A stretch of 64,000 nucleotides of DNA from a virus. The notes under the pieces were generated by a model. That model made no database searches. It was given only the letters and a program-made list of their open reading frames with translations, and was not told the DNA's origin. Below are positions 1-64,000 of this stretch, in pieces; position 1 is the stretch's first letter, and each line of letters opens with the position of its first letter. The stretch is taken from the IMG/VR virus record IMGVR_UViG_3300035181_002074, positions 32,001-96,000 of that record; one strand, given 5' to 3'. A program made the position numbers and the translations under genes.

Positions 1-127
1 TAGAGCCCCAATGAATGGAAATAGCATTCTCCAGTATATCCTCTGATGTATGCAAAACATATTTCCCCGTCGTGAAAGATATAATCCTGAAAGTCTTAAT
101 CTGATGGCATTTATACGGTTTAATCAT
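1..127 (-). CDS. partial small protein (MINRINAIRLRL...), possibly a microprotein-family member; runs off the window
   Basis: Manual translation; ATG overlaps the stop of the upstream ORF. Confidence 0.45.
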   Translation of the reverse strand, partial: MIKPYKCHQIKTFRIISFTTGKYVLHTSEDILENAISIHWGS

Positions 128-314
128 GCTTATTCAACAGGGAATTCATTTTACCTGTTACGTAAGTATATGAATCAATCACTCCAACTACGTATCCGTA
201 AACATACCAAAACACGCCCATGAAAGCTAGCTTACTGGCAATAGTCCAATCCGTTTCTTGTAGGAAGGTTAACGTAGCCCATGCACATATCAATGTTATT
301 ATTATTCTTATCAT
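120..314 (-). CDS. small membrane protein
   Basis: Two hydrophobic segments; start MIRIII lies just after the stop of 316..639. Confidence 0.6.
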   Translation of the reverse strand: MIRIIITLICAWATLTFLQETDWTIASKLAFMGVFWYVYGYVVGVIDSYTYVTGKMNSLLNKHD

Positions 315-315
315 A

Positions 316-639
316 TTATTCCTTAGCCTCTTTGGCCGCTTTCTTTGCTGCTTTTTCAAGCTTAGCGTTTTCTTTCTCGATATCTTCTTGGGTTTGGAGT
401 ACGGATTCGAAACGTTTCACACCGGCTGGCCTAAAAACTGTATTTTTCTCGGAGAAGTTATCCACGATGGACACGAAACGTGGGGTCGCTTCGTCAGTTG
501 CGAATTTCTTATTACCAAAATACCCACATTGGGTAAATTCCACCGTCAAGGCATCAAGTTCTTCGTACAGAGGTTTTACAGCCTCAAGTTGGTCTTTGAT
601 CTGAGCGATACGATTAACGATTTCATTTATACGTGACAT
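316..639 (-). CDS. hypothetical protein with coiled-coil ends
   Basis: AAGGAG RBS and sigma70 promoter upstream. Confidence 0.75.
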   Translation of the reverse strand: MSRINEIVNRIAQIKDQLEAVKPLYEELDALTVEFTQCGYFGNKKFATDEATPRFVSIVDNFSEKNTVFRPAGVKRFESVLQTQEDIEKENAKLEKAAKKAAKEAKE

Positions 640-657
640 AATAAGTCTCCTTTAATT

Positions 658-686
658 AGCATACCATTCTTTTTGATCCGAGTCAA
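658..686 (-). promoter_or_regulatory. sigma70-type promoter TTGACT-N17-TATGCT with TGG extension
   Basis: Direct consensus match with 17-bp spacer. Confidence 0.75.
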
Positions 687-1301
687 GTACTATTTCAAAT
701 CGTCGATGTTGTTGATGTTTATAGTAATTACACATGACCGTATAATACAGCTCTTCATGGTTATCAACGATTCTGATTTCATTACCATATCTGGGGATGT
801 TAAAGAATATGCTGTACCTAGTCCTCATATCGGATCTCGATTTGATAGTGTCTTGGATAATCCATAAATGTTTGCCATATTACGTAGAAAGATGAGTTGC
901 TAGCCCTGATTACATATTTTTCTTTATAACGATATGCGATGGTGTATTCGTGGATTTGTTTCATTCGATTGTTACCACAAATCGTACATCATATGTTGCC
1001 CATCGCTTTAATAAGTCAAGCCAACCATCACTATTATCCCATATATGGACTCCTTGACGATCATCAATATTGATTACATACATTGTAGGTTGATTCATAA
1101 GATATTAATCTGATAATGGTGATCACTGTTATTAAAGAGTTTCCAGATGACGTACATGTCTTCATTATCGTGACCTATCATGTAATTTAAAGTTAATAAA
1201 AGGATGGTGTATTCTTTTGGTGGCTTCATAAAAAATCAATCTGCCACATTTTATCAATCTTTCCTTGGACAAGGTCGATGTGCGCAGCGACCCAGTGTAA
1301 A

Positions 1302-1348
1302 TAATGTTCCAAGGCACTAATGTTCCAAGGCAATTTAGACCAAGGCGA
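1302..1348. repeat. 16-bp-period tandem repeat (TAATGTTCCAAGGCA x2 plus a degenerate third CCAAGGC)
   Basis: Seen directly, inside microprotein ORF 1226-1378. Confidence 0.8.
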
Positions 1349-3224
1349 CTTATTATAAATACGATATGACCTAATCATTGATGGTGACCTCATAAATTTT
1401 GGTGCTAACTAAATGCAGAACTATGCTTCTATTAAACTCCACCCCTACTCCAGCTACATTCGTTTTGATGCTGCTCCATCTGGCACTGACTTTGCCACTT
1501 AGTATTGTCCATCTCGCTCCAATGCGTAAATAAATGCGGAATGATCTTTTATTCATACCACTCCACTTGCCAAACGATATACGGCGCGTCAGAAAGCTGC
1601 AAGCTATCTACCATAACATCATGAGACCCGCGAATAAATCCACCCATAAATATGGGGGATATGCTGTAGTATTTATGATTATATGTATGTACGATATGCC
1701 CACGAATGCGAACTGCACGTAGGTCTTGGTCATTCAAGCTCATCGACAATTACCTCCCAGAACTTGCGGTTATGTGAATGTACTTTGAATACAATTTCGG
1801 GGTTCATCCGATATACTCCACTGATTGACCAAATAGCCCAAGACACATTGTTTGTGATAACACGATAAGATCTACTCATACCATTCCACCTGCCAAATTC
1901 TAATCATAGGTTTATATAAGCAATCTGTCAACCTCATATGGCCAGTCCCAGAGAACTTGGTATATATTGACGACATGAAAAACTTGGTTCTCTTGTGTCT
2001 TTTATATTCCCTGATCCTTACTGCCCGTGTGTTTTTACTCATAAGTTATACCATAGATCGTTTGAACATTTTCAGAGCCTATTATAATATTTTTTTCGCG
2101 GAAAACCCCTAGCATGCTGTTGATCATATCATACTCCTTACCCCAAACACCAGATACTTGCACTAATGAATCGCTCACATATATTAAATATCCTTGCTTA
2201 TTCATTAACAATCTCGATTTCGTAGCCTCTATATATCCAATCAGATTTAAGTACGTGCGACTGCCTAATAATAAATGGATCTGGGTACCAGCCTTGGTAT
2301 ATTATTACCATGTTATCCGTAACGCTCATCATGTCGTAAATTCGCAAAACTTTATACATATTTTACTACCCAAATCTTTGTGATGAGTTGGCCGTTAAAA
2401 GTTAAAGGCACATATATATTGTTTAATTCTCTCACCCATAATACACCGATATCGCTGGTACCACTCCATGCAATGATTCCATGACTCTTAGCGCAGTTAT
2501 TAATGATGTATTGGGTAACTGGTTTATTCATAAGTAAACTCGTATAGTTTCCGAAACGTACTACCTAAGTGAATTGCCCTGTAATTTGCTATTGCGTCAA
2601 AATACCAGCCGAATCCCCATTCTCCATTGCGATAGATAATAACACCATGTGGCAACCTGTTACCCATAAGTTACCTCGACAGTGAAAATCTTGGTGTGGC
2701 GGGGTGACATTCTAGTTTCATCACCGAGATAAGCGAATTTACCTTCTTCGTCTAACGCGTAGATTTCGTAAGCACGATTCTTGTATAGGTATATGCGGGT
2801 AGATTTAATCATATCGCACCACATAGATCTTGATTCGATCATTCGCAGCTATGCTAAATACAGAGCCATCATATATATAACTGTGATATATTGTATACTC
2901 ATTACGACTTATCATCACACGATACTCGAAAGATGGTGGAATTTTATTCAAAGGTCACCGTCCATATACACTGAACCGGCAAACCTTTGGAAGTCAAAGG
3001 CTGTTTTATGAACGTATCAACCATGGACGCAGCTATTTCTGGGTATCCATCCCAGTGTTTGGCAGCATAGCCCGTGCCATTTGTATATACCATGTATGAT
3101 TTATTCATATTCTATCCTGTACCCGCGAGTTACATACGTATTAGTGAAATAATTGATGCTATAATAAAACATTCTATTCATTGAATAGTGGCCACTGCTT
3201 TTAATCCATATATCTTGCCAGAAT

Positions 3225-3395
3225 CTAGTGTCCACAGCAACCACGGAAAGCCCAACAAAAAGCGACTGCCATCCCAATATTCATGACGGCAGATGGCCAA
3301 TTAGTTGGTGGCTCAGGTTTATCATTTTGGCAGGTATCACATTCGCAGTCACAACCATGGCAATTTTTCACACAATCACATTCTTGTTCACCCAT
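3225..3395 (-). CDS. 56-aa Cys-rich (metallothionein-like) microprotein
   Basis: MGEQECDCVKNCHGCDCECDTCQND...AVAFCWAFRGCCGH; 10 Cys; first ORF after a consensus promoter. Confidence 0.65.
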   Translation of the reverse strand: MGEQECDCVKNCHGCDCECDTCQNDKPEPPTNWPSAVMNIGMAVAFCWAFRGCCGH

Positions 3396-3404
3396 AATCT
3401 CTAA

Positions 3405-3433
3405 ACTATACCACTAAACCAGATCTAAGTCAA
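3405..3433 (-). promoter_or_regulatory. sigma70-type promoter TTGACT-N17-TATAGT driving the microprotein array
   Basis: Consensus match with TGG extension. Confidence 0.8.
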
Positions 3434-3434
3434 G

Positions 3435-3443
3435 CCTAATATT
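3435..3443 (+). promoter_or_regulatory. putative late promoter CCTAATATT
   Basis: Same 9-mer recurs upstream of other late genes (12590, 27684, 59168, 62037). Confidence 0.65.
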
Positions 3444-3452
3444 TTGCATTAG

Positions 3453-4100
3453 ATGGCAACCACCAAACAAGACATTATCATTATTGGTAAGGGGGCGATG
3501 AACTCAAATGCATCGTCTGCCCAGATATTTGCCAGCAAAAGCGCTGTCAGTTTTTGGGATACCGCAATTACTTACAACATTGAAACATGTGTTGAATATT
3601 CAGGTAACATCTGGAGATCATTAACTAATTCAAACATAGCTAACAATCCAGCTTCTTCCCCAACCCAATGGGAATTAATCCTAAAAAACACCAAAGACGG
3701 TGATGCCTGTTTCGTTATCAATGGGGCATCTTCTGATCTAATGATGCGCGTCAATTCAATCTGGGAGACTTTGGGCAATAAACCTTACATCATTAGCCTA
3801 AACGATAACCAAGTTTCGCCTACTTCCGCTTTTACTTATTTGGGCACAGCATTCCCATATGCCCAAATCGAGCTAAGAATCAGACGCAATAACTCTTATT
3901 CTTCAGCGTTTAAGAAGACTTACGAGGTTTTAAATGATGGAACTACTGATTTACAATTTTCTGCTGACGGGGTTAGCATTGGTGCTGATACTGGGGTGGT
4001 CATAACCCCTTCAATTACCGCTGGAACGGTATCTTTTGATTACACCAGCACTAACTTATCACAAGCAATTTCACTCGAATATACATTGCGTGGGTTTTAA
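3453..4100 (+). CDS. virion structural/fibre-associated protein
   Basis: CBM5/12-like W...Y.G..W...N.P..W motif; C-terminal beta-rich domain shared with 8400 and 10112. Confidence 0.65.
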   Translation: MATTKQDIIIIGKGAMNSNASSAQIFASKSAVSFWDTAITYNIETCVEYSGNIWRSLTNSNIANNPASSPTQWELILKNTKDGDACFVINGASSDLMMRVNSIWETLGNKPYIISLNDNQVSPTSAFTYLGTAFPYAQIELRIRRNNSYSSAFKKTYEVLNDGTTDLQFSADGVSIGADTGVVITPSITAGTVSFDYTSTNLSQAISLEYTLRGF

Positions 4101-4101
4101 T

Positions 4102-4677
4102 ATGAAACAATGTAATACTTGCAATTTAACTAAAAACCTAGATTCTTTTCATAAAAATAAGAATTGCCTTGACGGTCGTCAATATAAGTGTAAACTATGC
4201 GTCAATACATATCTGAAAGCGTATTATTCCCAAAACAAGGAACAAGTAAAAGAAAAAGTTAATAATTACCGTCAAAATAACCCCACTAAGATTTCGGCAA
4301 GGAAAAAGTTATATCGTCAAAACAATATGCAAAAAGTAAAATCTGGTTTGCATAATTGGTATATGAATAATAAATCGAAATCTGCCGAAACTACAAAAGC
4401 ATATAACAAGGCGCATCCAGCACAGGCTTTGGCGCGATGTAATAAAAGACGAGCATCTAGGCTAAATGCTATACCTAGATGGCTAACCAAAGAAGATTTA
4501 TTAAAAATTAAGGAATTTTACATAGAGGCCAAACGACTAGAGTTATTGACTGGGGGTAAATACCATGTAGATCATATTATCCCACTTCAAGGTGAGGCGG
4601 TTCGTGGGCTACATGTACCTTGGAATTTACAAGTTATTCCTGCCTACCAAAATATAATAAAAGGGAACAAGATTTAA
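4102..4677 (+). CDS. HNH homing endonuclease
   Basis: N-terminal CxxC pairs; YHVDHIIPLQG...GLHVPWNLQVIPAYQNIIKGNK. Confidence 0.9.
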   Translation: MKQCNTCNLTKNLDSFHKNKNCLDGRQYKCKLCVNTYLKAYYSQNKEQVKEKVNNYRQNNPTKISARKKLYRQNNMQKVKSGLHNWYMNNKSKSAETTKAYNKAHPAQALARCNKRRASRLNAIPRWLTKEDLLKIKEFYIEAKRLELLTGGKYHVDHIIPLQGEAVRGLHVPWNLQVIPAYQNIIKGNKI

Positions 4678-7655
4678 TGTCACAAATACCTGATGGCCAA
4701 GGCGCCATAAAAAGCTCAGAGATCTACACGGATGCACCATTAACGGCTCTCGGCTCAACCGAGGGTACCGATAATCTTTCCGTTATCCAGCAGCTCACCC
4801 AATTAGCTACCGATTCCTTCTTTAAGCAAGGTATCACCCCGTTTTCATTAGGCTTTCTCAATTGGGATGGCTCTGTATTAGATTTCGCCCAAGACACTAA
4901 TACCAATGATGTTTACTTCCGTGCTTTACAAACTGATAGCGATACTTTAAGAACTATTGACATCGTAATGAAGGCTAGTACTTCTGCCAATAGCGCTAAT
5001 AGATTTAAGAATATTACCCTAGCTACTGGTGACCTTTTGTATGCTGAAATCAGTCATGCTAATTTGATGTCCGCTCCTGCGGGAATCCTTGAATTAGAAA
5101 ACGCTGTTAACGGTGGCTCTATCGTTGTCGGCAAAACAGTTCGTAAGATCAACTTATCGTCCACAACCGGTATTGGCCAAATCACTTCTTTATTGACTGG
5201 TGATGGCACTTCTTTATTTATCCCAATCGCTTTCTGTAATACTTGGACTGCTAACTCTATCACTTACGATGATCTTTTGTGGTGTGTGAATAATAATCGC
5301 TGGGAACGTGACACCAAGAATATGTTGGGCTCGGCTCGTGCATTATCTGTGGGTGGAGCAATTCTCAACTTCCTCGAAACTTCTACTCCTAAGATCTCTT
5401 GGGATGCTGAAGTTGGTATTCAAAACATGGTTACCTATAACGATTCATCTGCTATACCAGTTGATGGTACAGGTGGAACCGTTAATCCTGATTTCGTTTT
5501 CACTACTACTGCCAATCTAGCTGAAGTATTATCTGGCAACGATTCTTTCGTAATTGAAAAGAATGCTGTTGGTTCTATGCAAGGTAACGGTATGTCGTTT
5601 GATGTACAAATCTTTGCTGGCTACCGTTCACGCCAAGTAGTTTTCAAATGCTTATTTAACAAATTATCTGGTACATACAATGATGGCGACATCAAAGTAT
5701 ACGTAATCGCTGATCCAAACGGTACACCACAAATCATTACCCCAATCAATGGTAATGTTGGTGCATCCATGGGTGAAATGTCCGCAACGTTTTATCCGTT
5801 CCAGAGTATATCAGAATATCGTATTTGTTTCCATTTAGCTACGACCAATAGTAATACTTTCAGAGTTGCGCTAGATGATATCAAGTTAAACCCAATTTAC
5901 TATGTAACAGCTGACGCATTTGGTTCAGTTCAACCTGCGGGATCTATTGCAGCATTTGGTGCTAACGTTGACCCTGACGGTTGGATGATGTGTGATGGCC
6001 GTTCTTTGAATAGATCAGCTTACCCTGAATTGTTCGGCATGATCGGTACATCATTTGGTACAGCATCCGGCACAACTTTTAATATCCCTGATTTCCGTGG
6101 TAACTTCTTGCGTGGTACTGACTACACTGCTGGCCGTGACCCTGACAAACTTACTCGTACTGCTTTGCTAGCTGGCGGAGCAACTGGTAATAATGTCGGT
6201 TCGTACCAAAACGAAGATTTCAAATCACATACGCATTCAACTTTAAATTATTATGGCTTGTCACTATCTGGTGGTGGACAATTAAGTTATTTCAATGGTG
6301 GCGGTTCAACTGGTGCAGCCGGTGGTAGCGAAACTCGTCCAAAAAACGTTAACGTAAATTACATTATCAAGCTTTATGGTGATCGCAAGAATACTGTATT
6401 AGCTAATGTTCGTGTAGAATATACTTCTAATGCTAATACGACTTCAGCAACTTCTGATACGAGTGCATTCTTCAATGGTATCGAAGGACAATTAATCCCT
6501 AACTTAGTACAAGGCGTTTCGGCTACTCGTAATGTGTCTTTCTTATCACAAATTCAAGCAACTGATACCACTAAATTACAAACTGATTACGCATCAGGTG
6601 GGGCTTATTGGGTAGATGCAGCTGCATTATTCCCTAAGTCTGATTATCCTGCTATTACTATCTTAGCTAATACTAATAATCTAAGCAATCAAATTACTAA
6701 TATTTCTAACTTATCGGGTATAATTACGGGCATGTCTGTGTCGGGTACTGGTATTCCAGCTGCTACAGTTATTACTAACGTGAATAGAACAACCGGCGTA
6801 GTGACAATGAATAACAATGCTACTGCGACTAATATTAATACTTTAATTCTATTGGGTGGTATTAGTTTTGGTATGGCATTTACACCATCAATTTCTAGTT
6901 CAACGCAAGGTATTATAACTTTCGGTGCTGGTGGTGCTCAACCTGATGTTACGTGGGCTTCACTTGATGCATCTTTATGGCGCTGGCGTGTAGTTAAATC
7001 TACCAACGATCTTGCTGTAGAAGTAATCACTAAAGACGATTCAGGCGTAATAAAAATGTATGCCGGTTCATCAGTTCCGGCTGGTTGGCTAGAATGTAAC
7101 GGACAATCATTATTACGTTCAGCTTACCCAGAACTATTCTTAGCATTAAACACCAGACATGGTAGCGCTGATTCATTACATTTCAATGTACCTGACATGC
7201 GTGGTATGGTGGTTAAAGGTGATACTGGATTCAGCGCTGTTAACGTTACACCATCTTCGATATCTGGCCAAAATATTACTATTGCTGGTCATCCTTTTAA
7301 TCGGTCAGGTATTCCTGTTCAATTAAGTGGTATAGCAATGCCGTCACCATTAGCTACAGCAACAGATTATTATGTAATTGTAGTGGATGCAAATACAATT
7401 CGCTTGGCGTTAAATAGAGCTAATGCCTTAGCTGGCACTGCTGTTACTATGGTCGGTACCAATGCTAATGCAATTACTATTACACAATTTTTAGATGTTG
7501 ATTTATCTACATCATTACCAATGACGACTGGTGCAACTTATAATTCTTACCAAGAATCTGCATTCGGTATCGGAACTCCGGGCATTGGTGGTAGCTATAA
7601 CGAAAGTGGCGTGTTTTTACGCGCCATGTTAATGAAATATATTATAAAGGTTTAG
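4677..7655 (+). CDS. tail fibre protein with two phage tail-collar domains
   Basis: Two GW..C.G.SL.RSAYPELF...G...FN.PD.RG motifs; start MSQIPD overlaps the HNH stop. Confidence 0.85.
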   Translation: MSQIPDGQGAIKSSEIYTDAPLTALGSTEGTDNLSVIQQLTQLATDSFFKQGITPFSLGFLNWDGSVLDFAQDTNTNDVYFRALQTDSDTLRTIDIVMKASTSANSANRFKNITLATGDLLYAEISHANLMSAPAGILELENAVNGGSIVVGKTVRKINLSSTTGIGQITSLLTGDGTSLFIPIAFCNTWTANSITYDDLLWCVNNNRWERDTKNMLGSARALSVGGAILNFLETSTPKISWDAEVGIQNMVTYNDSSAIPVDGTGGTVNPDFVFTTTANLAEVLSGNDSFVIEKNAVGSMQGNGMSFDVQIFAGYRSRQVVFKCLFNKLSGTYNDGDIKVYVIADPNGTPQIITPINGNVGASMGEMSATFYPFQSISEYRICFHLATTNSNTFRVALDDIKLNPIYYVTADAFGSVQPAGSIAAFGANVDPDGWMMCDGRSLNRSAYPELFGMIGTSFGTASGTTFNIPDFRGNFLRGTDYTAGRDPDKLTRTALLAGGATGNNVGSYQNEDFKSHTHSTLNYYGLSLSGGGQLSYFNGGGSTGAAGGSETRPKNVNVNYIIKLYGDRKNTVLANVRVEYTSNANTTSATSDTSAFFNGIEGQLIPNLVQGVSATRNVSFLSQIQATDTTKLQTDYASGGAYWVDAAALFPKSDYPAITILANTNNLSNQITNISNLSGIITGMSVSGTGIPAATVITNVNRTTGVVTMNNNATATNINTLILLGGISFGMAFTPSISSSTQGIITFGAGGAQPDVTWASLDASLWRWRVVKSTNDLAVEVITKDDSGVIKMYAGSSVPAGWLECNGQSLLRSAYPELFLALNTRHGSADSLHFNVPDMRGMVVKGDTGFSAVNVTPSSISGQNITIAGHPFNRSGIPVQLSGIAMPSPLATATDYYVIVVDANTIRLALNRANALAGTAVTMVGTNANAITITQFLDVDLSTSLPMTTGATYNSYQESAFGIGTPGIGGSYNESGVFLRAMLMKYIIKV

Positions 7656-7664
7656 GGAGAGATT

Positions 7665-8381
7665 ATGCCTATTTTTCAAATTGGAGCAGGTGGCGGAAGT
7701 AGTGGTACTGGTTTTACTTCAATTGAACCGCTAGCTAATGGCGGGACTTTTACAGTTCCAGCTGGCGTAACTACATTGTATGTTATTGGTTCTGGTGCTG
7801 GCGGCGGTGGTGGTGGTGGCGGAGCTGGGGGAAATAGTTCTAGTGGCCCCGGCGGTTCAGGAGGTTCAGGTGGAGCTGGTGGTGGTGCGTTCCCCTCTAT
7901 GCTACGAATCACGGTAGCCGCTGGACAAGTTTACACTGCTCAAGTAGCCGATGTTGCGAACGCTGGCGGTGGCGGTCCCGTTCAAGCATGGTATTACAAT
8001 GGTGGTTCAGGTGGCTCAGGAGCTGTTGGTGGTGACACTATTCTTAAATTAGGTATTACTTCAGTTGTCACTTTTTCAGGTGGAACAAATGGAAGTGGTG
8101 CAGGTGGTGGCGCAGCAAACTCAATCAGTGGTGGTGGTTCTGGTAGTGCAGGTGGTGGCGCCAAAATGGGTTTTATTAATGCATTATTTGGCTCATCCCA
8201 AGGTGGCGCAATTGGAAATGGTATAGGCACAAACGCTGCATTCATAACTGGTCGTGGAGTTTTAGGTATGGGGGCATCAGGCAGCAACGGTAATGTTGGG
8301 GCAGCTGGCAGTAATCTTGGAGCTGGGGCTGGTGGCTCAGGTGGTAATGGCGCACCGGGTTACTTAATGGTTTGTTATTAA
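7665..8381 (+). CDS. glycine-rich tail-associated protein
   Basis: FTVPAGVTTLYV.G.GAGGGG pattern of glycine-rich phage domains; GGGAG RBS. Confidence 0.75.
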   Translation: MPIFQIGAGGGSSGTGFTSIEPLANGGTFTVPAGVTTLYVIGSGAGGGGGGGGAGGNSSSGPGGSGGSGGAGGGAFPSMLRITVAAGQVYTAQVADVANAGGGGPVQAWYYNGGSGGSGAVGGDTILKLGITSVVTFSGGTNGSGAGGGAANSISGGGSGSAGGGAKMGFINALFGSSQGGAIGNGIGTNAAFITGRGVLGMGASGSNGNVGAAGSNLGAGAGGSGGNGAPGYLMVCY

Positions 8382-8399
8382 TTTTAGATTGGTTTAACT

Positions 8400-10100
8400 A
8401 TGGCACATAATAATTTCCGCCAATTCGAGGGTGGTATAAGCATTAAAGGCATTTACGCAACTGACCCAGTACAGGGTGAAGTTGGTGATATCTATTTTAA
8501 TACTACTACTAAATCTCTGAAATATTGTTTCAATGCAGCTCCATTAACATGGCGTGACTTAGTTATTGCTGCAGGTACGACTGCCGGTTCTGTTTTACAA
8601 TGGGACACTGGCACTTCTTCATGGACTGAAAATAATACTATCGTTACCGGTGTATCCACTATTGGTGGCACTAACGATAATGTACCCGATGCAGTCAAAG
8701 CTGCTAGTACTGTTTTCAAAGCTTCCGATAAAATAAATGTCGGTTCGACCGGTGACGGCGGAGATATTTCGCTTTTGGCTGGTACTTCATTTGCGGGTAA
8801 CCAAGGTTTAGTTTATTTAAAAGGTGATAGACTTTATCTAGATATTGGCCACGCTGCCGACCCTGTTGGTGGAATTGCTGGACAAGTTTATTATAATACA
8901 GCAACCAATGCTTTTTTATATTACAACGGAACTTCTTGGAAAGCTCTAGGTGGTTCAGGTGGTGGATTAGTTAAAGTTACCTTCCATGATCCAATCAGTA
9001 CAACTATGCCAGCTGCTGACCCAGCGACATTTGATGGCGCAATCTTAAATGCATTAGATACAGTTTTATTTACCAATCTAGCTAATCCAGCTGATAATAA
9101 TAAAATCTGGCAAGCTAACATTGCATTAGGCACAATCACTTGGACTCTTACTTCTCCATTTGAAACAGGTTCTGCTCCAGCACTATCTGATCAAGTTATT
9201 ATTTCTAAAGGTAATTCATTTGCGCAACAAGCTGGTGCCTATAATGGCACTATTTGGAGCTTCAATAATGTTACCAGATATTTCACCGGAAATGATTATT
9301 TCGAACAATCTGGATTAAATACTTCTACATTGGCCGACAACACGACTGCAGATCTATTTGCAATTGTAGCAATAAATAATGAAAACATTATAGTAGATTA
9401 CTCAGTTATCCGTAATACTGATAAATCACTCGGCACCTTACAAATCGTTTGCCAAGGTACCAATGTAAGTTTAGCCGATACTGGCACCGATTTAGGTATT
9501 GCCGGTGTTACTTTCAGTGCGTTCATATCTTCAGGCATATTACATGTTCAATACACTACTACCAATACGGGCTTTGCTGCAACGGCCAAATATTCTTTGA
9601 AACGTTGGTCTGATGCCGCTGGTGGCCCTGCTTCGGTTCCATCATACACCGGCGGCTCTACTGGGATTACCGCTGCTGGCTCTAATTCACAAGTTCAATT
9701 CAATGATGGTGGCAATTTTGGTGGTGACGCTGCGTTCACTTTCGACAAGACTAGCGGTAATATTGGTCACGGCGGCCACGTAACTACTACGTTAAATACA
9801 GCAGTTATTGCTGATAATCAAGCGACCCCAGCGACCCTAATATCATATAGTAAAGCATCGTATCCCCATACAGTGATTAGTTTTAGTATTGATCGCGGTG
9901 GTGAAACGGAAGTAGGAACAATATTAGTTGCCACAAATGGCACCGATGTTAGTATTAGCCCTAATTCCACGTATACGAACTTGGGCACTGGAGTAACTTT
10001 CAATGCCATTATCTCTGGCGCAAATGTAGAAGTACAATACATCAGTGATAACAGCGGGTTCGCGGGAACTTTTAAATTTTATAATAATCAATGGTCTTAA
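8400..10100 (+). CDS. virion fibre protein
   Basis: DP..G..Y.N anchor-like motif; two C-terminal copies of the shared beta domain. Confidence 0.7.
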   Translation: MAHNNFRQFEGGISIKGIYATDPVQGEVGDIYFNTTTKSLKYCFNAAPLTWRDLVIAAGTTAGSVLQWDTGTSSWTENNTIVTGVSTIGGTNDNVPDAVKAASTVFKASDKINVGSTGDGGDISLLAGTSFAGNQGLVYLKGDRLYLDIGHAADPVGGIAGQVYYNTATNAFLYYNGTSWKALGGSGGGLVKVTFHDPISTTMPAADPATFDGAILNALDTVLFTNLANPADNNKIWQANIALGTITWTLTSPFETGSAPALSDQVIISKGNSFAQQAGAYNGTIWSFNNVTRYFTGNDYFEQSGLNTSTLADNTTADLFAIVAINNENIIVDYSVIRNTDKSLGTLQIVCQGTNVSLADTGTDLGIAGVTFSAFISSGILHVQYTTTNTGFAATAKYSLKRWSDAAGGPASVPSYTGGSTGITAAGSNSQVQFNDGGNFGGDAAFTFDKTSGNIGHGGHVTTTLNTAVIADNQATPATLISYSKASYPHTVISFSIDRGGETEVGTILVATNGTDVSISPNSTYTNLGTGVTFNAIISGANVEVQYISDNSGFAGTFKFYNNQWS

Positions 10101-10111
10101 GGAGAACATAA

Positions 10112-12586
10112 ATGTCAGTAAATAAAATGCACAAAATGGGTGGAATGTTAAAATTAGCGTCGTTCGCATCCGACCCCGCTAGTCCAGAAAACGGAGTGAT
10201 GTACTACAATAGTACGTCTAACTTAGTACGTCAATATATTAACGGTGGATGGGCAAATATTGCTTCTGGTTCAGTTTCCTTAACTGGTCAATCATTAACA
10301 AATGGTGCAATCATTATCGGTAACGGCAGTGGACAATCAGCTGCAGTAACTCCATCAGGTGATGCAACGATCAGTAACACTGGCGTGATTACAATTGGTT
10401 CCAATAAAGTAACCAACGCAATGATGGCTCAGATGGCTGCTAAGACTTTCAAGGGTAATAACTCTGGGTCTACTGCAAATGCTTCTGACTTAACAGCTGC
10501 ACAAGTTACTGCTGAATTAAGCATTATGTCTGGTGATGCTGGATCAGGTGGAACTAAAGGTTTGGTTCCAGCACAAGTTTCCGGTGATGCTACTAAATTC
10601 TTACGCGGTGATGGTACTTTCGCATCTGCTGCAGATACTACTAAGCTTCCATTAGCTGGTGGAACTATGTCTGGCAATATTGCCATGGGCACCAACAAAG
10701 TTACTGGGTTAGCTAATGGTACCGCAGCTTCTCAAGATGCGGCTACTGTTTCTCAAATGGAAACTGCCGATGGCTTCAAAGTTTCTAAGTCTGGTGATAC
10801 TATGTCTGGTAACTTAGCTATGGGCAGTAACAAAGTTACTGGATTAGCTGCAGCTACCAATTCTGGTGATGCTGTAGAATACAGTCAGTTTTCAACTGCT
10901 ACTGGTAATAAATTGCCTCTAGCTGGTGGAACTATGTCTGGTACTATCAACATGGGTAGTAATAAGATTACTTCTTTGACTGATGGTACTTCTGCACAAG
11001 ACGCAGTAAGCAAAACTCAAATGGAAACTGCCGATGGTTTCCGCGTGGCAAAAGCCGGTGACACAATGTCTGGTAACCTTGCTATGGGTACCAATAAAGT
11101 TACTGGTCTCGGTGCTGGTACTGCAGCAACTGATGCTGTAAATAAATCTCAATTAGATGGAATAAGCGCAGGTCTCGTATGGTTAAGTCCAGTTCAAGAT
11201 CCTGACTTAGTGGACGACAGTTTATCTGCTCCTCCAGTTGCTCCAGTTGCTAACACTACTTACTTGGTTAGCGATACAGCTACAGGATTATGGGCTGGCT
11301 TAGAAGGTCGCCTTGTTTATACCGCTGACGGTGGTACTTCATGGGTAGATGTATTAGGTCGTGCGGTTATTGTCGGCGATCGTTTTGGTATCACTATGGA
11401 GCATGGTTCGGGCTCTGAAGGTGGTAACATGGTGGGTAATCATAATAAGATTGCTCAAATTACTACTGCAACTCCGGGCTCTTATGCTTACAGCTACACT
11501 ACTGCTACTACTAATCAAGCGGTATTCGTTAGTGCTACAGGATCTCAACACACTGGTCATCAGTATACTTTCAACGGAACTTCTTGGATCGAGTTCGGTG
11601 GTACAGCAGCAGTTTCTGCAGGTATTGGTTTATCTTACTCAGGTAACATATTAAATGTTAATCTCGGTGCAGGTATTTCTCAATTACCTTCTGATGAAGT
11701 TGGTGTTGACGTACATACGTCTGGCGGATTATTCACTACCGTAGATAATAGTACTTCTAGTACTGTAACTGCCGCACAATTAGCTATTAAACTTGATGGA
11801 TCTACTCTAGGTAAATCATCTTCTGGTATTAAGGTTGCTACTGGTGGAATTTCAAACAACGAAATTGACGCTGCTGCTGCAATTGCTTACAGTAAATTAA
11901 GTTTAGGTACTAGTATCGTGAATGCTGATATCGCTACTGCTGCAAACATTGCTCGCAGTAAATTAGCTTCTGGAACCAACTACGCTTGGGCTACTAATAA
12001 CGGTTCCGGTGTATTGTCTGATGTTGCTGTAACTGCTTCAAGAGCTGTTGCAACTGATTCAAACGGTGCTCCAGTTGCTTCTGCTACTACTGCTACTGAA
12101 CTAGGTTATGTTTCTGGCGTAACTTCTTCCATCCAAACTCAAATCGGTGGAAAAATTGGTAACGTTGTTGAAGATACTACTCCACAGCTTGGTGGCAATT
12201 TAGATCTAAATGGGCATGCAATTGCTTCCCCATTCAAAGTTGGTACTGATACTAACTTCGTTTCTGAATCATACATCCATACCGCTACTTTGACTGCTTC
12301 TCAAACTAATACAGTGCTAAGTAATTTAACCTTTGCTTTTGCAACTACTATGGCTATCGACGTACAATACACTATTAAAGAAGCTACTACGAACAACGTT
12401 CGCGTAGGACATTTACGTGTAGTATGTAACGGTACCGATATTGGTATCAGTGATGATTACGCTGATTCAGCTGACGTTGGCGTGAGCTGGGATGCAGCTA
12501 TCAACGGAGCGGACGTAGAAATCAACTATACTACGACTGCTAACGCAAAAACCTTTAGAGCTTCCGTTAAGTCTTTCCAAGCGTAA
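10112..12586 (+). CDS. virion fibre protein with GxTMSGNxAMGxNKVTGL repeats
   Basis: Repetitive trimeric-fibre-like sequence; AAGGAG RBS. Confidence 0.8.
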   Translation: MSVNKMHKMGGMLKLASFASDPASPENGVMYYNSTSNLVRQYINGGWANIASGSVSLTGQSLTNGAIIIGNGSGQSAAVTPSGDATISNTGVITIGSNKVTNAMMAQMAAKTFKGNNSGSTANASDLTAAQVTAELSIMSGDAGSGGTKGLVPAQVSGDATKFLRGDGTFASAADTTKLPLAGGTMSGNIAMGTNKVTGLANGTAASQDAATVSQMETADGFKVSKSGDTMSGNLAMGSNKVTGLAAATNSGDAVEYSQFSTATGNKLPLAGGTMSGTINMGSNKITSLTDGTSAQDAVSKTQMETADGFRVAKAGDTMSGNLAMGTNKVTGLGAGTAATDAVNKSQLDGISAGLVWLSPVQDPDLVDDSLSAPPVAPVANTTYLVSDTATGLWAGLEGRLVYTADGGTSWVDVLGRAVIVGDRFGITMEHGSGSEGGNMVGNHNKIAQITTATPGSYAYSYTTATTNQAVFVSATGSQHTGHQYTFNGTSWIEFGGTAAVSAGIGLSYSGNILNVNLGAGISQLPSDEVGVDVHTSGGLFTTVDNSTSSTVTAAQLAIKLDGSTLGKSSSGIKVATGGISNNEIDAAAAIAYSKLSLGTSIVNADIATAANIARSKLASGTNYAWATNNGSGVLSDVAVTASRAVATDSNGAPVASATTATELGYVSGVTSSIQTQIGGKIGNVVEDTTPQLGGNLDLNGHAIASPFKVGTDTNFVSESYIHTATLTASQTNTVLSNLTFAFATTMAIDVQYTIKEATTNNVRVGHLRVVCNGTDIGISDDYADSADVGVSWDAAINGADVEINYTTTANAKTFRASVKSFQA

Positions 12587-14185
12587 CCGCCTAATATTCT
12601 TTACATCGGGGCTATCTTCGGGTAGCCCCACTAATTTCAACAACCAACTAACGAAAGTGACTTAGTAATGGCAAACAATCTATTTAACATCAACAAAGGT
12701 TTATCCCTTAAACCTCAAGCAACTGCACCGGCATCCCCTTCAGCTGGTGACACGTATTACGACTCAACATCCAACACATTAAAAACATGGAACGGTACCG
12801 CTTGGGTAGGCGGCGGCGGTGGTGGGCTTGCTAATGTAGTTGACGATACTTCTCCTCAACTTGGCGGTGAATTAGACGTTAATGGTAATAATATTTTACT
12901 TGGCGTGTCTTCAACAATTAAATCTGGAGCTAGTGATTCAAATATTTCATTCCCATCTTTGGGTTCTGTTAGACTAGAGGCTTCTGTAGCTGGTGACTCC
13001 CTTGTGCTAGGTTCTAACTTTGATGTTCAGATGGTTTCTGGTAATATCACTATGAGCAGCGGTGGAATCGTACAAATTGGTACTGGTTCAAATAAATTTT
13101 CATCCGATTCATCCAAAGCTGTAATTACAAATGGACTTACAAACAAAGTTGAGGTTAATGGTTCAGATATTATTTTAGACGCTGGTGCAGGTAACATTAC
13201 TGCTGCTAGTAATATTGCCATGAGTAGCAATAAGATTACCGGTTTAGCAGCTGGTGGAGTTGCTGGCGATGCTGTAGAATATAATCAATTTGATACAGGG
13301 CTCGGAAACAAGTTAAGTTTATCTGGCGGAACTATGTCTGGCTCTATCAATATGGGCAGCTTAACTATTCAGCAGATGGCTGATGGTGTTGGCTCTACTG
13401 ATGCTGCCACGGTTGGTCAGATGAATACCGCTCTTGGTAATAAAGTTTCCATATCTGGTGACACAATGTCGGGCAACTTAGCTATGGGTAGCAACAAAGT
13501 TACTGGCTTAGCTAATGGTACCTCAGCAAATGACGCTGTAAATAAATCACAATTAGATGGAATCGCTGTAGGGCTTGTATGGTTAAGTCCGGTTAATGAT
13601 CCAGACTTAGTTGATGATAGTTTATCTACCCCTCCGGGTTCTCCAGTAGCTAATACCACATATTTAATCGGCGCTTCGCCTACCGGTTTATGGGCTGGTT
13701 TAGCCGGACATATTGTTTATACCGCTGATGCGGGCGCTTCATGGGTAGACGTTTTAGGTAGAGCAGTGATCGTAGGAGATCGTTTCGGTATCACTATGGA
13801 ACACGGATCTGGTTCTGAAGGTGGCAATATGGCTACCAATCATAACAAGATTGCTCAAATTACTGTTGCTACACCGGGTTCTTATGCATATACATTTACA
13901 ACTCCAGCAACTAATCAAGCTGTTTTCGTAAATGCTAACATCTCGCAACATGCTGGACATCAGTACAGTTACGATGGTACATCATGGATTGAGTTCGGTG
14001 GAGCTGCTGCTGTATCAGCAGGCATTGGATTATCATATTCTGGGAATGTCTTAAATGTGAATCTCGGTGCTGGTATTGCTCAATTACCTTCTGATGAAGT
14101 TGGTGTTGACGTACATACGTCAGGTGGATTATTTACCACTATAGACAACAGTACTTCTAGTACGGCTACCGCTGCACAGTTAGCA
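11057..14185 (+). repeat. direct duplication, about 11057-11785 and about 13457-14185, shared by adjacent fibre genes
   Basis: Colinear at a constant 2400-bp offset (e.g. TGGTGTTGACGTACATACGTC at 11701 and 14101). Confidence 0.85.
12590..12629 (+). promoter_or_regulatory. putative late promoter CCTAATATT followed by a C(UUCG)G hairpin
   Basis: GGGGCTATC-TTCG-GGTAGCCCC at 12608-12629; no U-tract. Confidence 0.65.
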
Positions 14186-14758
14186 ATTTTATTAGATGGA
14201 ACTACTCTAACTAAATCCGCTTCTGGCTTGAGGGTGACTGGTGCAACAGCTGCTGAAATCGGTTATCTTTCTGGAGTAACTTCTTCCATTCAAACGCAAT
14301 TTACCGGTAAACTTTCTACAACCGCTAATGCCGTAGCTAATACTAACTTAGCCCAAATGGCTGCTAATACCTTCAAAGGTAATAATACTGGGTCTACAGC
14401 TAATGCTGCTGACTTAACGGTTGCTCAAGGTAAAGCAATGTTTGGTGTGACTGGTGAAACTGATGCAGGTAACTCTGGTGCAACTAAGACTTTGGACTTC
14501 GTCTTAACCCCAGCTAATAAAGTTACCATGACTGCTTCATGTACTTTTACTTACACTAATATGGTAGCCGGTGGTGCTTACGCGATTCGTATTGTTCAAG
14601 GTGGATCAGGTTCATACACTGTTACTTGGCCTGCTGGAACTAAATGGGCTGGTGGTACTCCTCCAACCTTGACTACTACTGTTGGTGGTATTGATTTAAT
14701 TTCAGTTTACTATGATGGAACTAACTACTACTCTAGTGCTGCTATGGCGTTTGCATAA
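12668..14758 (+). CDS. virion fibre protein, paralogue of 10112..12586
   Basis: Shared ~240-aa block; C-terminal QGGSGSYTVTWP..KW.GG..PTLT motif typical of phage fibres. Confidence 0.8.
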   Translation: MANNLFNINKGLSLKPQATAPASPSAGDTYYDSTSNTLKTWNGTAWVGGGGGGLANVVDDTSPQLGGELDVNGNNILLGVSSTIKSGASDSNISFPSLGSVRLEASVAGDSLVLGSNFDVQMVSGNITMSSGGIVQIGTGSNKFSSDSSKAVITNGLTNKVEVNGSDIILDAGAGNITAASNIAMSSNKITGLAAGGVAGDAVEYNQFDTGLGNKLSLSGGTMSGSINMGSLTIQQMADGVGSTDAATVGQMNTALGNKVSISGDTMSGNLAMGSNKVTGLANGTSANDAVNKSQLDGIAVGLVWLSPVNDPDLVDDSLSTPPGSPVANTTYLIGASPTGLWAGLAGHIVYTADAGASWVDVLGRAVIVGDRFGITMEHGSGSEGGNMATNHNKIAQITVATPGSYAYTFTTPATNQAVFVNANISQHAGHQYSYDGTSWIEFGGAAAVSAGIGLSYSGNVLNVNLGAGIAQLPSDEVGVDVHTSGGLFTTIDNSTSSTATAAQLAILLDGTTLTKSASGLRVTGATAAEIGYLSGVTSSIQTQFTGKLSTTANAVANTNLAQMAANTFKGNNTGSTANAADLTVAQGKAMFGVTGETDAGNSGATKTLDFVLTPANKVTMTASCTFTYTNMVAGGAYAIRIVQGGSGSYTVTWPAGTKWAGGTPPTLTTTVGGIDLISVYYDGTNYYSSAAMAFA

Positions 14759-14767
14759 AGGATTACC

Positions 14768-17700
14768 ATGCATAAGATTATAATGTTTTTGACGAGATCA
14801 GTGATATCCCTGTTAAATCGGGGCTGGATCGGCGTAACTACGGGACTATGGAGTAATTCTGCTAACTGGTCTCCTGCGGTAGTGCCAAATGGCGTGACTG
14901 ATTCAGCAAATATTAATAATACTAGCGGTTCCAATAGTTCAGTGAATTTAGATATGAACGCCACAGTTAATCGTGTGCAATTTAAATCTACTGGCACACA
15001 ATGGAACATCTCTGGCGGAGCTTTTACTTTAACGTTTGCTGGAACGAATCCAAGGATCGAAGTAGGAGCAGTGGGAGGGCAAATCACTAACGATATTTCG
15101 CTTAGTGCTAATCTAACTCTTGATGTGCCGAGTACTTCAACTAATGGTCTTATTTTACGTAAAATCACGGCAGCAAGTAAAACTATCACTCAGTCAAATA
15201 ACGGCGAAGTAACTTATTTAATTAATAACGCTGCTACTATAACAGGAGGCACATATTACCTCGATAACGGTAAGTTATCTTTGGGTGTTGCGAATCCTTT
15301 AGGTAACGCTGGGGGCATGACTATTGTCTGGAGTAATGCAAATCCGACAATCATTAATAATCAAATTACTACACAAACTTTTCTGCATCCAATTACGATT
15401 AATAATACTACTAGTAATGCAATGACCATGAAAACAACCGGTAGCTCGACGACCTTTACATTTTCCGGCGCAATGAGTGGCAACCTTACAGGGCCATTAA
15501 CCTCAGATAATGGTGGTAATTTGGGTGTTATTGCATTAAGTGGCGATCTTAGTGGGGTAACTTGGTCTGGATCTGGAGCGTTATATCATTATGGTACCTC
15601 ATCTACCGGAGTATGCAGTGGATGTGCTGCATCTACATTGAAGATTACTGGTACCGCCGTAACTACGTTATCCGCAACAATGCCAATCATACTAGGGAAT
15701 ACTGTAAATGGATATCGCAATTCAGGATTAACTGGGAATCAATTCTGGTGGGACTCATCGGGTACTTTTCCTAATCCAATTTCTGTACGTGGATCAACTA
15801 CGACAGCCCAAACTGGATATACTAGCCTTAATGTCAATAGTGGCGCTACCGTTAGCGGAAATATTGTTTTAAATACAAATGCTAGCACAAGAGGCGATGT
15901 ATTTAGATTGAATGGAACTAGTACTTATACAGGTATTATATCAAAATCAGCTGGTTCAGATACCGACATGACTATCGCTATATTTGGTAATATTACTTTT
16001 ACTAATGCCAATACGGCAACTAATAATGTAACACTAGAGAATCTTTTAAATGTAACTGGATCAACTCAAAGTACTCTTACTACTATTGCATCTAATGCTA
16101 CTTTAGCTGGTAATGGTTCTGTCAAAGCGGTTACGAATTCTGCTGGATTTATTAAGGCGTATGACAACAATTCACCGGCTACTACTGATATCTTAACTAT
16201 TAATGGTAATTTAACGGAATCTGGCGCATGTGTTCACACTTTTCAAGTAGGTGCTGCAAATGCATCAAGTAAATTGCAAGTTAATGGTAATGTGACGCTG
16301 GCTGGCACAGTGAGTCAAACAACTAGAACTGGCGGAACTTTTGAAATATTAAATTATACTGGAACTCGTACAAATTCTTGGACCACCCCAGTGCCCGGAG
16401 GCTCAATTACCAATGATGATGGCAATAAAAAAGTTATCCTCACTGTGACCGCTACCGGCACCGTTAGCTGGATCGGTTTGACAGCCGGTACATGGCAAAC
16501 TACGACAAATTGGAATCCTGCATGGATACCAAATGATTCGGGTATAATCGTAAACATTAATACCGATCAAGGGGCTGGTGCAAAAACTATTGCTATGGGT
16601 ACAACAGTTCCAGCTACCATTAACCAATTGAACTTTATTAATGCTACGTCTGACTGGACCATTACAGGCACATCTCCAGCTGTTTTAACTTTTGACGGAA
16701 CCAGCCCTGTCTTGAATGCTACTCATTTAGCGGCTATTTCGGCGCCAATAGCGTTAGGAGCTTCTGATCTTGCAATTACCGGTAATGCTAATATTACATT
16801 AGGAGTTTTTAATGCAAACGGTAAAAATATTACCAATACTAACACGGCTGACATAATCCTTTCGGGTACCATGTCCAATGCAACAGGCGTATTATATCAT
16901 CAAGGCAAGGGACTCAGAACAAGTGTTGTGAATGCAACACCGGATATTAATTGGACTAATACTGTTTCTGGTACATATATCAGTGCCGTGGGTACAATAG
17001 CAAAAAATATTATTTTTAATGATACTGGCGCCAATACCTTTGAATTGGGATCATCAACCCAATCTGGTGGGGTATGGACTGGTAGTAATTTTTCAGGTAC
17101 TATTACGCATGATTTAATTGTACGTAACAGTTGTAATATTTTTAACACATGGACTGGATTTACGTTTTCTGGTGGTGCGAGGCTTATTATTGCTGCCCCC
17201 AGCTTAATCGGCGTATTAAATCCACCTAGTGGTGGATTTCCATCTGCAGCAACTATTAGTGTCGGAGATGGAGCAACAACCTCAACGAGCTTCCAGACTT
17301 TTCTTACACCGTTAGCCAGTCCTATTGTTTGCAGACCATCTACGACCACAGCAGGAGTTATAACTATTTATGGCTCTGGAGCGTCGCAAACTTTTTCTAA
17401 TGGAATTACTTTAAATTCCGATTCAAATTGTGTTACAGGATCAATAGTGGATATAGTACCTACTGCTAATATTGCTGCTACTATTAGTGGAGTGATTTCA
17501 AATGCAAGTAATGCTGCAAATGTAACCTTACGCTTGACTAGCTCTGGCGCGGGGTCGATCACCCTAAGTAATACTAATACCTACACTAGTCCGACTAGTA
17601 TTACTGCTACAGCATCTGTCGTAAATGTTACTGGTTCGATTGGTTCAACCTCATTAATTACTTTATCTGGCACAACCGTGACTTTAAAGGGTTCTGGTAC

Positions 17701-18052
17701 AGTCGGCCCAGTAACGACTGCTGGCGCATCACCTAAAATTGAAGCTCGTAGTATTACTGCACCAAGTTCTTCACAAGTTCTGACCATTAACGGCGCATTA
17801 AATGAAACAGTAGCAACAGTACATACTTTCGAAACTGGCGCTGCTAACGCATCTAGTAAGATTGTGTTGTCTCCGAATTTCAATGCTACGTTATCGGGAA
17901 CCGTTACTACTAACCCAGCGACTCCAGCTGTCGGTACTTATACTCTATTGAGCGTATCTGGTACTGGTACTATCACTGGTACTTGGACTACGGCAATCGT
18001 TGGTGGAAGTATTTCAGTAGTTGGCCAGAACGTAATTTTAACTAAGGTTTAA
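14768..18052 (+). CDS. large adhesin-like virion protein made of two autotransporter-passenger-like units
   Basis: Duplicated W.G.T.G.W....NW.P start and HTF..GAANASSK end; GAGSITLSNTNTYTSPT resembles the passenger-associated repeat. Confidence 0.65.
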   Translation: MHKIIMFLTRSVISLLNRGWIGVTTGLWSNSANWSPAVVPNGVTDSANINNTSGSNSSVNLDMNATVNRVQFKSTGTQWNISGGAFTLTFAGTNPRIEVGAVGGQITNDISLSANLTLDVPSTSTNGLILRKITAASKTITQSNNGEVTYLINNAATITGGTYYLDNGKLSLGVANPLGNAGGMTIVWSNANPTIINNQITTQTFLHPITINNTTSNAMTMKTTGSSTTFTFSGAMSGNLTGPLTSDNGGNLGVIALSGDLSGVTWSGSGALYHYGTSSTGVCSGCAASTLKITGTAVTTLSATMPIILGNTVNGYRNSGLTGNQFWWDSSGTFPNPISVRGSTTTAQTGYTSLNVNSGATVSGNIVLNTNASTRGDVFRLNGTSTYTGIISKSAGSDTDMTIAIFGNITFTNANTATNNVTLENLLNVTGSTQSTLTTIASNATLAGNGSVKAVTNSAGFIKAYDNNSPATTDILTINGNLTESGACVHTFQVGAANASSKLQVNGNVTLAGTVSQTTRTGGTFEILNYTGTRTNSWTTPVPGGSITNDDGNKKVILTVTATGTVSWIGLTAGTWQTTTNWNPAWIPNDSGIIVNINTDQGAGAKTIAMGTTVPATINQLNFINATSDWTITGTSPAVLTFDGTSPVLNATHLAAISAPIALGASDLAITGNANITLGVFNANGKNITNTNTADIILSGTMSNATGVLYHQGKGLRTSVVNATPDINWTNTVSGTYISAVGTIAKNIIFNDTGANTFELGSSTQSGGVWTGSNFSGTITHDLIVRNSCNIFNTWTGFTFSGGARLIIAAPSLIGVLNPPSGGFPSAATISVGDGATTSTSFQTFLTPLASPIVCRPSTTTAGVITIYGSGASQTFSNGITLNSDSNCVTGSIVDIVPTANIAATISGVISNASNAANVTLRLTSSGAGSITLSNTNTYTSPTSITATASVVNVTGSIGSTSLITLSGTTVTLKGSGTVGPVTTAGASPKIEARSITAPSSSQVLTINGALNETVATVHTFETGAANASSKIVLSPNFNATLSGTVTTNPATPAVGTYTLLSVSGTGTITGTWTTAIVGGSISVVGQNVILTKV

Positions 18053-18053
18053 T

Positions 18054-18293
18054 ATGAGCCTAATAGAAAAGATTAAAATAGCGTTCACTACAATCAAAGC
18101 AGTTGGCAATGGTATCGCTGAAGGTAAAGATATTATTGCGCCGAAGTCTCAAGCAGAGAAAAGAATGGATATTTGCAAACAGTGCCCTTTTTTAGGAGAT
18201 TTTGCAGGTGAGCCTCAATGTCAAAGATGTGGATGCTTGATGAATTTCAAAACCAAAGTTGCTGAAGCGACTTGCCCTGAAGGTAAATGGTAG
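18054..18293 (+). CDS. small Cys-rich conserved phage protein (DUF6171-like)
   Basis: R..IC..CP...C..CGC.M..K......CP.GKW. Confidence 0.7.
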   Translation: MSLIEKIKIAFTTIKAVGNGIAEGKDIIAPKSQAEKRMDICKQCPFLGDFAGEPQCQRCGCLMNFKTKVAEATCPEGKW

Positions 18294-18295
18294 GC

Positions 18296-18733
18296 TTAAT
18301 TACCCCAAAATAATTCACTCAAATAAGAGTGCTTAAAATTAAGGTAAACTTCATATGAAAAAGCGTACATGTACATTAAGCTAATCGGCTCGCCAAATGA
18401 ATCAAAGTTATCATTGTGTGGACGATTCAAGACGCAATGGCCTAGTTCGTGGTGAAACAACATTTGTCTTTCTGTCTCATTTAAGAACCCCCAAAATCTA
18501 TTACTAATCACAATCTTAGGCGTCATGTCTTCTGCTCGACGGCATTCACCCATTCTAGTCGTGCCTAAGTCACTTGCTGTTTCGACAATTAAATCATCCA
18601 CCTTGATGGATTTACCAACCGTTGCCGCATCCCGTTCAAAGGTTGTCACGTATTGTTGATATTGCGGTTCAATTATTAATTGGTGTTCATGGCTACAAGC
18701 CGATAATGCTAGAAGTAAAATAAGGTATTTCAT
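18296..18733 (-). CDS. lipoprotein zinc metallopeptidase
   Basis: Lipobox LSAC; HELGHCVLNRPH plus a downstream SLM Met-turn-like motif. Confidence 0.75.
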   Translation of the reverse strand: MKYLILLLALSACSHEHQLIIEPQYQQYVTTFERDAATVGKSIKVDDLIVETASDLGTTRMGECRRAEDMTPKIVISNRFWGFLNETERQMLFHHELGHCVLNRPHNDNFDSFGEPISLMYMYAFSYEVYLNFKHSYLSELFWGN

Positions 18734-19038
18734 CTGCCGTAAGATCCTTTGCCGAATCGTTTCTCGTATATCTCTTTAAGCCAAGCCGCTTCCGATACCT
18801 TCAATATAGTTTCATATATGCCTGTGCTTGGTTTATTAAACCAAGCTCTTGCGCTAGATAGAGTCGGATGTTTATCTCTCATGTCTTGTTCTATGATATA
18901 TGGGATTCCATCTGTCGCTTGGAAATCTACCTCGCTATACATTGTGGTAATATACTTCCATTCCACTGCCGCATGAGCGACTTCGAAAGTGATAGTTAAA
19001 ACTATGATTGACATCAAAAAAATACAGAAATTTTTCAT
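18730..19038 (-). CDS. exported hypothetical protein
   Basis: Signal peptide ending AHA; ATGA overlap with the upstream gene. Confidence 0.55.
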   Translation of the reverse strand: MKNFCIFLMSIIVLTITFEVAHAAVEWKYITTMYSEVDFQATDGIPYIIEQDMRDKHPTLSSARAWFNKPSTGIYETILKVSEAAWLKEIYEKRFGKGSYGR

Positions 19039-19667
19039 AAATCGATTACCGTAACTGGACGACATGGTGAATACTGCTCGTCACATATAGCTAAGTTATA
19101 AAATGTCATACCATGCTTAGTTAATTGAGTTCCACCCTCGTGATGCAGGTGTCCGCCCATTACATGCTTTGGTTGTTTATCAATACAAGCCTTCAATAGT
19201 TCTTTACATCCTTGATTGCCATTACCGTAAATCGTAGTATCTAAAATACCGTAAGGTTGTCCGTGCGTAATTAACACATCTACATTTTCTGGAATATTAT
19301 CAAACTTCACCCCAATATGGCGACCTCTATCGCGCATCCATGCCCAATTTCCATAGCGCGGAACCCAAGGTGACCCGTAAAACTTGAAGCCATCGATAAT
19401 AATTTCTTCATCTAATAGAACTGTAATACCGTGCTCCTTAAATAATTCTCTTATTATATTGGTTTGTTTTTCAGCATAAACATCATGATTGCCAAAAACC
19501 ACGATCTTATGTTTATGCGGGTAGGCACCAAATTGCTTTGCAAAGGTATAGTGATCGGCATAGTTACCGGAATTACTGAAATCCCCCGCATGTATGAGCA
19601 CGTCTCCGTCTGGGATATCAACCTTGGTTAATTGGTTATGCGTATCGGATAAACAAATTAGTTTCAT
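19035..19667 (-). CDS. metallophosphoesterase (MPPED/239FB-like)
   Basis: SDTH, HAGD, GNHD, LITHG, GHLH motifs. Confidence 0.9.
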   Translation of the reverse strand: MKLICLSDTHNQLTKVDIPDGDVLIHAGDFSNSGNYADHYTFAKQFGAYPHKHKIVVFGNHDVYAEKQTNIIRELFKEHGITVLLDEEIIIDGFKFYGSPWVPRYGNWAWMRDRGRHIGVKFDNIPENVDVLITHGQPYGILDTTIYGNGNQGCKELLKACIDKQPKHVMGGHLHHEGGTQLTKHGMTFYNLAICDEQYSPCRPVTVIDL

Positions 19668-20099
19668 TTCTGCTCTTTCTCTGTTTGCTCAGCAATAGAT
19701 GACTGGTAAATACAAGAAGATATTTCAGTGACCACTGGGATACCCAGCAATAATAGAAACCAAGGGGACTTGGCGGCGCATAAATATATGGTTAAGATTA
19801 TTAACCCAAACCCTAAAATGAGGCTGCCCCAAAATATTAACACTTCTTTTAACGCTTCTTTATTCATTTGCTTCTCCATAAATAAACATTCAAAATAATA
19901 CTAATCACGAAAAGAAACAGTATTGCATCTAATGCTAATGGATATGCCATAGCAAAAAAGGCCGGTGCCCATAAAATAAATTCAATTACATCCATATTAC
20001 ATTCTTCCTTCTAAGTATCCATTAATAATTTGATAAATAGGCATAACCAGAACGATCACAATTAGCACCGATACAGCTGCAACTGCTATCCAGATTGCC

Positions 20100-20489
20100 T
20101 TATTCATCTTTTCTCCTGTATTGTGACACCAATTCTTCAAAATTAATGCAATGATCTACGTGTGGATACTTTGTTAAGACTTCTTTATAAGCTTGCTTGT
20201 AACAAAATACTTGCCATTTACCAAAAAGATAACTCATGCCAGTATACCTGAAAAATGGTATGAATACTTTATAGTCAAGTTTATGTAACCATTTTGGGAA
20301 CCTGTTGTAGATGTGTTGTGGGTAAAAAATGGAATGTAAAGATAATGCTGTACCAAGGTAGGCATACCACCGGGTTGAATAATATTTTTCCTTGATCTGC
20401 CCCATGATCATACCACGTCTAGCCCACTTATGGAAAATATCGATACTATCACTGATGGCTTTATAATCGGGTTGATAATCTGGTCTCAT
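20100..20489 (-). CDS. hypothetical protein
   Basis: Coupled ORF within the operon. Confidence 0.55.
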   Translation of the reverse strand: MRPDYQPDYKAISDSIDIFHKWARRGMIMGQIKEKYYSTRWYAYLGTALSLHSIFYPQHIYNRFPKWLHKLDYKVFIPFFRYTGMSYLFGKWQVFCYKQAYKEVLTKYPHVDHCINFEELVSQYRRKDE

Positions 20490-20788
20490 TTCCGTACCCT
20501 CGCTTCGTAAACACTTGTTACAGTGCGGAATGTAATTACAATATCAATGTGATCGTTTTTCACGCCCAAGATTTGCTGTACAGGTGAAGTTCTGATCGTA
20601 TTAAATCCACGACCGCATAATATGTACGGCTTCACGTTTCCTTCTTTATCTTCAAACTCCATCACTTCAAAGCTACCTTCAATGGTATCACCCAGACTAA
20701 TAAAAGAATCGGCATGCATTTGAATTTTAGTCAATGTGCCATACTTTTCGGATAATATCTTTTTAAGGAGTTCAGTAGCAGCGTTCAT
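20486..20788 (-). CDS. hypothetical protein
   Basis: Coupled ORF; RTS.V...F.T.TS.Y pattern seen in phage proteins. Confidence 0.6.
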   Translation of the reverse strand: MNAATELLKKILSEKYGTLTKIQMHADSFISLGDTIEGSFEVMEFEDKEGNVKPYILCGRGFNTIRTSPVQQILGVKNDHIDIVITFRTVTSVYEARVRK

Positions 20789-21193
20789 TTTTTCTTCCTG
20801 ACTGTTTTTACTAGATCGTAAGTCAAACCTTTGCGCGGCGGATTAAATCTTAAAGCAGATTCCCCGTATTCATTATAGGTTTCTGGCTGTTGCTCACAAT
20901 CTTTGGAATCCGGTACGCAAGACCAATCCAAGATGCCTACGTATGGGTATAAACCAGATTTCATCTTGTGTATGATTTTCACAGTACAACCAACGCCGTC
21001 TTTATAAGTTCTACCTATTTTAATCTTGGCTTTGATCATAAATCTGGCCCAGTGTCGATTCCGTGAGCCAAGCACATTGTTTTTACAGCCTGTAGCTGCC
21101 TGTTCAGTTCGGTATAATGCCCGTCAAACCACCATATAGTGTGGATATTAAAAAGTATTAAGCCAAGGATAATTAATAGATACGGTAAATGCT

Positions 21194-21688
21194 TCATTTT
21201 TTGTCCCGTAATTCGGCGATTTGTTGGGACAGTGAATCTATTAGTGATTCAACTCGTCTAATTTTGTAATCCCGTTTAGCTAACTCGAAAAAGTAGCAAT
21301 CAACTGGCTGGTCGTAAGTATTAGAAAACTCGTGTTGTGATCGTAGAATATCAGCCGTATAGGCGGTTCCATCGGGTTGCCAACGGCTAGGGAGATCACC
21401 CCATGCGTCATACCTTTCAAAATTTACAACCTTCCAAGAATGGGTGTCATCGGAACGGGTGCCCGTGGATGTGATCTTTGCTACTGTATGTAAACTTGAA
21501 AAACACTTACCGGCAACATAATTTGATGGCCAACAATACCAAGCACCAAAGATTAAGGTGACAGCAGCAGCTAAAACCGATAAGACTTTTCCACAATCAA
21601 TATCCTTCATGCTGTCTTCTTTATCTGACCCGCGAGACGATGGTAATGGTTCTGGTCTAGTACTTTTAGTCTTTTTTGATTTTGCCAT
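21194..21688 (-). CDS. single-pass membrane protein
   Basis: Hydrophobic segment VLSVLAAAVTLIFGAWYCW. Confidence 0.6.
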   Translation of the reverse strand: MAKSKKTKSTRPEPLPSSRGSDKEDSMKDIDCGKVLSVLAAAVTLIFGAWYCWPSNYVAGKCFSSLHTVAKITSTGTRSDDTHSWKVVNFERYDAWGDLPSRWQPDGTAYTADILRSQHEFSNTYDQPVDCYFFELAKRDYKIRRVESLIDSLSQQIAELRDKK

Positions 21689-21923
21689 TTTGTTCTTTCC
21701 TTCTATCTTGCTCTCTCTTATTTAATAATACCACAATTAAGTTGGTTTGTCCCCTTTCAACTAATTCTCTGGGACGGGCATGCTTTAATGAGGCGTTTTC
21801 TTTTTCATACCAACTTAAGCACTTTGCTCTAGGCCAGCCAAGCTTTTCCATGGCTAACTTGATAACTTCTTCCATGGTCATATGTCCATCATCATGGGGG
21901 TTCCGACATTTGCGCTTAGTCAT
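21666..21923 (-). CDS. Xre/MbcA/ParS antitoxin C-terminal-domain-like protein
   Basis: SWYEKENASLKHARPRELVERG...IVVLL fits W...N..L....P.+L+..G...V. Confidence 0.6.
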   Translation of the reverse strand: MTKRKCRNPHDDGHMTMEEVIKLAMEKLGWPRAKCLSWYEKENASLKHARPRELVERGQTNLIVVLLNKREQDRRKEQNGKIKKD

Positions 21924-22150
21924 TTAATTCTTTCCATATCCTCGCAGAAGAACCAGTAACTCTTGTCTTCGCCTTTGATGTGAACACGAACACTAGTCTC
22001 GTTAACACCTTCAGCGATAAATTCTACCCCTTGATAAAATCCTTCTCTTGGTGTTATTTTATCACCGTACTTTATATTAGATGGGCATTCTTTATATTTT
22101 TCCGGTTTAGCACATCCAGCCAGCATAACCAAAATTAATAAATATTTCAT
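21920..22150 (-). CDS. small lipoprotein
   Basis: MKYLLILVMLAGC lipobox. Confidence 0.65.
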   Translation of the reverse strand: MKYLLILVMLAGCAKPEKYKECPSNIKYGDKITPREGFYQGVEFIAEGVNETSVRVHIKGEDKSYWFFCEDMERIK

Positions 22151-22308
22151 GCAAATTTCTCCGCTAGTATATCGCCTAGACGAAAAATCCAGACGGCAAA
22201 TACGCCTGCCCAATAGCCGCCTGTAAAAGTAGGGTAACTATTTTTAATCGCCATATAGACTACCATTGCACCAATAAATGAACCACCAAAAAATAAGGCT
22301 TTCTTCAT
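22147..22308 (-). CDS. 53-aa membrane protein, leaderless
   Basis: Manual translation MKKALFFGG...; ATG 6 nt after the -10 box. Confidence 0.55.
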   Translation of the reverse strand: MKKALFFGGSFIGAMVVYMAIKNSYPTFTGGYWAGVFAVWIFRLGDILAEKFA

Positions 22309-22314
22309 ATAGTA

Positions 22315-22343
22315 ATCATACCATATTAATTAGAAATTGTCAA
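22315..22343 (-). promoter_or_regulatory. sigma70-type promoter TTGACA-N17-TATGAT
   Basis: Consensus match with TGG extension. Confidence 0.8.
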
Positions 22344-23187
22344 CCGCAACAGAATTCGTCTTCGGTATCTTCTTGACGTACCCGTACCCTGTTTTAGACC
22401 AAGGTGGATTCCCGTTAAAATCGCCCGGACTGGCGGCAAAGCTATCCCATGATACCAATTCGTCTAGTTCTAATGGGTGCAAACGCTTGCGTGTAGCCTT
22501 GAAGTGGGCTCTGGTGTTATTTTCCATGATATCTGATTCTTCTTTGCGTAAATATAAATTATTCCACAGTACAGTCGCTTTTTTGAATCCAAGCTTATCA
22601 ATAAACCACATTTGCATTTGCCAATAAGGAGTATGTTCTGCGTCACCCTTGAATCGTTTCAAATTCGGGAGCCTGATTCGTCGAAAGTTTTCTCGCTTGT
22701 ATCTGTCTAAATTTTCTACGACAGGTGGTGAATTGGCTTTAATTTCGTCATCAGTATATCTGTATGGGGTTCTCTTGGAAATGTATAGTTCATTACGATA
22801 CAGCCCCGTATTGGCTAACCATAATAGCCCGTATTCAGTATTAGACAGGCACAGAATAAATTTTTGATTGAACTGGTAAGTATTAGCATTAAAGATATAA
22901 TAATTGGAAATAATAACTAGCGAGGCATTTAATTCTTTAGATAATGTAGCCAGCTTTCGCGCATTCGCAGTGATATCTAAATGTCCACCCCACACTGACC
23001 CAATATTTGCGGCAAAGATTTGGATATCGTTTAGCGCAATATTCCTTGGATGGTCGTATCTGTAGTATCTATTAATATACGGAGACATGAATCCATCGCC
23101 AAGGATAGAGTCAGCTATTCTCTTGGCTTTGATCGGCAGCATTCCAAATATTCTCCACTTGTACCTTGGCTTCGAAAAATCTTTCAT
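22330..23187 (-). CDS. hypothetical protein (start may be MLPIK)
   Basis: Long ORF within the operon. Confidence 0.6.
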   Translation of the reverse strand: MKDFSKPRYKWRIFGMLPIKAKRIADSILGDGFMSPYINRYYRYDHPRNIALNDIQIFAANIGSVWGGHLDITANARKLATLSKELNASLVIISNYYIFNANTYQFNQKFILCLSNTEYGLLWLANTGLYRNELYISKRTPYRYTDDEIKANSPPVVENLDRYKRENFRRIRLPNLKRFKGDAEHTPYWQMQMWFIDKLGFKKATVLWNNLYLRKEESDIMENNTRAHFKATRKRLHPLELDELVSWDSFAASPGDFNGNPPWSKTGYGYVKKIPKTNSVAVDNF

Positions 23188-23617
23188 GGGCGGCTTCTAC
23201 ATCACCCATGTGCCTTAATAATTGCGCAGCATAAGGCTTGTTTAATTGTTCGGCTAATTTGGCCATATCAGTGTAACCAGTTTTGCCTAAAGTTTCAAAC
23301 CATCCAGCAACCTTCATGGTAATCTTGTAACCAGTGAACTTACATAAAAAATAAATAGCGTTCCCTATTAACCACATCTGGAAATCTAGATGTTTATTGG
23401 GTTCGGCGTCATTTCGCTTCAGTAAAGATTCAATTATCATGATATGATCGTATTCATCTTGGCGAATACGTATTAAGGCTAATTGATCGGCATCATTTTT
23501 GGCTGCTTCTTGGTGGCCTTTATATGCCCAAAACGCGGCTATTTCACCTGCATGAGCTTTTTGCAGCTGCTTGATGAATTTATCTTCATTACTCATAGCC
23601 CACTTAGCGTGATTCAT
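23111..23617 (-). CDS. ferritin-like diiron protein, Coq7/demethoxyubiquinone hydroxylase-like
   Basis: AHAGE..A..AY.GH, EYDH, FE, EAAH carboxylate-diiron ligands. Confidence 0.7.
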   Translation of the reverse strand: MNHAKWAMSNEDKFIKQLQKAHAGEIAAFWAYKGHQEAAKNDADQLALIRIRQDEYDHIMIIESLLKRNDAEPNKHLDFQMWLIGNAIYFLCKFTGYKITMKVAGWFETLGKTGYTDMAKLAEQLNKPYAAQLLRHMGDVEAAHERFFEAKVQVENIWNAADQSQENS

Positions 23618-24084
23618 TTGCCGGAACTCCCGAAACCTTGATCACCGCGAGATGAGTCACTTAGATTGTAAGTCTCGATAATTTCTTCTGCATAGGTGTC
23701 ATAGATTAAACCTTGGGCAATCTTGTCGCCTTGGTTTACATAATAGCCGAAACCTGAGCGATCTGGACTTATCGTACCAATTTTATCTTTGTTGCTAAAA
23801 TTATGTAAAATAACCTTGATTTCTCCACGGTAAGAATTATCTACTATTCCGCCGCCCGTTCTCAAACCCTTAACGGCCATACTTGAACGATCTTCGATTT
23901 TGAAAACTTGTTGCTGTTCGGTATTCCATCTGTTTTGCAATTCGATGGCAATACCAGTAGGCACAATCATGGTTGCGCCGTGCGGGATAAATACCGATTC
24001 GGATGCATATAAATCATAGCCATTGGAGCCGTCATCAGCCCTAGTTGGCAATTTAGCATCTGGATGTAATCTTTTAACTCTCAT
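23614..24084 (-). CDS. dut: trimeric dUTPase
   Basis: GYDL, RSS, GIVDNSYRGEI, RGDQGFGSSG. Confidence 0.95.
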   Translation of the reverse strand: MRVKRLHPDAKLPTRADDGSNGYDLYASESVFIPHGATMIVPTGIAIELQNRWNTEQQQVFKIEDRSSMAVKGLRTGGGIVDNSYRGEIKVILHNFSNKDKIGTISPDRSGFGYYVNQGDKIAQGLIYDTYAEEIIETYNLSDSSRGDQGFGSSGK

Positions 24085-24085
24085 T

Positions 24086-24319
24086 TTAAAGCTTCTTAAT
24101 CTTTGTTTTTGGTTTAGCCGTAAGATCCACAGATAGATTACCGTACACTTCGATAGTCAGCTTAGCAAGGCTTCTGGCAGACAGGTCAATCGAAACATGG
24201 CTAACACCTTTCATCAACTTGCCGTCCATGTATAATTCCATATTACTACCGGTAGATAATCCAGTTGCGCCAGCTTTTGGTTGTAATGAAAATTTATGTC
24301 CGATAGTTTTTTTACTCAT
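24086..24319 (-). CDS. hypothetical protein
   Basis: Coupled ORF. Confidence 0.6.
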   Translation of the reverse strand: MSKKTIGHKFSLQPKAGATGLSTGSNMELYMDGKLMKGVSHVSIDLSARSLAKLTIEVYGNLSVDLTAKPKTKIKKL

Positions 24320-24647
24320 ATGTTTCTCCTGCCTTTAATGGGGCGTCATGGAAGATTCCGTTTGCATCAGCTTCTTCATATTTTATATTACCTAAGATAA
24401 TATCTTGCTGGATTTTCATCCAAACTTTAAATTCTTTAGTTTCAGTCATTCGCTTGAAAGCAAGCGCTTGGTTCTCGCTTTGTTTTCGACTGTCTTGAGA
24501 CTTACCTTCAGCTCCGCTTGCTCGATGTACAATACGGCAGGCGCTTGATGTCTTCTGTTTTTTTTGCCCTCCGTTACCTGAGCCTACATAAAAATGCACA
24601 TCAAAATCTTTTCTAGTTAATGTAAAACATTTGGTTTGCTTTCTCAT
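24312..24647 (-). CDS. RF-1 domain GGQ peptidyl-tRNA hydrolase (ArfB-like)
   Basis: GSGNGGQKKQKTSSACRIVH..SG....Q.SRKQ.EN..LA. Confidence 0.9.
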   Translation of the reverse strand: MRKQTKCFTLTRKDFDVHFYVGSGNGGQKKQKTSSACRIVHRASGAEGKSQDSRKQSENQALAFKRMTETKEFKVWMKIQQDIILGNIKYEEADANGIFHDAPLKAGETYE

Positions 24648-24666
24648 ACCTTATTATACCATAAGT

Positions 24667-26130
24667 TTACTTCCAAAATTCTGGGTCAGCTAATTCATGG
24701 CCTGCAAATATACCTTCCAAATAGCCGATGAGAAATCCGTCTACGACACATTTACCGAATTCACCTTCGCCTTTGTGTCTCTTCTTTTCTTCCTTCATAA
24801 CCTTAATTGCCATTTTATTGAGTTTAACGATAAGATCATGACGCTTAATCAAATGCTGACTGTGCGCGATTAATTCTTCGGGAGTCATTTTCTTTACGTT
24901 TTTCATTTTTTCTTCTTTCTTGGTTTTCGTTTAGACATGGCTGTCGCACATTGTAACCTGATCTTGTTCCACTCCATCATACCGTACCTTTGGGTAAATT
25001 CATCTCTCAGTGTCTTGACGGTGAATCCAAACGAGAAGCTTAATGGATTAACGTTCCCATCTTTGATCATCATCACTATGGCATTTACTTTCATGGCTTC
25101 TTTTTCACCGAGAACCTGATTAAACACCGTAGCGTATAGATCTGCTGTATAATAGGCCACGACGGCATCATTATTAGATACCGATTCGAGGACTTTATCA
25201 ATCAGGCGTTTACCAAATTTCATATTAAAATTGTAAATCTAAAGCTAGGGCTAGGAATATTGCTAATACCGTATAGGCGATTAAAAGGTTATGCACTTGT
25301 CTTTATCCCTAAAGTAATTCATCATGTTAAAAGTCACATTATTACACTGCACCACTAAAGTAGTCCGATTAGAATTAAATCCCACAGAAATGAATTGCCT
25401 ATTATTACCTTCGCATTGCTGTATACCCATTTTGATTAATAATGCCATCGAAATACAAGTCATTTTCTTCTCCTCATAGCGATATTTAACATGATCTTTG
25501 AAACTTCGATAGAGTTTAATCGTGTTAATAAAAAATCAGTAACCTGCTTGTTCGAGTATTCCCAATAATAACCTTCCATTAAAGCTAAAGGAATCTTCTG
25601 GGCTTTACGGCGTAAATCTTTTTGGCAATTATTAATCGCCACTCTAATCATAGAGTGACTAATATAATGCTCATCACCAAGTTCTGGGCTCCCCCAAGTA
25701 TGGTACACCGAACTGGTTCGCGTACCGGCAGTACCTTGGGTGTAATTAATAGTGAAATTGCTTGAGGATACGTTCCTTTGGTGTTTAGCCCAACTCATTT
25801 TTTCCGATCCAAAAAGTATTTATGAACAAGGTTAGCCGCCATTGGGTTATTCAACCGCATTTCCATGAGCATATCGTCCAAATTAATCAGTTCAGCACCG
25901 TCTACAATCCCTACATCGGGTTTACCTTCGCGCCAGATACCTTGGGCTGTCACCACAGTTCCCGTAGCTTCGTCCACTAATACGGTGCCACGTTTGGTCA
26001 CAACCTTAATAATCTGCGGCAGGGCGCCTTCTGCGGCCTTTGGGGAGCCTACAATAACGGCTTCACCTTTAGATAGTTTTTCTAGTAGATCATTAATTGC
26101 GCCAGTGGGTTTTTTAGTGGGTTTCTTCAT
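24667..26130 (-). other. run of small hypothetical CDSs (24667-24906, 24903-25223, 25281-25463, 25460-25798, 25795-26130)
   Basis: Mostly ATGA-coupled ORFs. Confidence 0.55.
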
Positions 26131-27269
26131 ATTTTAATAATAACCTCTTTTTGTTCATCCGTCAACCAGATTTCATAGCATCTGGTCATTTCGTACTGCT
26201 TACGCAGCATATCGTCGGCATTAAATATAGGGTAATGCACGATTTCAAAAGGAACTTGGTACAGGTTTAAGTTGTATGATTCTATCCGATAACGGTATTG
26301 TGGCCTATCATTCATATGTCAACCTGATTTCGTATATTTTGACTATTATAAATGATGACATCCTATTATAATCATAAAACATAAGACTAGCTGCAGTAGC
26401 CGATGGTTTCCTTGGTATATAAAATCCCCCGTCCAGCATAATATCGACGCGATGATCTGGCATCATGGCATAACCTCAATCATCCAGCCTTTGACCATAG
26501 ATTGGGATACCATAAATGCTCCAGATAGATTAATGGTGGGATCTCTTTTAACAGTATACGTGCCAGTAAACATCACAACAATGCGCCAGTGATTTAATCC
26601 GTACCCCATTATTTTTTCACCACATTTTTGGCTTCTAACCCCTTTGGGTTTTCATAAAGATCGAATTCAACTTTATCTCCGCAACTTAAAAGTTTGTAAC
26701 CCTTATCAACAATACTCGAAAAATGCACGAATGCACTTCTGCCATCTTCAAGCTTGATATATCCGTAACCTTTTTTAGCGTCAAACCAATCTACTACACC
26801 CGTTTGCATTTCTTTTTACTTTCTTTAATTTCTAGGAAAAAACCCGCAACAAAATCGACCGGATTATACGGATCATGAGCCACCGATGTCGGGTCTAATA
26901 ACACTGCTTCCGGTGAGAATATCCACGAACTATCAACCAAGAGCCATTGCCCTTTTTGTCTATCTCTAAAAATCATGACCCTAATTTTTTCATTAAAATC
27001 TATTTCAGACATATACGCGGTACACCTTCCTGTCGGCTGGCCAATATATTGGAATCTTATAGGAGTCTCGGATAATTGTGTAGGTTAATGCTCCTCTTTC
27101 ATAAAAATTAATAGCAATAAACAATTGATACTTAATCATAGATCATTATTAAATACATTTTTCGGTCAATTTCATATGGATCAAAAGTGTTTGACATGTC
27201 ATGTGGGTAAACTGGTGCAATCCTTTGAAAGTTTGGTCTCAGTGGAATGAAAATAGTTATAGTTATCAT
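26127..27269 (-). other. second microprotein cluster: 27132-27269, 27005-27139, 26794-27012, 26463-26609, 26308-26466, 26127-26315
   Basis: Manual translation; same terminal motifs as the 652-3235 array. Confidence 0.65.
26609..26809 (-). CDS. csp: cold-shock domain protein
   Basis: G.V.WF...KGYGYI, FVHFSSI, G.KVEF. Confidence 0.95.
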   Translation of the reverse strand: MQTGVVDWFDAKKGYGYIKLEDGRSAFVHFSSIVDKGYKLLSCGDKVEFDLYENPKGLEAKNVVKK

Positions 27270-27514
27270 TCTTTACCTTCAATATCATCATAGCCGTAAA
27301 ATTTTGATAGCGAGTCTATTTTATCCACTACTTCTTTGTTAAAGCCATAATATTCACCATAAAAGCATAAAACGGCGATCAATGGAATATGACTCACTAC
27401 TGCAATGTCGGTGGCAGTATTAGACCAATTAAAATTCTCTTTAGCTTTCTCTTTTTCAAAAATTCCTTTAATCCAGTGATAGTTTCCTCTGTATCTATTG
27501 ATGTCAATTTTCAT
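27266..27514 (-). CDS. hypothetical protein
   Basis: ORF from MKIDIN. Confidence 0.55.
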   Translation of the reverse strand: MKIDINRYRGNYHWIKGIFEKEKAKENFNWSNTATDIAVVSHIPLIAVLCFYGEYYGFNKEVVDKIDSLSKFYGYDDIEGKE

Positions 27515-27644
27515 TTTGTAGCCTATCTTGGATGACTTTGCTTTGGTGGTCAACTTGCTGGGCGATATTATTAACTACAACGATGCACTGATGGGCTATC
27601 AGGAATAGACACGCTATCATTACAATGGATAATACTAACCTCAT
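27504..27644 (-). CDS. small membrane protein, leaderless
   Basis: MRLVLSIVMIACLFL; ATG 7 nt after the -10 box. Confidence 0.55.
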   Translation of the reverse strand: MRLVLSIVMIACLFLIAHQCIVVVNNIAQQVDHQSKVIQDRLQNEN

Positions 27645-27651
27645 TCTAAAT

Positions 27652-27692
27652 ATAATACCACAATAAAGCGATTTAGTCAACCCCCTAATATT
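27652..27692. promoter_or_regulatory. back-to-back promoters: sigma70 TTGACT-N17-TATTAT (-) and CCTAATATT (+)
   Basis: Same architecture as 3405-3443. Confidence 0.75.
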
Positions 27693-27698
27693 CATAGT

Positions 27699-28127
27699 AT
27701 GAAAACTAATCAAAAAGGTCTGGATTTAATTAAAAGTTTCGAGGGGTTACGTCTACATAGCTATCAAGATAGCGTAGGAATATGGACCATCGGGTACGGC
27801 TCTACCGGTGCTGATATCATCGCTGGAATGACTTGGACGGAAGCTCAAGCCGATGCCAGAATGGCGCAAGACTTAGCTAAATTTGAGCAAGGGGTATCGG
27901 AAGCTTTAACCGTTACAGTAACAGAAAACCAATTCGCAGCAATGGTAGCGCTGGCGTATAATGTGGGGTTAGGTAATTTTAAAAGCAGCACATTACTGAA
28001 GAAAGTAAATGCACAAGATTTTGCCGAAGCAGCAAAACAGTTCTTGCGTTGGAACAAAGCTGGTGGTAAAGTATTAGCTGGGCTTACTAGAAGACGAGAA
28101 GCAGAAAAAGCACTATTTGAGGAGTAG
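27699..28127 (+). CDS. endolysin, GH24 lysozyme
   Basis: FEGLRL..Y.D..G.WTIGYG.T; GLTRRREAE. Confidence 0.95.
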   Translation: MKTNQKGLDLIKSFEGLRLHSYQDSVGIWTIGYGSTGADIIAGMTWTEAQADARMAQDLAKFEQGVSEALTVTVTENQFAAMVALAYNVGLGNFKSSTLLKKVNAQDFAEAAKQFLRWNKAGGKVLAGLTRRREAEKALFEE

Positions 28128-28129
28128 AA

Positions 28130-28432
28130 ATGATTTACGACGATGACAGCTATCTATGGGGCTACGGTGGCGGTGAATCTGCAGCTAAACCACTTGTGAC
28201 ATCATCTAGAGATGATATTTATAAATACTCGATGCGTATCAGAGATCTGACCAAAACTGCGATGATCAGTAAAGAAGAAACTGTGGAACTGGAAGACCTT
28301 AGAAAAAAAATTGAGGACATTAGAAGTACTTGCTGGCACGACTGGGAAGTTACTGTTTTATTTCAATTCCCAAAAAGATTATGTAAGCGCTGCGACAAAG
28401 AAGATACCTCTTTTAATCACAGCGCCAAATAA
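28130..28432 (+). CDS. hypothetical protein with CxH...CxxC
   Basis: GAGGAG RBS; follows the lysozyme. Confidence 0.6.
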   Translation: MIYDDDSYLWGYGGGESAAKPLVTSSRDDIYKYSMRIRDLTKTAMISKEETVELEDLRKKIEDIRSTCWHDWEVTVLFQFPKRLCKRCDKEDTSFNHSAK

Positions 28433-28433
28433 T

Positions 28434-28613
28434 TTAAGATAAATCGACTTTTAATACTTTAGCAGTACCAATAGTTAAAGCAATTGCGGGTATAAATAAT
28501 CCCACTAATCCAAATGATAGGCTTTTTTTGAAACATAGTATGATTCCATAAAGATGGATACCTATGCTTGCAATAATTAACCCAGACAGTAAAATAACTA
28601 ATAATAAGCTCAT
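28434..28613 (-). CDS. 59-aa two-TM membrane protein
   Basis: Manual translation MSLLLVILLSGLIIAS... Confidence 0.55.
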   Translation of the reverse strand: MSLLLVILLSGLIIASIGIHLYGIILCFKKSLSFGLVGLFIPAIALTIGTAKVLKVDLS

Positions 28614-28614
28614 A

Positions 28615-29532
28615 TTAATTCCTGTGAATTAGGTCATCACCTGTAAGAGTGTTCTCTAGGCAAAGACCATTAGTGTTCACTTTTTCATCTTTTGCTTTTT
28701 GACATGCTTGGTTAAGTTTTACAACAGAATCATGCAAACTTGCATCTTCGGTCGGAGCAGCGGTTGATTGATAGCTTGGACGGATAGCTTTAAGTGTCTT
28801 GGCTTCGACATTTAAAAAGAATCTTACGTAATCAGGTGGTACGGCCATTGCATACCCCAAAGAACCTTGTCCTGCAAAAGCTAATCCAGTTAATTCACCT
28901 TTTTTATTGAAAATCGGTGAACCGGATGAACCGGGCATAATTGTCGCTGTTACTAGTTGTGACTGATAGCTTTCATAAATAGGTAATCCACCTACTAAAC
29001 CGCAAATAAATCCCATAGCTGGATCTTTAAAGTCATCATCAGTACATTTACGCATTCCAATTAAGATCGTAATAATTTGAGACCCACTAAAATGTCCGGC
29101 AGTAACCGTTGTAGGCAATAAAGCTGGGTGACCCACAATAAATGCAGGTTCATAATAGTTTAAAGAGTCTGCGGCTAAGTTCACTCCAGTGCCAAGGTTT
29201 TCAGCAATCTGAATTAAACATAAATCGTGAGTTTGGGATGGCTTATAAGAAACAACGGTATTTAATTTGCCGTCATCAGTGCGAACCAATCCACCATTTT
29301 TTACGACACCACATACGTGACGGTTCGTCAAAATAAACGAGCCGTTACTTGTAGAAGAAAGAATTACTCCACTTCCACCACTATTTTGCGCCATATTTAC
29401 AATAGATACGGACACAGTTGCTAATTCTGCATTTGTGGTTGGGCGAATACGATTGTCACTCCATCGCTCGTGCAATAATATTATTCCTAATAGAAGGGCA
29501 AGTGCCCCAGTTGCTAAACCTAACTTTTTCAA
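28615..29532 (-). CDS. membrane-anchored trypsin-like serine protease
   Basis: N-terminal TM; GSG, LTNRHVC, HDLC, PGSSGSP. Confidence 0.9.
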   Translation of the reverse strand: MKKLGLATGALALLLGIILLHERWSDNRIRPTTNAELATVSVSIVNMAQNSGGSGVILSSTSNGSFILTNRHVCGVVKNGGLVRTDDGKLNTVVSYKPSQTHDLCLIQIAENLGTGVNLAADSLNYYEPAFIVGHPALLPTTVTAGHFSGSQIITILIGMRKCTDDDFKDPAMGFICGLVGGLPIYESYQSQLVTATIMPGSSGSPIFNKKGELTGLAFAGQGSLGYAMAVPPDYVRFFLNVEAKTLKAIRPSYQSTAAPTEDASLHDSVVKLNQACQKAKDEKVNTNGLCLENTLTGDDLIHRN

Positions 29533-30035
29533 AATGAAACTCCTAACGTTAAACCTGTAGTGCGATTTTGTAAGTAAAATGCTCCAGCCGTGACCGCTCC
29601 GAAAACACGCTTGGTAGCTATAACCCCATATTCTGGAGAGTTAAATTTATTGATATTGGAATATGCCATGGCTCCTAAGAATACCCCGCTGCCACTGCGC
29701 TCGGTAGTTTTCTCGGCTAATTGTTCTTTGTATTTCTCTATCTCTTTTTTTGTTTCTTCTGTGGTATTTTGGGTGGTTGTCCCTTTATCGGTAATACGAG
29801 TTTCTTTTGTTTTTGTTCCGTCTGGATGAGTAGTTTCTGTAATGATGACAATCTTATTCTTTTGCTCCACCTTATCGGAAGTTTTTTCCGTTTTAGTTAC
29901 TTCTTTGATTACTTCTTTGATTTCAATCTTGGTCACAGTCTTAGTTGGTGATACCCAATATCCGAGCCCGAACACTCCTAAGAGGAGAGCAGCGGCAATT
30001 AATTTAGCTTGTAAAGTGCTTAAGTCAATCTTCAT
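29529..30035 (-). CDS. N-anchored coiled-coil protein with C-terminal amphipathic beta strands (spanin-like candidate)
   Basis: TM, K/E/T-rich stalk, ends GLTLGVSF. Confidence 0.55.
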   Translation of the reverse strand: MKIDLSTLQAKLIAAALLLGVFGLGYWVSPTKTVTKIEIKEVIKEVTKTEKTSDKVEQKNKIVIITETTHPDGTKTKETRITDKGTTTQNTTEETKKEIEKYKEQLAEKTTERSGSGVFLGAMAYSNINKFNSPEYGVIATKRVFGAVTAGAFYLQNRTTGLTLGVSF

Positions 30036-30055
30036 ATATTATATTACCATAACTT

Positions 30056-31840
30056 TTAGAACGGACATTCCTCTTCTGGAGGTAATTCGCTAGGGGTTGT
30101 AACTGTTTTAGTTTTTTCGGCTTCAATTTCTGCTAAGTTGGCTTCAAACGTGATAGCAGTCTGTTTATCTCTCAGTTCGATATCCACTTTTTCTCTAAGC
30201 TCACTCAAGGATTGCTCTGAGCGCTTGTCTAAGGCAGTACCCTGCAAGGCAGATTCGCCAATCCATCTTGCTATCGCCTGAGAATCGACTTGGGTGTTAT
30301 AATCAAAAGTTACGGCAGGTAAATATATTCCGAAAGCTTGAGAGTGATCCATGTTGGTCTTGGAAGCGAATACACGGTCGGTTGCCCCAGCACGGTTCTT
30401 TACGATCATATAACGAATCAAGTCAGCTTGACGATCGGTTGGGGTTCTATTAATAGAAATAACTTGATCGGCAGCTTGAATGATACCAAAGGCTCCAGCT
30501 GCATCTCCCATGTCAAGCATTCTGCCTGTGCCGTTGATACCTTGATTGACCTTGTATCCATCACGGTTAGTCTGTACGGGCAATATGGTATGATATTGAT
30601 GCTCTCTAGCGTGATCGATGAAGTTTTGGTAAATCATGGTTAATTCATCATGTCTTTGCCCATTTTTACCAAAAGCAGGTGATCTAAGTCGTGCAGGGTA
30701 ATCGATCATTACTAAGTCAAATCCTTTACCGGTTGCCCGTTTACGCTTGACGATCGCTTGATTCAATAAATAATTCACATGCTCCATAGTCATCTGTGAA
30801 CTTTTATTGTGATGAATATGAGTAATCTGCTTGGATACTGTAGCTTCTACCATTGCCATAGAATAAAGAAAATTCTTTAATTCTGGATTTTCAGCAGCAG
30901 CCTTGTGTGGGCCACCCATGCCTTTTACAGTCTGACATAGTCGGCGCATCTCAAAATTGCTCTTATTTAAAATATTAGAGACAATCTTATCGCGAATTTC
31001 GTCTGCAGCTTGCTCTAGGGTGATTAGCAATACACTTTTGCCCATCATGGCATTAGCAGCTGCAATGGTACACAATGTTGTAGTCTTACCGCTATTAACC
31101 GTTCCTAGCACTACAGTAGAGCCACCAACAATTAATCCACCCATCGTCTGTTCCACTAGTAATTCGCCTGCACCCAAAATAGATTCATTTTTCTTGAAAT
31201 GATCATGAGATTTAAAGGTTTTTGTTGTCGGCAGAAGGCTTCCTTTTACTAGCATTTCATCAAATAGTGGATGACCGGTAGTACAATTATGTTCAGCCTT
31301 ATTATCATCTTGCTTGAGGTAACTTTCGTATAAGCCTTTGAAATTATCACTTGCGTCTGTGACATCACGGAAAACGATATCATTAATAGTATCGCTCATT
31401 TTCTGGACATGAGGCTTGATGGCTTTATAATCAGATTTATTTACATGTTGAGCAAGTTTATTGGCAAAATCTATCGCTGTTATTTTTGATAACCAGCCTT
31501 CTAGGTAGTCGCTCACGATTTCGATGGGATGAACATCTGCTAATCGATCACATTCAGCGAATTCATTTTGATATTTGAACTGGTCTTGTATATTACCTTT
31601 ACGTTCAACTAGGTACTTGAATACCACGGCACTATTAAAGACTAGATGAGTATAGTCAGGATTTTTGCAAAGCTCGTCAATAACGAAAACGATCTCCGAC
31701 AATAAGCCCGGAAACTGATTAAACTTCAGTTGGGTCATTACCTTTTCGGCAAATGAACGATCTTTTAGCATATGACCAACAATTGCTTGTGTGGTCGTTT
31801 TGTCTAATTCGATACCTGTTGATGTTAATAAATCTGCCAC
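30056..31840 (-). CDS. dnaB: replicative SF4 helicase
   Basis: GTVNSGKTT, ITLE, IDY, QTNR, AD, KNR.G. Confidence 0.9.
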   Translation of the reverse strand: MADLLTSTGIELDKTTTQAIVGHMLKDRSFAEKVMTQLKFNQFPGLLSEIVFVIDELCKNPDYTHLVFNSAVVFKYLVERKGNIQDQFKYQNEFAECDRLADVHPIEIVSDYLEGWLSKITAIDFANKLAQHVNKSDYKAIKPHVQKMSDTINDIVFRDVTDASDNFKGLYESYLKQDDNKAEHNCTTGHPLFDEMLVKGSLLPTTKTFKSHDHFKKNESILGAGELLVEQTMGGLIVGGSTVVLGTVNSGKTTTLCTIAAANAMMGKSVLLITLEQAADEIRDKIVSNILNKSNFEMRRLCQTVKGMGGPHKAAAENPELKNFLYSMAMVEATVSKQITHIHHNKSSQMTMEHVNYLLNQAIVKRKRATGKGFDLVMIDYPARLRSPAFGKNGQRHDELTMIYQNFIDHAREHQYHTILPVQTNRDGYKVNQGINGTGRMLDMGDAAGAFGIIQAADQVISINRTPTDRQADLIRYMIVKNRAGATDRVFASKTNMDHSQAFGIYLPAVTFDYNTQVDSQAIARWIGESALQGTALDKRSEQSLSELREKVDIELRDKQTAITFEANLAEIEAEKTKTVTTPSELPPEEECPF

Positions 31841-31843
31841 AGT

Positions 31844-32509
31844 TTAATCCAATACGTAATGTAAATCGAACCCTTTACCAAGATATTTATCTTTTGCTAT
31901 CTCTGTATAATTAATACCATATAATTTGCAATATTTTTTAGCTTTTTTTCGTAAATCGCTGCTAACATGTTTTGTAATCGCATAATAGGCTAATAAATCT
32001 TTGTAATCGTTAATATTTTGTGATAATTTTAACTTAAGGAAATTTAATTCCTCTTTACTTGTTTTAGGGGTTCTTGGTGAAGTTTTATTGTCTGATGTGT
32101 AAGATTCCAATTCAGAAGCAACCTGCATGTAGTCTGTTAACGCGCTAGGCTCGCTTACTGATTCAGATAGACTAAACTTGCGCTCAAAACATTCTCCGTA
32201 ATATTTTAATCGCTGCCCCATAAACCGCATCATATTTTTATAACTGTATTCGTCTGTACCATGATACTTACCAATATAATATAATGCATAAATATACATC
32301 ATTCCAAGGATATCATCATAGCCAATGCCCATGTTAAGCCAATAATTAGCCCCATTATTCCAATGATAACCAGCAGTATATCGAAGCACCTTTTTAGTTT
32401 CGGGACTAGCCAATATTAATTCATGCTCGGTGGTTATTTTAAGCTGTCGAAGCCCAGTTTCACGTAAATAAATGGCTTCAAAGTCATCGGTAAAGTTAAA
32501 TTTTTTCAT
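31844..32509 (-). CDS. hypothetical protein, possibly sigma region-2-like
   Basis: GIGYDDILG...ALYYIGKY; weak resemblance only. Confidence 0.4.
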   Translation of the reverse strand: MKKFNFTDDFEAIYLRETGLRQLKITTEHELILASPETKKVLRYTAGYHWNNGANYWLNMGIGYDDILGMMYIYALYYIGKYHGTDEYSYKNMMRFMGQRLKYYGECFERKFSLSESVSEPSALTDYMQVASELESYTSDNKTSPRTPKTSKEELNFLKLKLSQNINDYKDLLAYYAITKHVSSDLRKKAKKYCKLYGINYTEIAKDKYLGKGFDLHYVLD

Positions 32510-33474
32510 TTTTTCTCCCAGTTTAAAATCAAGTTGTAATATCCAAGCGGTTGTGCTGAGTTCAAGGCTTCAGCTGCCTCTTCAAAAGTACATTCTCCAA
32601 AATCGGCTTTTTTATTGGCTAATAGACATCTCTGTTTGCATGAATCAGGCACCGTCAATAAATATGTTGGCACATCGAATTCTCTTGCGAGATTCGACAT
32701 CTCTAGTGCAGCATCCCCATCCAGAGCGAGGTATACCTTCTGGGGCTTTTTAGTTTTAATTAGATCAATTTGTTTCTTCGATACGACCTTGCCCATGGTT
32801 GCCACAAAATTGCCCACATTATAAAATTTTAATGCATCTACTGGCCCTTCCGCAATAATCACAAATTCATTTTCCTTGACATGGTCTAAAAACATTACTA
32901 ACGAGTCTCTTCGAAATCCTTCATTATTCCTGACCTTATCTTTATCGGACACCTTATCGATTGCACGACCTTGATATCCAACAAGTTTTCCATTCAAAAT
33001 CACCGGAAACATTACTCTACGTAAATCCAAAAGGTACTTAATTCCGAAATAATCGCATATCCTTGGGGAAAGCCCTCGTTTTTCAAGATATACAGTCCCG
33101 TCGTTTTTTTCTCCACCGATACTGTACTGATGATGCGGTAAGGGGATCTCTGGGAACTCTTCTGCAAAAGGGTTCCAAGTCTCTTCATTAGTCTTTTTAT
33201 GAACGTCAAATGTAAACTCCTTAAAATAATCCGTCTGATAAATTCTACCCTTGGCCTCAATTACGCTGATTCCCAATGTTTCAGCTACCCAATTTGCAAA
33301 CGGTTGCACTCCCCAATCACAGGAGCCCCTGTAGCAGACTGTTGACCCATTAGCCTTTAAAATAGAAAACTTATCGTCTTTGTGGCACTTTGGACACTCG
33401 GTATGGATAGTTCTGCCTCGTTCTTTAAAAGAGATTCCGTTCTCCTCTAGAATCTTGATAATCTTATCTTCCAT
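32506..33474 (-). CDS. DNA primase (Zn finger plus TOPRIM)
   Basis: CPKC...C..GSC; YLEKRGL; GYQGR; EGPVD; LDGD. Confidence 0.9.
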   Translation of the reverse strand: MEDKIIKILEENGISFKERGRTIHTECPKCHKDDKFSILKANGSTVCYRGSCDWGVQPFANWVAETLGISVIEAKGRIYQTDYFKEFTFDVHKKTNEETWNPFAEEFPEIPLPHHQYSIGGEKNDGTVYLEKRGLSPRICDYFGIKYLLDLRRVMFPVILNGKLVGYQGRAIDKVSDKDKVRNNEGFRRDSLVMFLDHVKENEFVIIAEGPVDALKFYNVGNFVATMGKVVSKKQIDLIKTKKPQKVYLALDGDAALEMSNLAREFDVPTYLLTVPDSCKQRCLLANKKADFGECTFEEAAEALNSAQPLGYYNLILNWEKK

Positions 33475-34129
33475 TGTTGCTCGATAAAAAAATGCTGGTA
33501 TATCGAGCGGTTGCTTGACTTGTTCCACGCATTACAATATTACCATTGTTTCTAGCAAAAGACTCAATCGCACCTTCTTCCCATTTAGTGACTGTATCGC
33601 CATAATTAGAATAGCTTGCTTTAACCCCATTATGTAACGCACCGACAACAGTAATATTTGGCAACTTATATTGCGCTGGATATATATTAGTAAAAAATCC
33701 AAACTGAGTATGGGTATTACCGGCAGACACAATAAATTGAGTTGTTGAAGCTTGTTTCATAAGGCTGTACTCATCTAGCACGAAATCCTCTCCTACTAGT
33801 GACAAATTAATGACTTTTGGTGATAAACTAGTAGCATAAGTTAATGCAGCGAGGTAAGTTTCTAGTACATGCTTATCGGTCGGCATGTTCCAGTATTTCA
33901 CTATTACGATACAATACTTATCAGAAAGATTTTTATCAATGATTCCAGCTATGTGAGTGCCATGGCCATGGTTATCAGTCATTCCAGTGTGTGTAAAATC
34001 TTTATGCCCTGTAGCACATAAGTGGTGGAATCTATTGTCTTTAATATCAAGTCCAGTATCAATTATCACAACTTTTTCGGTTGCGTAAGAAGAGATCAAT
34101 AACTGAGATATTAAAAGAAGTAGCTGCAT
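33464..34129 (-). CDS. exported subtilisin-like (S8) protease
   Basis: Signal peptide; IDTG, HGTHIAG, SAGN, GTSQAT. Confidence 0.9.
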   Translation of the reverse strand: MQLLLLISQLLISSYATEKVVIIDTGLDIKDNRFHHLCATGHKDFTHTGMTDNHGHGTHIAGIIDKNLSDKYCIVIVKYWNMPTDKHVLETYLAALTYATSLSPKVINLSLVGEDFVLDEYSLMKQASTTQFIVSAGNTHTQFGFFTNIYPAQYKLPNITVVGALHNGVKASYSNYGDTVTKWEEGAIESFARNNGNIVMRGTSQATARYTSIFLSSNNGR

Positions 34130-34135
34130 TACACA

Positions 34136-34164
34136 ACTATACCACTTTATTTAGATTGCGTCAA
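34136..34164 (-). promoter_or_regulatory. sigma70-type promoter TTGACG-N17-TATAGT (leaderless S8 gene)
   Basis: Consensus match; ATG 6 nt downstream. Confidence 0.75.
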
Positions 34165-35269
34165 CCATTTTTTCTGGAGAAATTACGGCGTCAGTGCGAG
34201 ATTGTTTATCTTTATCAAAGATAGCTTTAAGCAGCTGATCTTGAAGAATTTGCTCATCACGAATAGCAGTCAGGCATGCCATTAATCCGCGCCATTGACG
34301 TCCGTTAAATTCATACATAACATTATTCGGTTTAGTAATAATTCCAAGGTTTTTAGCAAGTGTGAATACTTCTTCATATTTGTTAATAATTCCTTTATTA
34401 TAATCGAAAGTGATTTCAGCAGTGCGACCTGCCATACCAAAAGATGTTTCATCAATTCTAAAGCGAATCTTGTGAGCTGTACCAGCCGCCTTGTCCATGA
34501 AATCTTTTGTTCCTGCGTCATCCGCAAATGATTCTCCGCCAAGAGATTCCTTACCGGCTTTACTTTGATTACGTTCAACGTAGGCAAAAATTTCCACCTT
34601 ATGTTTAGTGCTTAACGCACCATTCATTTTGATAGTCTTACCACGCATCTGCTCTTTCATGTCCATCTCTGCACGAGCTTGGGCAACTAAAATTAAAGCA
34701 ATCTTGTGTTTACGGATAATTGGCTTAATACGATCAATACCGTCACTGAGTGTAGCTGCACGGTCACCAATTTGCTGAGTCAGGATTGATGTAGCATTCT
34801 GTGTACGGCGACCAACGATCTCGCTGAGTGAATCAATAACGATCGCTTTAATCTTTGCACCTTCTTGACACATAGCGTCAATATCTTGCTCGATACGGTC
34901 GAATACTAGCTCTGGAGAGTTGACATCAAAGGTAATGTGACGGTCTTGGTCAATACCAAACTTCTTGGTCATATCTTCTGAACCTTGGAACTCACCGCGT
35001 AACTCTGTATTAAAAGTTACGGTAATAGCTTCTGGATCGTCCTTATGGCATTGCCCTAAAAAAGCATTAGCCAGTAATGACTTACCGCATTTCTGTGGGC
35101 CCCATAGAATAATCGATGTTCCGTAAGGAATCCCGTATCCATCAATAGCAAAAGCCCAGTTAATACTTGGACTTGGTGATTGTAGACAATTTTCTAGCGC
35201 CTTAGAGTTTGGATTAACCGCACCGTCTAATTTACGCAACTTATTCATATACTTTTTAACATCTGACAT
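34151..35269 (-). CDS. recA: RecA/UvsX recombinase
   Basis: GPQKCGKS, IVIDS, Q.R motifs. Confidence 0.9.
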   Translation of the reverse strand: MSDVKKYMNKLRKLDGAVNPNSKALENCLQSPSPSINWAFAIDGYGIPYGTSIILWGPQKCGKSLLANAFLGQCHKDDPEAITVTFNTELRGEFQGSEDMTKKFGIDQDRHITFDVNSPELVFDRIEQDIDAMCQEGAKIKAIVIDSLSEIVGRRTQNATSILTQQIGDRAATLSDGIDRIKPIIRKHKIALILVAQARAEMDMKEQMRGKTIKMNGALSTKHKVEIFAYVERNQSKAGKESLGGESFADDAGTKDFMDKAAGTAHKIRFRIDETSFGMAGRTAEITFDYNKGIINKYEEVFTLAKNLGIITKPNNVMYEFNGRQWRGLMACLTAIRDEQILQDQLLKAIFDKDKQSRTDAVISPEKMVDAI

Positions 35270-35687
35270 CTGATTCTCCTTTTAATAAAATTAAACCTAA
35301 TAGTGAATAGCAACAAATAGTGGAACCCACTGAATTACTTGCTTTATTAAATACTGATAAATCGTCGCAAACCATGACGAGATTATTCCCGATATCTACC
35401 TGATAGATTTTTTTGGCCGTCTTAAGTTGTTGACAAGAAAACTCAAGTAACTGGTTATTAGGAACCCTTGCTGATTGCTCCCATCTTTTTACTATCTGAA
35501 CGTAAAAATTATAGCGCAATAAACTTTCGGACTCGTACTGTTCAGCACATATTAGATATGCAGTCTCATTTTCGCTAGTCATCTCATAAGCGCAATTGAA
35601 CTGTCTTGTCTTGTCTACTGATGAATCCTTGGATGTGGGAATCCTGTCCAAAAAATCGTCAAACGATAATTTTACCAACTTTTTCAT
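35256..35687 (-). CDS. hypothetical protein
   Basis: Coupled ORF. Confidence 0.55.
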   Translation of the reverse strand: MKKLVKLSFDDFLDRIPTSKDSSVDKTRQFNCAYEMTSENETAYLICAEQYESESLLRYNFYVQIVKRWEQSARVPNNQLLEFSCQQLKTAKKIYQVDIGNNLVMVCDDLSVFNKASNSVGSTICCYSLLGLILLKGESDVRC

Positions 35688-36286
35688 TTCGACTCTCTGT
35701 AATATCTTACCACATCTTCGTCTACTTTGGGCAAAGTTTCATTTTCACCCATGAAATTATGTTGTGGGTCAGTAGTCGAACCAGCATAAGTATTAATCGG
35801 TGTATATTTAGTTGGCTGGTTGATTAAATTTCTACAACTATAATACGAACGATCAAACAGCTTATGCTTAGCTTCAAGGAATTCCTTGGAGGCTTTCAGC
35901 TTATTTAAAGTATCTAAAGCGGCCTGACAATCTGGATCTCGTGTGATTAAAGCATTACGGTAGTCCTCATTAGGCTTTATACCTAATTCTTTAAGCTTAC
36001 CTGCCTGCTCTGGCACCTTATCCAAAATAACAACAGCTTTGCATAAATCAAATTCTTGCTCAGCCTGTAAGATTTCGTAATTAATCCAGCCTATATATTT
36101 CGCGACAAGGCCAGATGCTTGGTTAAATGCAGAAGTTAATTCCACAGCACTAGTAGGATTCACATAGCTAGTCTCAGGAAGTCTCGATTCAGCCTCGTAG
36201 ACTTTAGACATATCTATTTTAATTGAAGAAAGACCTTTTGTGCCTCGTGGAATCACTAGTACATTACTGTCTAGTGTAAAATCCAT
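35684..36286 (-). CDS. helical protein, possible UvsY-like recombination mediator
   Basis: Helical pattern; lies between SSB and RecA. Confidence 0.45.
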   Translation of the reverse strand: MDFTLDSNVLVIPRGTKGLSSIKIDMSKVYEAESRLPETSYVNPTSAVELTSAFNQASGLVAKYIGWINYEILQAEQEFDLCKAVVILDKVPEQAGKLKELGIKPNEDYRNALITRDPDCQAALDTLNKLKASKEFLEAKHKLFDRSYYSCRNLINQPTKYTPINTYAGSTTDPQHNFMGENETLPKVDEDVVRYYRESK

Positions 36287-36549
36287 TACGATTGATCTTT
36301 CTTGTTCCGCTTCTGTTTAAATCCAAAGATACTCTTAGCCTCAGTCTCTGCAGCTGGACTTGCTTCTGCAGCTGGACTTGCTTGTGGAGCAGTAGCTTGT
36401 GACTCAATATATGCTTCGCATTCTTCGCGTGTACCGCAATAGTAAGCATACGGAGATGCCTCGCTAATTACCCAGAATTCTCCGTTACGATCACCTAATG
36501 AATAAGTATTGCTTTTATCTGTAATATGGTTTTTATTTTCAATTTTCAT
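36286..36549 (-). CDS. hypothetical protein containing an in-frame 18-bp tandem duplication (36348-36383)
   Basis: CTGCAGCTGGACTTGCTT x2; AAGGAG RBS. Confidence 0.65.
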   Translation of the reverse strand: MKIENKNHITDKSNTYSLGDRNGEFWVISEASPYAYYCGTREECEAYIESQATAPQASPAAEASPAAETEAKSIFGFKQKRNKKDQS

Positions 36550-36558
36550 ATATACTCC

Positions 36559-37614
36559 TTATTTCGCAGCTTTTCCAAAGATTTTCTGAAATTCTTCTTC
36601 GGATAATGTACCGCTAGCCGGTTTGGTAGATAGTCCAATAGATGGTGCTTGAGTAGACTGGGCAGCAGTCACATTAACTCCTAATGATTGAGGTGCTGTC
36701 ATGGTTGGAATCACAACATTCATATTTCCGTTACCTGTAGACTCAACTCGTGGTACTGCTACCGCATTAGTGCCCGGTATGGACACATTTAATGTAGGTT
36801 TTGGAGCTTCTACTTGTGTAGATTTACCAACAATACGATCTACAACCAAAGATCTTGATTCCAATGGAGCATTTGCTAGCATTTCCAAGTCCGATGCGCT
36901 TGGAATGGTAAATTTAGTAGCGAGATCTTCAATTTCAGTCGCAAAACGATTGATAATTTCACTGGTTAGTTCATGAATTTTTGGTTTTTCAACTAATTCT
37001 CCACCAATATTAACCGACTCACGGAAAACATCAACAGAATCACTCACGTCTGCTAGGCGAGCACCAGTTTTTACTCTTTTGAAGTTAAGAAAAATGCCGC
37101 GCATACCAGTAATATCGATACCTTTATTATTATACTCGGACGCTAGCTGTTTAAGCTGCTGAAACGCTTTGGAAGGTAGCGCTAAAGTGCCAAGTTCGTT
37201 ATTTTGGGTGATTACATTCACATAATAGCTCTTACGTGGAGTAAAAGGTTTGATATATGTATTGTAAAACATCGCAAGTTGATCTTCAGTTGCACCGGAT
37301 TGCTTAAGCATGTCTTCTTTTGCTTTATATTCTTTTAATTTTTCAAGTACTGGATCGGCAACACGCAATGTTTTGCTACGCACATCAAATTCTTCGATAC
37401 TAGAGAACCAGCGAGTTTTGCCATTTGAATCAAGCATATTTTGGTACAAAGACCAGTATTTGTAATACTGTCCACGTTCAGCAAGAGAGAACATTGGTGG
37501 CAAGATGCGGAAAATATTGTTGCCTCCGTTATCCAAGTTCAAATAAAAAGTTTTTTGTTTTTTAAATCCGCCGTCATTATTTCCAAATTTAGCGCTTCCG
37601 ATAGCAATAGTCAT
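36559..37614 (-). CDS. gp32-like single-stranded DNA-binding protein
   Basis: N.FRILPP, YYVNV, DIT...G..LNF; low-complexity tail. Confidence 0.65.
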   Translation of the reverse strand: MTIAIGSAKFGNNDGGFKKQKTFYLNLDNGGNNIFRILPPMFSLAERGQYYKYWSLYQNMLDSNGKTRWFSSIEEFDVRSKTLRVADPVLEKLKEYKAKEDMLKQSGATEDQLAMFYNTYIKPFTPRKSYYVNVITQNNELGTLALPSKAFQQLKQLASEYNNKGIDITGMRGIFLNFKRVKTGARLADVSDSVDVFRESVNIGGELVEKPKIHELTSEIINRFATEIEDLATKFTIPSASDLEMLANAPLESRSLVVDRIVGKSTQVEAPKPTLNVSIPGTNAVAVPRVESTGNGNMNVVIPTMTAPQSLGVNVTAAQSTQAPSIGLSTKPASGTLSEEEFQKIFGKAAK

Positions 37615-37628
37615 ATTATGATTCCTTA

Positions 37629-38390
37629 TTAGTTAGTTATATCTGTTTTTTGTTGTGCAGTTTTTGCTGCACGTTTTGTTGGTTGTTTGTTGGTTGTTTC
37701 ACCAGTTAATTTCTCTCTGATTTGTATCAAAGCATCCTTAACTGATTCATCAGTTACTGGTTCATTAATTTCAATCGAGCCTACTGGCTGCGGTAAAAAC
37801 GATGAATTCGTATCTTGATAATTATATATAATGACGGGCAGAATTGTTGCTGCAGACCGTGCATTAAAAGCTTTTGTTGATAATTCCTTTTGGGCAACTA
37901 CGGCATAAAGATCACTACCCATTGTACGTTCAATGAGATCTTTAACCGCGCCAGAAATATCTTGTTGACGATTATGATCGTCAGTACTCAATTGTGGAGC
38001 CGGTAGAACTTCAATACCATAATGGTATTTAATTTTATTTAACTCATCCAATAGCATCCAGTATTCTTGAGCTGCAAAAGTATCTCGTGGAGTTCTATCT
38101 TTAATGGCATCTGAAATACGATTTAACACACCGAGATAATTATGAGTAATTGTTTGATATTTACTTTCTGCGATATCAGCAAATGACTTGGAATATTCAC
38201 CAGTAAGAGCAATAACTTTAATGGATGATTGAACCGCAGATTTATATTGCTCAGTTAATTCAGCAATACGACGCTCGGCATTACGTTTAATAGCAAATGC
38301 TCCTGCTTGTACATTCGGATTCGTTAATTCCGGTTCAATTGCAGCTTCGCTTTCAGCATCCCTAAGTTCTTTTAAAATTTCTTTTAACAT
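37629..38390 (-). CDS. hypothetical protein
   Basis: GAGG RBS and TGG-TATAAT promoter upstream. Confidence 0.65.
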   Translation of the reverse strand: MLKEILKELRDAESEAAIEPELTNPNVQAGAFAIKRNAERRIAELTEQYKSAVQSSIKVIALTGEYSKSFADIAESKYQTITHNYLGVLNRISDAIKDRTPRDTFAAQEYWMLLDELNKIKYHYGIEVLPAPQLSTDDHNRQQDISGAVKDLIERTMGSDLYAVVAQKELSTKAFNARSAATILPVIIYNYQDTNSSFLPQPVGSIEINEPVTDESVKDALIQIREKLTGETTNKQPTKRAAKTAQQKTDITN

Positions 38391-38409
38391 TTTGTACCTC
38401 TCATAGATA

Positions 38410-41400
38410 TTATACCATATCTAACGTTTTTAATTGTGCCTTCGTTATTAAAGGTACGATTTTTCTAAATCTTAGTCCATATCCATTAAACTGACCAGTT
38501 TTATCTTTTTTCTCGACTGCAGTATATAATACCACACAAATCAATCCTTTGTATCCACTGTCTGCTTTAAATTCACCGTAATTAGGCCAAAGTGTTTCTT
38601 GATAGAATAACCCACCGGCATCCAACGATAGCTCATTACGAGTTTTAGATTTATTTGCATAATCCTTAACCTTCTCGTCGATCACGTATGCCACCATGCC
38701 GATGGTTCTAGGCTTAGTAAATGCACCAGCTTCGGCTTGTGACTTAAAAATCTCAAATTTAGAGCCATCTATAATATCTACCATTTGTTCAGAATGGCCA
38801 TGATAGTAGGTATTAGACTCGTCAGCCCATTTCCATTGCCACCATGAATACCCGTTCTTATTATAATGTTTCCCACCGCGATTAGGTAAAACCGTTGGCC
38901 TTAAATCTTGTGAATAGATTTGGATTAGCTGTTTCTTGATCATATAGCGACCAAGATCACCCAGTCCGATATATTTTTCTGGCACAGACTCTTTCTTGCG
39001 TACCTTGATCTTGGATAAGAGATCCTCGAATAAATCCAGCTTTTCGACTAATGTCATCTCAGCAGGCAGCAGAGAATCAAGTAATCCAGATACTATCATT
39101 TTACGCACAATCTCTTCGGTTACTGGGGATCTACCGTTCGCTCCCTTGGACTGGGTTGATTGCACAAAATGCTCGAAATCTTTATATGGGGCATTACTAA
39201 TAATATGATCGTAAGTTTTTTCGCCTAACCCTTTAATAATGGAAAATGGCGCAACTAACCGGTCACCGATAATTTGGAACTCATCAGATGAATTATTTAC
39301 TGATGGTAAATCAGTGAAATCACAAACATATCTCCAAAATTTTGAAGCTAATTCATCTTTACTGGCATTCGATAAGATAGCTTTCCACCAATGTAGCGGA
39401 TATCGAGTTTTCAAATACATACAGGCATAAGCAGTATAGCTATACGAAATAGCATGACTCTTATTAAAGGAATACTTTGATGAGGCCATGATTTGCTGCA
39501 TTAGTAAGTCTGATTGAGCCGTCGTCCATCCACGTTTAAGGCATTGTTGTTTTAAGCGAAGAGAACAATCTAATAATACTTTTTCATCTTTTTTACTGAT
39601 AGCTCTTCGCACTTCTTCAGCTTCTTCGTAAGATAAGCCACCGATATCACGGAAAATCTGTAAAGTTTGTTCTTGATACAATTGAATCCCAAAAGTTTCT
39701 TTTAAGATATGCTCTAAGTCACCGTGAATATAAGACATTGGCTCACCTTTGGCTCTAGCCACGAAGATTTCAGCCAAAGTACGACCATCTTCGCCTTTAC
39801 TGTCCAGTGTGCCCGGTCTACCCAGAGCAGTAACACCAGCAGTGCCGTCAAGATCCGTTGGTTTAATGTCAATCAATAGTGGACGAACTGTCGGGGTATC
39901 AAACTGAAATACAGTTTCTGTTTTCCCGATCGAGAACATATTCCAACATTCTTTATCATCTGGTAAATTAAATGGGTCTAGGGTGATACCTAATTCAGAT
40001 TTAATAGATTTCAAGCATGACTGAATATCTTTAAGCGTGTTCAATCCAAGGAAGTCAAATTTAATTCCACCAGCTAATTCTACAGATTTTGGACTAAATC
40101 CAGTTACACGGGTACCATTCGTGACGGAAATTGGCATAACATCCTGAATCGGCACTGGAGCTATGATAGTCCCACATGCATGAACACCGCGATTACGTTG
40201 GATTCCTAACGCCTCTTTAACGATTGCCCAAACATCTGGGTTCCGCTTTGCGTATTCTCTTAATTGCTCATTTTGCTCAAAAATACCCCTATGAGATATT
40301 CCTGCCTCATCTTCATATCCAAACACGTATTCGTAATCATTAACCCCTTGCGGCGTCATTGGGAGTGATTTTGTAAGTATTTCTGTCGGTTTACGCACTT
40401 CCCCATGAATGTAACGCTCGGCATCTTTGATAGCAGATTTAAGTCGCAATAATTGATCGGTCGAAATCCTAGCAAACTTGTCCCCATATTTTTGTTCTAA
40501 ATATTTAAACACCGCATCTTGATCAGAAATATCAATATCCAAGTCGGGCATGGATTTACTGATAATACGACCGGGAGTCATGAATCGTTCAAAACTAAGA
40601 TTATGTTTTAATGGATTAATAGCCGAAACTCCTAGTAGATACACTAGTAAGCTACCGCCACCAGAACCACGAAGATTAATTAATATATCATTATTTCTGC
40701 AAAAATTTGCAACATCTTCTACGACGAAAAAATAAGGCATAAGATTAATGCCGTTATTAGTTAATACATCAATCTCTTTTTTTAATCGCTCTACCATTGC
40801 GGGGTTATCCCACTGCATGCGACCATATACATCAATTTTCGCTTTCAGATCTTGCATCCATGTTGGATCTGCAATCTCTAATAACCAGCGATCTTTATTA
40901 GTCGGCATTTTAAAGTCATTAAATTTGCTTCCCCATTCGTATGAATTTTCCACCCATTGCGTGAATGTTTTCTCATCTACTCCAATTTGCTTGTTTAATG
41001 TCTCAAAAGCCTCTTGGCTAGTCACGATACTGTAATCATTGTAAAACTTCCAAGCTTCATCACCATTACTTAAACGAAGATCTTGAATTACTTTTTGCGA
41101 TTTAGTTGCATAATGAGAATCAAGCGACACAAGAATCTTATCGCCATATTTATTGCCCATTGATACCATGAAATTATTGATATACTTTTGCATGTCACCG
41201 TCAGGATACATTCCTGAGCATTCATTTGGCTTGAAAATACCTGTACCAGCTTTACGGGTTACTCCATCTGGTTCATAAACTGGACGAACCCAGTCATGGG
41301 TAATAGTATGGGGAAAAATCTCAATAAAAAAATCATCCTTACCTGATAGCTCGCGTAGCATTAAATAATATTCTTCTGCGAGAGCTGGATTAGGGGCTAG

Positions 41401-41985
41401 AATGCCATCGCGGCTTCCCATCAGGGTTTTGCCGATCATCCCAACCATACAGCTCGAACCAACGGTAATTTTACCTTTTAATGGAGCTAAATCTTCTAGT
41501 GTTGCTACCGGTTTAGACTCACCAAAATGAACGATTGCTCTTTCATTCATTTTTGGAGTTAAGCGACACATATGCTGATACGCATCGTAATCCTTAAAAT
41601 GTACGGTTAAGTGAAAATAAAATTCTGTAGCTTTCTTTTCAATCTCATTTAACACTTTTTCTTCGTTTAGTTTAGCCCATGGATCTTTCAGTCTTGACTT
41701 AAATCTAGGGTCGCGAGATCTCCATGCATTTAGGTAAGCTTGTCTTATTTGATCAACAAATGGATGAGCTAGATATAATTCAATACCAATAATCGGCTTC
41801 AGCCCGTGCTTTGGAGCTTCAGTGTACAGCTTCATCGCAGAGTTTACATTGCCATGTTCAGTTAAAGTTAAATGAGTCGCACCCAATTCAGCGGTACGTT
41901 TGCATAACTGATCAATTGTGGCTGCACCGTCAAGACTATCCTGACTATGTTGATGAACATTCAATAACTGTCTGAAATCACACAT
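38410..41985 (-). CDS. dnaE: DNA polymerase III alpha (family C)
   Basis: PHP HQHS..S.DG/TEHG; RGSGGGSL; PDLDID; KFDFLGL; YSFNKSHA..Y. Confidence 0.95.
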   Translation of the reverse strand: MCDFRQLLNVHQHSQDSLDGAATIDQLCKRTAELGATHLTLTEHGNVNSAMKLYTEAPKHGLKPIIGIELYLAHPFVDQIRQAYLNAWRSRDPRFKSRLKDPWAKLNEEKVLNEIEKKATEFYFHLTVHFKDYDAYQHMCRLTPKMNERAIVHFGESKPVATLEDLAPLKGKITVGSSCMVGMIGKTLMGSRDGILAPNPALAEEYYLMLRELSGKDDFFIEIFPHTITHDWVRPVYEPDGVTRKAGTGIFKPNECSGMYPDGDMQKYINNFMVSMGNKYGDKILVSLDSHYATKSQKVIQDLRLSNGDEAWKFYNDYSIVTSQEAFETLNKQIGVDEKTFTQWVENSYEWGSKFNDFKMPTNKDRWLLEIADPTWMQDLKAKIDVYGRMQWDNPAMVERLKKEIDVLTNNGINLMPYFFVVEDVANFCRNNDILINLRGSGGGSLLVYLLGVSAINPLKHNLSFERFMTPGRIISKSMPDLDIDISDQDAVFKYLEQKYGDKFARISTDQLLRLKSAIKDAERYIHGEVRKPTEILTKSLPMTPQGVNDYEYVFGYEDEAGISHRGIFEQNEQLREYAKRNPDVWAIVKEALGIQRNRGVHACGTIIAPVPIQDVMPISVTNGTRVTGFSPKSVELAGGIKFDFLGLNTLKDIQSCLKSIKSELGITLDPFNLPDDKECWNMFSIGKTETVFQFDTPTVRPLLIDIKPTDLDGTAGVTALGRPGTLDSKGEDGRTLAEIFVARAKGEPMSYIHGDLEHILKETFGIQLYQEQTLQIFRDIGGLSYEEAEEVRRAISKKDEKVLLDCSLRLKQQCLKRGWTTAQSDLLMQQIMASSKYSFNKSHAISYSYTAYACMYLKTRYPLHWWKAILSNASKDELASKFWRYVCDFTDLPSVNNSSDEFQIIGDRLVAPFSIIKGLGEKTYDHIISNAPYKDFEHFVQSTQSKGANGRSPVTEEIVRKMIVSGLLDSLLPAEMTLVEKLDLFEDLLSKIKVRKKESVPEKYIGLGDLGRYMIKKQLIQIYSQDLRPTVLPNRGGKHYNKNGYSWWQWKWADESNTYYHGHSEQMVDIIDGSKFEIFKSQAEAGAFTKPRTIGMVAYVIDEKVKDYANKSKTRNELSLDAGGLFYQETLWPNYGEFKADSGYKGLICVVLYTAVEKKDKTGQFNGYGLRFRKIVPLITKAQLKTLDMV

Positions 41986-42195
41986 TTATTCACCCATCGC
42001 GGTTTTGAGTTTTTTAATTGCTTTCTTATATGTCATATCTAATGTCTCCGTCGTCATGTGCATAACTTTACAAATCACCGTATCTGGCACCCCATCTGGA
42101 TATGCTTCCATAAGAGTCTTCAAGCTATTATTATACGCCGGTGCATCAATAAAGTCAACCTCATTTTCAATCCGATCATTATTCTTGGTTTTCAT
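41986..42195 (-). CDS. stand-alone sigma region-4-like HTH protein
   Basis: VPDTVICKVMHMTTETLDMTYKKAIKKLK parallels TLEEVG..F.VTRERIRQIE.KALRKLR. Confidence 0.55.
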   Translation of the reverse strand: MKTKNNDRIENEVDFIDAPAYNNSLKTLMEAYPDGVPDTVICKVMHMTTETLDMTYKKAIKKLKTAMGE

Positions 42196-42566
42196 GTCTT
42201 AATCTCGAAAATTTTTAATTTTACTCTTTCTTTTTCTTGTTTCATTAACTCGATCTCTTCTTCTATTTTTGCAATCTCTAGGTTTAGTCCGTTCAGCTTC
42301 AAGTGTAGTACGTTCATGTCATTCGTAATAGAAACAATAGATTTCCTGATCGATTTAGCTTCATTTAACGATACGATTCTTGCTCGCCCAGATAAAAAAT
42401 CCCATGAAGATTGAAGCATTTGTGCGTGAGTATAAGATGATTGCAGCATTGTCTCTACGCTAAATAGCTGATGCTTAATTTTTCGAACATCCGATTCTTT
42501 GGCTTCAATCCTCATCACCAACTGCTCCTCGAAAATATTCGTATAGCTAGGTCTCCACAATCTCAT
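42192..42566 (-). CDS. coiled-coil hypothetical protein
   Basis: Heptad pattern. Confidence 0.55.
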   Translation of the reverse strand: MRLWRPSYTNIFEEQLVMRIEAKESDVRKIKHQLFSVETMLQSSYTHAQMLQSSWDFLSGRARIVSLNEAKSIRKSIVSITNDMNVLHLKLNGLNLEIAKIEEEIELMKQEKERVKLKIFEIKT

Positions 42567-42823
42567 ATACGCTCTCTATGGTCGCATTTTCTGCAAATTA
42601 TCCAAGTAGTACCTCTGCCAGTCGGTAACATAAATACATCCTTCGATCTGCACTCTTTACATGCTGGCGCAGCTACTGCAGTGTGCGTTTGAGTTTTTGG
42701 GGTACCTGCTATCTTCTTTTTAAGTGCAGATAGTTCTTGCTCCAACGCTTTATTAATTTTTCTAAGCTCCGTATTTTCTTTTTCTAAGTCTATTTCGGTC
42801 TTAAATCCACGTTTCCGTGCCAT
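42563..42823 (-). CDS. coiled-coil plus C4 zinc-ribbon protein
   Basis: CKEC...CRKC. Confidence 0.6.
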   Translation of the reverse strand: MARKRGFKTEIDLEKENTELRKINKALEQELSALKKKIAGTPKTQTHTAVAAPACKECRSKDVFMLPTGRGTTWIICRKCDHRERI

Positions 42824-42831
42824 GAAATGTC

Positions 42832-44100
42832 CTAAAACTTTTCCCAAGGTTTGATAATCTTATCAAGCGATTTATCTTGATCAATTGCAGCATTAACTTT
42901 AATGTATCTCATATCGCCTACAGCATGCCCCGGCACCGATTCAAAGATCCACTGACCGCTATTAGACTCGTTGGTTCCGATACTTACTGCAAACGGATCT
43001 GGTGGCGGTAATCCACCATTACCGATTAATACGGTACCATTACTGAGTTGCACAGTGTGGCCAATATGTGTATGTCCGTAAAGGATGGCTGCATATTCTT
43101 CATCATGAGGAAGAGATGCATTCATCTTGTTAACCTGATTTTCTAATGCCTTTACGTTCACAGTCGAATAAATTCCACCGGGATTAATTACTGTATCAGC
43201 ATGGGTATATCCGATACGCATACCAAAAACATTATAACTACTCATGGGTGTTTTAGGGATATTTACCTTTACGTTTTTCACATTAGCTAGTGCCGACTTT
43301 ACTGCGTAATAAATAATCGTAGCATATGAATCGAATTTCTGATGTACCGCTCTATTTTGATGGCGTGACATATTGCGATCATGATTACCAGTCGCACATT
43401 CTACGTCCACTTCCTCATATTCATTAGCCAAAGCAGTGATAGCTTGAATTAATATATGAATTGCACGGCAAATTTGTTCGGATAATACAGCTCCGGTTCG
43501 TGCATCATGCATAGAATTTTCAATAATATCACCGAGTAGAGCTACAACTAGCTTGGTATTCTTGCGGTATTGCGGTTTATAATCGATAGCTTCTCGTACT
43601 ACCGCTGCAACTCGTCTTGATTCTTCTACTTTACCAAAATCTAGTGCTCCTGTTTCATCTTTTTCAATATCAGCCCCAATATGTAGATCAGACAACATCA
43701 AGGTATGGACACGCTTTAGTTCTATTTTCTTCTTCTTTTTCCCACCATTAATTCTACCCTTAAATACATTTTCAGAAAATTGCTGTATATAATCTAAGAT
43801 ATTACCGGCTTCTATAATCTGCTTATTTGACTTATTAACATCTTTTTTAGTTCCAGTTAGGCGTAACTTCTCAATATCACCCATTACCAGTTCTTGAGGA
43901 ATAAATAAATCTTCCAAGTATGGGGCAATTTTTAATGCCTCGTCTTTAAGGTTATTAATTTTTCCGCCAAAATGGTATTTTATAGTCTCAATTGTTAATC
44001 CAAACTTTTGACAGTCCCTTGCGGAAGCCATCTTATTAAGCTTTCTGCATATCTTAATGTATTGATCTGCAACTTCCTGACTTCTTGTTTTTTTACTCAT
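42832..44100 (-). CDS. calcineurin-like metallophosphoesterase/nuclease
   Basis: SDLHIG, GDIIE, GNHD, HAD, GHTH. Confidence 0.85.
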   Translation of the reverse strand: MSKKTRSQEVADQYIKICRKLNKMASARDCQKFGLTIETIKYHFGGKINNLKDEALKIAPYLEDLFIPQELVMGDIEKLRLTGTKKDVNKSNKQIIEAGNILDYIQQFSENVFKGRINGGKKKKKIELKRVHTLMLSDLHIGADIEKDETGALDFGKVEESRRVAAVVREAIDYKPQYRKNTKLVVALLGDIIENSMHDARTGAVLSEQICRAIHILIQAITALANEYEEVDVECATGNHDRNMSRHQNRAVHQKFDSYATIIYYAVKSALANVKNVKVNIPKTPMSSYNVFGMRIGYTHADTVINPGGIYSTVNVKALENQVNKMNASLPHDEEYAAILYGHTHIGHTVQLSNGTVLIGNGGLPPPDPFAVSIGTNESNSGQWIFESVPGHAVGDMRYIKVNAAIDQDKSLDKIIKPWEKF

Positions 44101-44116
44101 TATAACTCTCTTTCAA

Positions 44117-44770
44117 TTAAAGGGACGGTGGCGTTTCTTCATCGCCAGTTATTTTAGCTTCTTTATGTGCGTAGATTTCCTTGATAGTTAGTACCGAATA
44201 AATTCCGGCTTGACTGTCTTTAACGTAGGATACTGATTCCCCAGCTTGTTTTCCTAGTAGATCTTGTTTCAGATCGGAATTGGTCGCTGGTGACCCTAGA
44301 TCAGCTATAACGTATTCAGATAATACACGCGACTTTTCTGGGTTCGTTGTCATAAGTTCGCTGCGTGACAAGATCACTAACGAATCGGCATTCACTGGGT
44401 CGTTTTGCTGTTCAATCACGCCCATCTGAACGAGCGATTGAATCATACGACGCTCTTCTCTATCTTCACCGTCTTGTTTTTTCTTTTGCAATCCTTCAGA
44501 GGTCAGAATCTCACGATCTTCGAGAATTTCTGCCACAGCCCCAACAGTTTTTGCTAATCCGGCAATCGATCCATTGATATCGCGATCTTGTGCCACTAAA
44601 GTCATGATCATTTCAGCAGCTTGCTGCAAAGCAGCCTCAAGCGCTTCTATTCTTTGCGCATTAGCAGTCATTTGCTCAGACAGACTAACGATAAGTGCAA
44701 GACCTTTCTCGTAGTCTGCTGTTTTTTGTTCTGTGGTTTCTAATCTTTCTATTGTTGTCATTCCGCTCAT
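44117..44770 (-). CDS. coiled-coil hypothetical protein
   Basis: GGAG RBS; long ORF. Confidence 0.65.
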   Translation of the reverse strand: MSGMTTIERLETTEQKTADYEKGLALIVSLSEQMTANAQRIEALEAALQQAAEMIMTLVAQDRDINGSIAGLAKTVGAVAEILEDREILTSEGLQKKKQDGEDREERRMIQSLVQMGVIEQQNDPVNADSLVILSRSELMTTNPEKSRVLSEYVIADLGSPATNSDLKQDLLGKQAGESVSYVKDSQAGIYSVLTIKEIYAHKEAKITGDEETPPSL

Positions 44771-44779
44771 AATATTCTC

Positions 44780-45586
44780 CTATTTTTGTTTTAAAGCATC
44801 AAGAACCGCTGATGATAGATTCACTCCACCGACATTGATTCCTGCTTGACTGTTTGGTTGATTCATTACTAGATCTCTAGGCATTACTAATGCGCTTGGA
44901 TTTCCAGCTTGGGCATAATTCCTAGTTGGGTCTTTTTCACTACCGCTTTTGCGAGTACGGGGTGCTGGCTTAGCCTTTGGCTGCTGGGCTGGGGCTATTG
45001 GTTTGGCTACCACAGGCGCTGGCTTAGTGGCAATTCTTGCGCTAGTTGCTGGGGCTTGAACCTGAGTTAAAGCAGGCTTAGTCGCTGGGGCTTGTGATAT
45101 CGGATTAACCGACGGGGTTCTTTCTACCGGCGCCTCAGTTTTTTGTAATAATCTAGCAGCAATTGATTTAAGGGCGTTGGCTTCTTCTAATGTGAATTGA
45201 TCGTACTGCGGAGCCTTAAATTTCTGGGACTCTTCTTTCATGCCCAGTAAAATTTCTAATCTTTCTACGGCAAACGATTTAATTTCTTGCTCTACTTGGT
45301 GCATGATTTCTGGCCTAGCGGAGTTCGGTGAAAACAAACTGTGATTAATCAAAGTTTGATATAAACTAGCTTGCTCGATACGTTTCAAAGCCTCGCTGAT
45401 TACCCCTTCATTATGGGACGTTGGATCTTGCAATTCTTCACCGGTAATGAAAGATTCTAATTGCTCATCCGTGAATTCTTCATCAGATGCTGTGCCATGG
45501 GCATCATAATCATAATCACCCTGATCACCTTCAATCGAATTCTGAATATGTGCAGGCAGTTTTGGTGCCCATTTAATGTTACTCAT
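44780..45586 (-). CDS. hypothetical protein, acidic N-terminus and Pro/Ala-rich C-terminus
   Basis: GGAG RBS and TGG-TATTAT promoter. Confidence 0.65.
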   Translation of the reverse strand: MSNIKWAPKLPAHIQNSIEGDQGDYDYDAHGTASDEEFTDEQLESFITGEELQDPTSHNEGVISEALKRIEQASLYQTLINHSLFSPNSARPEIMHQVEQEIKSFAVERLEILLGMKEESQKFKAPQYDQFTLEEANALKSIAARLLQKTEAPVERTPSVNPISQAPATKPALTQVQAPATSARIATKPAPVVAKPIAPAQQPKAKPAPRTRKSGSEKDPTRNYAQAGNPSALVMPRDLVMNQPNSQAGINVGGVNLSSAVLDALKQK

Positions 45587-45616
45587 AAGTACTCTCCGAA
45601 TGATAATACCATATAA

Positions 45617-46315
45617 TCATCTCCAACGACCTTTACTGGTCTTTTTAAATGAATATGGCCCATCATGACCACGTTTAGCGGCTAAATCTTTGTCGGAAAC
45701 CTTAACCATTGGTTTTTCTGGTATTCCTATTACACCTGAAATATAGGATTGAATACATTGGAAAACTGTAAATGGATCTTTTTGGGTTTGGAATCCAATG
45801 GATTTTAATAACGGGTTCAATGTAATTGCGTACTCGGTATGATCATGTGGATATGCATCTCTATGTGGATATTGCACTAAAATCACTGGACTTTTATGGA
45901 TATGATGTAATTTGGACAATTTATCAAAATCCTTTGTTGCAAAGAAACGCTTAATACTAGCATAAGTACTAAGATCGTGGCGATTATTCCACCAGCTATA
46001 TTTTGATGATGGTATAAAAACTTTATTGGCATTCATGGCATCAATTAGTTTTGATTCCGAATAAAAATAGTGGCCCATAAATATTACAAACGGATACACC
46101 TCACCGCAGAATAATAAAATACGTCCTTTGAGATCATCATCTTTATTCGAATAGTACTCACTGGGCATACTGGTAATAGTTTCGTAAGTATCAATATCGG
46201 CAATCTTAGTGGGACAAGGTAATCTAGATTCGGCACGATTATAGACTATTGTCTTATCAATACCATAAGCAGAAGCAGAATCGTAATAGTCATGCATTTT
46301 TCCAGTAATCAACAT
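45617..46315 (-). CDS. hypothetical phage protein, leaderless
   Basis: ATG 6 nt after the -10 box. Confidence 0.65.
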   Translation of the reverse strand: MLITGKMHDYYDSASAYGIDKTIVYNRAESRLPCPTKIADIDTYETITSMPSEYYSNKDDDLKGRILLFCGEVYPFVIFMGHYFYSESKLIDAMNANKVFIPSSKYSWWNNRHDLSTYASIKRFFATKDFDKLSKLHHIHKSPVILVQYPHRDAYPHDHTEYAITLNPLLKSIGFQTQKDPFTVFQCIQSYISGVIGIPEKPMVKVSDKDLAAKRGHDGPYSFKKTSKGRWR

Positions 46316-46321
46316 AGACAC

Positions 46322-46350
46322 AGTATAGCACGACACGGGTCTGCTGTCAA
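46322..46350 (-). promoter_or_regulatory. sigma70-type promoter TTGACA-N17-TATACT
   Basis: Consensus match. Confidence 0.8.
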
Positions 46351-46356
46351 CCTGAT

Positions 46357-46866
46357 TTATTTAATGGATCTCATCTGTTTGATCAAGTCAGATATAGCAA
46401 TAAATTCCTGATATGTGTATCGATTACCTTTAGCTTGATTACATTCCCAACAGCATGGAACGCAATTTGAATATAAATACCCTTTATCGTTATTCTTCCT
46501 GTCAAGAAAATATCCACGATACCCAAGTTCCCCTCTTTTTGTGGATCGTCTAATCTCAGTGTCGCAATAATGACAATCAGTCATAGTACAAAATGCTATA
46601 AATTCATCATAAGACATGACATCAACCCATCCTTTTCTGCGGTGGGCTCCTAGCATTTGCGTATATGCAGATTGGAATGGTTGTTTCTTTTGTGAACAAG
46701 ATGCACACAACCCAGTGTGTTTTTTATGGTATCCATGTTGCGTAGATATGTCAATCTGACATTTAAGGCAATTAAAATGATGTATAAAATACTTAAGTCC
46801 GGTTTTAGTATATCTAACTTCTTTAAATGTAGCTTTCTTTAAATCTAACATTTTTACAGACCGCAA
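46357..46866 (-). CDS. HNH homing endonuclease
   Basis: CHYC, LDRKNNDKGY...NCVPCC..CN.AKG; abuts the RNR gene. Confidence 0.85.
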   Translation of the reverse strand: MRSVKMLDLKKATFKEVRYTKTGLKYFIHHFNCLKCQIDISTQHGYHKKHTGLCASCSQKKQPFQSAYTQMLGAHRRKGWVDVMSYDEFIAFCTMTDCHYCDTEIRRSTKRGELGYRGYFLDRKNNDKGYLYSNCVPCCWECNQAKGNRYTYQEFIAISDLIKQMRSIK

Positions 46867-48482
46867 ACCCCATTAAGACAGGAATTTTCAACTTCTTCAA
46901 AAACAATTCCTTCTTGAGATAAAGCTTCTGACAAATCTACTCTGGTAAGTGGTTGACCACCTCTCGATCCATCTGGATAGCATGTAAATCCACGCAGTCT
47001 TTTAGCATATTTCAGCAAAATTCTAGAATTCACTTTCAATGTTTCTTCGTTATTGCCTTCACTGCCCCATGGCGGTAAATTACATGTACTGGAAATCGAC
47101 ATATCAACATAATCCTGAACATCTGCCTGAAATTTAACCCGTTGCTTAAAAGTAAGATCATATGCATCTTTAATATCTTCCATTTTGATTCCTTGGGCTA
47201 ATAAGCGTTTAACCGCGCCATCTACAACATATTGATATTTCCATGTATTATCTTTTAAATAGCGGCGCTTATACGCCTTACAGAATAATGGTTCAATGCC
47301 GGTAGTTGTCTCTGCGATAATACCAATAGTGCCGGTTGGTGCTATTGCTCTCACACCTTTCGGGACAGATACTCCCAATTGACGTGCGGTAATAAATGCT
47401 GATGAATCGGATTCATGCTCATAAATGCTAAGCCATTTATGCAATTCGGGGGTAACTTCGTAGTCATATCCACGAGCCATTAACCATTCATGCATACCGC
47501 CCAAACCCAACCCGATACGATTATTTTTATTTCCTATAAGTTTAATTTTTTCAGTTGGAACATCAGAATAAATTCCACCGCAAATTAAAAACTTGGTTGC
47601 GAATTTAACGACAAGAGCTAGTTCATCTTTATCTTTAATGCGATTGATCCATACCGTGCCCAGATTACATTTATCGCTATCATCCTCACTTACTACCTCG
47701 GTACACGCGTTACGTAAGTTTTCATCATCTTTCATAAAATTAAAAGCCATTCCGGGCTCTGCTGTGCTAAATGCTTTTAAGCAGTTTTCCTGCCAAACTT
47801 CTTTAGCTTGCTTGTAATCCGTATGTTTGGAATCTTCCATTGCAATAAAAAAATTCGTATCGTAATCAACAGAAATATTTGTTCCTTCCATTGGAAGTGG
47901 GAAATTAAAATCCTTCTCTTTTAGAGAACGGAGATCGGCTGACCAATCCTTTAATTTAAGGAATTTTGGTATATCGGCATGTGACCAGTTCAATCCTGCC
48001 CAGATAGCAGATCGACGCTGACCCCCTTGCATAATATATCTTCCTGCTTCATTGACCATATTCATAAGAGCTATTGGCCCAGTAGAAGTGCCGCCTGTCC
48101 GTTTAATAATTGAACCTTCTGGTCTAATTAATGAATAATTAACACCAATCCCCCCGCCAGTCATTAAGCCTGCACTGGATTTCTGGAGAATATCTGACCA
48201 TCCTTCACGACTATCTTCCGCTCGGAATAAGAAACAGTTATTAACTTGATGTAGTGGGCGCCCCGATGCATAAAGATATCTTCCACCGGGAATAAATTTA
48301 CGTTCTAGCATAAACTGGTAAATCTGTGCCTGTTCATCCTTAGATAAATATTGACCAGTAACACTGGATACTACACGTTTGCATGTATCTGCCCATGATT
48401 CCTGACCATCCTTAGAATATTTTTGAAGATATATGTCTTGTGAATATTTAGAACCAAATACGTCAAACTCGTCTTTTTTCAT
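46854..48482 (-). CDS. nrdJ: class II (B12-dependent) ribonucleotide reductase
   Basis: PGGR, NNCF, NACTE, CNLG, IAPTGT, C-terminal Cys pair; no beta-subunit gene in the window. Confidence 0.85.
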   Translation of the reverse strand: MKKDEFDVFGSKYSQDIYLQKYSKDGQESWADTCKRVVSSVTGQYLSKDEQAQIYQFMLERKFIPGGRYLYASGRPLHQVNNCFLFRAEDSREGWSDILQKSSAGLMTGGGIGVNYSLIRPEGSIIKRTGGTSTGPIALMNMVNEAGRYIMQGGQRRSAIWAGLNWSHADIPKFLKLKDWSADLRSLKEKDFNFPLPMEGTNISVDYDTNFFIAMEDSKHTDYKQAKEVWQENCLKAFSTAEPGMAFNFMKDDENLRNACTEVVSEDDSDKCNLGTVWINRIKDKDELALVVKFATKFLICGGIYSDVPTEKIKLIGNKNNRIGLGLGGMHEWLMARGYDYEVTPELHKWLSIYEHESDSSAFITARQLGVSVPKGVRAIAPTGTIGIIAETTTGIEPLFCKAYKRRYLKDNTWKYQYVVDGAVKRLLAQGIKMEDIKDAYDLTFKQRVKFQADVQDYVDMSISSTCNLPPWGSEGNNEETLKVNSRILLKYAKRLRGFTCYPDGSRGGQPLTRVDLSEALSQEGIVFEEVENSCLNGVCGL

Positions 48483-48548
48483 AATTATGTTTCCCCTTCG
48501 ATGATGTTGTTTTTCTATTTAATATTACCACGAAAAGTGGTGATGATT

Positions 48549-49142
48549 TTAAAAAATATCGGACAAGTTCAGATCTTTTTTCTTCACTGTAAAACTCTTG
48601 GTAAAGCCATACCAAGCTATGCAGCAGGCGTCAGCGATGTCATTATCTTTTAATAGTAGTTCTAGGCCAAATTTCTCATTCACCCAGTTAACGCTAAGAT
48701 GCTTCCAAGTGATTTTACCTTTGGCAGTTTTACGACTGACTTTTTTATTATGGGCACGTTGCTCTGTACTTAATTTAATTCCAAGGGTTCTGCGCCACAT
48801 AGAAGTATCAACGTAGCTTACCTTGTTTGCAGCACCGTATTCGCGCAACATTTCAAGAACTGCATAATGAACAAATTCCAATTGTTTTTGTGAGGTTCTA
48901 AATGAACCGGTATTCGTTTGCTCAATATAAACATGATCAAACTTAATGATTGCCTCATGAAGAATGATTACCGATTTAATCTGATTAGCTATTTCTTTGG
49001 CACGTAGCAATTGATCATAATCAGGAACTAACTCATAGTTATTGGTACTAGGCGCTTCAATAAATCCATAAATAGGCTTATTATCATCTTCAATAATCGC
49101 CCAACCTGTTTTTGTGGATAAATCGAGCGCCAATACCTTCAT
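48549..49142 (-). CDS. RuvC-like Holliday junction resolvase
   Basis: LALDLSTKTGWA, IE, W+..L, DNDIADA. Confidence 0.85.
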   Translation of the reverse strand: MKVLALDLSTKTGWAIIEDDNKPIYGFIEAPSTNNYELVPDYDQLLRAKEIANQIKSVIILHEAIIKFDHVYIEQTNTGSFRTSQKQLEFVHYAVLEMLREYGAANKVSYVDTSMWRRTLGIKLSTEQRAHNKKVSRKTAKGKITWKHLSVNWVNEKFGLELLLKDNDIADACCIAWYGFTKSFTVKKKDLNLSDIF

Positions 49143-49144
49143 GT

Positions 49145-49444
49145 TTAGGCTAGTTTACCGCGTTCTTTGAGTACTTGAACACTGAGTCCGCGCTTGAGGC
49201 GAATTGCCTTCAGGGGATCGGAATAGGTCTGATTGGCAGTCTTGAGTTCTTCTTTAATGCGTTCCAAGTCAGCATCTGCCTCTTTTGCTGCTTCAATATC
49301 AGCTTGATGGGATGCCATCTGAACTAATTTCTCTTTTAAAGCTTCATCTGACATAGAGTAAACTTCTGATGCGAAGGTAGCATCAACTGCGTTTACTTTA
49401 TCCCATAGAGTCGGTGGACCTTTTTTGCCTTTACCTTTTGCCAT
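49145..49444 (-). CDS. hypothetical helical protein
   Basis: AAGGA RBS. Confidence 0.65.
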   Translation of the reverse strand: MAKGKGKKGPPTLWDKVNAVDATFASEVYSMSDEALKEKLVQMASHQADIEAAKEADADLERIKEELKTANQTYSDPLKAIRLKRGLSVQVLKERGKLA

Positions 49445-49445
49445 A

Positions 49446-49682
49446 TTATTTTCCTTTTCCGTTATTATTTTGAATCAAATCTGATACATTGAATGATGTT
49501 GAAGCACCCACTGGGGTAACCGAAGTAATTCCAGCTGTGTTAGTATATCCAACTGTACTACCGTACAGCATGTCACTTGATATATTGCTTGCCGATCCCC
49601 AAGCAGCACCTCTATGGGTACCATTCAGGGTGAGATATGAAGGGGTCACTGTAAGGTTGTTACCAACCAGTGACCCTACTAA
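49446..49682 (-). CDS. -1 frame extension (78 aa) of 49679..49888
   Basis: Open from the slippery site to 49446; no RBS of its own. Confidence 0.6.
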   Translation of the reverse strand, partial: LVGSLVGNNLTVTPSYLTLNGTHRGAAWGSASNISSDMLYGSTVGYTNTAGITSVTPVGASTSFNVSDLIQNNNGKGK

Positions 49683-49688
49683 AAAGGG
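49643..49688 (-). promoter_or_regulatory. putative -1 programmed ribosomal frameshift signal
   Basis: C CCU UUU heptamer, 5-nt spacer, GGGUCACUG/CAGUGACCC stem. Confidence 0.7.
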
Positions 49689-49888
49689 CGTACAATAACC
49701 TCAATCAACTCAAGGCGATCAACATATTGTTCTGGGATTTGACGAGCTACGAGCATTCCCACTTGTTTTTCATCTTTAGCTAAAAGCGTAGTAGGTTTAG
49801 TTAAGATTGTGGTCTTGCCAGTTGTTTGTCCGTCTTTACCGGCTTTTGGGTGCAATAGAATTGCGTATTCAAATAATTTCATTTTCAT
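49679..49888 (-). CDS. 69-aa protein ending VRPF
   Basis: AAGGA RBS and TGG-TATAAT promoter. Confidence 0.75.
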   Translation of the reverse strand: MKMKLFEYAILLHPKAGKDGQTTGKTTILTKPTTLLAKDEKQVGMLVARQIPEQYVDRLELIEVIVRPF

Positions 49889-49910
49889 AATTTCGTTTCC
49901 TTCTGATCTA

Positions 49911-50336
49911 TTATACCATGTAATTTTGATAATTCGTCCAAAGAGTGTCAATAATGGTCATTTTATTTGAAATCATTGTGCAAGTAGACATTTTCATGAA
50001 TTTACCGACGTTCTTAGTTCGCAGATCATCCATAAACTGGATTAATTCTTGATACCCCATAGAAGACGTCTTAACGCTGGATGGCGGAAATTTATTTTTA
50101 TGAGCCACATAGTTCGCGTAAAACTCGGCTTCATCTCGATCAATGAAAGCTCTGTAAGTAAAAACTTGATTCTCATCCATCTCGTAACATAAAGCGGTTT
50201 TACCGGCAGCTTGTAAAAAAACTAAGTATAATGAGCCATTTTCATGAAGAACGTCGAAATACTCCGTTAAAAGTTCTCTAGACGGTGGAACTTTGATAAA
50301 TTCGTTACGCTTTGATAAAACTGCATTTTCCATCAT
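49911..50336 (-). CDS. hypothetical protein
   Basis: GAGGT RBS. Confidence 0.6.
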   Translation of the reverse strand: MMENAVLSKRNEFIKVPPSRELLTEYFDVLHENGSLYLVFLQAAGKTALCYEMDENQVFTYRAFIDRDEAEFYANYVAHKNKFPPSSVKTSSMGYQELIQFMDDLRTKNVGKFMKMSTCTMISNKMTIIDTLWTNYQNYMV

Positions 50337-52014
50337 ATGTTACCTCAATCACGTTGTCAAAACTTTCCTTGATTTCGGTCGAATGATCGATTATAATCAA
50401 AGTCCCGCTTATTTTTGGCTTCAAAGCTTCAATTGCTGCACGTTTAGACTCAACATCTAGCCCATCCATGCCTTCGTCTAATATCATCCACCCTAATGGA
50501 GATCCAGTGCGTCGCTTCACTACTTCGGCAATCGCTAAATCAACGCAAAGTTCGATCGCACATTGCTGCCCACCGCTTAAACTTTTACGCGAAATGATTT
50601 CAGATTGGCGATAAAGATTAATAGCTATGTTCTTCTTAATACTACCACCCTTAGTGATCGAATTAGATTCAAATTTCAAATAAATATGATTCACATTTTC
50701 AAATGAAGTCATGAAATCGTTTGTCTTTTGCTCGATTTCGGCTAAAACATTACTAAAAATTACGGACATGAAGCCAGATTTACTAAAAATATTCGCAATA
50801 TGCTTCTGTTTTTCTAGTAATTGGCTTGATGCAATCAGCTTGGATTTTATTTCCGCTTGTTTCGAGATGTTTGCCTCATGTGTGCGTAGTCCATTTTCTT
50901 CTGACTGCAATACTTGTATAGCCATAGACAATACTTGCTGGGTTCTGGACACCTCTTGGCCGATATTCGACAGCTGGGTATTCTTTTGTGCTAAGTTTAG
51001 TTCCAATTCTGGCAATCTATCAATTTCTAGCTGCACTTTTGGGATCATATCAATTAATGCCTGACGCCTTGCCAATAATTGACCCCCTTCTGTTTGTTTT
51101 TGCTCTAGTAAAAGGGAATTGTTGTCCCATTTTTGATTACATGTAAAACATTTTTGCTCGTTCAAGTGGTTAATCTCGCTAGCCAATGACGTTAATTTCG
51201 ATGTAATGCTAGATACTTCACTAGAATATAAAACAAGGTCTCTTTGGAATCCGCGAAGCTTGTTTATTTCATTTTTACTGTTATTGATCTCAAAAATTAA
51301 TGATTCTGGCACTTGATTGTTTAATTTTGCTGCGTCGTATTTAATCTGCGCATCAGCCACTTGAGTTTTTGCTGCGGCAATGAACTCTGAGCGATCCTGA
51401 GACATATTTATGATATCACTTACGGCGGTATATGAAGATTTAAATCCTTCGGTTAATCTTTCGGTGTTTTTTAAATCTAATTCAGCTTTTTCACACGCCT
51501 TTTCTAGATCGTCCAGTCCTAACACGCTACTAAGGAAATCTTTTTTGTATTGATCATTTGAATTAACGAATCGACCAAAACTTCGTTGTGATCTATAAGT
51601 CAGAGCTTCTACAATATTTAATGGAGTTTTTAATAATTCAACTAGCTTTTCTTCCGCAGCAACAGATTGCGACACATATGGCACACCATTAATAATAAGA
51701 GAGAGTTTGGGCGTCCTGCAAATAATAAATTCATTTGTGCCGTCAGATAATGTCAACTTAACGGACATTTTATCACTATCCCAGTTTTTTAATTCCGTTG
51801 CAGGTAGATCACAGAATCCAAGAGCAAAAGCTATTGCTTGAACAATGCTAGATTTACCGGTACCAGAAGTTACAGCACAGTCGGTGCGTTTACCGGTTAA
51901 TAAAATTGTAGTAGCGGAAAATTCGATAGATGTATAATGCTTAAATGAACGAAAACCTTCTAGCTCTAACCTAACTGGACGAAGAGTCGTATTATTTTTA
52001 AGATTCTGTATCAT
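50305..52014 (-). CDS. sbcC: SbcC/Rad50/gp46 ATPase
   Basis: GTGKSS, CFTC hook, LSGGQ, ILDE, H-loop. Confidence 0.9.
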   Translation of the reverse strand: MIQNLKNNTTLRPVRLELEGFRSFKHYTSIEFSATTILLTGKRTDCAVTSGTGKSSIVQAIAFALGFCDLPATELKNWDSDKMSVKLTLSDGTNEFIICRTPKLSLIINGVPYVSQSVAAEEKLVELLKTPLNIVEALTYRSQRSFGRFVNSNDQYKKDFLSSVLGLDDLEKACEKAELDLKNTERLTEGFKSSYTAVSDIINMSQDRSEFIAAAKTQVADAQIKYDAAKLNNQVPESLIFEINNSKNEINKLRGFQRDLVLYSSEVSSITSKLTSLASEINHLNEQKCFTCNQKWDNNSLLLEQKQTEGGQLLARRQALIDMIPKVQLEIDRLPELELNLAQKNTQLSNIGQEVSRTQQVLSMAIQVLQSEENGLRTHEANISKQAEIKSKLIASSQLLEKQKHIANIFSKSGFMSVIFSNVLAEIEQKTNDFMTSFENVNHIYLKFESNSITKGGSIKKNIAINLYRQSEIISRKSLSGGQQCAIELCVDLAIAEVVKRRTGSPLGWMILDEGMDGLDVESKRAAIEALKPKISGTLIIIDHSTEIKESFDNVIEVTYDGKCSFIKA

Positions 52015-52255
52015 CTGAAGTCTCAGGGGTAAATTTATCTGAATCTTGCTGGTCAATCTCATTAATATCTGACAATCGTTCTACAGCTCTGGCCATTAGA
52101 CCGTTATCTAATCTGTCTACTACCCGAACAGTCCCTGACTTAAATACATTTGGACAAGTAGCACCGCATTTATCACATTTCCATGTTTTTAATCGGGTAC
52201 CAGCTAAAATGCCAAAAGCTCCATGATCGGGACATTCATAAGTAAATATTGGCAT
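51998..52255 (-). CDS. FmdB-like zinc-ribbon protein
   Basis: MPIFTYECPDHG...CDKCG. Confidence 0.75.
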   Translation of the reverse strand: MPIFTYECPDHGAFGILAGTRLKTWKCDKCGATCPNVFKSGTVRVVDRLDNGLMARAVERLSDINEIDQQDSDKFTPETSDDTES

Positions 52256-52256
52256 A

Positions 52257-54026
52257 TTAGTTCACCGAACCTCTATCACCAACAGCCATTTCGTACTTAC
52301 GAATCGCGTGAGCTTCTTTCGCATCTTCCTCGGTATTGCGCCCAAAAGCGATAACTCCGCCAATTGTCCCTAGAAGGGAAGCGATTGATAAACTATTACG
52401 AATTGCCTCCACCACAGCAGGAACGGAATCAAGTAATTCATGTTTTGGAACCCATTTCTCTTCCGAAATATCGAAAGCTTCATTTTCATTTTTAAGCATA
52501 GATACTAGCTGTAATTCAGTATCTGCTGCATTATATCCATAATTCTTATAAATTGCACGAACTGGTTCAAGTAAAGCATCAGACAATGCAAGCATAGCCA
52601 ATCTTGCAACGTTACCATACGCGGTTGATGTGCTCATGCCCAATAATTCAGAAGACAGCTTAACTAATACGAACCCACCACCGGGACATGCTCCACTTTT
52701 AATTGCGCCACGAATAGCCATCCAAGCATCTTCAGCGCGGTCTCTTTTTTCTCTAGTTTCACCTTGAGAAGAACCGTAAATATTTAAACGCGCAATGCCG
52801 CTAGTAAGTTTTCCAATACGAACAGGGATAACTCGTTTTTCGTATTCAGATTCAGCTTTGGATAGCTGAGCCTTTAATTCATCAACACGCATTTGAATTG
52901 CTTCCAAGTCTTCTTTGGCAACAATAGAAGTCTTAAATCTCGATGCCTCAAAAGAAATCACTTTATTGTTTCTGTAGATAGATTCAGCGTTTACATCTGC
53001 AAATGGGCGATCAATCGGATTAAATACCGGACACCCAGTATAAGCTTGCATGTCGTACAGTGTTTGAGTAGAGTGGTTTCTTAAACCATTCTGCTCAGTA
53101 GCAACTGGGTATAACTTAACGTCAGATTTCCCGTTATTCCAGTTAAAGTGTAATGAACCAAGCACAGAATCATTAAATCCATGGGCTACAAGAGCTATTG
53201 CAATTGGCTGATTATTTTCTCTGGCGTAGTTCGCTAGCACATCAATACCTGTGGTAATTTGACTCAGATCATTGATAATACCGTCATATAAAACAATGAT
53301 TGGTTTATCCATTTTTACGGCAGTGCCGCCACGATCATTCACAAACCCGTTACTAAAATTACGACAAGACTCTTCATGGCCAGTTTCTACAGTGTAGCCA
53401 TGGATTCTTTCAACTTTATATTGTGAACCTTCGGTACCATCTCCGCGTTCTACGATGGTCATGTTTCCTTCATCGCCAACAACATTGAAGGCTTCAATTA
53501 CTGCATCCGCTAAAGCTTCATCACCATTGCCAGATAGAATTGCAACACGTCTTAGAATTGATTCATTATTGGCATCAATAGAGTGGGATTTAACCTTTTG
53601 CTCAATAAACGGCATCAGTTTCTGTAACTCCCGCACTATTCTTTGGGGGCTCAATTTACTATTAGTTTTAATGATATGATTTACATGCCTCGTAATGGCC
53701 GCAGAAAGGATTGTAGCGGTGGTAGTCCCATCGCCAGCGTCAATGGCAGTTCGCCCCGCTGCGTCACGCGCAGCCTCTAGAATAAGCTGTTGGATAGAGT
53801 CTTGATAGCCAAGATTACGGATCACTGTAACGCCATCTTTGGTGATGATGGGTTTCATTCCGATTTCTGCTCGCTCAATGAGTACTTGTCGCCCACCGGG
53901 CCCTAATGTATGGCCAGCCATTTCGGCCATATTATCCAATGTGCGTATAACGACATCATCCAGACTGTCTGAGGCTGGTAACATAATTTTTGCTGCTGAT
54001 TTAGGCTTCATTGCTTGAAAAGACAT
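52257..54026 (-). CDS. groEL: chaperonin GroEL
   Basis: TLGPGG, ITKDGVTV, AGDGTTTAT, EKRDRAEDA, PGGG. Confidence 0.95.
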   Translation of the reverse strand: MSFQAMKPKSAAKIMLPASDSLDDVVIRTLDNMAEMAGHTLGPGGRQVLIERAEIGMKPIITKDGVTVIRNLGYQDSIQQLILEAARDAAGRTAIDAGDGTTTATILSAAITRHVNHIIKTNSKLSPQRIVRELQKLMPFIEQKVKSHSIDANNESILRRVAILSGNGDEALADAVIEAFNVVGDEGNMTIVERGDGTEGSQYKVERIHGYTVETGHEESCRNFSNGFVNDRGGTAVKMDKPIIVLYDGIINDLSQITTGIDVLANYARENNQPIAIALVAHGFNDSVLGSLHFNWNNGKSDVKLYPVATEQNGLRNHSTQTLYDMQAYTGCPVFNPIDRPFADVNAESIYRNNKVISFEASRFKTSIVAKEDLEAIQMRVDELKAQLSKAESEYEKRVIPVRIGKLTSGIARLNIYGSSQGETREKRDRAEDAWMAIRGAIKSGACPGGGFVLVKLSSELLGMSTSTAYGNVARLAMLALSDALLEPVRAIYKNYGYNAADTELQLVSMLKNENEAFDISEEKWVPKHELLDSVPAVVEAIRNSLSIASLLGTIGGVIAFGRNTEEDAKEAHAIRKYEMAVGDRGSVN

Positions 54027-54056
54027 TTGTGATTCTCCAGTACTATACTACCATAA

Positions 54057-55136
54057 CTATCCGTGCTGTCTGAGCATTTTAATATATAATCTCGATTGCC
54101 AGTCAGGGTCGCTCTTATCAATATAGTTTTTATCGGATTTGTTAATAAGCTCAGGCTTGTTGAAATACATTACCTGCTCGTCTGGTAAGCATTCAATATC
54201 GGTATTGATATAGTATTGTGTTCCTAATATGTCAAGACCTTCTTTGTCACCAATTTCTGCCTTTAATTTCAATTGCTTATACATATCCTTCACTTCGAAA
54301 TCATAAATCAACGGATGAGTATCGGATTGTTCTGACACATATTGATCATAAAGATTTGCAAACGGATTCGGGGTTTCAATCTCTTCGAGTGATAAAGGCG
54401 ATGGTATCATTCCCGCTTTGTAGCCTTCTTCCAATCCCATCCCAATCGCATAGCAATTTTTCATCGCTTTGATTCGAGCTTCTTCACTGCGACCTAATTT
54501 TTCTAGTACAGAGTTTTGTATCACTTCAGGTCTATTTAATCTTGAATATTCAAATACATTCAATGGTATGGCATCGAAATTAATAGTTTCTGTAGGTGGC
54601 CTAAAGTCAAATCTGAAAGGCTTATTTTTACGAGAATTAGGATTAACTTTAACCGCCGGAACCGTATAACCATTTTTTGCTATGATTCTGTGACAACGAA
54701 TAATGCGAAAGGTTAAACGTTTCTTAAGAGTCGTCAATACCACTTTTTCACCTTTATCATCAACCATCATTTCCAGTGTTTCTGGATCTCTTTGAATTAT
54801 TGGTGTATGTCGAATACCGTCATGATATTCGGTAGTTATAAACCCCTGCTTTTCTAGCTGGGCAATATATGTTGTAATTTGTCTTGCGCTTACGCCGATT
54901 AGCTTAGCCAAGTCTGCATTCTTAAATACACAATCACCTTTTCGCTCCCACGCACGAACCTCAAGTAACTGTAAACATTTATTCAGATTATTATTACGCT
55001 TCCCTCGCTTATTAAAATGAACGCGACGATACGGAACGTAATTAATTGTATTAAAGGCAACATGACGCTCGACTTCGGTTAAGCCGCGTATCTTACGTTT
55101 ATAAGGAACCTCTTCAATTTTCTTACTCATACTCAT
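54057..55136 (-). CDS. winged-helix DNA-binding protein, putative replication initiator
   Basis: NADLAKLIGVSARQITTYIAQLEKQGFI; adjacent to the candidate origin. Confidence 0.65.
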   Translation of the reverse strand: MSMSKKIEEVPYKRKIRGLTEVERHVAFNTINYVPYRRVHFNKRGKRNNNLNKCLQLLEVRAWERKGDCVFKNADLAKLIGVSARQITTYIAQLEKQGFITTEYHDGIRHTPIIQRDPETLEMMVDDKGEKVVLTTLKKRLTFRIIRCHRIIAKNGYTVPAVKVNPNSRKNKPFRFDFRPPTETINFDAIPLNVFEYSRLNRPEVIQNSVLEKLGRSEEARIKAMKNCYAIGMGLEEGYKAGMIPSPLSLEEIETPNPFANLYDQYVSEQSDTHPLIYDFEVKDMYKQLKLKAEIGDKEGLDILGTQYYINTDIECLPDEQVMYFNKPELINKSDKNYIDKSDPDWQSRLYIKMLRQHG

Positions 55137-55153
55137 AATCATACTACCATAGA

Positions 55154-55250
55154 AAATAATTCTTCTACCAATAAGGATTAAACTATTATTATATTATATA
55201 TTATAAAGAAAGAATGGTATATTAAATCCTTATTCATAGAACAATTATTT
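55154..55250. repeat. 29-bp imperfect inverted repeat (25/29) flanking an AT-rich core; candidate origin
   Basis: Arms at 55154-55182 and 55222-55250. Confidence 0.7.
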
Positions 55251-55336
55251 ATTTAAAAGAGCCAATTATCCTAAAAAGCGAAGTAATCTCAGGTTCCGCC
55301 CCAATTAATGTTGTTTTTATGGTACTATTAATGTAG

Positions 55337-56797
55337 ATGGATAAAATGATTTTAACTGAACCTACACGTCTTTTATTACCTTCCGATTCGGAAGAAGTAA
55401 AACGTTTTCTTACTTATCAAGACAAGCAAGTGCAGTTTCAGGTATCCAGAATGAAAAGAAATTTCAGATGGAAAGCATCTGACCCTGAAAAATACATCGA
55501 ACAGATGAATAAGCTCAAAGAAGAAACAAAACAATGTTTGATTCAGTATGAGAATGGACAAGCATATACTTTTTCAGGACTGTGGAAAGATTTACATAAT
55601 CGGTTTGGATGGGAAGTTGAAAATAGAATTGAGTACCCAGTTGAACCAAGAGATATTCCATGGAAGACACCACCGAAATATGATCTCAGGTATTACCAAG
55701 AAAATGCGGTAAATGCTTTATTAGCTGCTCGACATGCAGCTATTTCACTCCCGACAGGTAGCGGGAAATCTGCCGTAATATCTTCTATTTGCAAAAGAAA
55801 TCCCGTCAAAACCGTGATCATGGCTCCTCTTGCTAGTATTGCCGAGCAACTATATCAACAGTTTTTAAGTCAGTTCGGCAAGAAATACGTTGGCAAGTTT
55901 GGTGACGGTAAAAAAGAATCTGATAAATTATTTACGGTAGCCGTAGCCCAATCTCTAACACGAATTGAAAAAGGTTCCAAAGCGTGGACAGATTTTCAAA
56001 AGGTAGATCAATTCATATCGGATGAATCACATACGGTACCAGCGGATACTTTTGAGGCAGTATGTTCTGATCTTCTGAAAAACGCACCCAATAGATTCTT
56101 TGTATCAGCTACTCAGCTGCGTAGCGACGGCTCCGAATTACTGTTAAAAGGAATCACCGGTCCTATCGTGTACAGTAAAGGTTTCCGTGATCTAGTGGAT
56201 GAAGGATTTCTAGCTAATCCAATTTTTAAGATTTTTAAAGTACCCTGCACTTATGGGGTAGGACGAAAAGACGCCAAAGAAGAAACCCGACTTCAGTTAT
56301 ACCGTAATCCATCGGTTAATGCTCTAGCCGCTAAGATTGCTGCCCAGATGGTGAATTCCTTAAACTTGCAAGTTATTATTTTAATTGATGAATTTAAGCA
56401 ATTTGAATTACTTAAGAATTACTTAACGGTGCCATTTTCATTTGCTCATGGCGGTGCAACAGCTGATCATAAAGAGTTTTTACCGGAAGAATATTGGAAA
56501 CCAGATAATGAACAAATTGTAAAAGATTTTAATTCTGGAAAAATTAGATGTTTGATTGGTACCAGTGCTATTTCTACCGGAGTAGATTTACTTCCAGTCG
56601 GATGCGTGATTTATCTTCAAGGTGGGACGTCGGAAATTAAGGTTAAGCAAGGAATTGGCAGGGGGACTCGTCTAGTGGAAGGCAAAAAAGATTTTTATGT
56701 AGTCGATTTCTTGGTTGAAGGAAGCCCCACGATGGAGCGGCATCTAGCAGAAAGGAAGGAAATCTATGAGTGCATGGGACCAGTCACCGAACACTAA
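55337..56797 (+). CDS. SF2 helicase (UvsW-like)
   Basis: PTGSGKS, DESH, SAT, Q.IGRG.R. Confidence 0.92.
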   Translation: MDKMILTEPTRLLLPSDSEEVKRFLTYQDKQVQFQVSRMKRNFRWKASDPEKYIEQMNKLKEETKQCLIQYENGQAYTFSGLWKDLHNRFGWEVENRIEYPVEPRDIPWKTPPKYDLRYYQENAVNALLAARHAAISLPTGSGKSAVISSICKRNPVKTVIMAPLASIAEQLYQQFLSQFGKKYVGKFGDGKKESDKLFTVAVAQSLTRIEKGSKAWTDFQKVDQFISDESHTVPADTFEAVCSDLLKNAPNRFFVSATQLRSDGSELLLKGITGPIVYSKGFRDLVDEGFLANPIFKIFKVPCTYGVGRKDAKEETRLQLYRNPSVNALAAKIAAQMVNSLNLQVIILIDEFKQFELLKNYLTVPFSFAHGGATADHKEFLPEEYWKPDNEQIVKDFNSGKIRCLIGTSAISTGVDLLPVGCVIYLQGGTSEIKVKQGIGRGTRLVEGKKDFYVVDFLVEGSPTMERHLAERKEIYECMGPVTEH

Positions 56798-57773
56798 AGA
56801 CCACTTTCAAAAGTTTGTAAAAAATATGAACAAGATCCTCAGAGATCTTGAAGCTAATGGTTTAGATATTCAAAAGAATTTATTAAATGATTTGTACAGT
56901 AGAGAATGTCAATTTAGGGATATTCTTGGCAAATCACGAGTAGGCAATGAGACTTATTCCGCTTTTGTGAAATTTATCATGGAAGAACAGGGCAATTCCC
57001 TTAAAAGTCGTATTTATTTTAGAGAAAGACAAAATGTTTTCTCTTCTAAGGTGGCTAAAGCTCTAAAAGGCAACGATATTGAGGCTATTAAGAAATTTAA
57101 GATTAATTATCAGTTTTGCAGGTGGGTAATCAATCGAAAAAACCCCAAATTGCCAAAATCATTAACAAAATTGTATGATAAAATTGTTGAATTGCGTAAA
57201 AACGTGTGCGAGCAATCTTTACCGTCCGCAATTCATAAGTCTAAAATTTTTTACTATGGAGTTAGTCATTCTCAGTTGAGCTATATGGATATGATTCAGC
57301 TATCAACTGAAGGTCTTTTAACGGCCATTGATAAATTTGAATTACCGTATCAGGATAACTTTGGTAACGTGGTCTATGGCCGTATGACTTTGCAAGTGGC
57401 TGATGCCCATAATGACACAATGCTAAAAATTCCTGCAAATGATCGCCGTATCTTGCAAAGAGTTAAAAGGGCGAGACAGAAATTTACGGACGATGCTGAC
57501 ATTTTAAAATTTGTGAAAGAGTCATTTCCGTCTGCCAGCGTGGAGCAGATTAATCAAGTCTTGAGCGCAGAATTACCTTCTGCATTGGATAGCGGTGACG
57601 ATGAAACACAAAAAATAGTGGATAAAATGTCTACAGGTGAAACGCCGGAGAGCACCGCCGTTCTTGTAGATAATAGGCAAAAATTATTGTTTGCGATGCA
57701 AAAATTAAATTACGTAGAATCAAAAACGGTCACCCTTAAGTTTGGTGATACAATTTATTTATTGATTAAATAG
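56766..57773 (+). CDS. phage sigma70-family factor lacking region 4.2
   Basis: DMIQ...EGLLTAIDKFE (region 2); ends shortly after KLNYVESKTVTLKFG (region 4.1). Confidence 0.8.
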   Translation: MSAWDQSPNTKDHFQKFVKNMNKILRDLEANGLDIQKNLLNDLYSRECQFRDILGKSRVGNETYSAFVKFIMEEQGNSLKSRIYFRERQNVFSSKVAKALKGNDIEAIKKFKINYQFCRWVINRKNPKLPKSLTKLYDKIVELRKNVCEQSLPSAIHKSKIFYYGVSHSQLSYMDMIQLSTEGLLTAIDKFELPYQDNFGNVVYGRMTLQVADAHNDTMLKIPANDRRILQRVKRARQKFTDDADILKFVKESFPSASVEQINQVLSAELPSALDSGDDETQKIVDKMSTGETPESTAVLVDNRQKLLFAMQKLNYVESKTVTLKFGDTIYLLIK

Positions 57774-57781
57774 GAGTATAT

Positions 57782-58072
57782 ATGATTAAGACTGTTAATA
57801 AGCTTGTAGCAACATTACCCCCAGTTGTAGATAAATTAGAAGAGAAAAGATCTGCCGGTGGATTAATGCTGCCGGGTCAAAAAACCTCGCTGATTGAGTT
57901 AACATTGGTATTTGCATATGAACTTGGCGGCAAGGTATATCCTAAAGGATCTAAAATTCTTGTAAACGGTGAAATCGTTGGATTTGATTATGCCAAGCGG
58001 GTGTATTCATTTAAGACCGATCATTTTGTTTTAATCCCTGAAGAACGAATCGTGGCAATCAATGAAGAATAA
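57782..58072 (+). CDS. groES: co-chaperonin GroES-like protein
   Basis: EEKRSAGGLMLPG mobile loop; LIPEERIVA ending; 96 aa. Confidence 0.75.
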   Translation: MIKTVNKLVATLPPVVDKLEEKRSAGGLMLPGQKTSLIELTLVFAYELGGKVYPKGSKILVNGEIVGFDYAKRVYSFKTDHFVLIPEERIVAINEE

Positions 58073-59066
58073 CATATTATTTATTGGTGACATGCATGTT
58101 AAGAAAGATAATCTAATTGAATCAGACAGATTAATTGATTTTGCTATTGAGACTGCTGTTGAGAATAACGCATATATTATATTTTCTGGTGATCAGTATA
58201 ATGATCACAGTATCATTCACGCATCGGTTTTAGATTTTTGGAAAAAAGCGTATGCGAAAATCAAAGCGGTTGATATTGATTCGTGTTCATTAGTCGGCAA
58301 TCATGATCTTTCATCCGACTATAAGCACAGCCCAATGTTCAGTCATTCTGATTATACTAAAGTAATACTGGAGCCTTGTCAAATCAGTCGTAATATTGGT
58401 GGCGTTGGATACGTGAAGAACCACGAGGATTTTATCACGCAGGTAATGGGGCTTTATAATGGCGGAGTTAGGTTAGTTTTTTGTCATGCAGAGTTTGATG
58501 GAGCTTCCTTTGATAATGGGTTTTATATCCCCAATGGTATTAAAATCAGTGATTTCCCGTCTGATTTAACTTTTGTTTCTGGTCATATTCACAGTCGTCA
58601 AGAATTATCCTCGAATGGGGTAGTCCGTGTTTACTACTCTGGCACCCCAAGAATGCTTACTAGATCTGATCTAAGCAAGGAAAAAACGATTATGCTGATT
58701 GATCCTTCTAATGTCAATAAAGTAAGATACATTCCAGTTCCTCCTCATGTATGTGAGCCGTTCACTCATGTAGTCGTAACATGTCTAGAAGATCTAGCTA
58801 ATATTCCTGACTCTGATCGTTCCTATGTAGATATTAAAGGTTCAAAAGAGTTTATCGCCAGTGTAATTGATAAAATTCCCGAAAGTGTTAAGGTCAGAAC
58901 CATTCCTGATACTGAGAAGCTAGTCGCTAGCTCCATTAACGAGACAGACGGTATTAATGTAGCTTTTGCTGGATATCTGAATGAATACATTAAAGAGCAT
59001 AAGATCGAAGATGATCAATTCTTGACCCAAATATTTGATTACTTGCCAAGCTGGAGGAACGCATGA
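58062..59066 (+). CDS. sbcD: SbcD/Mre11/gp47 nuclease
   Basis: GDMH, GD, GNHD, HAE, SGHIH, YSGTP. Confidence 0.88.
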   Translation: MKNNILFIGDMHVKKDNLIESDRLIDFAIETAVENNAYIIFSGDQYNDHSIIHASVLDFWKKAYAKIKAVDIDSCSLVGNHDLSSDYKHSPMFSHSDYTKVILEPCQISRNIGGVGYVKNHEDFITQVMGLYNGGVRLVFCHAEFDGASFDNGFYIPNGIKISDFPSDLTFVSGHIHSRQELSSNGVVRVYYSGTPRMLTRSDLSKEKTIMLIDPSNVNKVRYIPVPPHVCEPFTHVVVTCLEDLANIPDSDRSYVDIKGSKEFIASVIDKIPESVKVRTIPDTEKLVASSINETDGINVAFAGYLNEYIKEHKIEDDQFLTQIFDYLPSWRNA

Positions 59067-59365
59067 ACCCAATAGATCAATTGAAATATCTGAAGACGTT
59101 AACTATCACTACGAACTCAGTTCATGATGCTCAAATTCATCAACTGAAAAACTACCCGCTGGTAATCCCTAATATTTTAAGTGCAACCGTCAGTATTGAT
59201 ATCGAAACTAAGCTTATCGAATATAACTTGACCTTTAAGGATGATAAGGCTCCGCGCAAGACCAAAGCATTAAAAAAGAGTTTAACTAGTATCACCCAAT
59301 GGGTGCAGTACATCTTATGGGACGACGCTAATGTTGTCTTTAAGAATCACGAAATCAAATTATGA
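59063..59365 (+). CDS. hypothetical protein; contains CCTAATATT at 59168-59176
   Basis: Coupled ORF. Confidence 0.6.
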   Translation: MNPIDQLKYLKTLTITTNSVHDAQIHQLKNYPLVIPNILSATVSIDIETKLIEYNLTFKDDKAPRKTKALKKSLTSITQWVQYILWDDANVVFKNHEIKL

Positions 59366-59997
59366 GTAATGAATTAATTGACATCACGCCAGAGGAAACT
59401 TTTGAAGATAAAGCAAAAAGGTTATTATCGATTCCCGATAATAATATGCTAGTTGCGTATATCGAAGCCGGTAAGCATCCTCTTGCTCCAGAAACCGCAT
59501 CCAACTTTTATGGCCTATTCCTTACTGGTAACTCGGTAGGTGAAATTCATCGCCTAAACAAGGCTTTTCCGTATGAATCAATCTTATGGGCTGCAATTAA
59601 GTATGACTGGCACCAGAAACGCGATGAATACGCTTTAGAGTTACAGTCACAGACAGCACAAAAAGTAATGCATGCCCAATTAGAGACAGCGGGACTAATG
59701 TCTGATCTGCTTATTGCATCGACGAAAAAGCACGGGGCGAGAATCAAGAAATATTTACAGTCAGGTAACGAAGCTGATCTTGGCGACGGGTTAAGTATTG
59801 ATTCCTTGCAAAATTTAATGCGTATTGCTGAAAGTCTCCAAAAAGTGACTGGTCAGGCTAATACAGTTAAAGTTAAAACAGAAAACGTTAACACCCAGAA
59901 TGTGAATGTAAGTCTCACCTCGGATGGTAAATCGATGGATGCAGATACCGCTGCAGCAATTTTAAAAGTCGTAGCTGAATCTAGGAAGGGGAAATAA
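59362..59997 (+). CDS. probable terminase small subunit
   Basis: HTH-like segment with W..+Y.W..+R; upstream of TerL. Confidence 0.55.
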   Translation: MSNELIDITPEETFEDKAKRLLSIPDNNMLVAYIEAGKHPLAPETASNFYGLFLTGNSVGEIHRLNKAFPYESILWAAIKYDWHQKRDEYALELQSQTAQKVMHAQLETAGLMSDLLIASTKKHGARIKKYLQSGNEADLGDGLSIDSLQNLMRIAESLQKVTGQANTVKVKTENVNTQNVNVSLTSDGKSMDADTAAAILKVVAESRKGK

Positions 59998-60140
59998 TGA
60001 AGAATTGTAAAAGTTCAACCTGTCTCCAGATAAACCCCCAGCCGTTTGAAGAATTTTATAATACCAATAGATTTAAGGATAGCGCAGTTATATTACATAA
60101 TGCCTTGGAATATATAAAACGGCATCAATTAGGTGTTTAA
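59997..60140 (+). pseudogene. internally deleted endonuclease VII-type homing endonuclease remnant (47 aa)
   Basis: C..C..P..EFY start fused to an FKDS..L.NA.EYIK end. Confidence 0.55.
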
Positions 60141-62087
60141 ATGAATGACATTAGTACCCCCATTAATAAAACGCTGGCTGATGCATTTCTGGTGGAAATA
60201 CAGAGCCCAAGGCACATGAGAGACTGGATTGAAACCTATATAGGTATTCGATTCCCTGATACATATATAGACCCAGCCTCAAATAGTTCTCCGATTGAGG
60301 CTATGTATCGTGCATATGCCGATTATCGAGATGACAAGTGCTTGCAAACGCCCGGTTACATCTGGATGTCTGGCCGCGATTTGGGAAAAACGCTATGTGG
60401 ATCAATTTTGAATGTCCTATTAATGGTACATTTTAAAGCCAGTATTGCCCATTTTGCGGCAATCAAGCCACAATCGGAAAAATGTTTGCAATATGTAAGT
60501 GGATTTATTCGTAAAATTACCCCATATTTGGAATATCATGGTAGAAGCGTCATTGGGTCTGCAAAATCAAAAATTCAGATTGAAAATGAAGATAAAACCG
60601 TCAGCTATATAACCGTGATCGTAGCTAACATGGCGGGTGGTAATTCCGAACATTGTCCTGTTGTCTCATTTGATGAATTAGAAGTATTATCGGCAGAAGG
60701 ACTAAAAGGTTACAAAGAAGCAAAACTGATTGCTACGCGGTTTAAAAATAAAGGCCCGCTAGTAATCAAATATTCAACCCGTAAATTTGCGGGTGGTATT
60801 TTTGAAAAAGAGATCCAAAACGCCAAAAACACCGGTGAGATTGTTTTGAGTTGGAATATTGTGGATATGACAGAGAAATGCTTACCAGAGAGGTATAAAC
60901 CCGACCAGCCTAAAATTAAACGATATATTGCCAAAGAATTACCCCTACGTCAAATTACGCCAGATGAATTTGCTATGTTATCAGATAAGGATAGGCTCGA
61001 TTACGATGCTATTGATGCTTATGCTGGCTGCGTGACTTGTCCTTTGTTACCTGTTTGCCGTACAAGGCTTGCGGATCGCCCCGTGGAAGATACAGGTGGG
61101 TTTTTTAAGTCAATTGACCACACTATCCGTCAATTCAAAATTACCGATGCGGAAACCGCCATGGCACAACTTCTATGCTGGAAGCCATCTACTCAAGGAA
61201 TGGTATACCCTAGATTTTTACCGAAGGATGACGGCACGGGGAACACTTTAACAATGAAGCAGGCATGGGAAAGCTTTACAGGAACAGATGCACCCAGAAA
61301 TCTGTCTTTACCTAATTTGATTAAAAAGATGCTGGACAGTGGCGTCAGATTTCATTGTGGTCTTGACTGGGGATATAGAAACTGTTACAGTATCGTCGTT
61401 GGAGCGAAACTAGCAAATGGGGAAATGTGGCTATTAGATACCTATGCGATTAGCGGATTGGAATGGGATGCTCAGCTTGCTTTAGCTAAGCAAGTGAGAG
61501 ATATATATAAACCTGCAAAATGGTTTTGCGATACCGCATATCCGGGTAGTATAAAAACTTTTTCTAAAAATGGAATGCCATGCGGTAAATTCACAAAAGA
61601 TATTTCAGCGGGGATTAACGCCGTCAGAACTCAAATTGTAGATGCTTCGGATCGTCGAAAACTAAAGGTTGTTATCCATGAGCGGAACAATCTTATGCTA
61701 AAAATGTTTGCTGAGAACTGTTTTAAGATGGACGCGCTAGGGAATATCATTTTTGAGGAACGGGAAACTGATGTAGTGGATATCGGAGATGCCACTCGCT
61801 ATCTATTTCAGAACCTTTTTGCCCCAAAACGTGAAGGCATGAAGCATAATATCGATACTAATATTTACGCTTCGATGGATACATCCACAGAAACCTTTGA
61901 AAGTTGGCAAGAGCAGAAACTTAAGGCAGCCAGACAAGAAGATCAACTACAGGATTCCAAAGGGTTATCGCATGATGGTAACCTGTTTTGGGATTTTGGC
62001 GGACTAGACAAAACTGACGATGATCTGAGTGATCGGCCTAATATTATAGAGGAAGCCGAAGAAATCGAAAAGCTTAAAGGACAATAA
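60141..62087 (+). CDS. terL: terminase large subunit
   Basis: GRDLGKT Walker A, FDE Walker B, GLDWG nuclease motif, D..DATRY. Confidence 0.88.
   Translation: MNDISTPINKTLADAFLVEIQSPRHMRDWIETYIGIRFPDTYIDPASNSSPIEAMYRAYADYRDDKCLQTPGYIWMSGRDLGKTLCGSILNVLLMVHFKASIAHFAAIKPQSEKCLQYVSGFIRKITPYLEYHGRSVIGSAKSKIQIENEDKTVSYITVIVANMAGGNSEHCPVVSFDELEVLSAEGLKGYKEAKLIATRFKNKGPLVIKYSTRKFAGGIFEKEIQNAKNTGEIVLSWNIVDMTEKCLPERYKPDQPKIKRYIAKELPLRQITPDEFAMLSDKDRLDYDAIDAYAGCVTCPLLPVCRTRLADRPVEDTGGFFKSIDHTIRQFKITDAETAMAQLLCWKPSTQGMVYPRFLPKDDGTGNTLTMKQAWESFTGTDAPRNLSLPNLIKKMLDSGVRFHCGLDWGYRNCYSIVVGAKLANGEMWLLDTYAISGLEWDAQLALAKQVRDIYKPAKWFCDTAYPGSIKTFSKNGMPCGKFTKDISAGINAVRTQIVDASDRRKLKVVIHERNNLMLKMFAENCFKMDALGNIIFEERETDVVDIGDATRYLFQNLFAPKREGMKHNIDTNIYASMDTSTETFESWQEQKLKAARQEDQLQDSKGLSHDGNLFWDFGGLDKTDDDLSDRPNIIEEAEEIEKLKGQ
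62037..62045 (+). promoter_or_regulatory. putative late promoter CCTAATATT
   Basis: In the TerL tail, 45 nt upstream of the next gene. Confidence 0.55.
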
Positions 62088-62090
62088 CCA

Positions 62091-63056
62091 TTGAAAAAGC
62101 AAGTACTTAATATAATAACTCAAATTTTAGCATATGACGGAGCCAATGGGGTTTCGGATCAACCTTTAATGAAAGCTTTCGACTGGACACGGAGAATGTC
62201 ATCTTTGCCATTGACCAATGCTCAATCCGATTCTTTCGTTTTGGCTGCAGGCGAAAGCAGAGCTTTGTTTAGCGGTGCAAAAGCTAATCCCCTTGATAAT
62301 ACCTCAGTTCTATCTATTACTCCATTAAGTCAAGGTAATTATAGACTTTCTGTGACTGCCGGTACTTCTGGATTCAGAACTCCAAGAACCGTAAACGTAA
62401 CGACTTGCCAAGTTACCGTTAATAATAATGCATTGGCGGTATTTGATTTTGGAGCTGGTACGGTTACTGGTGTGATCGCCGGTGATACTATGCGAATCAA
62501 TAGCCAGATCATGGGAGACACTGGCCCATTTACGTTTAACCCGTTAAATGCGGGACTATGGACGGTAGTTGGTACAAATGGCACCAAAATTTCATGCACT
62601 CGTCCAATTGGCTCTGGATTTCAAGGCTCTAATGAAACCATAAGCGCCGTTAATAATAATGTTCAAATTTACTCATCTTCCGGCATCACTAAAAGTGATA
62701 AAATGAAAATTACTGGTGGATTTAGTACTGTTTCACAAAAAACATTTGAAATCAAAGAAGTAACCCCAACAACAATAGATTTTATTTCAACTGCTGCCCT
62801 GCCATCCGAATCTTTGATATCTAACACTACAAATATGATTCAGTTTTTTTCAACCTCCAAACGTTATTTTTATTTAGAATGCGATCAGGAAACTGTGGTA
62901 TTATTAAATGGTACGGATAGCACTAAAGTTGTTCCAGTTCAGGCTGGAAATTCTTTATTGCCGGGTTTTTTACATCAAACAGGAGATATTTACTCGTGTT
63001 CTGTGACGAATCAGTCCATTAACACTTTGAATATTAGAATATTCACTGGGGAATAA
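62091..63056 (+). CDS. probable virion structural protein
   Basis: Beta-rich, T/S/G/N-rich; AAGGA RBS with TTG start. Confidence 0.6.
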   Translation: MKKQVLNIITQILAYDGANGVSDQPLMKAFDWTRRMSSLPLTNAQSDSFVLAAGESRALFSGAKANPLDNTSVLSITPLSQGNYRLSVTAGTSGFRTPRTVNVTTCQVTVNNNALAVFDFGAGTVTGVIAGDTMRINSQIMGDTGPFTFNPLNAGLWTVVGTNGTKISCTRPIGSGFQGSNETISAVNNNVQIYSSSGITKSDKMKITGGFSTVSQKTFEIKEVTPTTIDFISTAALPSESLISNTTNMIQFFSTSKRYFYLECDQETVVLLNGTDSTKVVPVQAGNSLLPGFLHQTGDIYSCSVTNQSINTLNIRIFTGE

Positions 63057-63254
63057 ATGAAAAAGCTGTCTAAATTACTGGATGAAACATTTACAACCTT
63101 GGATCAAACCTCTGATTTAGAGAATACCACGGTTTTAAATAAAATGCAAGCCGTAATTTTGGAAGCTAAAGGGTACGATGGAATTGCTTCATCAGAAACC
63201 TTTAAAGAGTTTAAAAGTTTATTCAAAGCCCTTCAGAAAAGGTCGGAGAGATAA
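63057..63254 (+). CDS. small hypothetical protein
   Basis: Coupled ORF. Confidence 0.55.
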   Translation: MKKLSKLLDETFTTLDQTSDLENTTVLNKMQAVILEAKGYDGIASSETFKEFKSLFKALQKRSER

Positions 63255-64000
63255 TGTCAGATAATAATAATACGCCTAGTTTGCCGAAATCAAGTGAGAG
63301 ACAGGTTTATACTGTTGATCATGAAGGCAAAGATTTGCAAAAAGTTGATACCACAGCCGTTGCTAAAGTTGAAGGTGAAGATTATCTTGGCCAAATTTTA
63401 AAATCCCTAAAAGATCAGCAAGTAGCACAGCGAGTTGCTTTCGAAGTTGATCCAAGTAATGTCCAAGGCGTTTCTTCTTACGGAGCCCTTTATGTACAAA
63501 AAACTAAACTTACGCCTGATTGGGTTATTAAAGCCTTAACCGGCCCTGGCGGAGATGAATTATTAAATCAAATTCTTCAAGCACGATCAAATGTAATCGC
63601 TTCTTTTGGTAGACCGAAATCAGATCGATTTTCAGTTGGTTTTGAGTTTTTACCAATTAACAAGTCCACTGAAATTGACAAGGATGCGGATAAAGCTGCA
63701 GCAGTAAAAGATCTCATCGAGAAAGCCAAAGAGATTTTCTGGAACTGTGGATATGCTGGATTAAAAGAAGACCAAACTACCAATCTTTCTCAGTTTTTAA
63801 AGATGATTGTTCGCGATGGTTTACGTTTTGGACGTTGCGCTATCGAAGTGATTCATGCTGTTGACCCAACCTCGGAAAGTGGCGAAAAAGTACATTCTTT
63901 CCGTCCAGTAGACTCTGGAACTATTTATAGAATTAAACCTAAGTCTGAAACAGACCAGTCTGTCCGTAATTCGGCAATCAAACTGTTACAAGAATTAAAA
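63254..64000 (+). CDS. portal protein (5' part)
   Basis: Manual translation: FLKMIVRDGLRFG...E+...FRPVDSGTI; downstream of TerL. Confidence 0.75.
   Translation, partial: MSDNNNTPSLPKSSERQVYTVDHEGKDLQKVDTTAVAKVEGEDYLGQILKSLKDQQVAQRVAFEVDPSNVQGVSSYGALYVQKTKLTPDWVIKALTGPGGDELLNQILQARSNVIASFGRPKSDRFSVGFEFLPINKSTEIDKDADKAAAVKDLIEKAKEIFWNCGYAGLKEDQTTNLSQFLKMIVRDGLRFGRCAIEVIHAVDPTSESGEKVHSFRPVDSGTIYRIKPKSETDQSVRNSAIKLLQELK

Follow-up and report, generated by a model that had tools for sequence, protein, structure and literature searches.

What does a phage encode in a stretch of DNA that looks empty at ordinary ORF cut-offs? We analyzed 64,000 nucleotides (the window) of the 160-kb genome of an uncultured phage. 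An initial annotation, made from the sequence alone, had proposed that positions 652-3235 of the window are tiled by 17 minus-strand ORFs, and that these are translationally coupled members of one paralogous family, with fixed end strands and a hypervariable middle. Our overall reading, which we hold with moderate confidence, is that the ORFs belong to a phage-specific family of microproteins that is expressed from an early, coupled operon, that grew by tandem duplication, and that provides host-directed accessory proteins. We first consider whether the ORFs are genes, then whether they form one family, and then what they might do.

A chain of overlapping ORFs

All 17 ORFs (44-64 amino acids) are present where they had been placed, and together they tile the region fully (Table 1). 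The chain spans 2626 nt. Across 300 shuffles that preserved dinucleotides, the best chain had 1.85 ORFs on average and never exceeded 4 ORFs and 779 nt. (For m01, the first ORF, the start is ambiguous: it could be the GTG at 3235, giving 44 amino acids, the TTG at 3277, giving 58, or the ATG at 3181, giving 26.) The junctions had been described as mostly TATGA(A/G/T)TAA or ATGA, and this holds: 11 of the 16 are 8-nt overlaps of the ATGAnTAA type, and three are 4-nt overlaps (ATGA), with one junction each of 11 nt and 14 nt. The 8-nt words are ATGAATAA, ATGAGTAA, ATGATTAA, ATGGGTAA, ATGTATAA, ATGAGTAG, and ATGATTAG, while TTGAATAA occurs once. We rejected stop-codon recoding (code 4, code 15, and similar), as the reading frame shifts at every junction between successive ORFs and long frames are absent: with any one stop codon read as sense, frames in the 6.2-kb array region reach no more than 126-261 codons.

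Table 1. Positions in the window of the array A genes, their neighbors, and related features.
Feature	Position	Strand	Length	Remarks
Array B, first member	2-127	minus		genome 31957-32127; runs past the window's left edge
Hydrophobic protein	120-314	minus	64 aa	non-family; separates arrays A and B
107-aa gene	316-639	minus	107 aa	AGGAG ribosome-binding site; non-family
m17	652-828	minus	58 aa	C-terminal strand RRFEIVL, then a 10-residue tail
m16	818-964	minus	48 aa	paralog of m14
m15	961-1098	minus	45 aa
m14	1095-1229	minus	44 aa	paralog of m16
m13	1226-1378	minus	50 aa
m12	1371-1556	minus	61 aa	poor AF2 model
m11	1549-1743	minus	64 aa	GGGAGG upstream; paralog of m09
m10	1730-1879	minus	49 aa
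m09	1872-2042	minus	56 aa	paralog of m11
m08	2035-2205	minus	56 aa
m07	2198-2359	minus	53 aa	fails the profile, yet both end motifs are seen by eye
m06	2352-2531	minus	59 aa
m05	2524-2667	minus	47 aa	gene call in public sets; singleton cluster
m04	2660-2812	minus	50 aa	top family score; four-stranded sheet predicted by AF2 (pLDDT 70)
m03	2805-2951	minus	48 aa	TTG start within the TTGAATAA junction
m02	2944-3108	minus	54 aa	weak full-length similarity to m06 (z 4.7)
m01	3101-3235	minus	44 aa	from GTG 3235; C-terminal strand RGYRIEYE; poor family-profile score
Cys-rich ORF	3225-3395	minus	56 aa	between promoter and array A; hydrophobic C-terminal segment; non-family; first gene of the putative operon
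Sigma-70-like promoter	3405-3433	minus		TTGACT-17-TATAGT with TGG extension; head of the putative operon; sequence match
Family-like micro-ORF	26127-26315	minus
Family-like micro-ORF	26308-26463	minus
Family-like micro-ORF	26463-26609	minus
Family-like micro-ORF	27005-27139	minus
Family-like micro-ORF	27132-27269	minus

Could the region instead be non-coding, with the ORFs arising as by-products of a repeated DNA or RNA feature? Its emptiness at ordinary ORF cut-offs would fit, and codon usage is weak: the called frame is the best of six for 35 of 64 family ORFs, as compared to 94% of pieces of long genes, and the family's GC content at third codon positions (GC3) is 0.40, which is the genome average, versus 0.31 for long genes. 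But a chain of 17 tiled ORFs is far outside the range of the shuffles, and no alternative genetic code yields long frames. Furthermore, no direct repeat within 600-3450 is longer than 27 nt, and the repeats are located at gene junctions or paralog termini, so that repetition in the DNA amounts to short junction words, and the conservation that we describe below is in the protein, with synonymous variation. We consider it extremely improbable that the region is non-coding.

Further arrays and a putative early operon

The initial annotation placed the array at 652-3235. The 17 ORFs are indeed there (array A), but the series does not end at 652: beyond two unrelated genes, a further 21 members continue past the left edge of the window. 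These form array B, with the first member in Table 1 and 20 more down to genome position 29111. In all, we curated at least 64 family members in five tandem arrays, with arrays beyond A at genome positions 29111-32127, 18635-20819, 14394-15453, and 11477-12863, and about 10 further members are scattered outside the arrays. Micro-ORFs make up 5.5% of the genome. All 64 frames are intact and tightly packed, and we saw no decayed copies or gaps. The five family-like micro-ORFs near 26-27 kb of the window are interleaved with a cold-shock-like gene and a 72-amino-acid gene; they are the highest-scoring "decoys" of the family profile.

Arrays A and B, together with three unrelated small genes, comprise 41 genes in 6.3 kb with gaps of at most 13 nt, and would form one operon. 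The 107-amino-acid gene is the only one of these with relatives in other viral contigs (46% identity). We propose that the operon is translated by termination-reinitiation, because start codons overlap the previous stop codons (ATGA or ATGAnTAA) and because weak Shine-Dalgarno-like (SD-like) words lie within the preceding gene's C-terminal strand. Indeed, SD-like 4-mers are found upstream of 59% of family starts, as compared to 24% of internal positions.

A consensus sigma-70 promoter had been reported before the array. The match exists, but matches of this kind are no more common in the region than expected from shuffles (20 found versus 18.4 expected), and the Cys-rich ORF lies between the promoter and array A. 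Promoters of a similar form (TTGAC...TGGTAT) also stand at the start of other operons with family members. The promoter is back to back with a plus-strand copy of CCTAATATTT at 3435-3444; this candidate late-promoter motif has 15 copies, all on the plus strand and never on the strand of the array. Early expression, as had been proposed, is plausible, given the promoter-like sequence at the head of the operon and the absence of CCTAATATTT from the array strand. In this scenario, host RNA polymerase would read the operon early from the sigma-70-type extended -10 promoter. Among the sequencing runs listed, no RNA run contained the stretch. We found it in three DNA runs (two from sediment and one from a microbial mat), of which one may be its source: it was whole, in one contig, in run X1, and in fragments in runs X2 and X3, with 0 differences in the listed pieces.

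Are the ORFs one family?

Pairwise comparisons among the 17 ORFs give a mean z of 0.35, with z above 4 for just 3 pairs, and most are non-significant. We built a profile from arrays B-E only and used it to score the members of array A, with 668 decoy ORFs and shuffles of the same proteins as controls. The profile placed 13 of the 17 above the 95th percentile of the decoys and 8 of the 17 above the 99th percentile (Mann-Whitney p = 5e-9). Against same-protein shuffles, 9 of the 17 were above the 95th percentile (p = 4e-6). The profile missed m01 and m07. This leave-out recovery agrees with the proposal that the 17 ORFs are one paralogous family.

The signal lies in the two end strands. The N-terminal strand (about residues 4-10) is typically x-Y-R-I-x-I, and the C-terminal strand is approximately K-x-[YW]-x-[IV]-x-[IVY] and leaves 1-3 residues ahead of the stop; the intervening 20-40 residues have diverged past recognition. 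If either end strand is masked, the profile signal remains (p = 6e-4 and p = 9e-3), but if both are masked then it is gone (p = 0.66). The middles can be told apart from decoys (p = 7.5e-6) but not from shuffles of themselves, so this difference is compositional. The initial annotation gave both end strands to every member. They are common without being universal: 35 of 64 family members match a strict C-terminal pattern, versus 24 of 668 decoys, and 21 of 64 match an N-terminal pattern, versus 33 of 668.

An alternative is that these are real but mostly unrelated orphan genes, whose ends are similar due to shared composition and to the constraints of translational coupling (the stop/start overlap, the SD-like words, and unstructured A/T-rich initiation regions inside the neighboring coding sequence). 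Residues 2-3 (MNK, MIK, or MSK) and the Y-E at the end follow directly from the ATGAnTAA overlap, and the SD-like words are enriched upstream of starts. Because such words lie inside the C-terminal strand, part of the conservation of that strand may be at the nucleotide level. This view also accommodates the scarcity of significant pairs and the largely compositional separation from decoys. However, the profile signal outlasts the masking of the residues in the overlaps: it remains when 3 residues are masked at each end (p = 2e-5 versus shuffles), when the last 6 are masked, and when the last 9 are masked as well (p = 6e-4). GC3 in the end strands (0.39 and 0.44) matches that of the middle (0.40), so silent sites are not under A/T pressure, while GC2 falls to 0.24 in the C-terminal strand. 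At conserved positions, the amino acid swaps are conservative (Y/W/F, I/V, and K/R), and a nucleotide motif would not be expected to produce such swaps within a class, including those between CGN and AGR codons. Also, several pairs align over their full length, both within array A and across arrays. We think that a set of unrelated orphans is unlikely, and that the ORFs would instead be members of a phage-specific multigene family of aromatic-rich, beta-type proteins of 40-65 residues.

Two pairs had been singled out as clear paralogs, and blastp bears this out for both m09/m11 (2.5e-5) and m14/m16 (1e-8). There are weak blastp links across arrays as well (B19-E08, 5e-4; A04-B14, 0.003; A16-E09, 0.006; A03-B03, 0.007). 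By eye, m10/m12 and m15/m17 also look like duplicates, as if a two-gene unit had been duplicated, but we rejected this because shuffle tests do not support it (z = 1.4 for m10/m12; m15/m17 is outside the best 20 of 136 pairs, with z < 1.3). Overall, the sequence evidence supports the view that the ORFs are genuine, coupled genes that make up a single diverged family, in which the end strands are conserved and the middle lacks a family signal.

Apparent ancient divergence rather than active diversification

Judging by codon choice, the conservation of the end strands is at the protein level. Synonymous codons are mixed at the conserved positions: lysine is encoded by AAA 13 times and AAG 11 times; isoleucine is encoded by ATA, ATC, and ATT 7 times each; and arginine is encoded by both CGN and AGR codons. 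In the paralog pairs, pN is 0.35-0.50 and pS is 0.74-1.0, so synonymous sites are saturated while residues are retained; for example, m09 and m11 use different codons at 20 of their 27 identical residues. Such retention of residues requires long purifying selection. The pairs look anciently diverged, not recently diversified, and we propose that repeated tandem duplication enlarged the family and that the copies then diverged over a long time.

The hypervariable middle raised the question of whether there is an active diversifying process. In phages, the targets of diversity-generating retroelements, such as those of the Bordetella phage Mtd type, also combine a conserved scaffold with a variable part. 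But here the variation is between many separate, old genes. The reverse transcriptase family PF00078 had no match in the 160-kb genome, although control genomes did match, and within 600-3450, where repeats are at most 27 nt, we did not find a template/variable repeat pair (~100-150 nt, with adenine differences). We therefore rejected a diversity-generating retroelement. Conserved ends flanking a middle without family signal stood up, but we found no sign of active diversification.

Database searches and structure

The initial annotation recognized no named family, and our searches of Pfam, PHROG, PDB, and predicted folds likewise gave no family match. For all 64 members, 18 Pfam-A families were listed at E up to 1 (best 0.0011) and 6 PHROG families at E up to 0.1 (best 0.0045), each matching one member only. 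The region had no megablast match among 50,697 phage records, and a word-indexed homology search with the 64-member alignment gave nothing at E up to 1. An exhaustive HMM search with a five-member subfamily against 1.84 billion representatives returned four of the query members and four other proteins; none of the four others has a related Pfam domain, and the two that we read are tandem-repeat sequences.

We modeled two members with AF2. With the 64-member alignment, m04 was predicted to have strands at residues 2-8, 18-20, 26-28, and 42-48 (mean pLDDT 70), and m12 was modeled without secondary structure (pLDDT 55). The family profile had 0 matches to PDB sequences at E up to 10. Searches with the m04 model, whose pLDDT is only 70, gave a best E of 1.0 (Foldseek against PDB), a best Z of 2.1 (VIA-align), and a best TM of 0.47 (Atlas), all within noise, although with such a model these searches may have missed a known fold; by features, the best ESM Atlas score was 0.80, which is uninformative. 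A common fold across the family is only weakly supported by these models.

Turnover in a sister phage

In a sister phage (DnaE 69% identity), the slot is occupied by still larger micro-ORF arrays, and that genome has at least 132 micro-ORFs, but it shares none of these array genes: the slot is wholly replaced, while the flanking genes are syntenic and ~55% identical. A 215-amino-acid plus-strand neighbor, which had no relative in our related-locus search, is present in the sister phage at 55% identity (tblastn). A search of the sister phage with the family profile gave no match, and on its arrays the profile signal was faint at most (14 of 104 above the shuffle 95th percentile in one array and none in the syntenic one). 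Conversely, with a profile from the sister arrays, this family stands apart from decoys mostly because of composition, and its separation from shuffles of the same sequences is only weak (p = 0.0016 and 0.006). The idea that units are gained or lost like cassettes has only indirect support, from this turnover of the whole slot.

Such replacement fits fast-turnover accessory genes, and we propose that the array proteins are dispensable, host-directed factors for takeover or counter-defense. This is the least certain step of our proposal, along with the idea that the paired end strands might hold a small sheet while the variable middle gives each copy its own target.

Could the slot instead be a nursery, in which micro-ORFs are born by duplication or de novo, are carried through translation by coupling, and for the most part persist as near-neutral passengers, lacking individual functions, until they are deleted? 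The complete turnover of the slot next to flanks that remain ~55% identical would be expected, as would a micro-ORF load that varies from 5.5% of the genome here to 12.5% in the sister phage and none in a more distant relative. GC3 at the genome mean, weak codon adaptation, and the lack of relatives among 1.8 billion proteins (in the five-member-subfamily search) point the same way. Neutral passengers, however, should not retain 35-50% of residues in pairs whose synonymous sites are saturated, 64 of 64 intact and tightly packed frames without visible decay are hard to reconcile with them, and five separate loci share the conserved end strands. We give this explanation a small chance.

We also considered whether the proteins are subunits that assemble at equal stoichiometry, for instance by edge-to-edge pairing of strands, into one hetero-oligomeric beta structure. 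Coupled translation favors equal amounts, and conservation falls precisely on the two strands through which subunits could pair, with variation elsewhere. But the number of members varies between arrays and the whole set is replaced in the sister phage, which is hard to reconcile with a defined machine, and net charges within array A range from -3 to +9. (An uncontrolled complex prediction for two copies of m04 scored 0.01 and is uninformative.) Such an assembly seems very unlikely to us, and we continue to prefer host-directed accessory proteins.

Comparison to known systems, and implications

Large eukaryotic DNA viruses have multigene families, or "genomic accordions," such as MGF110, MGF360, and MGF505 of African swine fever virus (ASFV) and the amplified host-range genes of poxviruses. 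Like the arrays described here, these are lineage-specific tandem expansions; they contain host-interaction genes, and their copy number varies between related viruses. In contrast, those proteins are much larger and have known folds or functions, while the copies here are anciently diverged and not the product of recent amplification.

T4-like and other large phages have hyperplastic regions of small orphan genes between conserved modules, a concept that arose from comparing members of the T4 superfamily (discussed in PMC2147016). Similarly, our slot lies between conserved late (tail-fiber) modules, its small genes lack database relatives, and its content is wholly different in the sister phage while the flanks are syntenic. 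Unlike the T4-like slots, which hold a mixture of unrelated genes, this one has a single paralogous family of at least 64 uniform genes of 40-65 amino acids, and its overlaps are unusually regular, with 8 nt at 11 of 16 junctions. Tandem arrays of up to 44 structurally related microproteins have also been described in Leptotrichia (bioRxiv 10.64898/2026.08.11.744246). Compared by description only, those arrays are on bacterial chromosomes, whereas ours are phage genes, and the macrophage activity reported for the Leptotrichia microproteins is without counterpart here.

A more far-reaching reading, which we regard as doubtful, is that such phages encode a repertoire of 60 to over 130 miniature binders, each with two paired terminal beta-strands and a freely evolving insert of 20-40 residues. 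Giant coupled operons would supply the binders at equal levels, and the entire set would be exchanged about as fast as species diverge. If true, this would be a germline "library" against host defenses or for host takeover, a strategy not known to have been described in bacteriophages.

Small phage genes are routinely missed or dismissed. In a family of at least 64 microproteins that are conserved, at the protein level, only in two terminal strands, nature offers an unusually clean example of inserts evolving freely on a minimal scaffold. If the proteins target host functions or defenses, then each array would amount to a ready set of candidate inhibitors; should they instead be largely neutral, the arrays would show how new genes are born and tested via coupled translation. 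Either way, length cut-offs in gene finders and annotation pipelines should be lowered for phages like these. Half of the ten ORFs that we looked up in public gene sets are absent with these starts (the other 5 are called as genes).

An array of 17 overlapping micro-ORFs

The initial annotation proposed that 17 minus-strand micro-ORFs (m01 to m17, numbered from the 3235 end downward) fill window 652-3235, and listing ORFs down to 30 amino acids confirmed that they tile this interval without gaps. With the start nearest to the upstream stop taken for each ORF, neighbours overlap by 8 nt (ATGAnTAA/G) at 11 of the 16 junctions, one of which uses TTG; the others are ATGA (three), an 11-nt overlap, and a 14-nt overlap. 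Among ORFs of at least 40 amino acids, the longest chain has 17 members and covers 2626 nt; when the region was shuffled 300 times with dinucleotides preserved, the best chain never exceeded 4 members or 779 nt. We also considered a recoded long gene, but this is ruled out because no reassignment of stop codons produces long frames in the array region and because the frame switches at each junction between successive ORFs.

DNA repeats in the region are short words only, at the junctions and at the termini of paralogue pairs. Within m13, a 15-nt perfect direct repeat (TAATGTTCCAAGGCA, window 1302-1332) has a 16-nt spacing, so its copies are read in different frames (…PWNIS / ALEH…).

The micro-ORFs form one large family

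Few pairs among the 17 show significant similarity. The two proposed paralogue pairs both hold (m14/m16, 1e-8; m09/m11, 2.5e-5), and m02/m06 reaches z = 4.7. Several pairs are significant in the other arrays, and links between arrays are weak. Profiles gave a clearer answer. An HMM trained on arrays B-E alone (further family arrays elsewhere in the genome, with none of the 17 included) placed 13 of the 17 beyond the 95th percentile of 668 decoy ORFs from the same genome, and 8 beyond the 99th (Mann-Whitney p = 5e-9 versus decoys and 4e-6 versus their own shuffles). It missed m01, whose start is uncertain, and m07.

The signal persisted once three residues at each end, those fixed by the overlaps, were removed (p = 2e-5 versus shuffles). 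It also remained when the last 9 residues were masked, from the N-terminal strand (p = 6e-4), and when the first 10 were masked, from the C-terminal strand (p = 9e-3). It vanished when both terminal strands were removed (p = 0.66). The family signal thus sits in the conserved ends and not in the middle, as had been suggested. At the profile level, the claim of a single family survives the masking test that the initial annotation had itself set for it.

A reading of the whole genome shows this family to be much larger than the 17 ORFs first noted. The operon starting at window 3395 does not end with them: a 107-aa gene and one for a 64-aa hydrophobic protein come next, followed by a further 21 micro-ORFs that reach genome 29,111, which makes 41 genes in 6.3 kb with a largest gap of at most 13 nt. 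Similar arrays and scattered members lie elsewhere (see table). Our curated alignment has 64 members, with the consensus M-x4-Y-x-I ... W ... K-x-Y-x-I. By eye, a 66-aa cold-shock-like protein (…WFDAKKGYGYI…; window 26609-26809, minus strand) sits amid a small cluster of family-like micro-ORFs.

Coordinates of micro-ORFs, arrays and the first gene of the operon
Feature	Location	Strand	Remark
First gene of the operon	window 3225-3395	minus	56 aa, Cys-rich, non-family
m04	window 2660-2812	minus	
m09	window 1872-2042	minus	
m11	window 1549-1743	minus	
m12	window 1371-1556	minus	
m14	window 1095-1229	minus	
m16	window 818-964	minus	
Array B	genome 29,111-32,127		
Similar micro-ORF array	genome 11,477-12,863	minus	
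Similar micro-ORF array	genome 14,394-15,453	minus	
Similar micro-ORF array	genome 18,635-20,819	minus	
Scattered family members	window 26,127-27,269		
Scattered family members	genome 111.6-113.9 kb	plus	

Constraint probably acts mainly on the protein

The sequence encoding the C-terminal strand also serves the following gene as its ribosome-binding region. Nucleotide constraint is therefore real to some degree: SD-like 4-mers lie upstream of 59% of starts versus 24% of internal positions. Nevertheless, several observations argue that the main constraint acts on the protein. Synonymous codons are mixed at conserved positions (lysine is AAA 13 times and AAG 11 times; isoleucine is ATA, ATC, and ATT 7 times each), and conservative swaps occur there (Y/W/F, and K/R with both CGN and AGR codons). 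GC3 does not differ between the end strands (0.39 and 0.44) and the middle (0.40), and the C-terminal strand has a lowered GC2 of 0.24, in line with its hydrophobic and aromatic residues. Across ten paralogue pairs, pS is saturated (0.74-1.0) and pN is 0.35-0.50; m09 and m11 use different codons at 20 of their 27 identical residues. The copies thus appear to be old and kept by purifying selection, which argues that the micro-ORFs are translated. Codon usage counts against this, since its resemblance to that of the phage's long genes is only weak. In 35 of 64 ORFs the called frame scores best among the six, and the family has a GC3 of 0.40 versus 0.31 in the long genes. The composition is peculiar, with tryptophan enriched 3.2-fold and tyrosine 2.9-fold, 17% aromatics, and pI from 4.1 to 11.

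The idea of a common fold was half supported. With the 64-member alignment, AF2 predicted four strands in m04 (residues 2-8, 18-20, 26-28, and 42-48; mean pLDDT 70), but with m12 placed first it gave no secondary structure (pLDDT 55). In simple profiles, beta-propensity is highest at residues 5-10 and -2 to -7. A small beta-sheet common to the family is a plausible prediction. Neither Foldseek against the PDB, VIA-align, nor Atlas gave a library fold match.

The family also had no match in Pfam, PHROG, or PDB sequences or in a word-indexed homology search. An exhaustive search with a five-member subfamily against 1.84 billion representatives returned only four query members and four other proteins; the two of the latter that were examined are tandem-repeat sequences, and no related Pfam domain occurs in any of them. 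Five of ten ORFs that we looked up are called genes, each a singleton cluster.

The head of the operon

On its minus strand, the 57-nt divergent region (3396-3452) contains TTGACT-17-TATAGT, extended by TGG (3433-3405). The plus-strand motif CCTAATATTT (3435-3444) adjoins the -35 box back to back and lies upstream of the tail-fibre module; the genome has 15 exact copies of this motif, every one on the plus strand and never on the array strand. Promoters of a similar type, TTGAC...TGGTAT, stand at the head of other family-bearing operons (genome 59,680; 111,017; and 13,167). Because sigma-70-like matches in the region are not enriched over shuffles, we go no further than to infer that the array may be transcribed early by the host polymerase. 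The best such match of the region, TTGACA-17-TATGAT (11/12), lies inside m09 (1903-1931, minus strand) and may represent an internal promoter or a chance match.

The first gene's product has 11 cysteines, 8 of them within the first 22 residues (CDC..C..CDCECDTC), and a hydrophobic C-terminal segment ending in CCGH; it may be a metal-binding membrane microprotein. Alternatively, the first unit of the array may be a 40-aa ORF (3178-3300, minus strand, TTG start, ending in …KIYGLKAVATIQ) that is ATGA-joined to a 26-aa ORF (3101-3181, minus strand, MNRMFYYSINY…RGYRIEYE), which would be the two end strands alone. As this reading overlaps the Cys-rich gene, only one can be right.

Between the tail-fibre genes, a 213-aa ORF (window 4036-4677, plus strand) ends with an HNH-like motif by eye (HVDHIIP…N…) and may be a homing endonuclease.

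Micro-gene arrays in the lineage

The window covers bases 32,001-96,000 of an IMG/VR phage record (160,612 bp, estimated 99% complete). The phage has genes for a DnaE-type polymerase, a chaperonin-like protein, an SbcC-like ATPase, and collar-domain tail-fibre proteins; a reverse transcriptase is absent from the genome. We found no close cultured phage, the best being Myxococcus phage Mx1 (DnaE 33% identical). Three public DNA runs belonging to separate studies, two of sediment and one of a microbial mat, contain genome 28,001-36,000; one carries it whole on a single contig, and the other two show 0 differences among the pieces listed.

A sister phage (IMGVR_UViG_3300050821_018050; 159,805 bp) shares 69% identity in DnaE and keeps synteny over its length. 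The slot between conserved anchors is genome 29,097-35,453 here versus 107,429-118,922 in the sister, where runs of minus-strand micro-ORFs are interleaved with larger genes. By tblastn, our array genes matched none of the micro-ORFs in the sister's slot; a flanking gene is 55% identical. At 81,000-101,900 (minus strand), the sister carries another 104 or so ORFs of 36-66 aa, coupled mostly by ATGA, and this stretch of about 21 kb, almost all coupled micro-ORFs, is absent from our phage. Our profile gave a faint excess on this large array (14 of 104 above the shuffle p95) and no excess on the syntenic one. Under a uniform crude gene model, runs of at least 4 micro-ORFs make up 5.5% of this genome (60 ORFs) versus 12.5% of the sister (132 ORFs), and no such runs occur in a relative whose DnaE is 36% identical. 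Since the sister has arrays yet no matching genes, what is common to the lineage, as judged from these comparisons, is the habit of micro-gene arrays and not their sequences.

Lineage-specific expansions of small accessory genes are known from plastic regions of large phages. Tandem microprotein arrays have also been reported from Leptotrichia (bioRxiv 10.64898/2026.08.11.744246). From position, promoter type, size, and turnover, we infer that the family may comprise early, host-directed accessory proteins. It is a distinct, interesting variant of the expanded accessory genes of large phages because of its scale, its uniform units, conservation confined to the two strands at the ends, and the complete exchange of the genes between sister phages.

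Follow-up and report, generated by a model that had tools for sequence, protein, structure and literature searches.

The gene considered here lies in a window of 64,000 nucleotides (IMGVR_UViG_3300035181_002074:32001-96000) that belongs to a single viral contig of 160,612 bp with a GC content of 39.6% and no close relative among deposited phages; BLASTN and TBLASTN searches with the region and with the 69-residue protein gave no match in 50,697 deposited phage genomes. It is part of a minus-strand block whose other members include a class II ribonucleotide reductase, a RuvC-like resolvase, an SbcC/Rad50-like ATPase, a GroEL-like chaperonin (52257-54026, minus strand; Cpn60_TCP1, E 3.6e-33), a wHTH protein, and a helicase. 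The flanking genes, of 99 amino acids downstream (49145-49444) and 141 amino acids on the other side (49911-50336), are likewise on the minus strand and have no Pfam or PHROG match. A paralog search across the 160.6-kb genome found none, and the gene is thus present in single copy.

The 0-frame coding sequence occupies 49679-49888 on the minus strand, from an ATG at 49888-49886 to a TAG at 49681-49679, and encodes 69 amino acids ending in EVIVRPF. A Shine-Dalgarno-like AAGGAA (49897-49902, minus strand) stands about 9 nt 5' of the ATG. Further 5', within the end of the preceding ORF, a consensus scan located a promoter-like TTGACA-17-CAAAAT element (49923-49951, minus strand; 10 of 12 positions matched), and just downstream of it TGGTATAAT (49918-49910, minus strand), read directly from the sequence, resembles an extended -10 element; both are consensus-type matches only. 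At its other end the gene closes with GTA CGC CCT TTT followed by the TAG stop, which places the heptamer C_CCU_UUU (49682-49688, minus strand) in X_XXY_YYZ phase with respect to the 0 frame and directly against the stop codon. A 5-nt spacer, UAGUA, which includes the stop (49677-49681), separates the heptamer from a 34-nt stem-loop (49643-49676, minus strand), a putative stimulator with a perfect 9-bp outer stem (GGGUCACUG/CAGUGACCC), a small inner stem, and a tetraloop. Read from 49676 to 49643, its layout is GGGTCACTG GTTG GTAA CAAC CTTA CAGTGACCC. Folded alone, this hairpin has a predicted free energy of -19.7 kcal/mol (z = -4.26), and none of 200 shuffled sequences folded as well. RNAfold favours a 3-bp stem for its inner part, and the alternative drawing of a 4-bp stem closed by a GUAA loop, which is the GNRA-loop version first put forward for this site, is equally valid. 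Rfam covariance models gave no match over 49400-49950 at E<=1.

Behind the stop codon, the -1 frame is open. A ribosome shifted at the heptamer would enter it at the TTA at 49682-49680 and would read 78 sense codons (LVGSLVGNN...NNNGKGK) before the TAA at 49448-49446, so that the extension spans 49446-49682 on the minus strand. In the +1 frame a stop appears after 6 codons, and a second 0-frame stop follows immediately after the first. The extension is rich in S, T, G, and N and is predicted to be disordered; added to the 69-residue protein, it would give a long product of 147 amino acids with the predicted junction peptide RPF/LVGSLVGNN (in the forms ...VRPFLVGSLVGNN... and ...IEVIVRPFLVGSLVGNNLTVTPSYLTLNGTHR). 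A single base separates the TAA from the ATG of the next gene at 49444. The layout set out in the original prediction was found here in full: the heptamer in phase directly before the stop, the 5-nt spacer and the hairpin with its 9-bp outer stem at the same coordinates, the 78-codon frame ending 1 nt before the next ATG without a ribosome-binding site of its own, and products of 69 (...VRPF) and 147 amino acids with the same junction. Over 49611-49777, a contig assembled from another, independent sample is identical, and the run of five T at the site is therefore not an assembly slip.

To place the site in an evolutionary context, we used 37 distinct homologous loci, in each of which the gene stops right after the site and whose proteins are roughly 35% to 90% identical; one of them came from a profile scan of genome contigs with a 7-sequence alignment. 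A perfect X_XXY_YYZ heptamer is present in 34 of the 37 (C_CCU_UUU in 25, C_CCU_UUC in 7, and A_AAU_UUU in 2), and the other 3 carry U_CCU_UUU. A 0-frame stop, whether TAG, TGA, or TAA, lies directly 3' of the heptamer in every locus. Among the members of the first 23 loci that end in RPF, the arginine is encoded by CGC in 21 of 21 cases and the proline by CCT in 21 of 21, and in the remainder of these genes the two codons account for 20% (10/50) of the arginine and 22% (15/67) of the proline codons. The two most distant members (36% to 39% identity) end in RNF instead, and their AGA/CGA AAT TTT codons rebuild a heptamer, A_AAT_TTT. Scans of viral contigs with these two RNF-type members, which were meant to enlarge the A_AAU_UUU class, returned no relatives. 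The three perfect types, C_CCU_UUU, C_CCU_UUC, and A_AAU_UUU, all fall into the H_HH.U_UU.Y class, which is among the most efficient frameshift motifs in Escherichia coli, as U_UU.C and U_UU.U are among the best tetramers (Sharma et al. 2014, PMC4066793).

The expectation that homologues would keep the heptamer at synonymous positions held throughout the first 23 loci and gave way in part among the 14 added later. The first position of the heptamer is not absolutely fixed, since three of those later loci (L036, L041, and L042), and no others, have CGT in place of CGC and hence U_CCU_UUU, in which re-pairing in the P site would require a G-U pair. For these variants either the P-site requirement is loose or slippage of a single tRNA-Phe on U_UUU carries the event.

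The stem is kept in a different manner from the heptamer. In most loci a stem begins 3 to 8 nt 3' of the heptamer, and its sequence is unrelated from one locus to another, which supports the original prediction. Arms such as GGCTCGTAT/ATACGAGCC (L001), GCCACCCTTA/TAAGGGTGGC (L007), and AGCCTGACT/AGTCAGGCT (L017) illustrate this diversity. Stems cannot be aligned between subfamilies; in a single subfamily, a change in one arm is matched by a change in the other (GGGGTGAGTTT/AAACTCATCTT in L023 versus AGGAGTGAAT/ATTCACTTCCT in L031). In the first 23 loci, scores for an uninterrupted stem exceed those of random positions (Mann-Whitney p=4e-9), with 13 of the 23 above the 95th percentile of random positions; about 10 of the 23 lie within the background by this score, and several of these show bulged stems in RNAfold.

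The -1 frame itself is open for 49 to 154 codons in all 34 complete loci, the other 3 being cut by the end of the contig, and in those loci where the 0 and +1 frames were translated they are mostly shut within a few codons. The C-termini encoded by this frame align across 24 tails to S-T-S-(F/Y)-x-A-x-x-(L/I/V), placed 1 to 12 residues before the stop; in the window the corresponding motif is STSFNVSDL (49476-49502, minus strand; extension residues 61-69). Conservation of an open -1 frame, which had been suggested as a check, is therefore accompanied by a conserved C-terminal motif that this frame encodes. Over the 13 codons of the motif block in six close relatives, 10 columns vary, with 1, 1, and 8 of these columns at codon positions 1, 2, and 3 of the -1 frame, respectively. 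The linker ahead of the motif is hypervariable in both length and sequence and is of low complexity, rich in S, T, N, Q, and G. In the P0208 subfamily (L030-L038), whose cores are 87% to 90% identical, the linker can be wholly replaced, as between L030 and L031, with the last ~13 residues unchanged, which suggests rapid turnover or recombination within the linker. The longest extension, of 154 codons, occurs in L043 (1201-1670) and still ends in the family motif (QASYQSAASIMGRR).

Two metagenomic relatives have lost the slippery site. The first of two tandem gene copies in L018 and L026 no longer has the heptamer (AGA CCA TTT AAA and CGA CCA TTT TAC, respectively) and encodes an in-frame long form of 112 and 118 amino acids, with a QSF(K/N) motif. 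The second paralog has its start inside the final codons of the first copy and ends in ...RQF or ...RKF directly before a stop, with no extension, so that the contig sequences (L018:1492-2014 and L026:922-1459) each hold a long in-frame gene followed by an overlapping short-only gene. A terminator-like hairpin (GGACGGCGGA...TCCGCCGTCC) is present 3' of the second copy in L018. Further in-frame long forms are P0029, P0031, and P0103. Since L018 and L026 encode the long and the short protein separately where the frameshift is absent, it can be argued that both products are needed, and we infer that they are needed at a set ratio.

Taken at the level of sequence comparison, these loci establish that the slippery heptamer, the adjacent stop, the downstream stem, and the coding -1 frame are under selection across the family. 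The reading that we favour is a canonical programmed -1 ribosomal frameshift at the extreme 3' end of this small phage gene, to which we assign a probability of close to nine in ten. Four other explanations for the same arrangement deserve consideration. The extension might be a separate small gene, with a start codon of its own or with reinitiation after termination at the UAG. Gene callers have annotated it as an ORF in L005 (65 amino acids), L022 (69 amino acids), and L025 (54 amino acids), and a GTG or ATG lies 0 to 3 codons into the extension in L003, L022, and L025, the last with a TAATG overlap; in these three loci termination-reinitiation could contribute. Elsewhere the start signals expected of a gene are often missing. 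Homologue cores carry AGGA or GGAG before their start codons, and the extensions lack a preceding Shine-Dalgarno sequence in 21 of 23 loci, with only a 4-nt partial match in L012 and L016. Over 60 codons, the extension of L014 offers no ATG, GTG, or TTG; L001, L012, and L021 reach their first start codon only at codon 48 of 82, 46 of 73, and 79 of 81, respectively. For the window, the earliest candidate is a GTG at codon 11 that has no Shine-Dalgarno sequence and falls within the 3' arm of the hairpin. Independent initiation of the tail is on these grounds excluded in several loci, for example L014, L001, L012, and L021, as far as start signals can be read from their sequence. A separate gene would also leave unexplained the frozen synonymous codons, the covariation of the heptamer from CCC to AAA, and the in-frame fused forms, and we regard it as a very improbable account of the family. 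Much the same low probability attaches to a long product made by transcriptional slippage, in which RNA polymerase would add a U at the T run. One extra U within the five T of CCCTTTTT would indeed put the extension in frame, but productive slippage usually requires runs of about 8-9 or more, and five T falls short of this. Slippage of this kind is unlikely because seven loci with CCCTTTCT, which offers only three consecutive T, keep the open -1 frame, the motif, and everything else. A conserved stem at 3 to 8 nt and a strict 0-frame phase of the heptamer are, moreover, features of ribosomal frameshifting.

The hairpin could alternatively be a terminator or an mRNA-stability element, a possibility already raised in the original prediction, with a non-coding frame downstream and an incidental heptamer. 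A strong GC-rich hairpin right behind a stop codon, and a gap of 234 nt before the next gene that is unusual for a phage, would both fit such an element. A terminator scan of 49000-50400 found no terminator-like site, and the stem is followed by CUUCAUAUCUC rather than by a U tract. A terminator role thus fails for want of a U tract and also because protein is encoded downstream: in 37 of 37 loci the frame there is open, its peptide motif is conserved, and its substitutions are biased towards third positions. We accordingly give this explanation even less credence than the two above. The least credible is that the break between the frames reflects a homopolymer sequencing or assembly indel, or a pseudogene. 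The break does sit in a run of five T, and a few contigs have in-frame long forms, but the same break is found in 37 loci that were assembled independently in many studies and is unchanged in the second sample's contig; as it recurs in so many independent assemblies, an assembly error is excluded. Programmed -1 frameshifting remains as the strongly supported reading, and the event appears to be both real and previously unannotated.

The protein family to which this gene belongs is large and lacks a name. When 1.84 billion proteins were searched with a profile built from seven relatives, 762 cluster representatives matched at E<=1e-3 and 257 did so at E<=1e-10; the representatives stand for clusters at 50% identity, and the family thus comprises at least 762 clusters. 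RPF is the exact C-terminus in 119 of the best 150 representatives. The family is seen mainly in environmental metagenomes, and every protein-database source names its members "hypothetical protein". Pfam, PHROGs, and NCBIfam gave no family match for the core, the tail, the neighbours, or up to 128 members; the isolated matches that did appear (E 0.004-0.009) each concerned one member and each a different family. A PDB sequence profile search with the family yielded nothing meaningful.

AlphaFold2, supplied with a 128-sequence alignment, predicts a beta-beta-alpha-alpha-beta fold for the 69-residue core with a mean pLDDT of 93.3. In the ESM Atlas, this fold is grouped with three clusters that are 94% to 100% viral and are also named "hypothetical protein", and Foldseek of the core against the PDB returned no match at E<=0.001. 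The nearest core folds are those of PurS, the N-domain of ribosomal eL20, and PaaB (VIA Z 5.4-6.2, rmsd 2.4-3.1 A over 52 to 61 residues), a likeness that by the tool's scale amounts to a common small alpha-beta arrangement, with no sequence relation and no function assigned from it. For a natural in-frame long form (P0138), the AlphaFold2 model has a core with pLDDT of 96-98 and a tail with pLDDT of 45-53, with a weak helical tendency over the motif.

The claim that the site lies among DNA-metabolism genes extends from the window, with its recombination, replication, and nucleotide-metabolism neighbours, to the relatives. Genes near the homologues encode DNA polymerase B, GroES/GroEL, RuvB-like AAA proteins, PD-(D/E)XK nucleases, PIF1 helicases, and endolysins, or form runs of small ORFs, and the family gene is never found within a tail module. 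In the L023 contig, GroES and GroEL are encoded only a few genes away from its copy of the frameshift gene. A search for a neighbour gene conserved across the loci found none; only antisense ORF artefacts clustered. One intact signal (L029) is on an 82-kb contig, CBDEUZ010000006.1, that was binned into a Dehalococcoidia MAG, which may be a hint of a host or a prophage, or may be a binning artefact.

In tailed phages, most of the well-documented -1 frameshifts occur in genes for tail chaperones, capsids, and tails, which are also nearly the only places where annotation pipelines join ORFs across a frameshift. A close formal parallel is lambda gpG/gpGT (G_GGA_AAG), where a -1 shift at an X_XXY_YYZ heptamer near the end of a small upstream ORF also yields a short protein and a C-terminally extended one that have a common N-terminal domain and are presumably held at a fixed ratio, and where, as in the counterparts from other long-tailed phages, the arrangement is kept by position and not by sequence. 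The present family has no sequence or family relation to gpG/gpGT, and no Pfam or PHROG match. Unlike gpG/gpGT, its gene never lies between tail tube and tape measure genes; its place is with genes for replication and recombination or with small early ORFs. Its extension is a disordered tail that carries a short motif, in contrast to the folded T domain. An identity as a tail assembly chaperone was considered and was rejected on account of the SbcC-like, GroEL-like, RuvC-like, and ribonucleotide reductase neighbours together with the lack of a Pfam or PHROG match. The extension of a fraction of the molecules at the C-terminus also recalls T7 10A/10B and the 3' frameshifts in capsid and tail genes of Listeria and Enterococcus phages; those cases concern virion structural proteins, whereas the family described here is small and outside the structural modules.

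Outside phage morphogenesis, the tau and gamma products of dnaX (A_AAA_AAG with a stem-loop) resemble this system in the -1 frameshift, the downstream stem-loop, the DNA-metabolism context, and the production of two isoforms that differ in their C-terminal part, which in dnaX binds partners. The proteins are non-homologous, and frameshifting in dnaX makes the shorter protein, because the shifted frame stops almost at once, whereas here it would make the longer one. The heptamer CCCUUUU is identical to that of the NS1' site of West Nile and Japanese encephalitis viruses, which uses C_CCU_UUU with a pseudoknot (e.g., PMC11797035). That site belongs to a eukaryotic RNA virus, has a pseudoknot as its stimulator, and concerns an unrelated protein; the phage site would be read by bacterial ribosomes, has a simple stem-loop, and has a 0-frame stop abutting the heptamer. 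The mechanism is a canonical one. Judged by searches of Pfam, PHROGs, NCBIfam, Rfam, deposited phage genomes, and the literature, both the gene family and the setting in which it lies are new. Literature searches, including the PRFect paper, found no description of the family, although such an absence is not proof. The original suggestion of an undescribed recoding locus is supported by this novelty and by the retention of a canonical signal in the homologues.

On the basis of these features, translation of the gene may be envisaged as follows. Most ribosomes would read ...CGC CCU UUU, reach the UAG, and release the compact 69-residue protein. A fraction would be held up on C_CCU_UUU by a stem-loop, 5 nt further on, that is slow to unwind, with slow termination at the adjacent UAG perhaps a second cause of the pause. 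In a slip of one base backward, the P-site tRNA-Pro would exchange CCU for CCC, and the A-site tRNA-Phe would leave one UUU and pair with another; alternatively, tRNA-Phe alone could slip on U_UUU when the A site is occupied by the stop codon. The shifted ribosomes would then proceed through UUA GUA GGG... and 78 more codons to produce a minority 147-residue form, in which the same core is followed by a disordered S/T/G/N-rich linker and the conserved C-terminal motif STSFNVSDL. Because the slippage signal is kept in dozens of distant relatives, it is very probable that the gene yields these two proteins, a folded core of 69 residues and a longer form of 147 residues whose flexible tail carries the motif at its end.

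In the window and in L003, L023, and L001, the -1 stop and the start of the next gene are at most a few bases apart, and frameshifted ribosomes might couple to the downstream gene there. Coupling is not a general purpose of the extension, since other loci carry a terminator-like hairpin at this position (L006).

What the long form does can be approached by analogy. In SSB, a terminal motif at the tip of a tail tethers partner proteins, and the motif at the end of the long form may act in a comparable way, tethering the core, or an oligomer of it, to a partner while replication and recombination are under way. The original prediction put forward a possible oligomer with a low-complexity tail on some of its subunits. 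A tethering role is favoured because of this SSB-like tail-and-tip layout combined with a two-isoform logic like that of gpG/gpGT and dnaX. A complex prediction with two core copies and the last 36 tail residues, meant to show whether the tail docks on its own core, scored 0.11, below the tool's mark, and carries no weight for or against such docking. The broader assignment of a tethering or adaptor role to the replication and recombination phase is tentative, and the balance of chances lies somewhat against it. With similarly guarded expectations, we consider it possible that the whole family, of at least 762 clusters, depends on two isoforms, a compact core and a form in which the core is followed by a disordered, often Q/N/S/T-rich linker with a conserved 9-residue motif for docking at its end, that their ratio is set by frameshifting, and that gene duplication has replaced the frameshift in some lineages.

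The immediate significance of the site is that a canonical signal is present in a widespread family of "hypothetical" proteins, in which the extension has been missed or annotated as a separate ORF. The evidence set combines frozen synonymous sites, heptamer covariation, structure without sequence conservation, a motif encoded in the trans-frame, and lineages with separate genes. Comparative evidence of this kind is unusually complete, and the site could therefore serve as a new model for -1 frameshifting on C_CCU_UUY in bacteria; it is also a possible test case for frameshift predictors. For the biology of the family, the conserved short C-terminal motif should bind something and would offer a direct handle on the function of these phage proteins. 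If the two-isoform reading is true, the family would represent a new kind of tethering module, with two isoforms, that belongs to the replication or early programme of phages. It would then also show, as few natural examples do, that frameshifting and gene duplication are interchangeable solutions.
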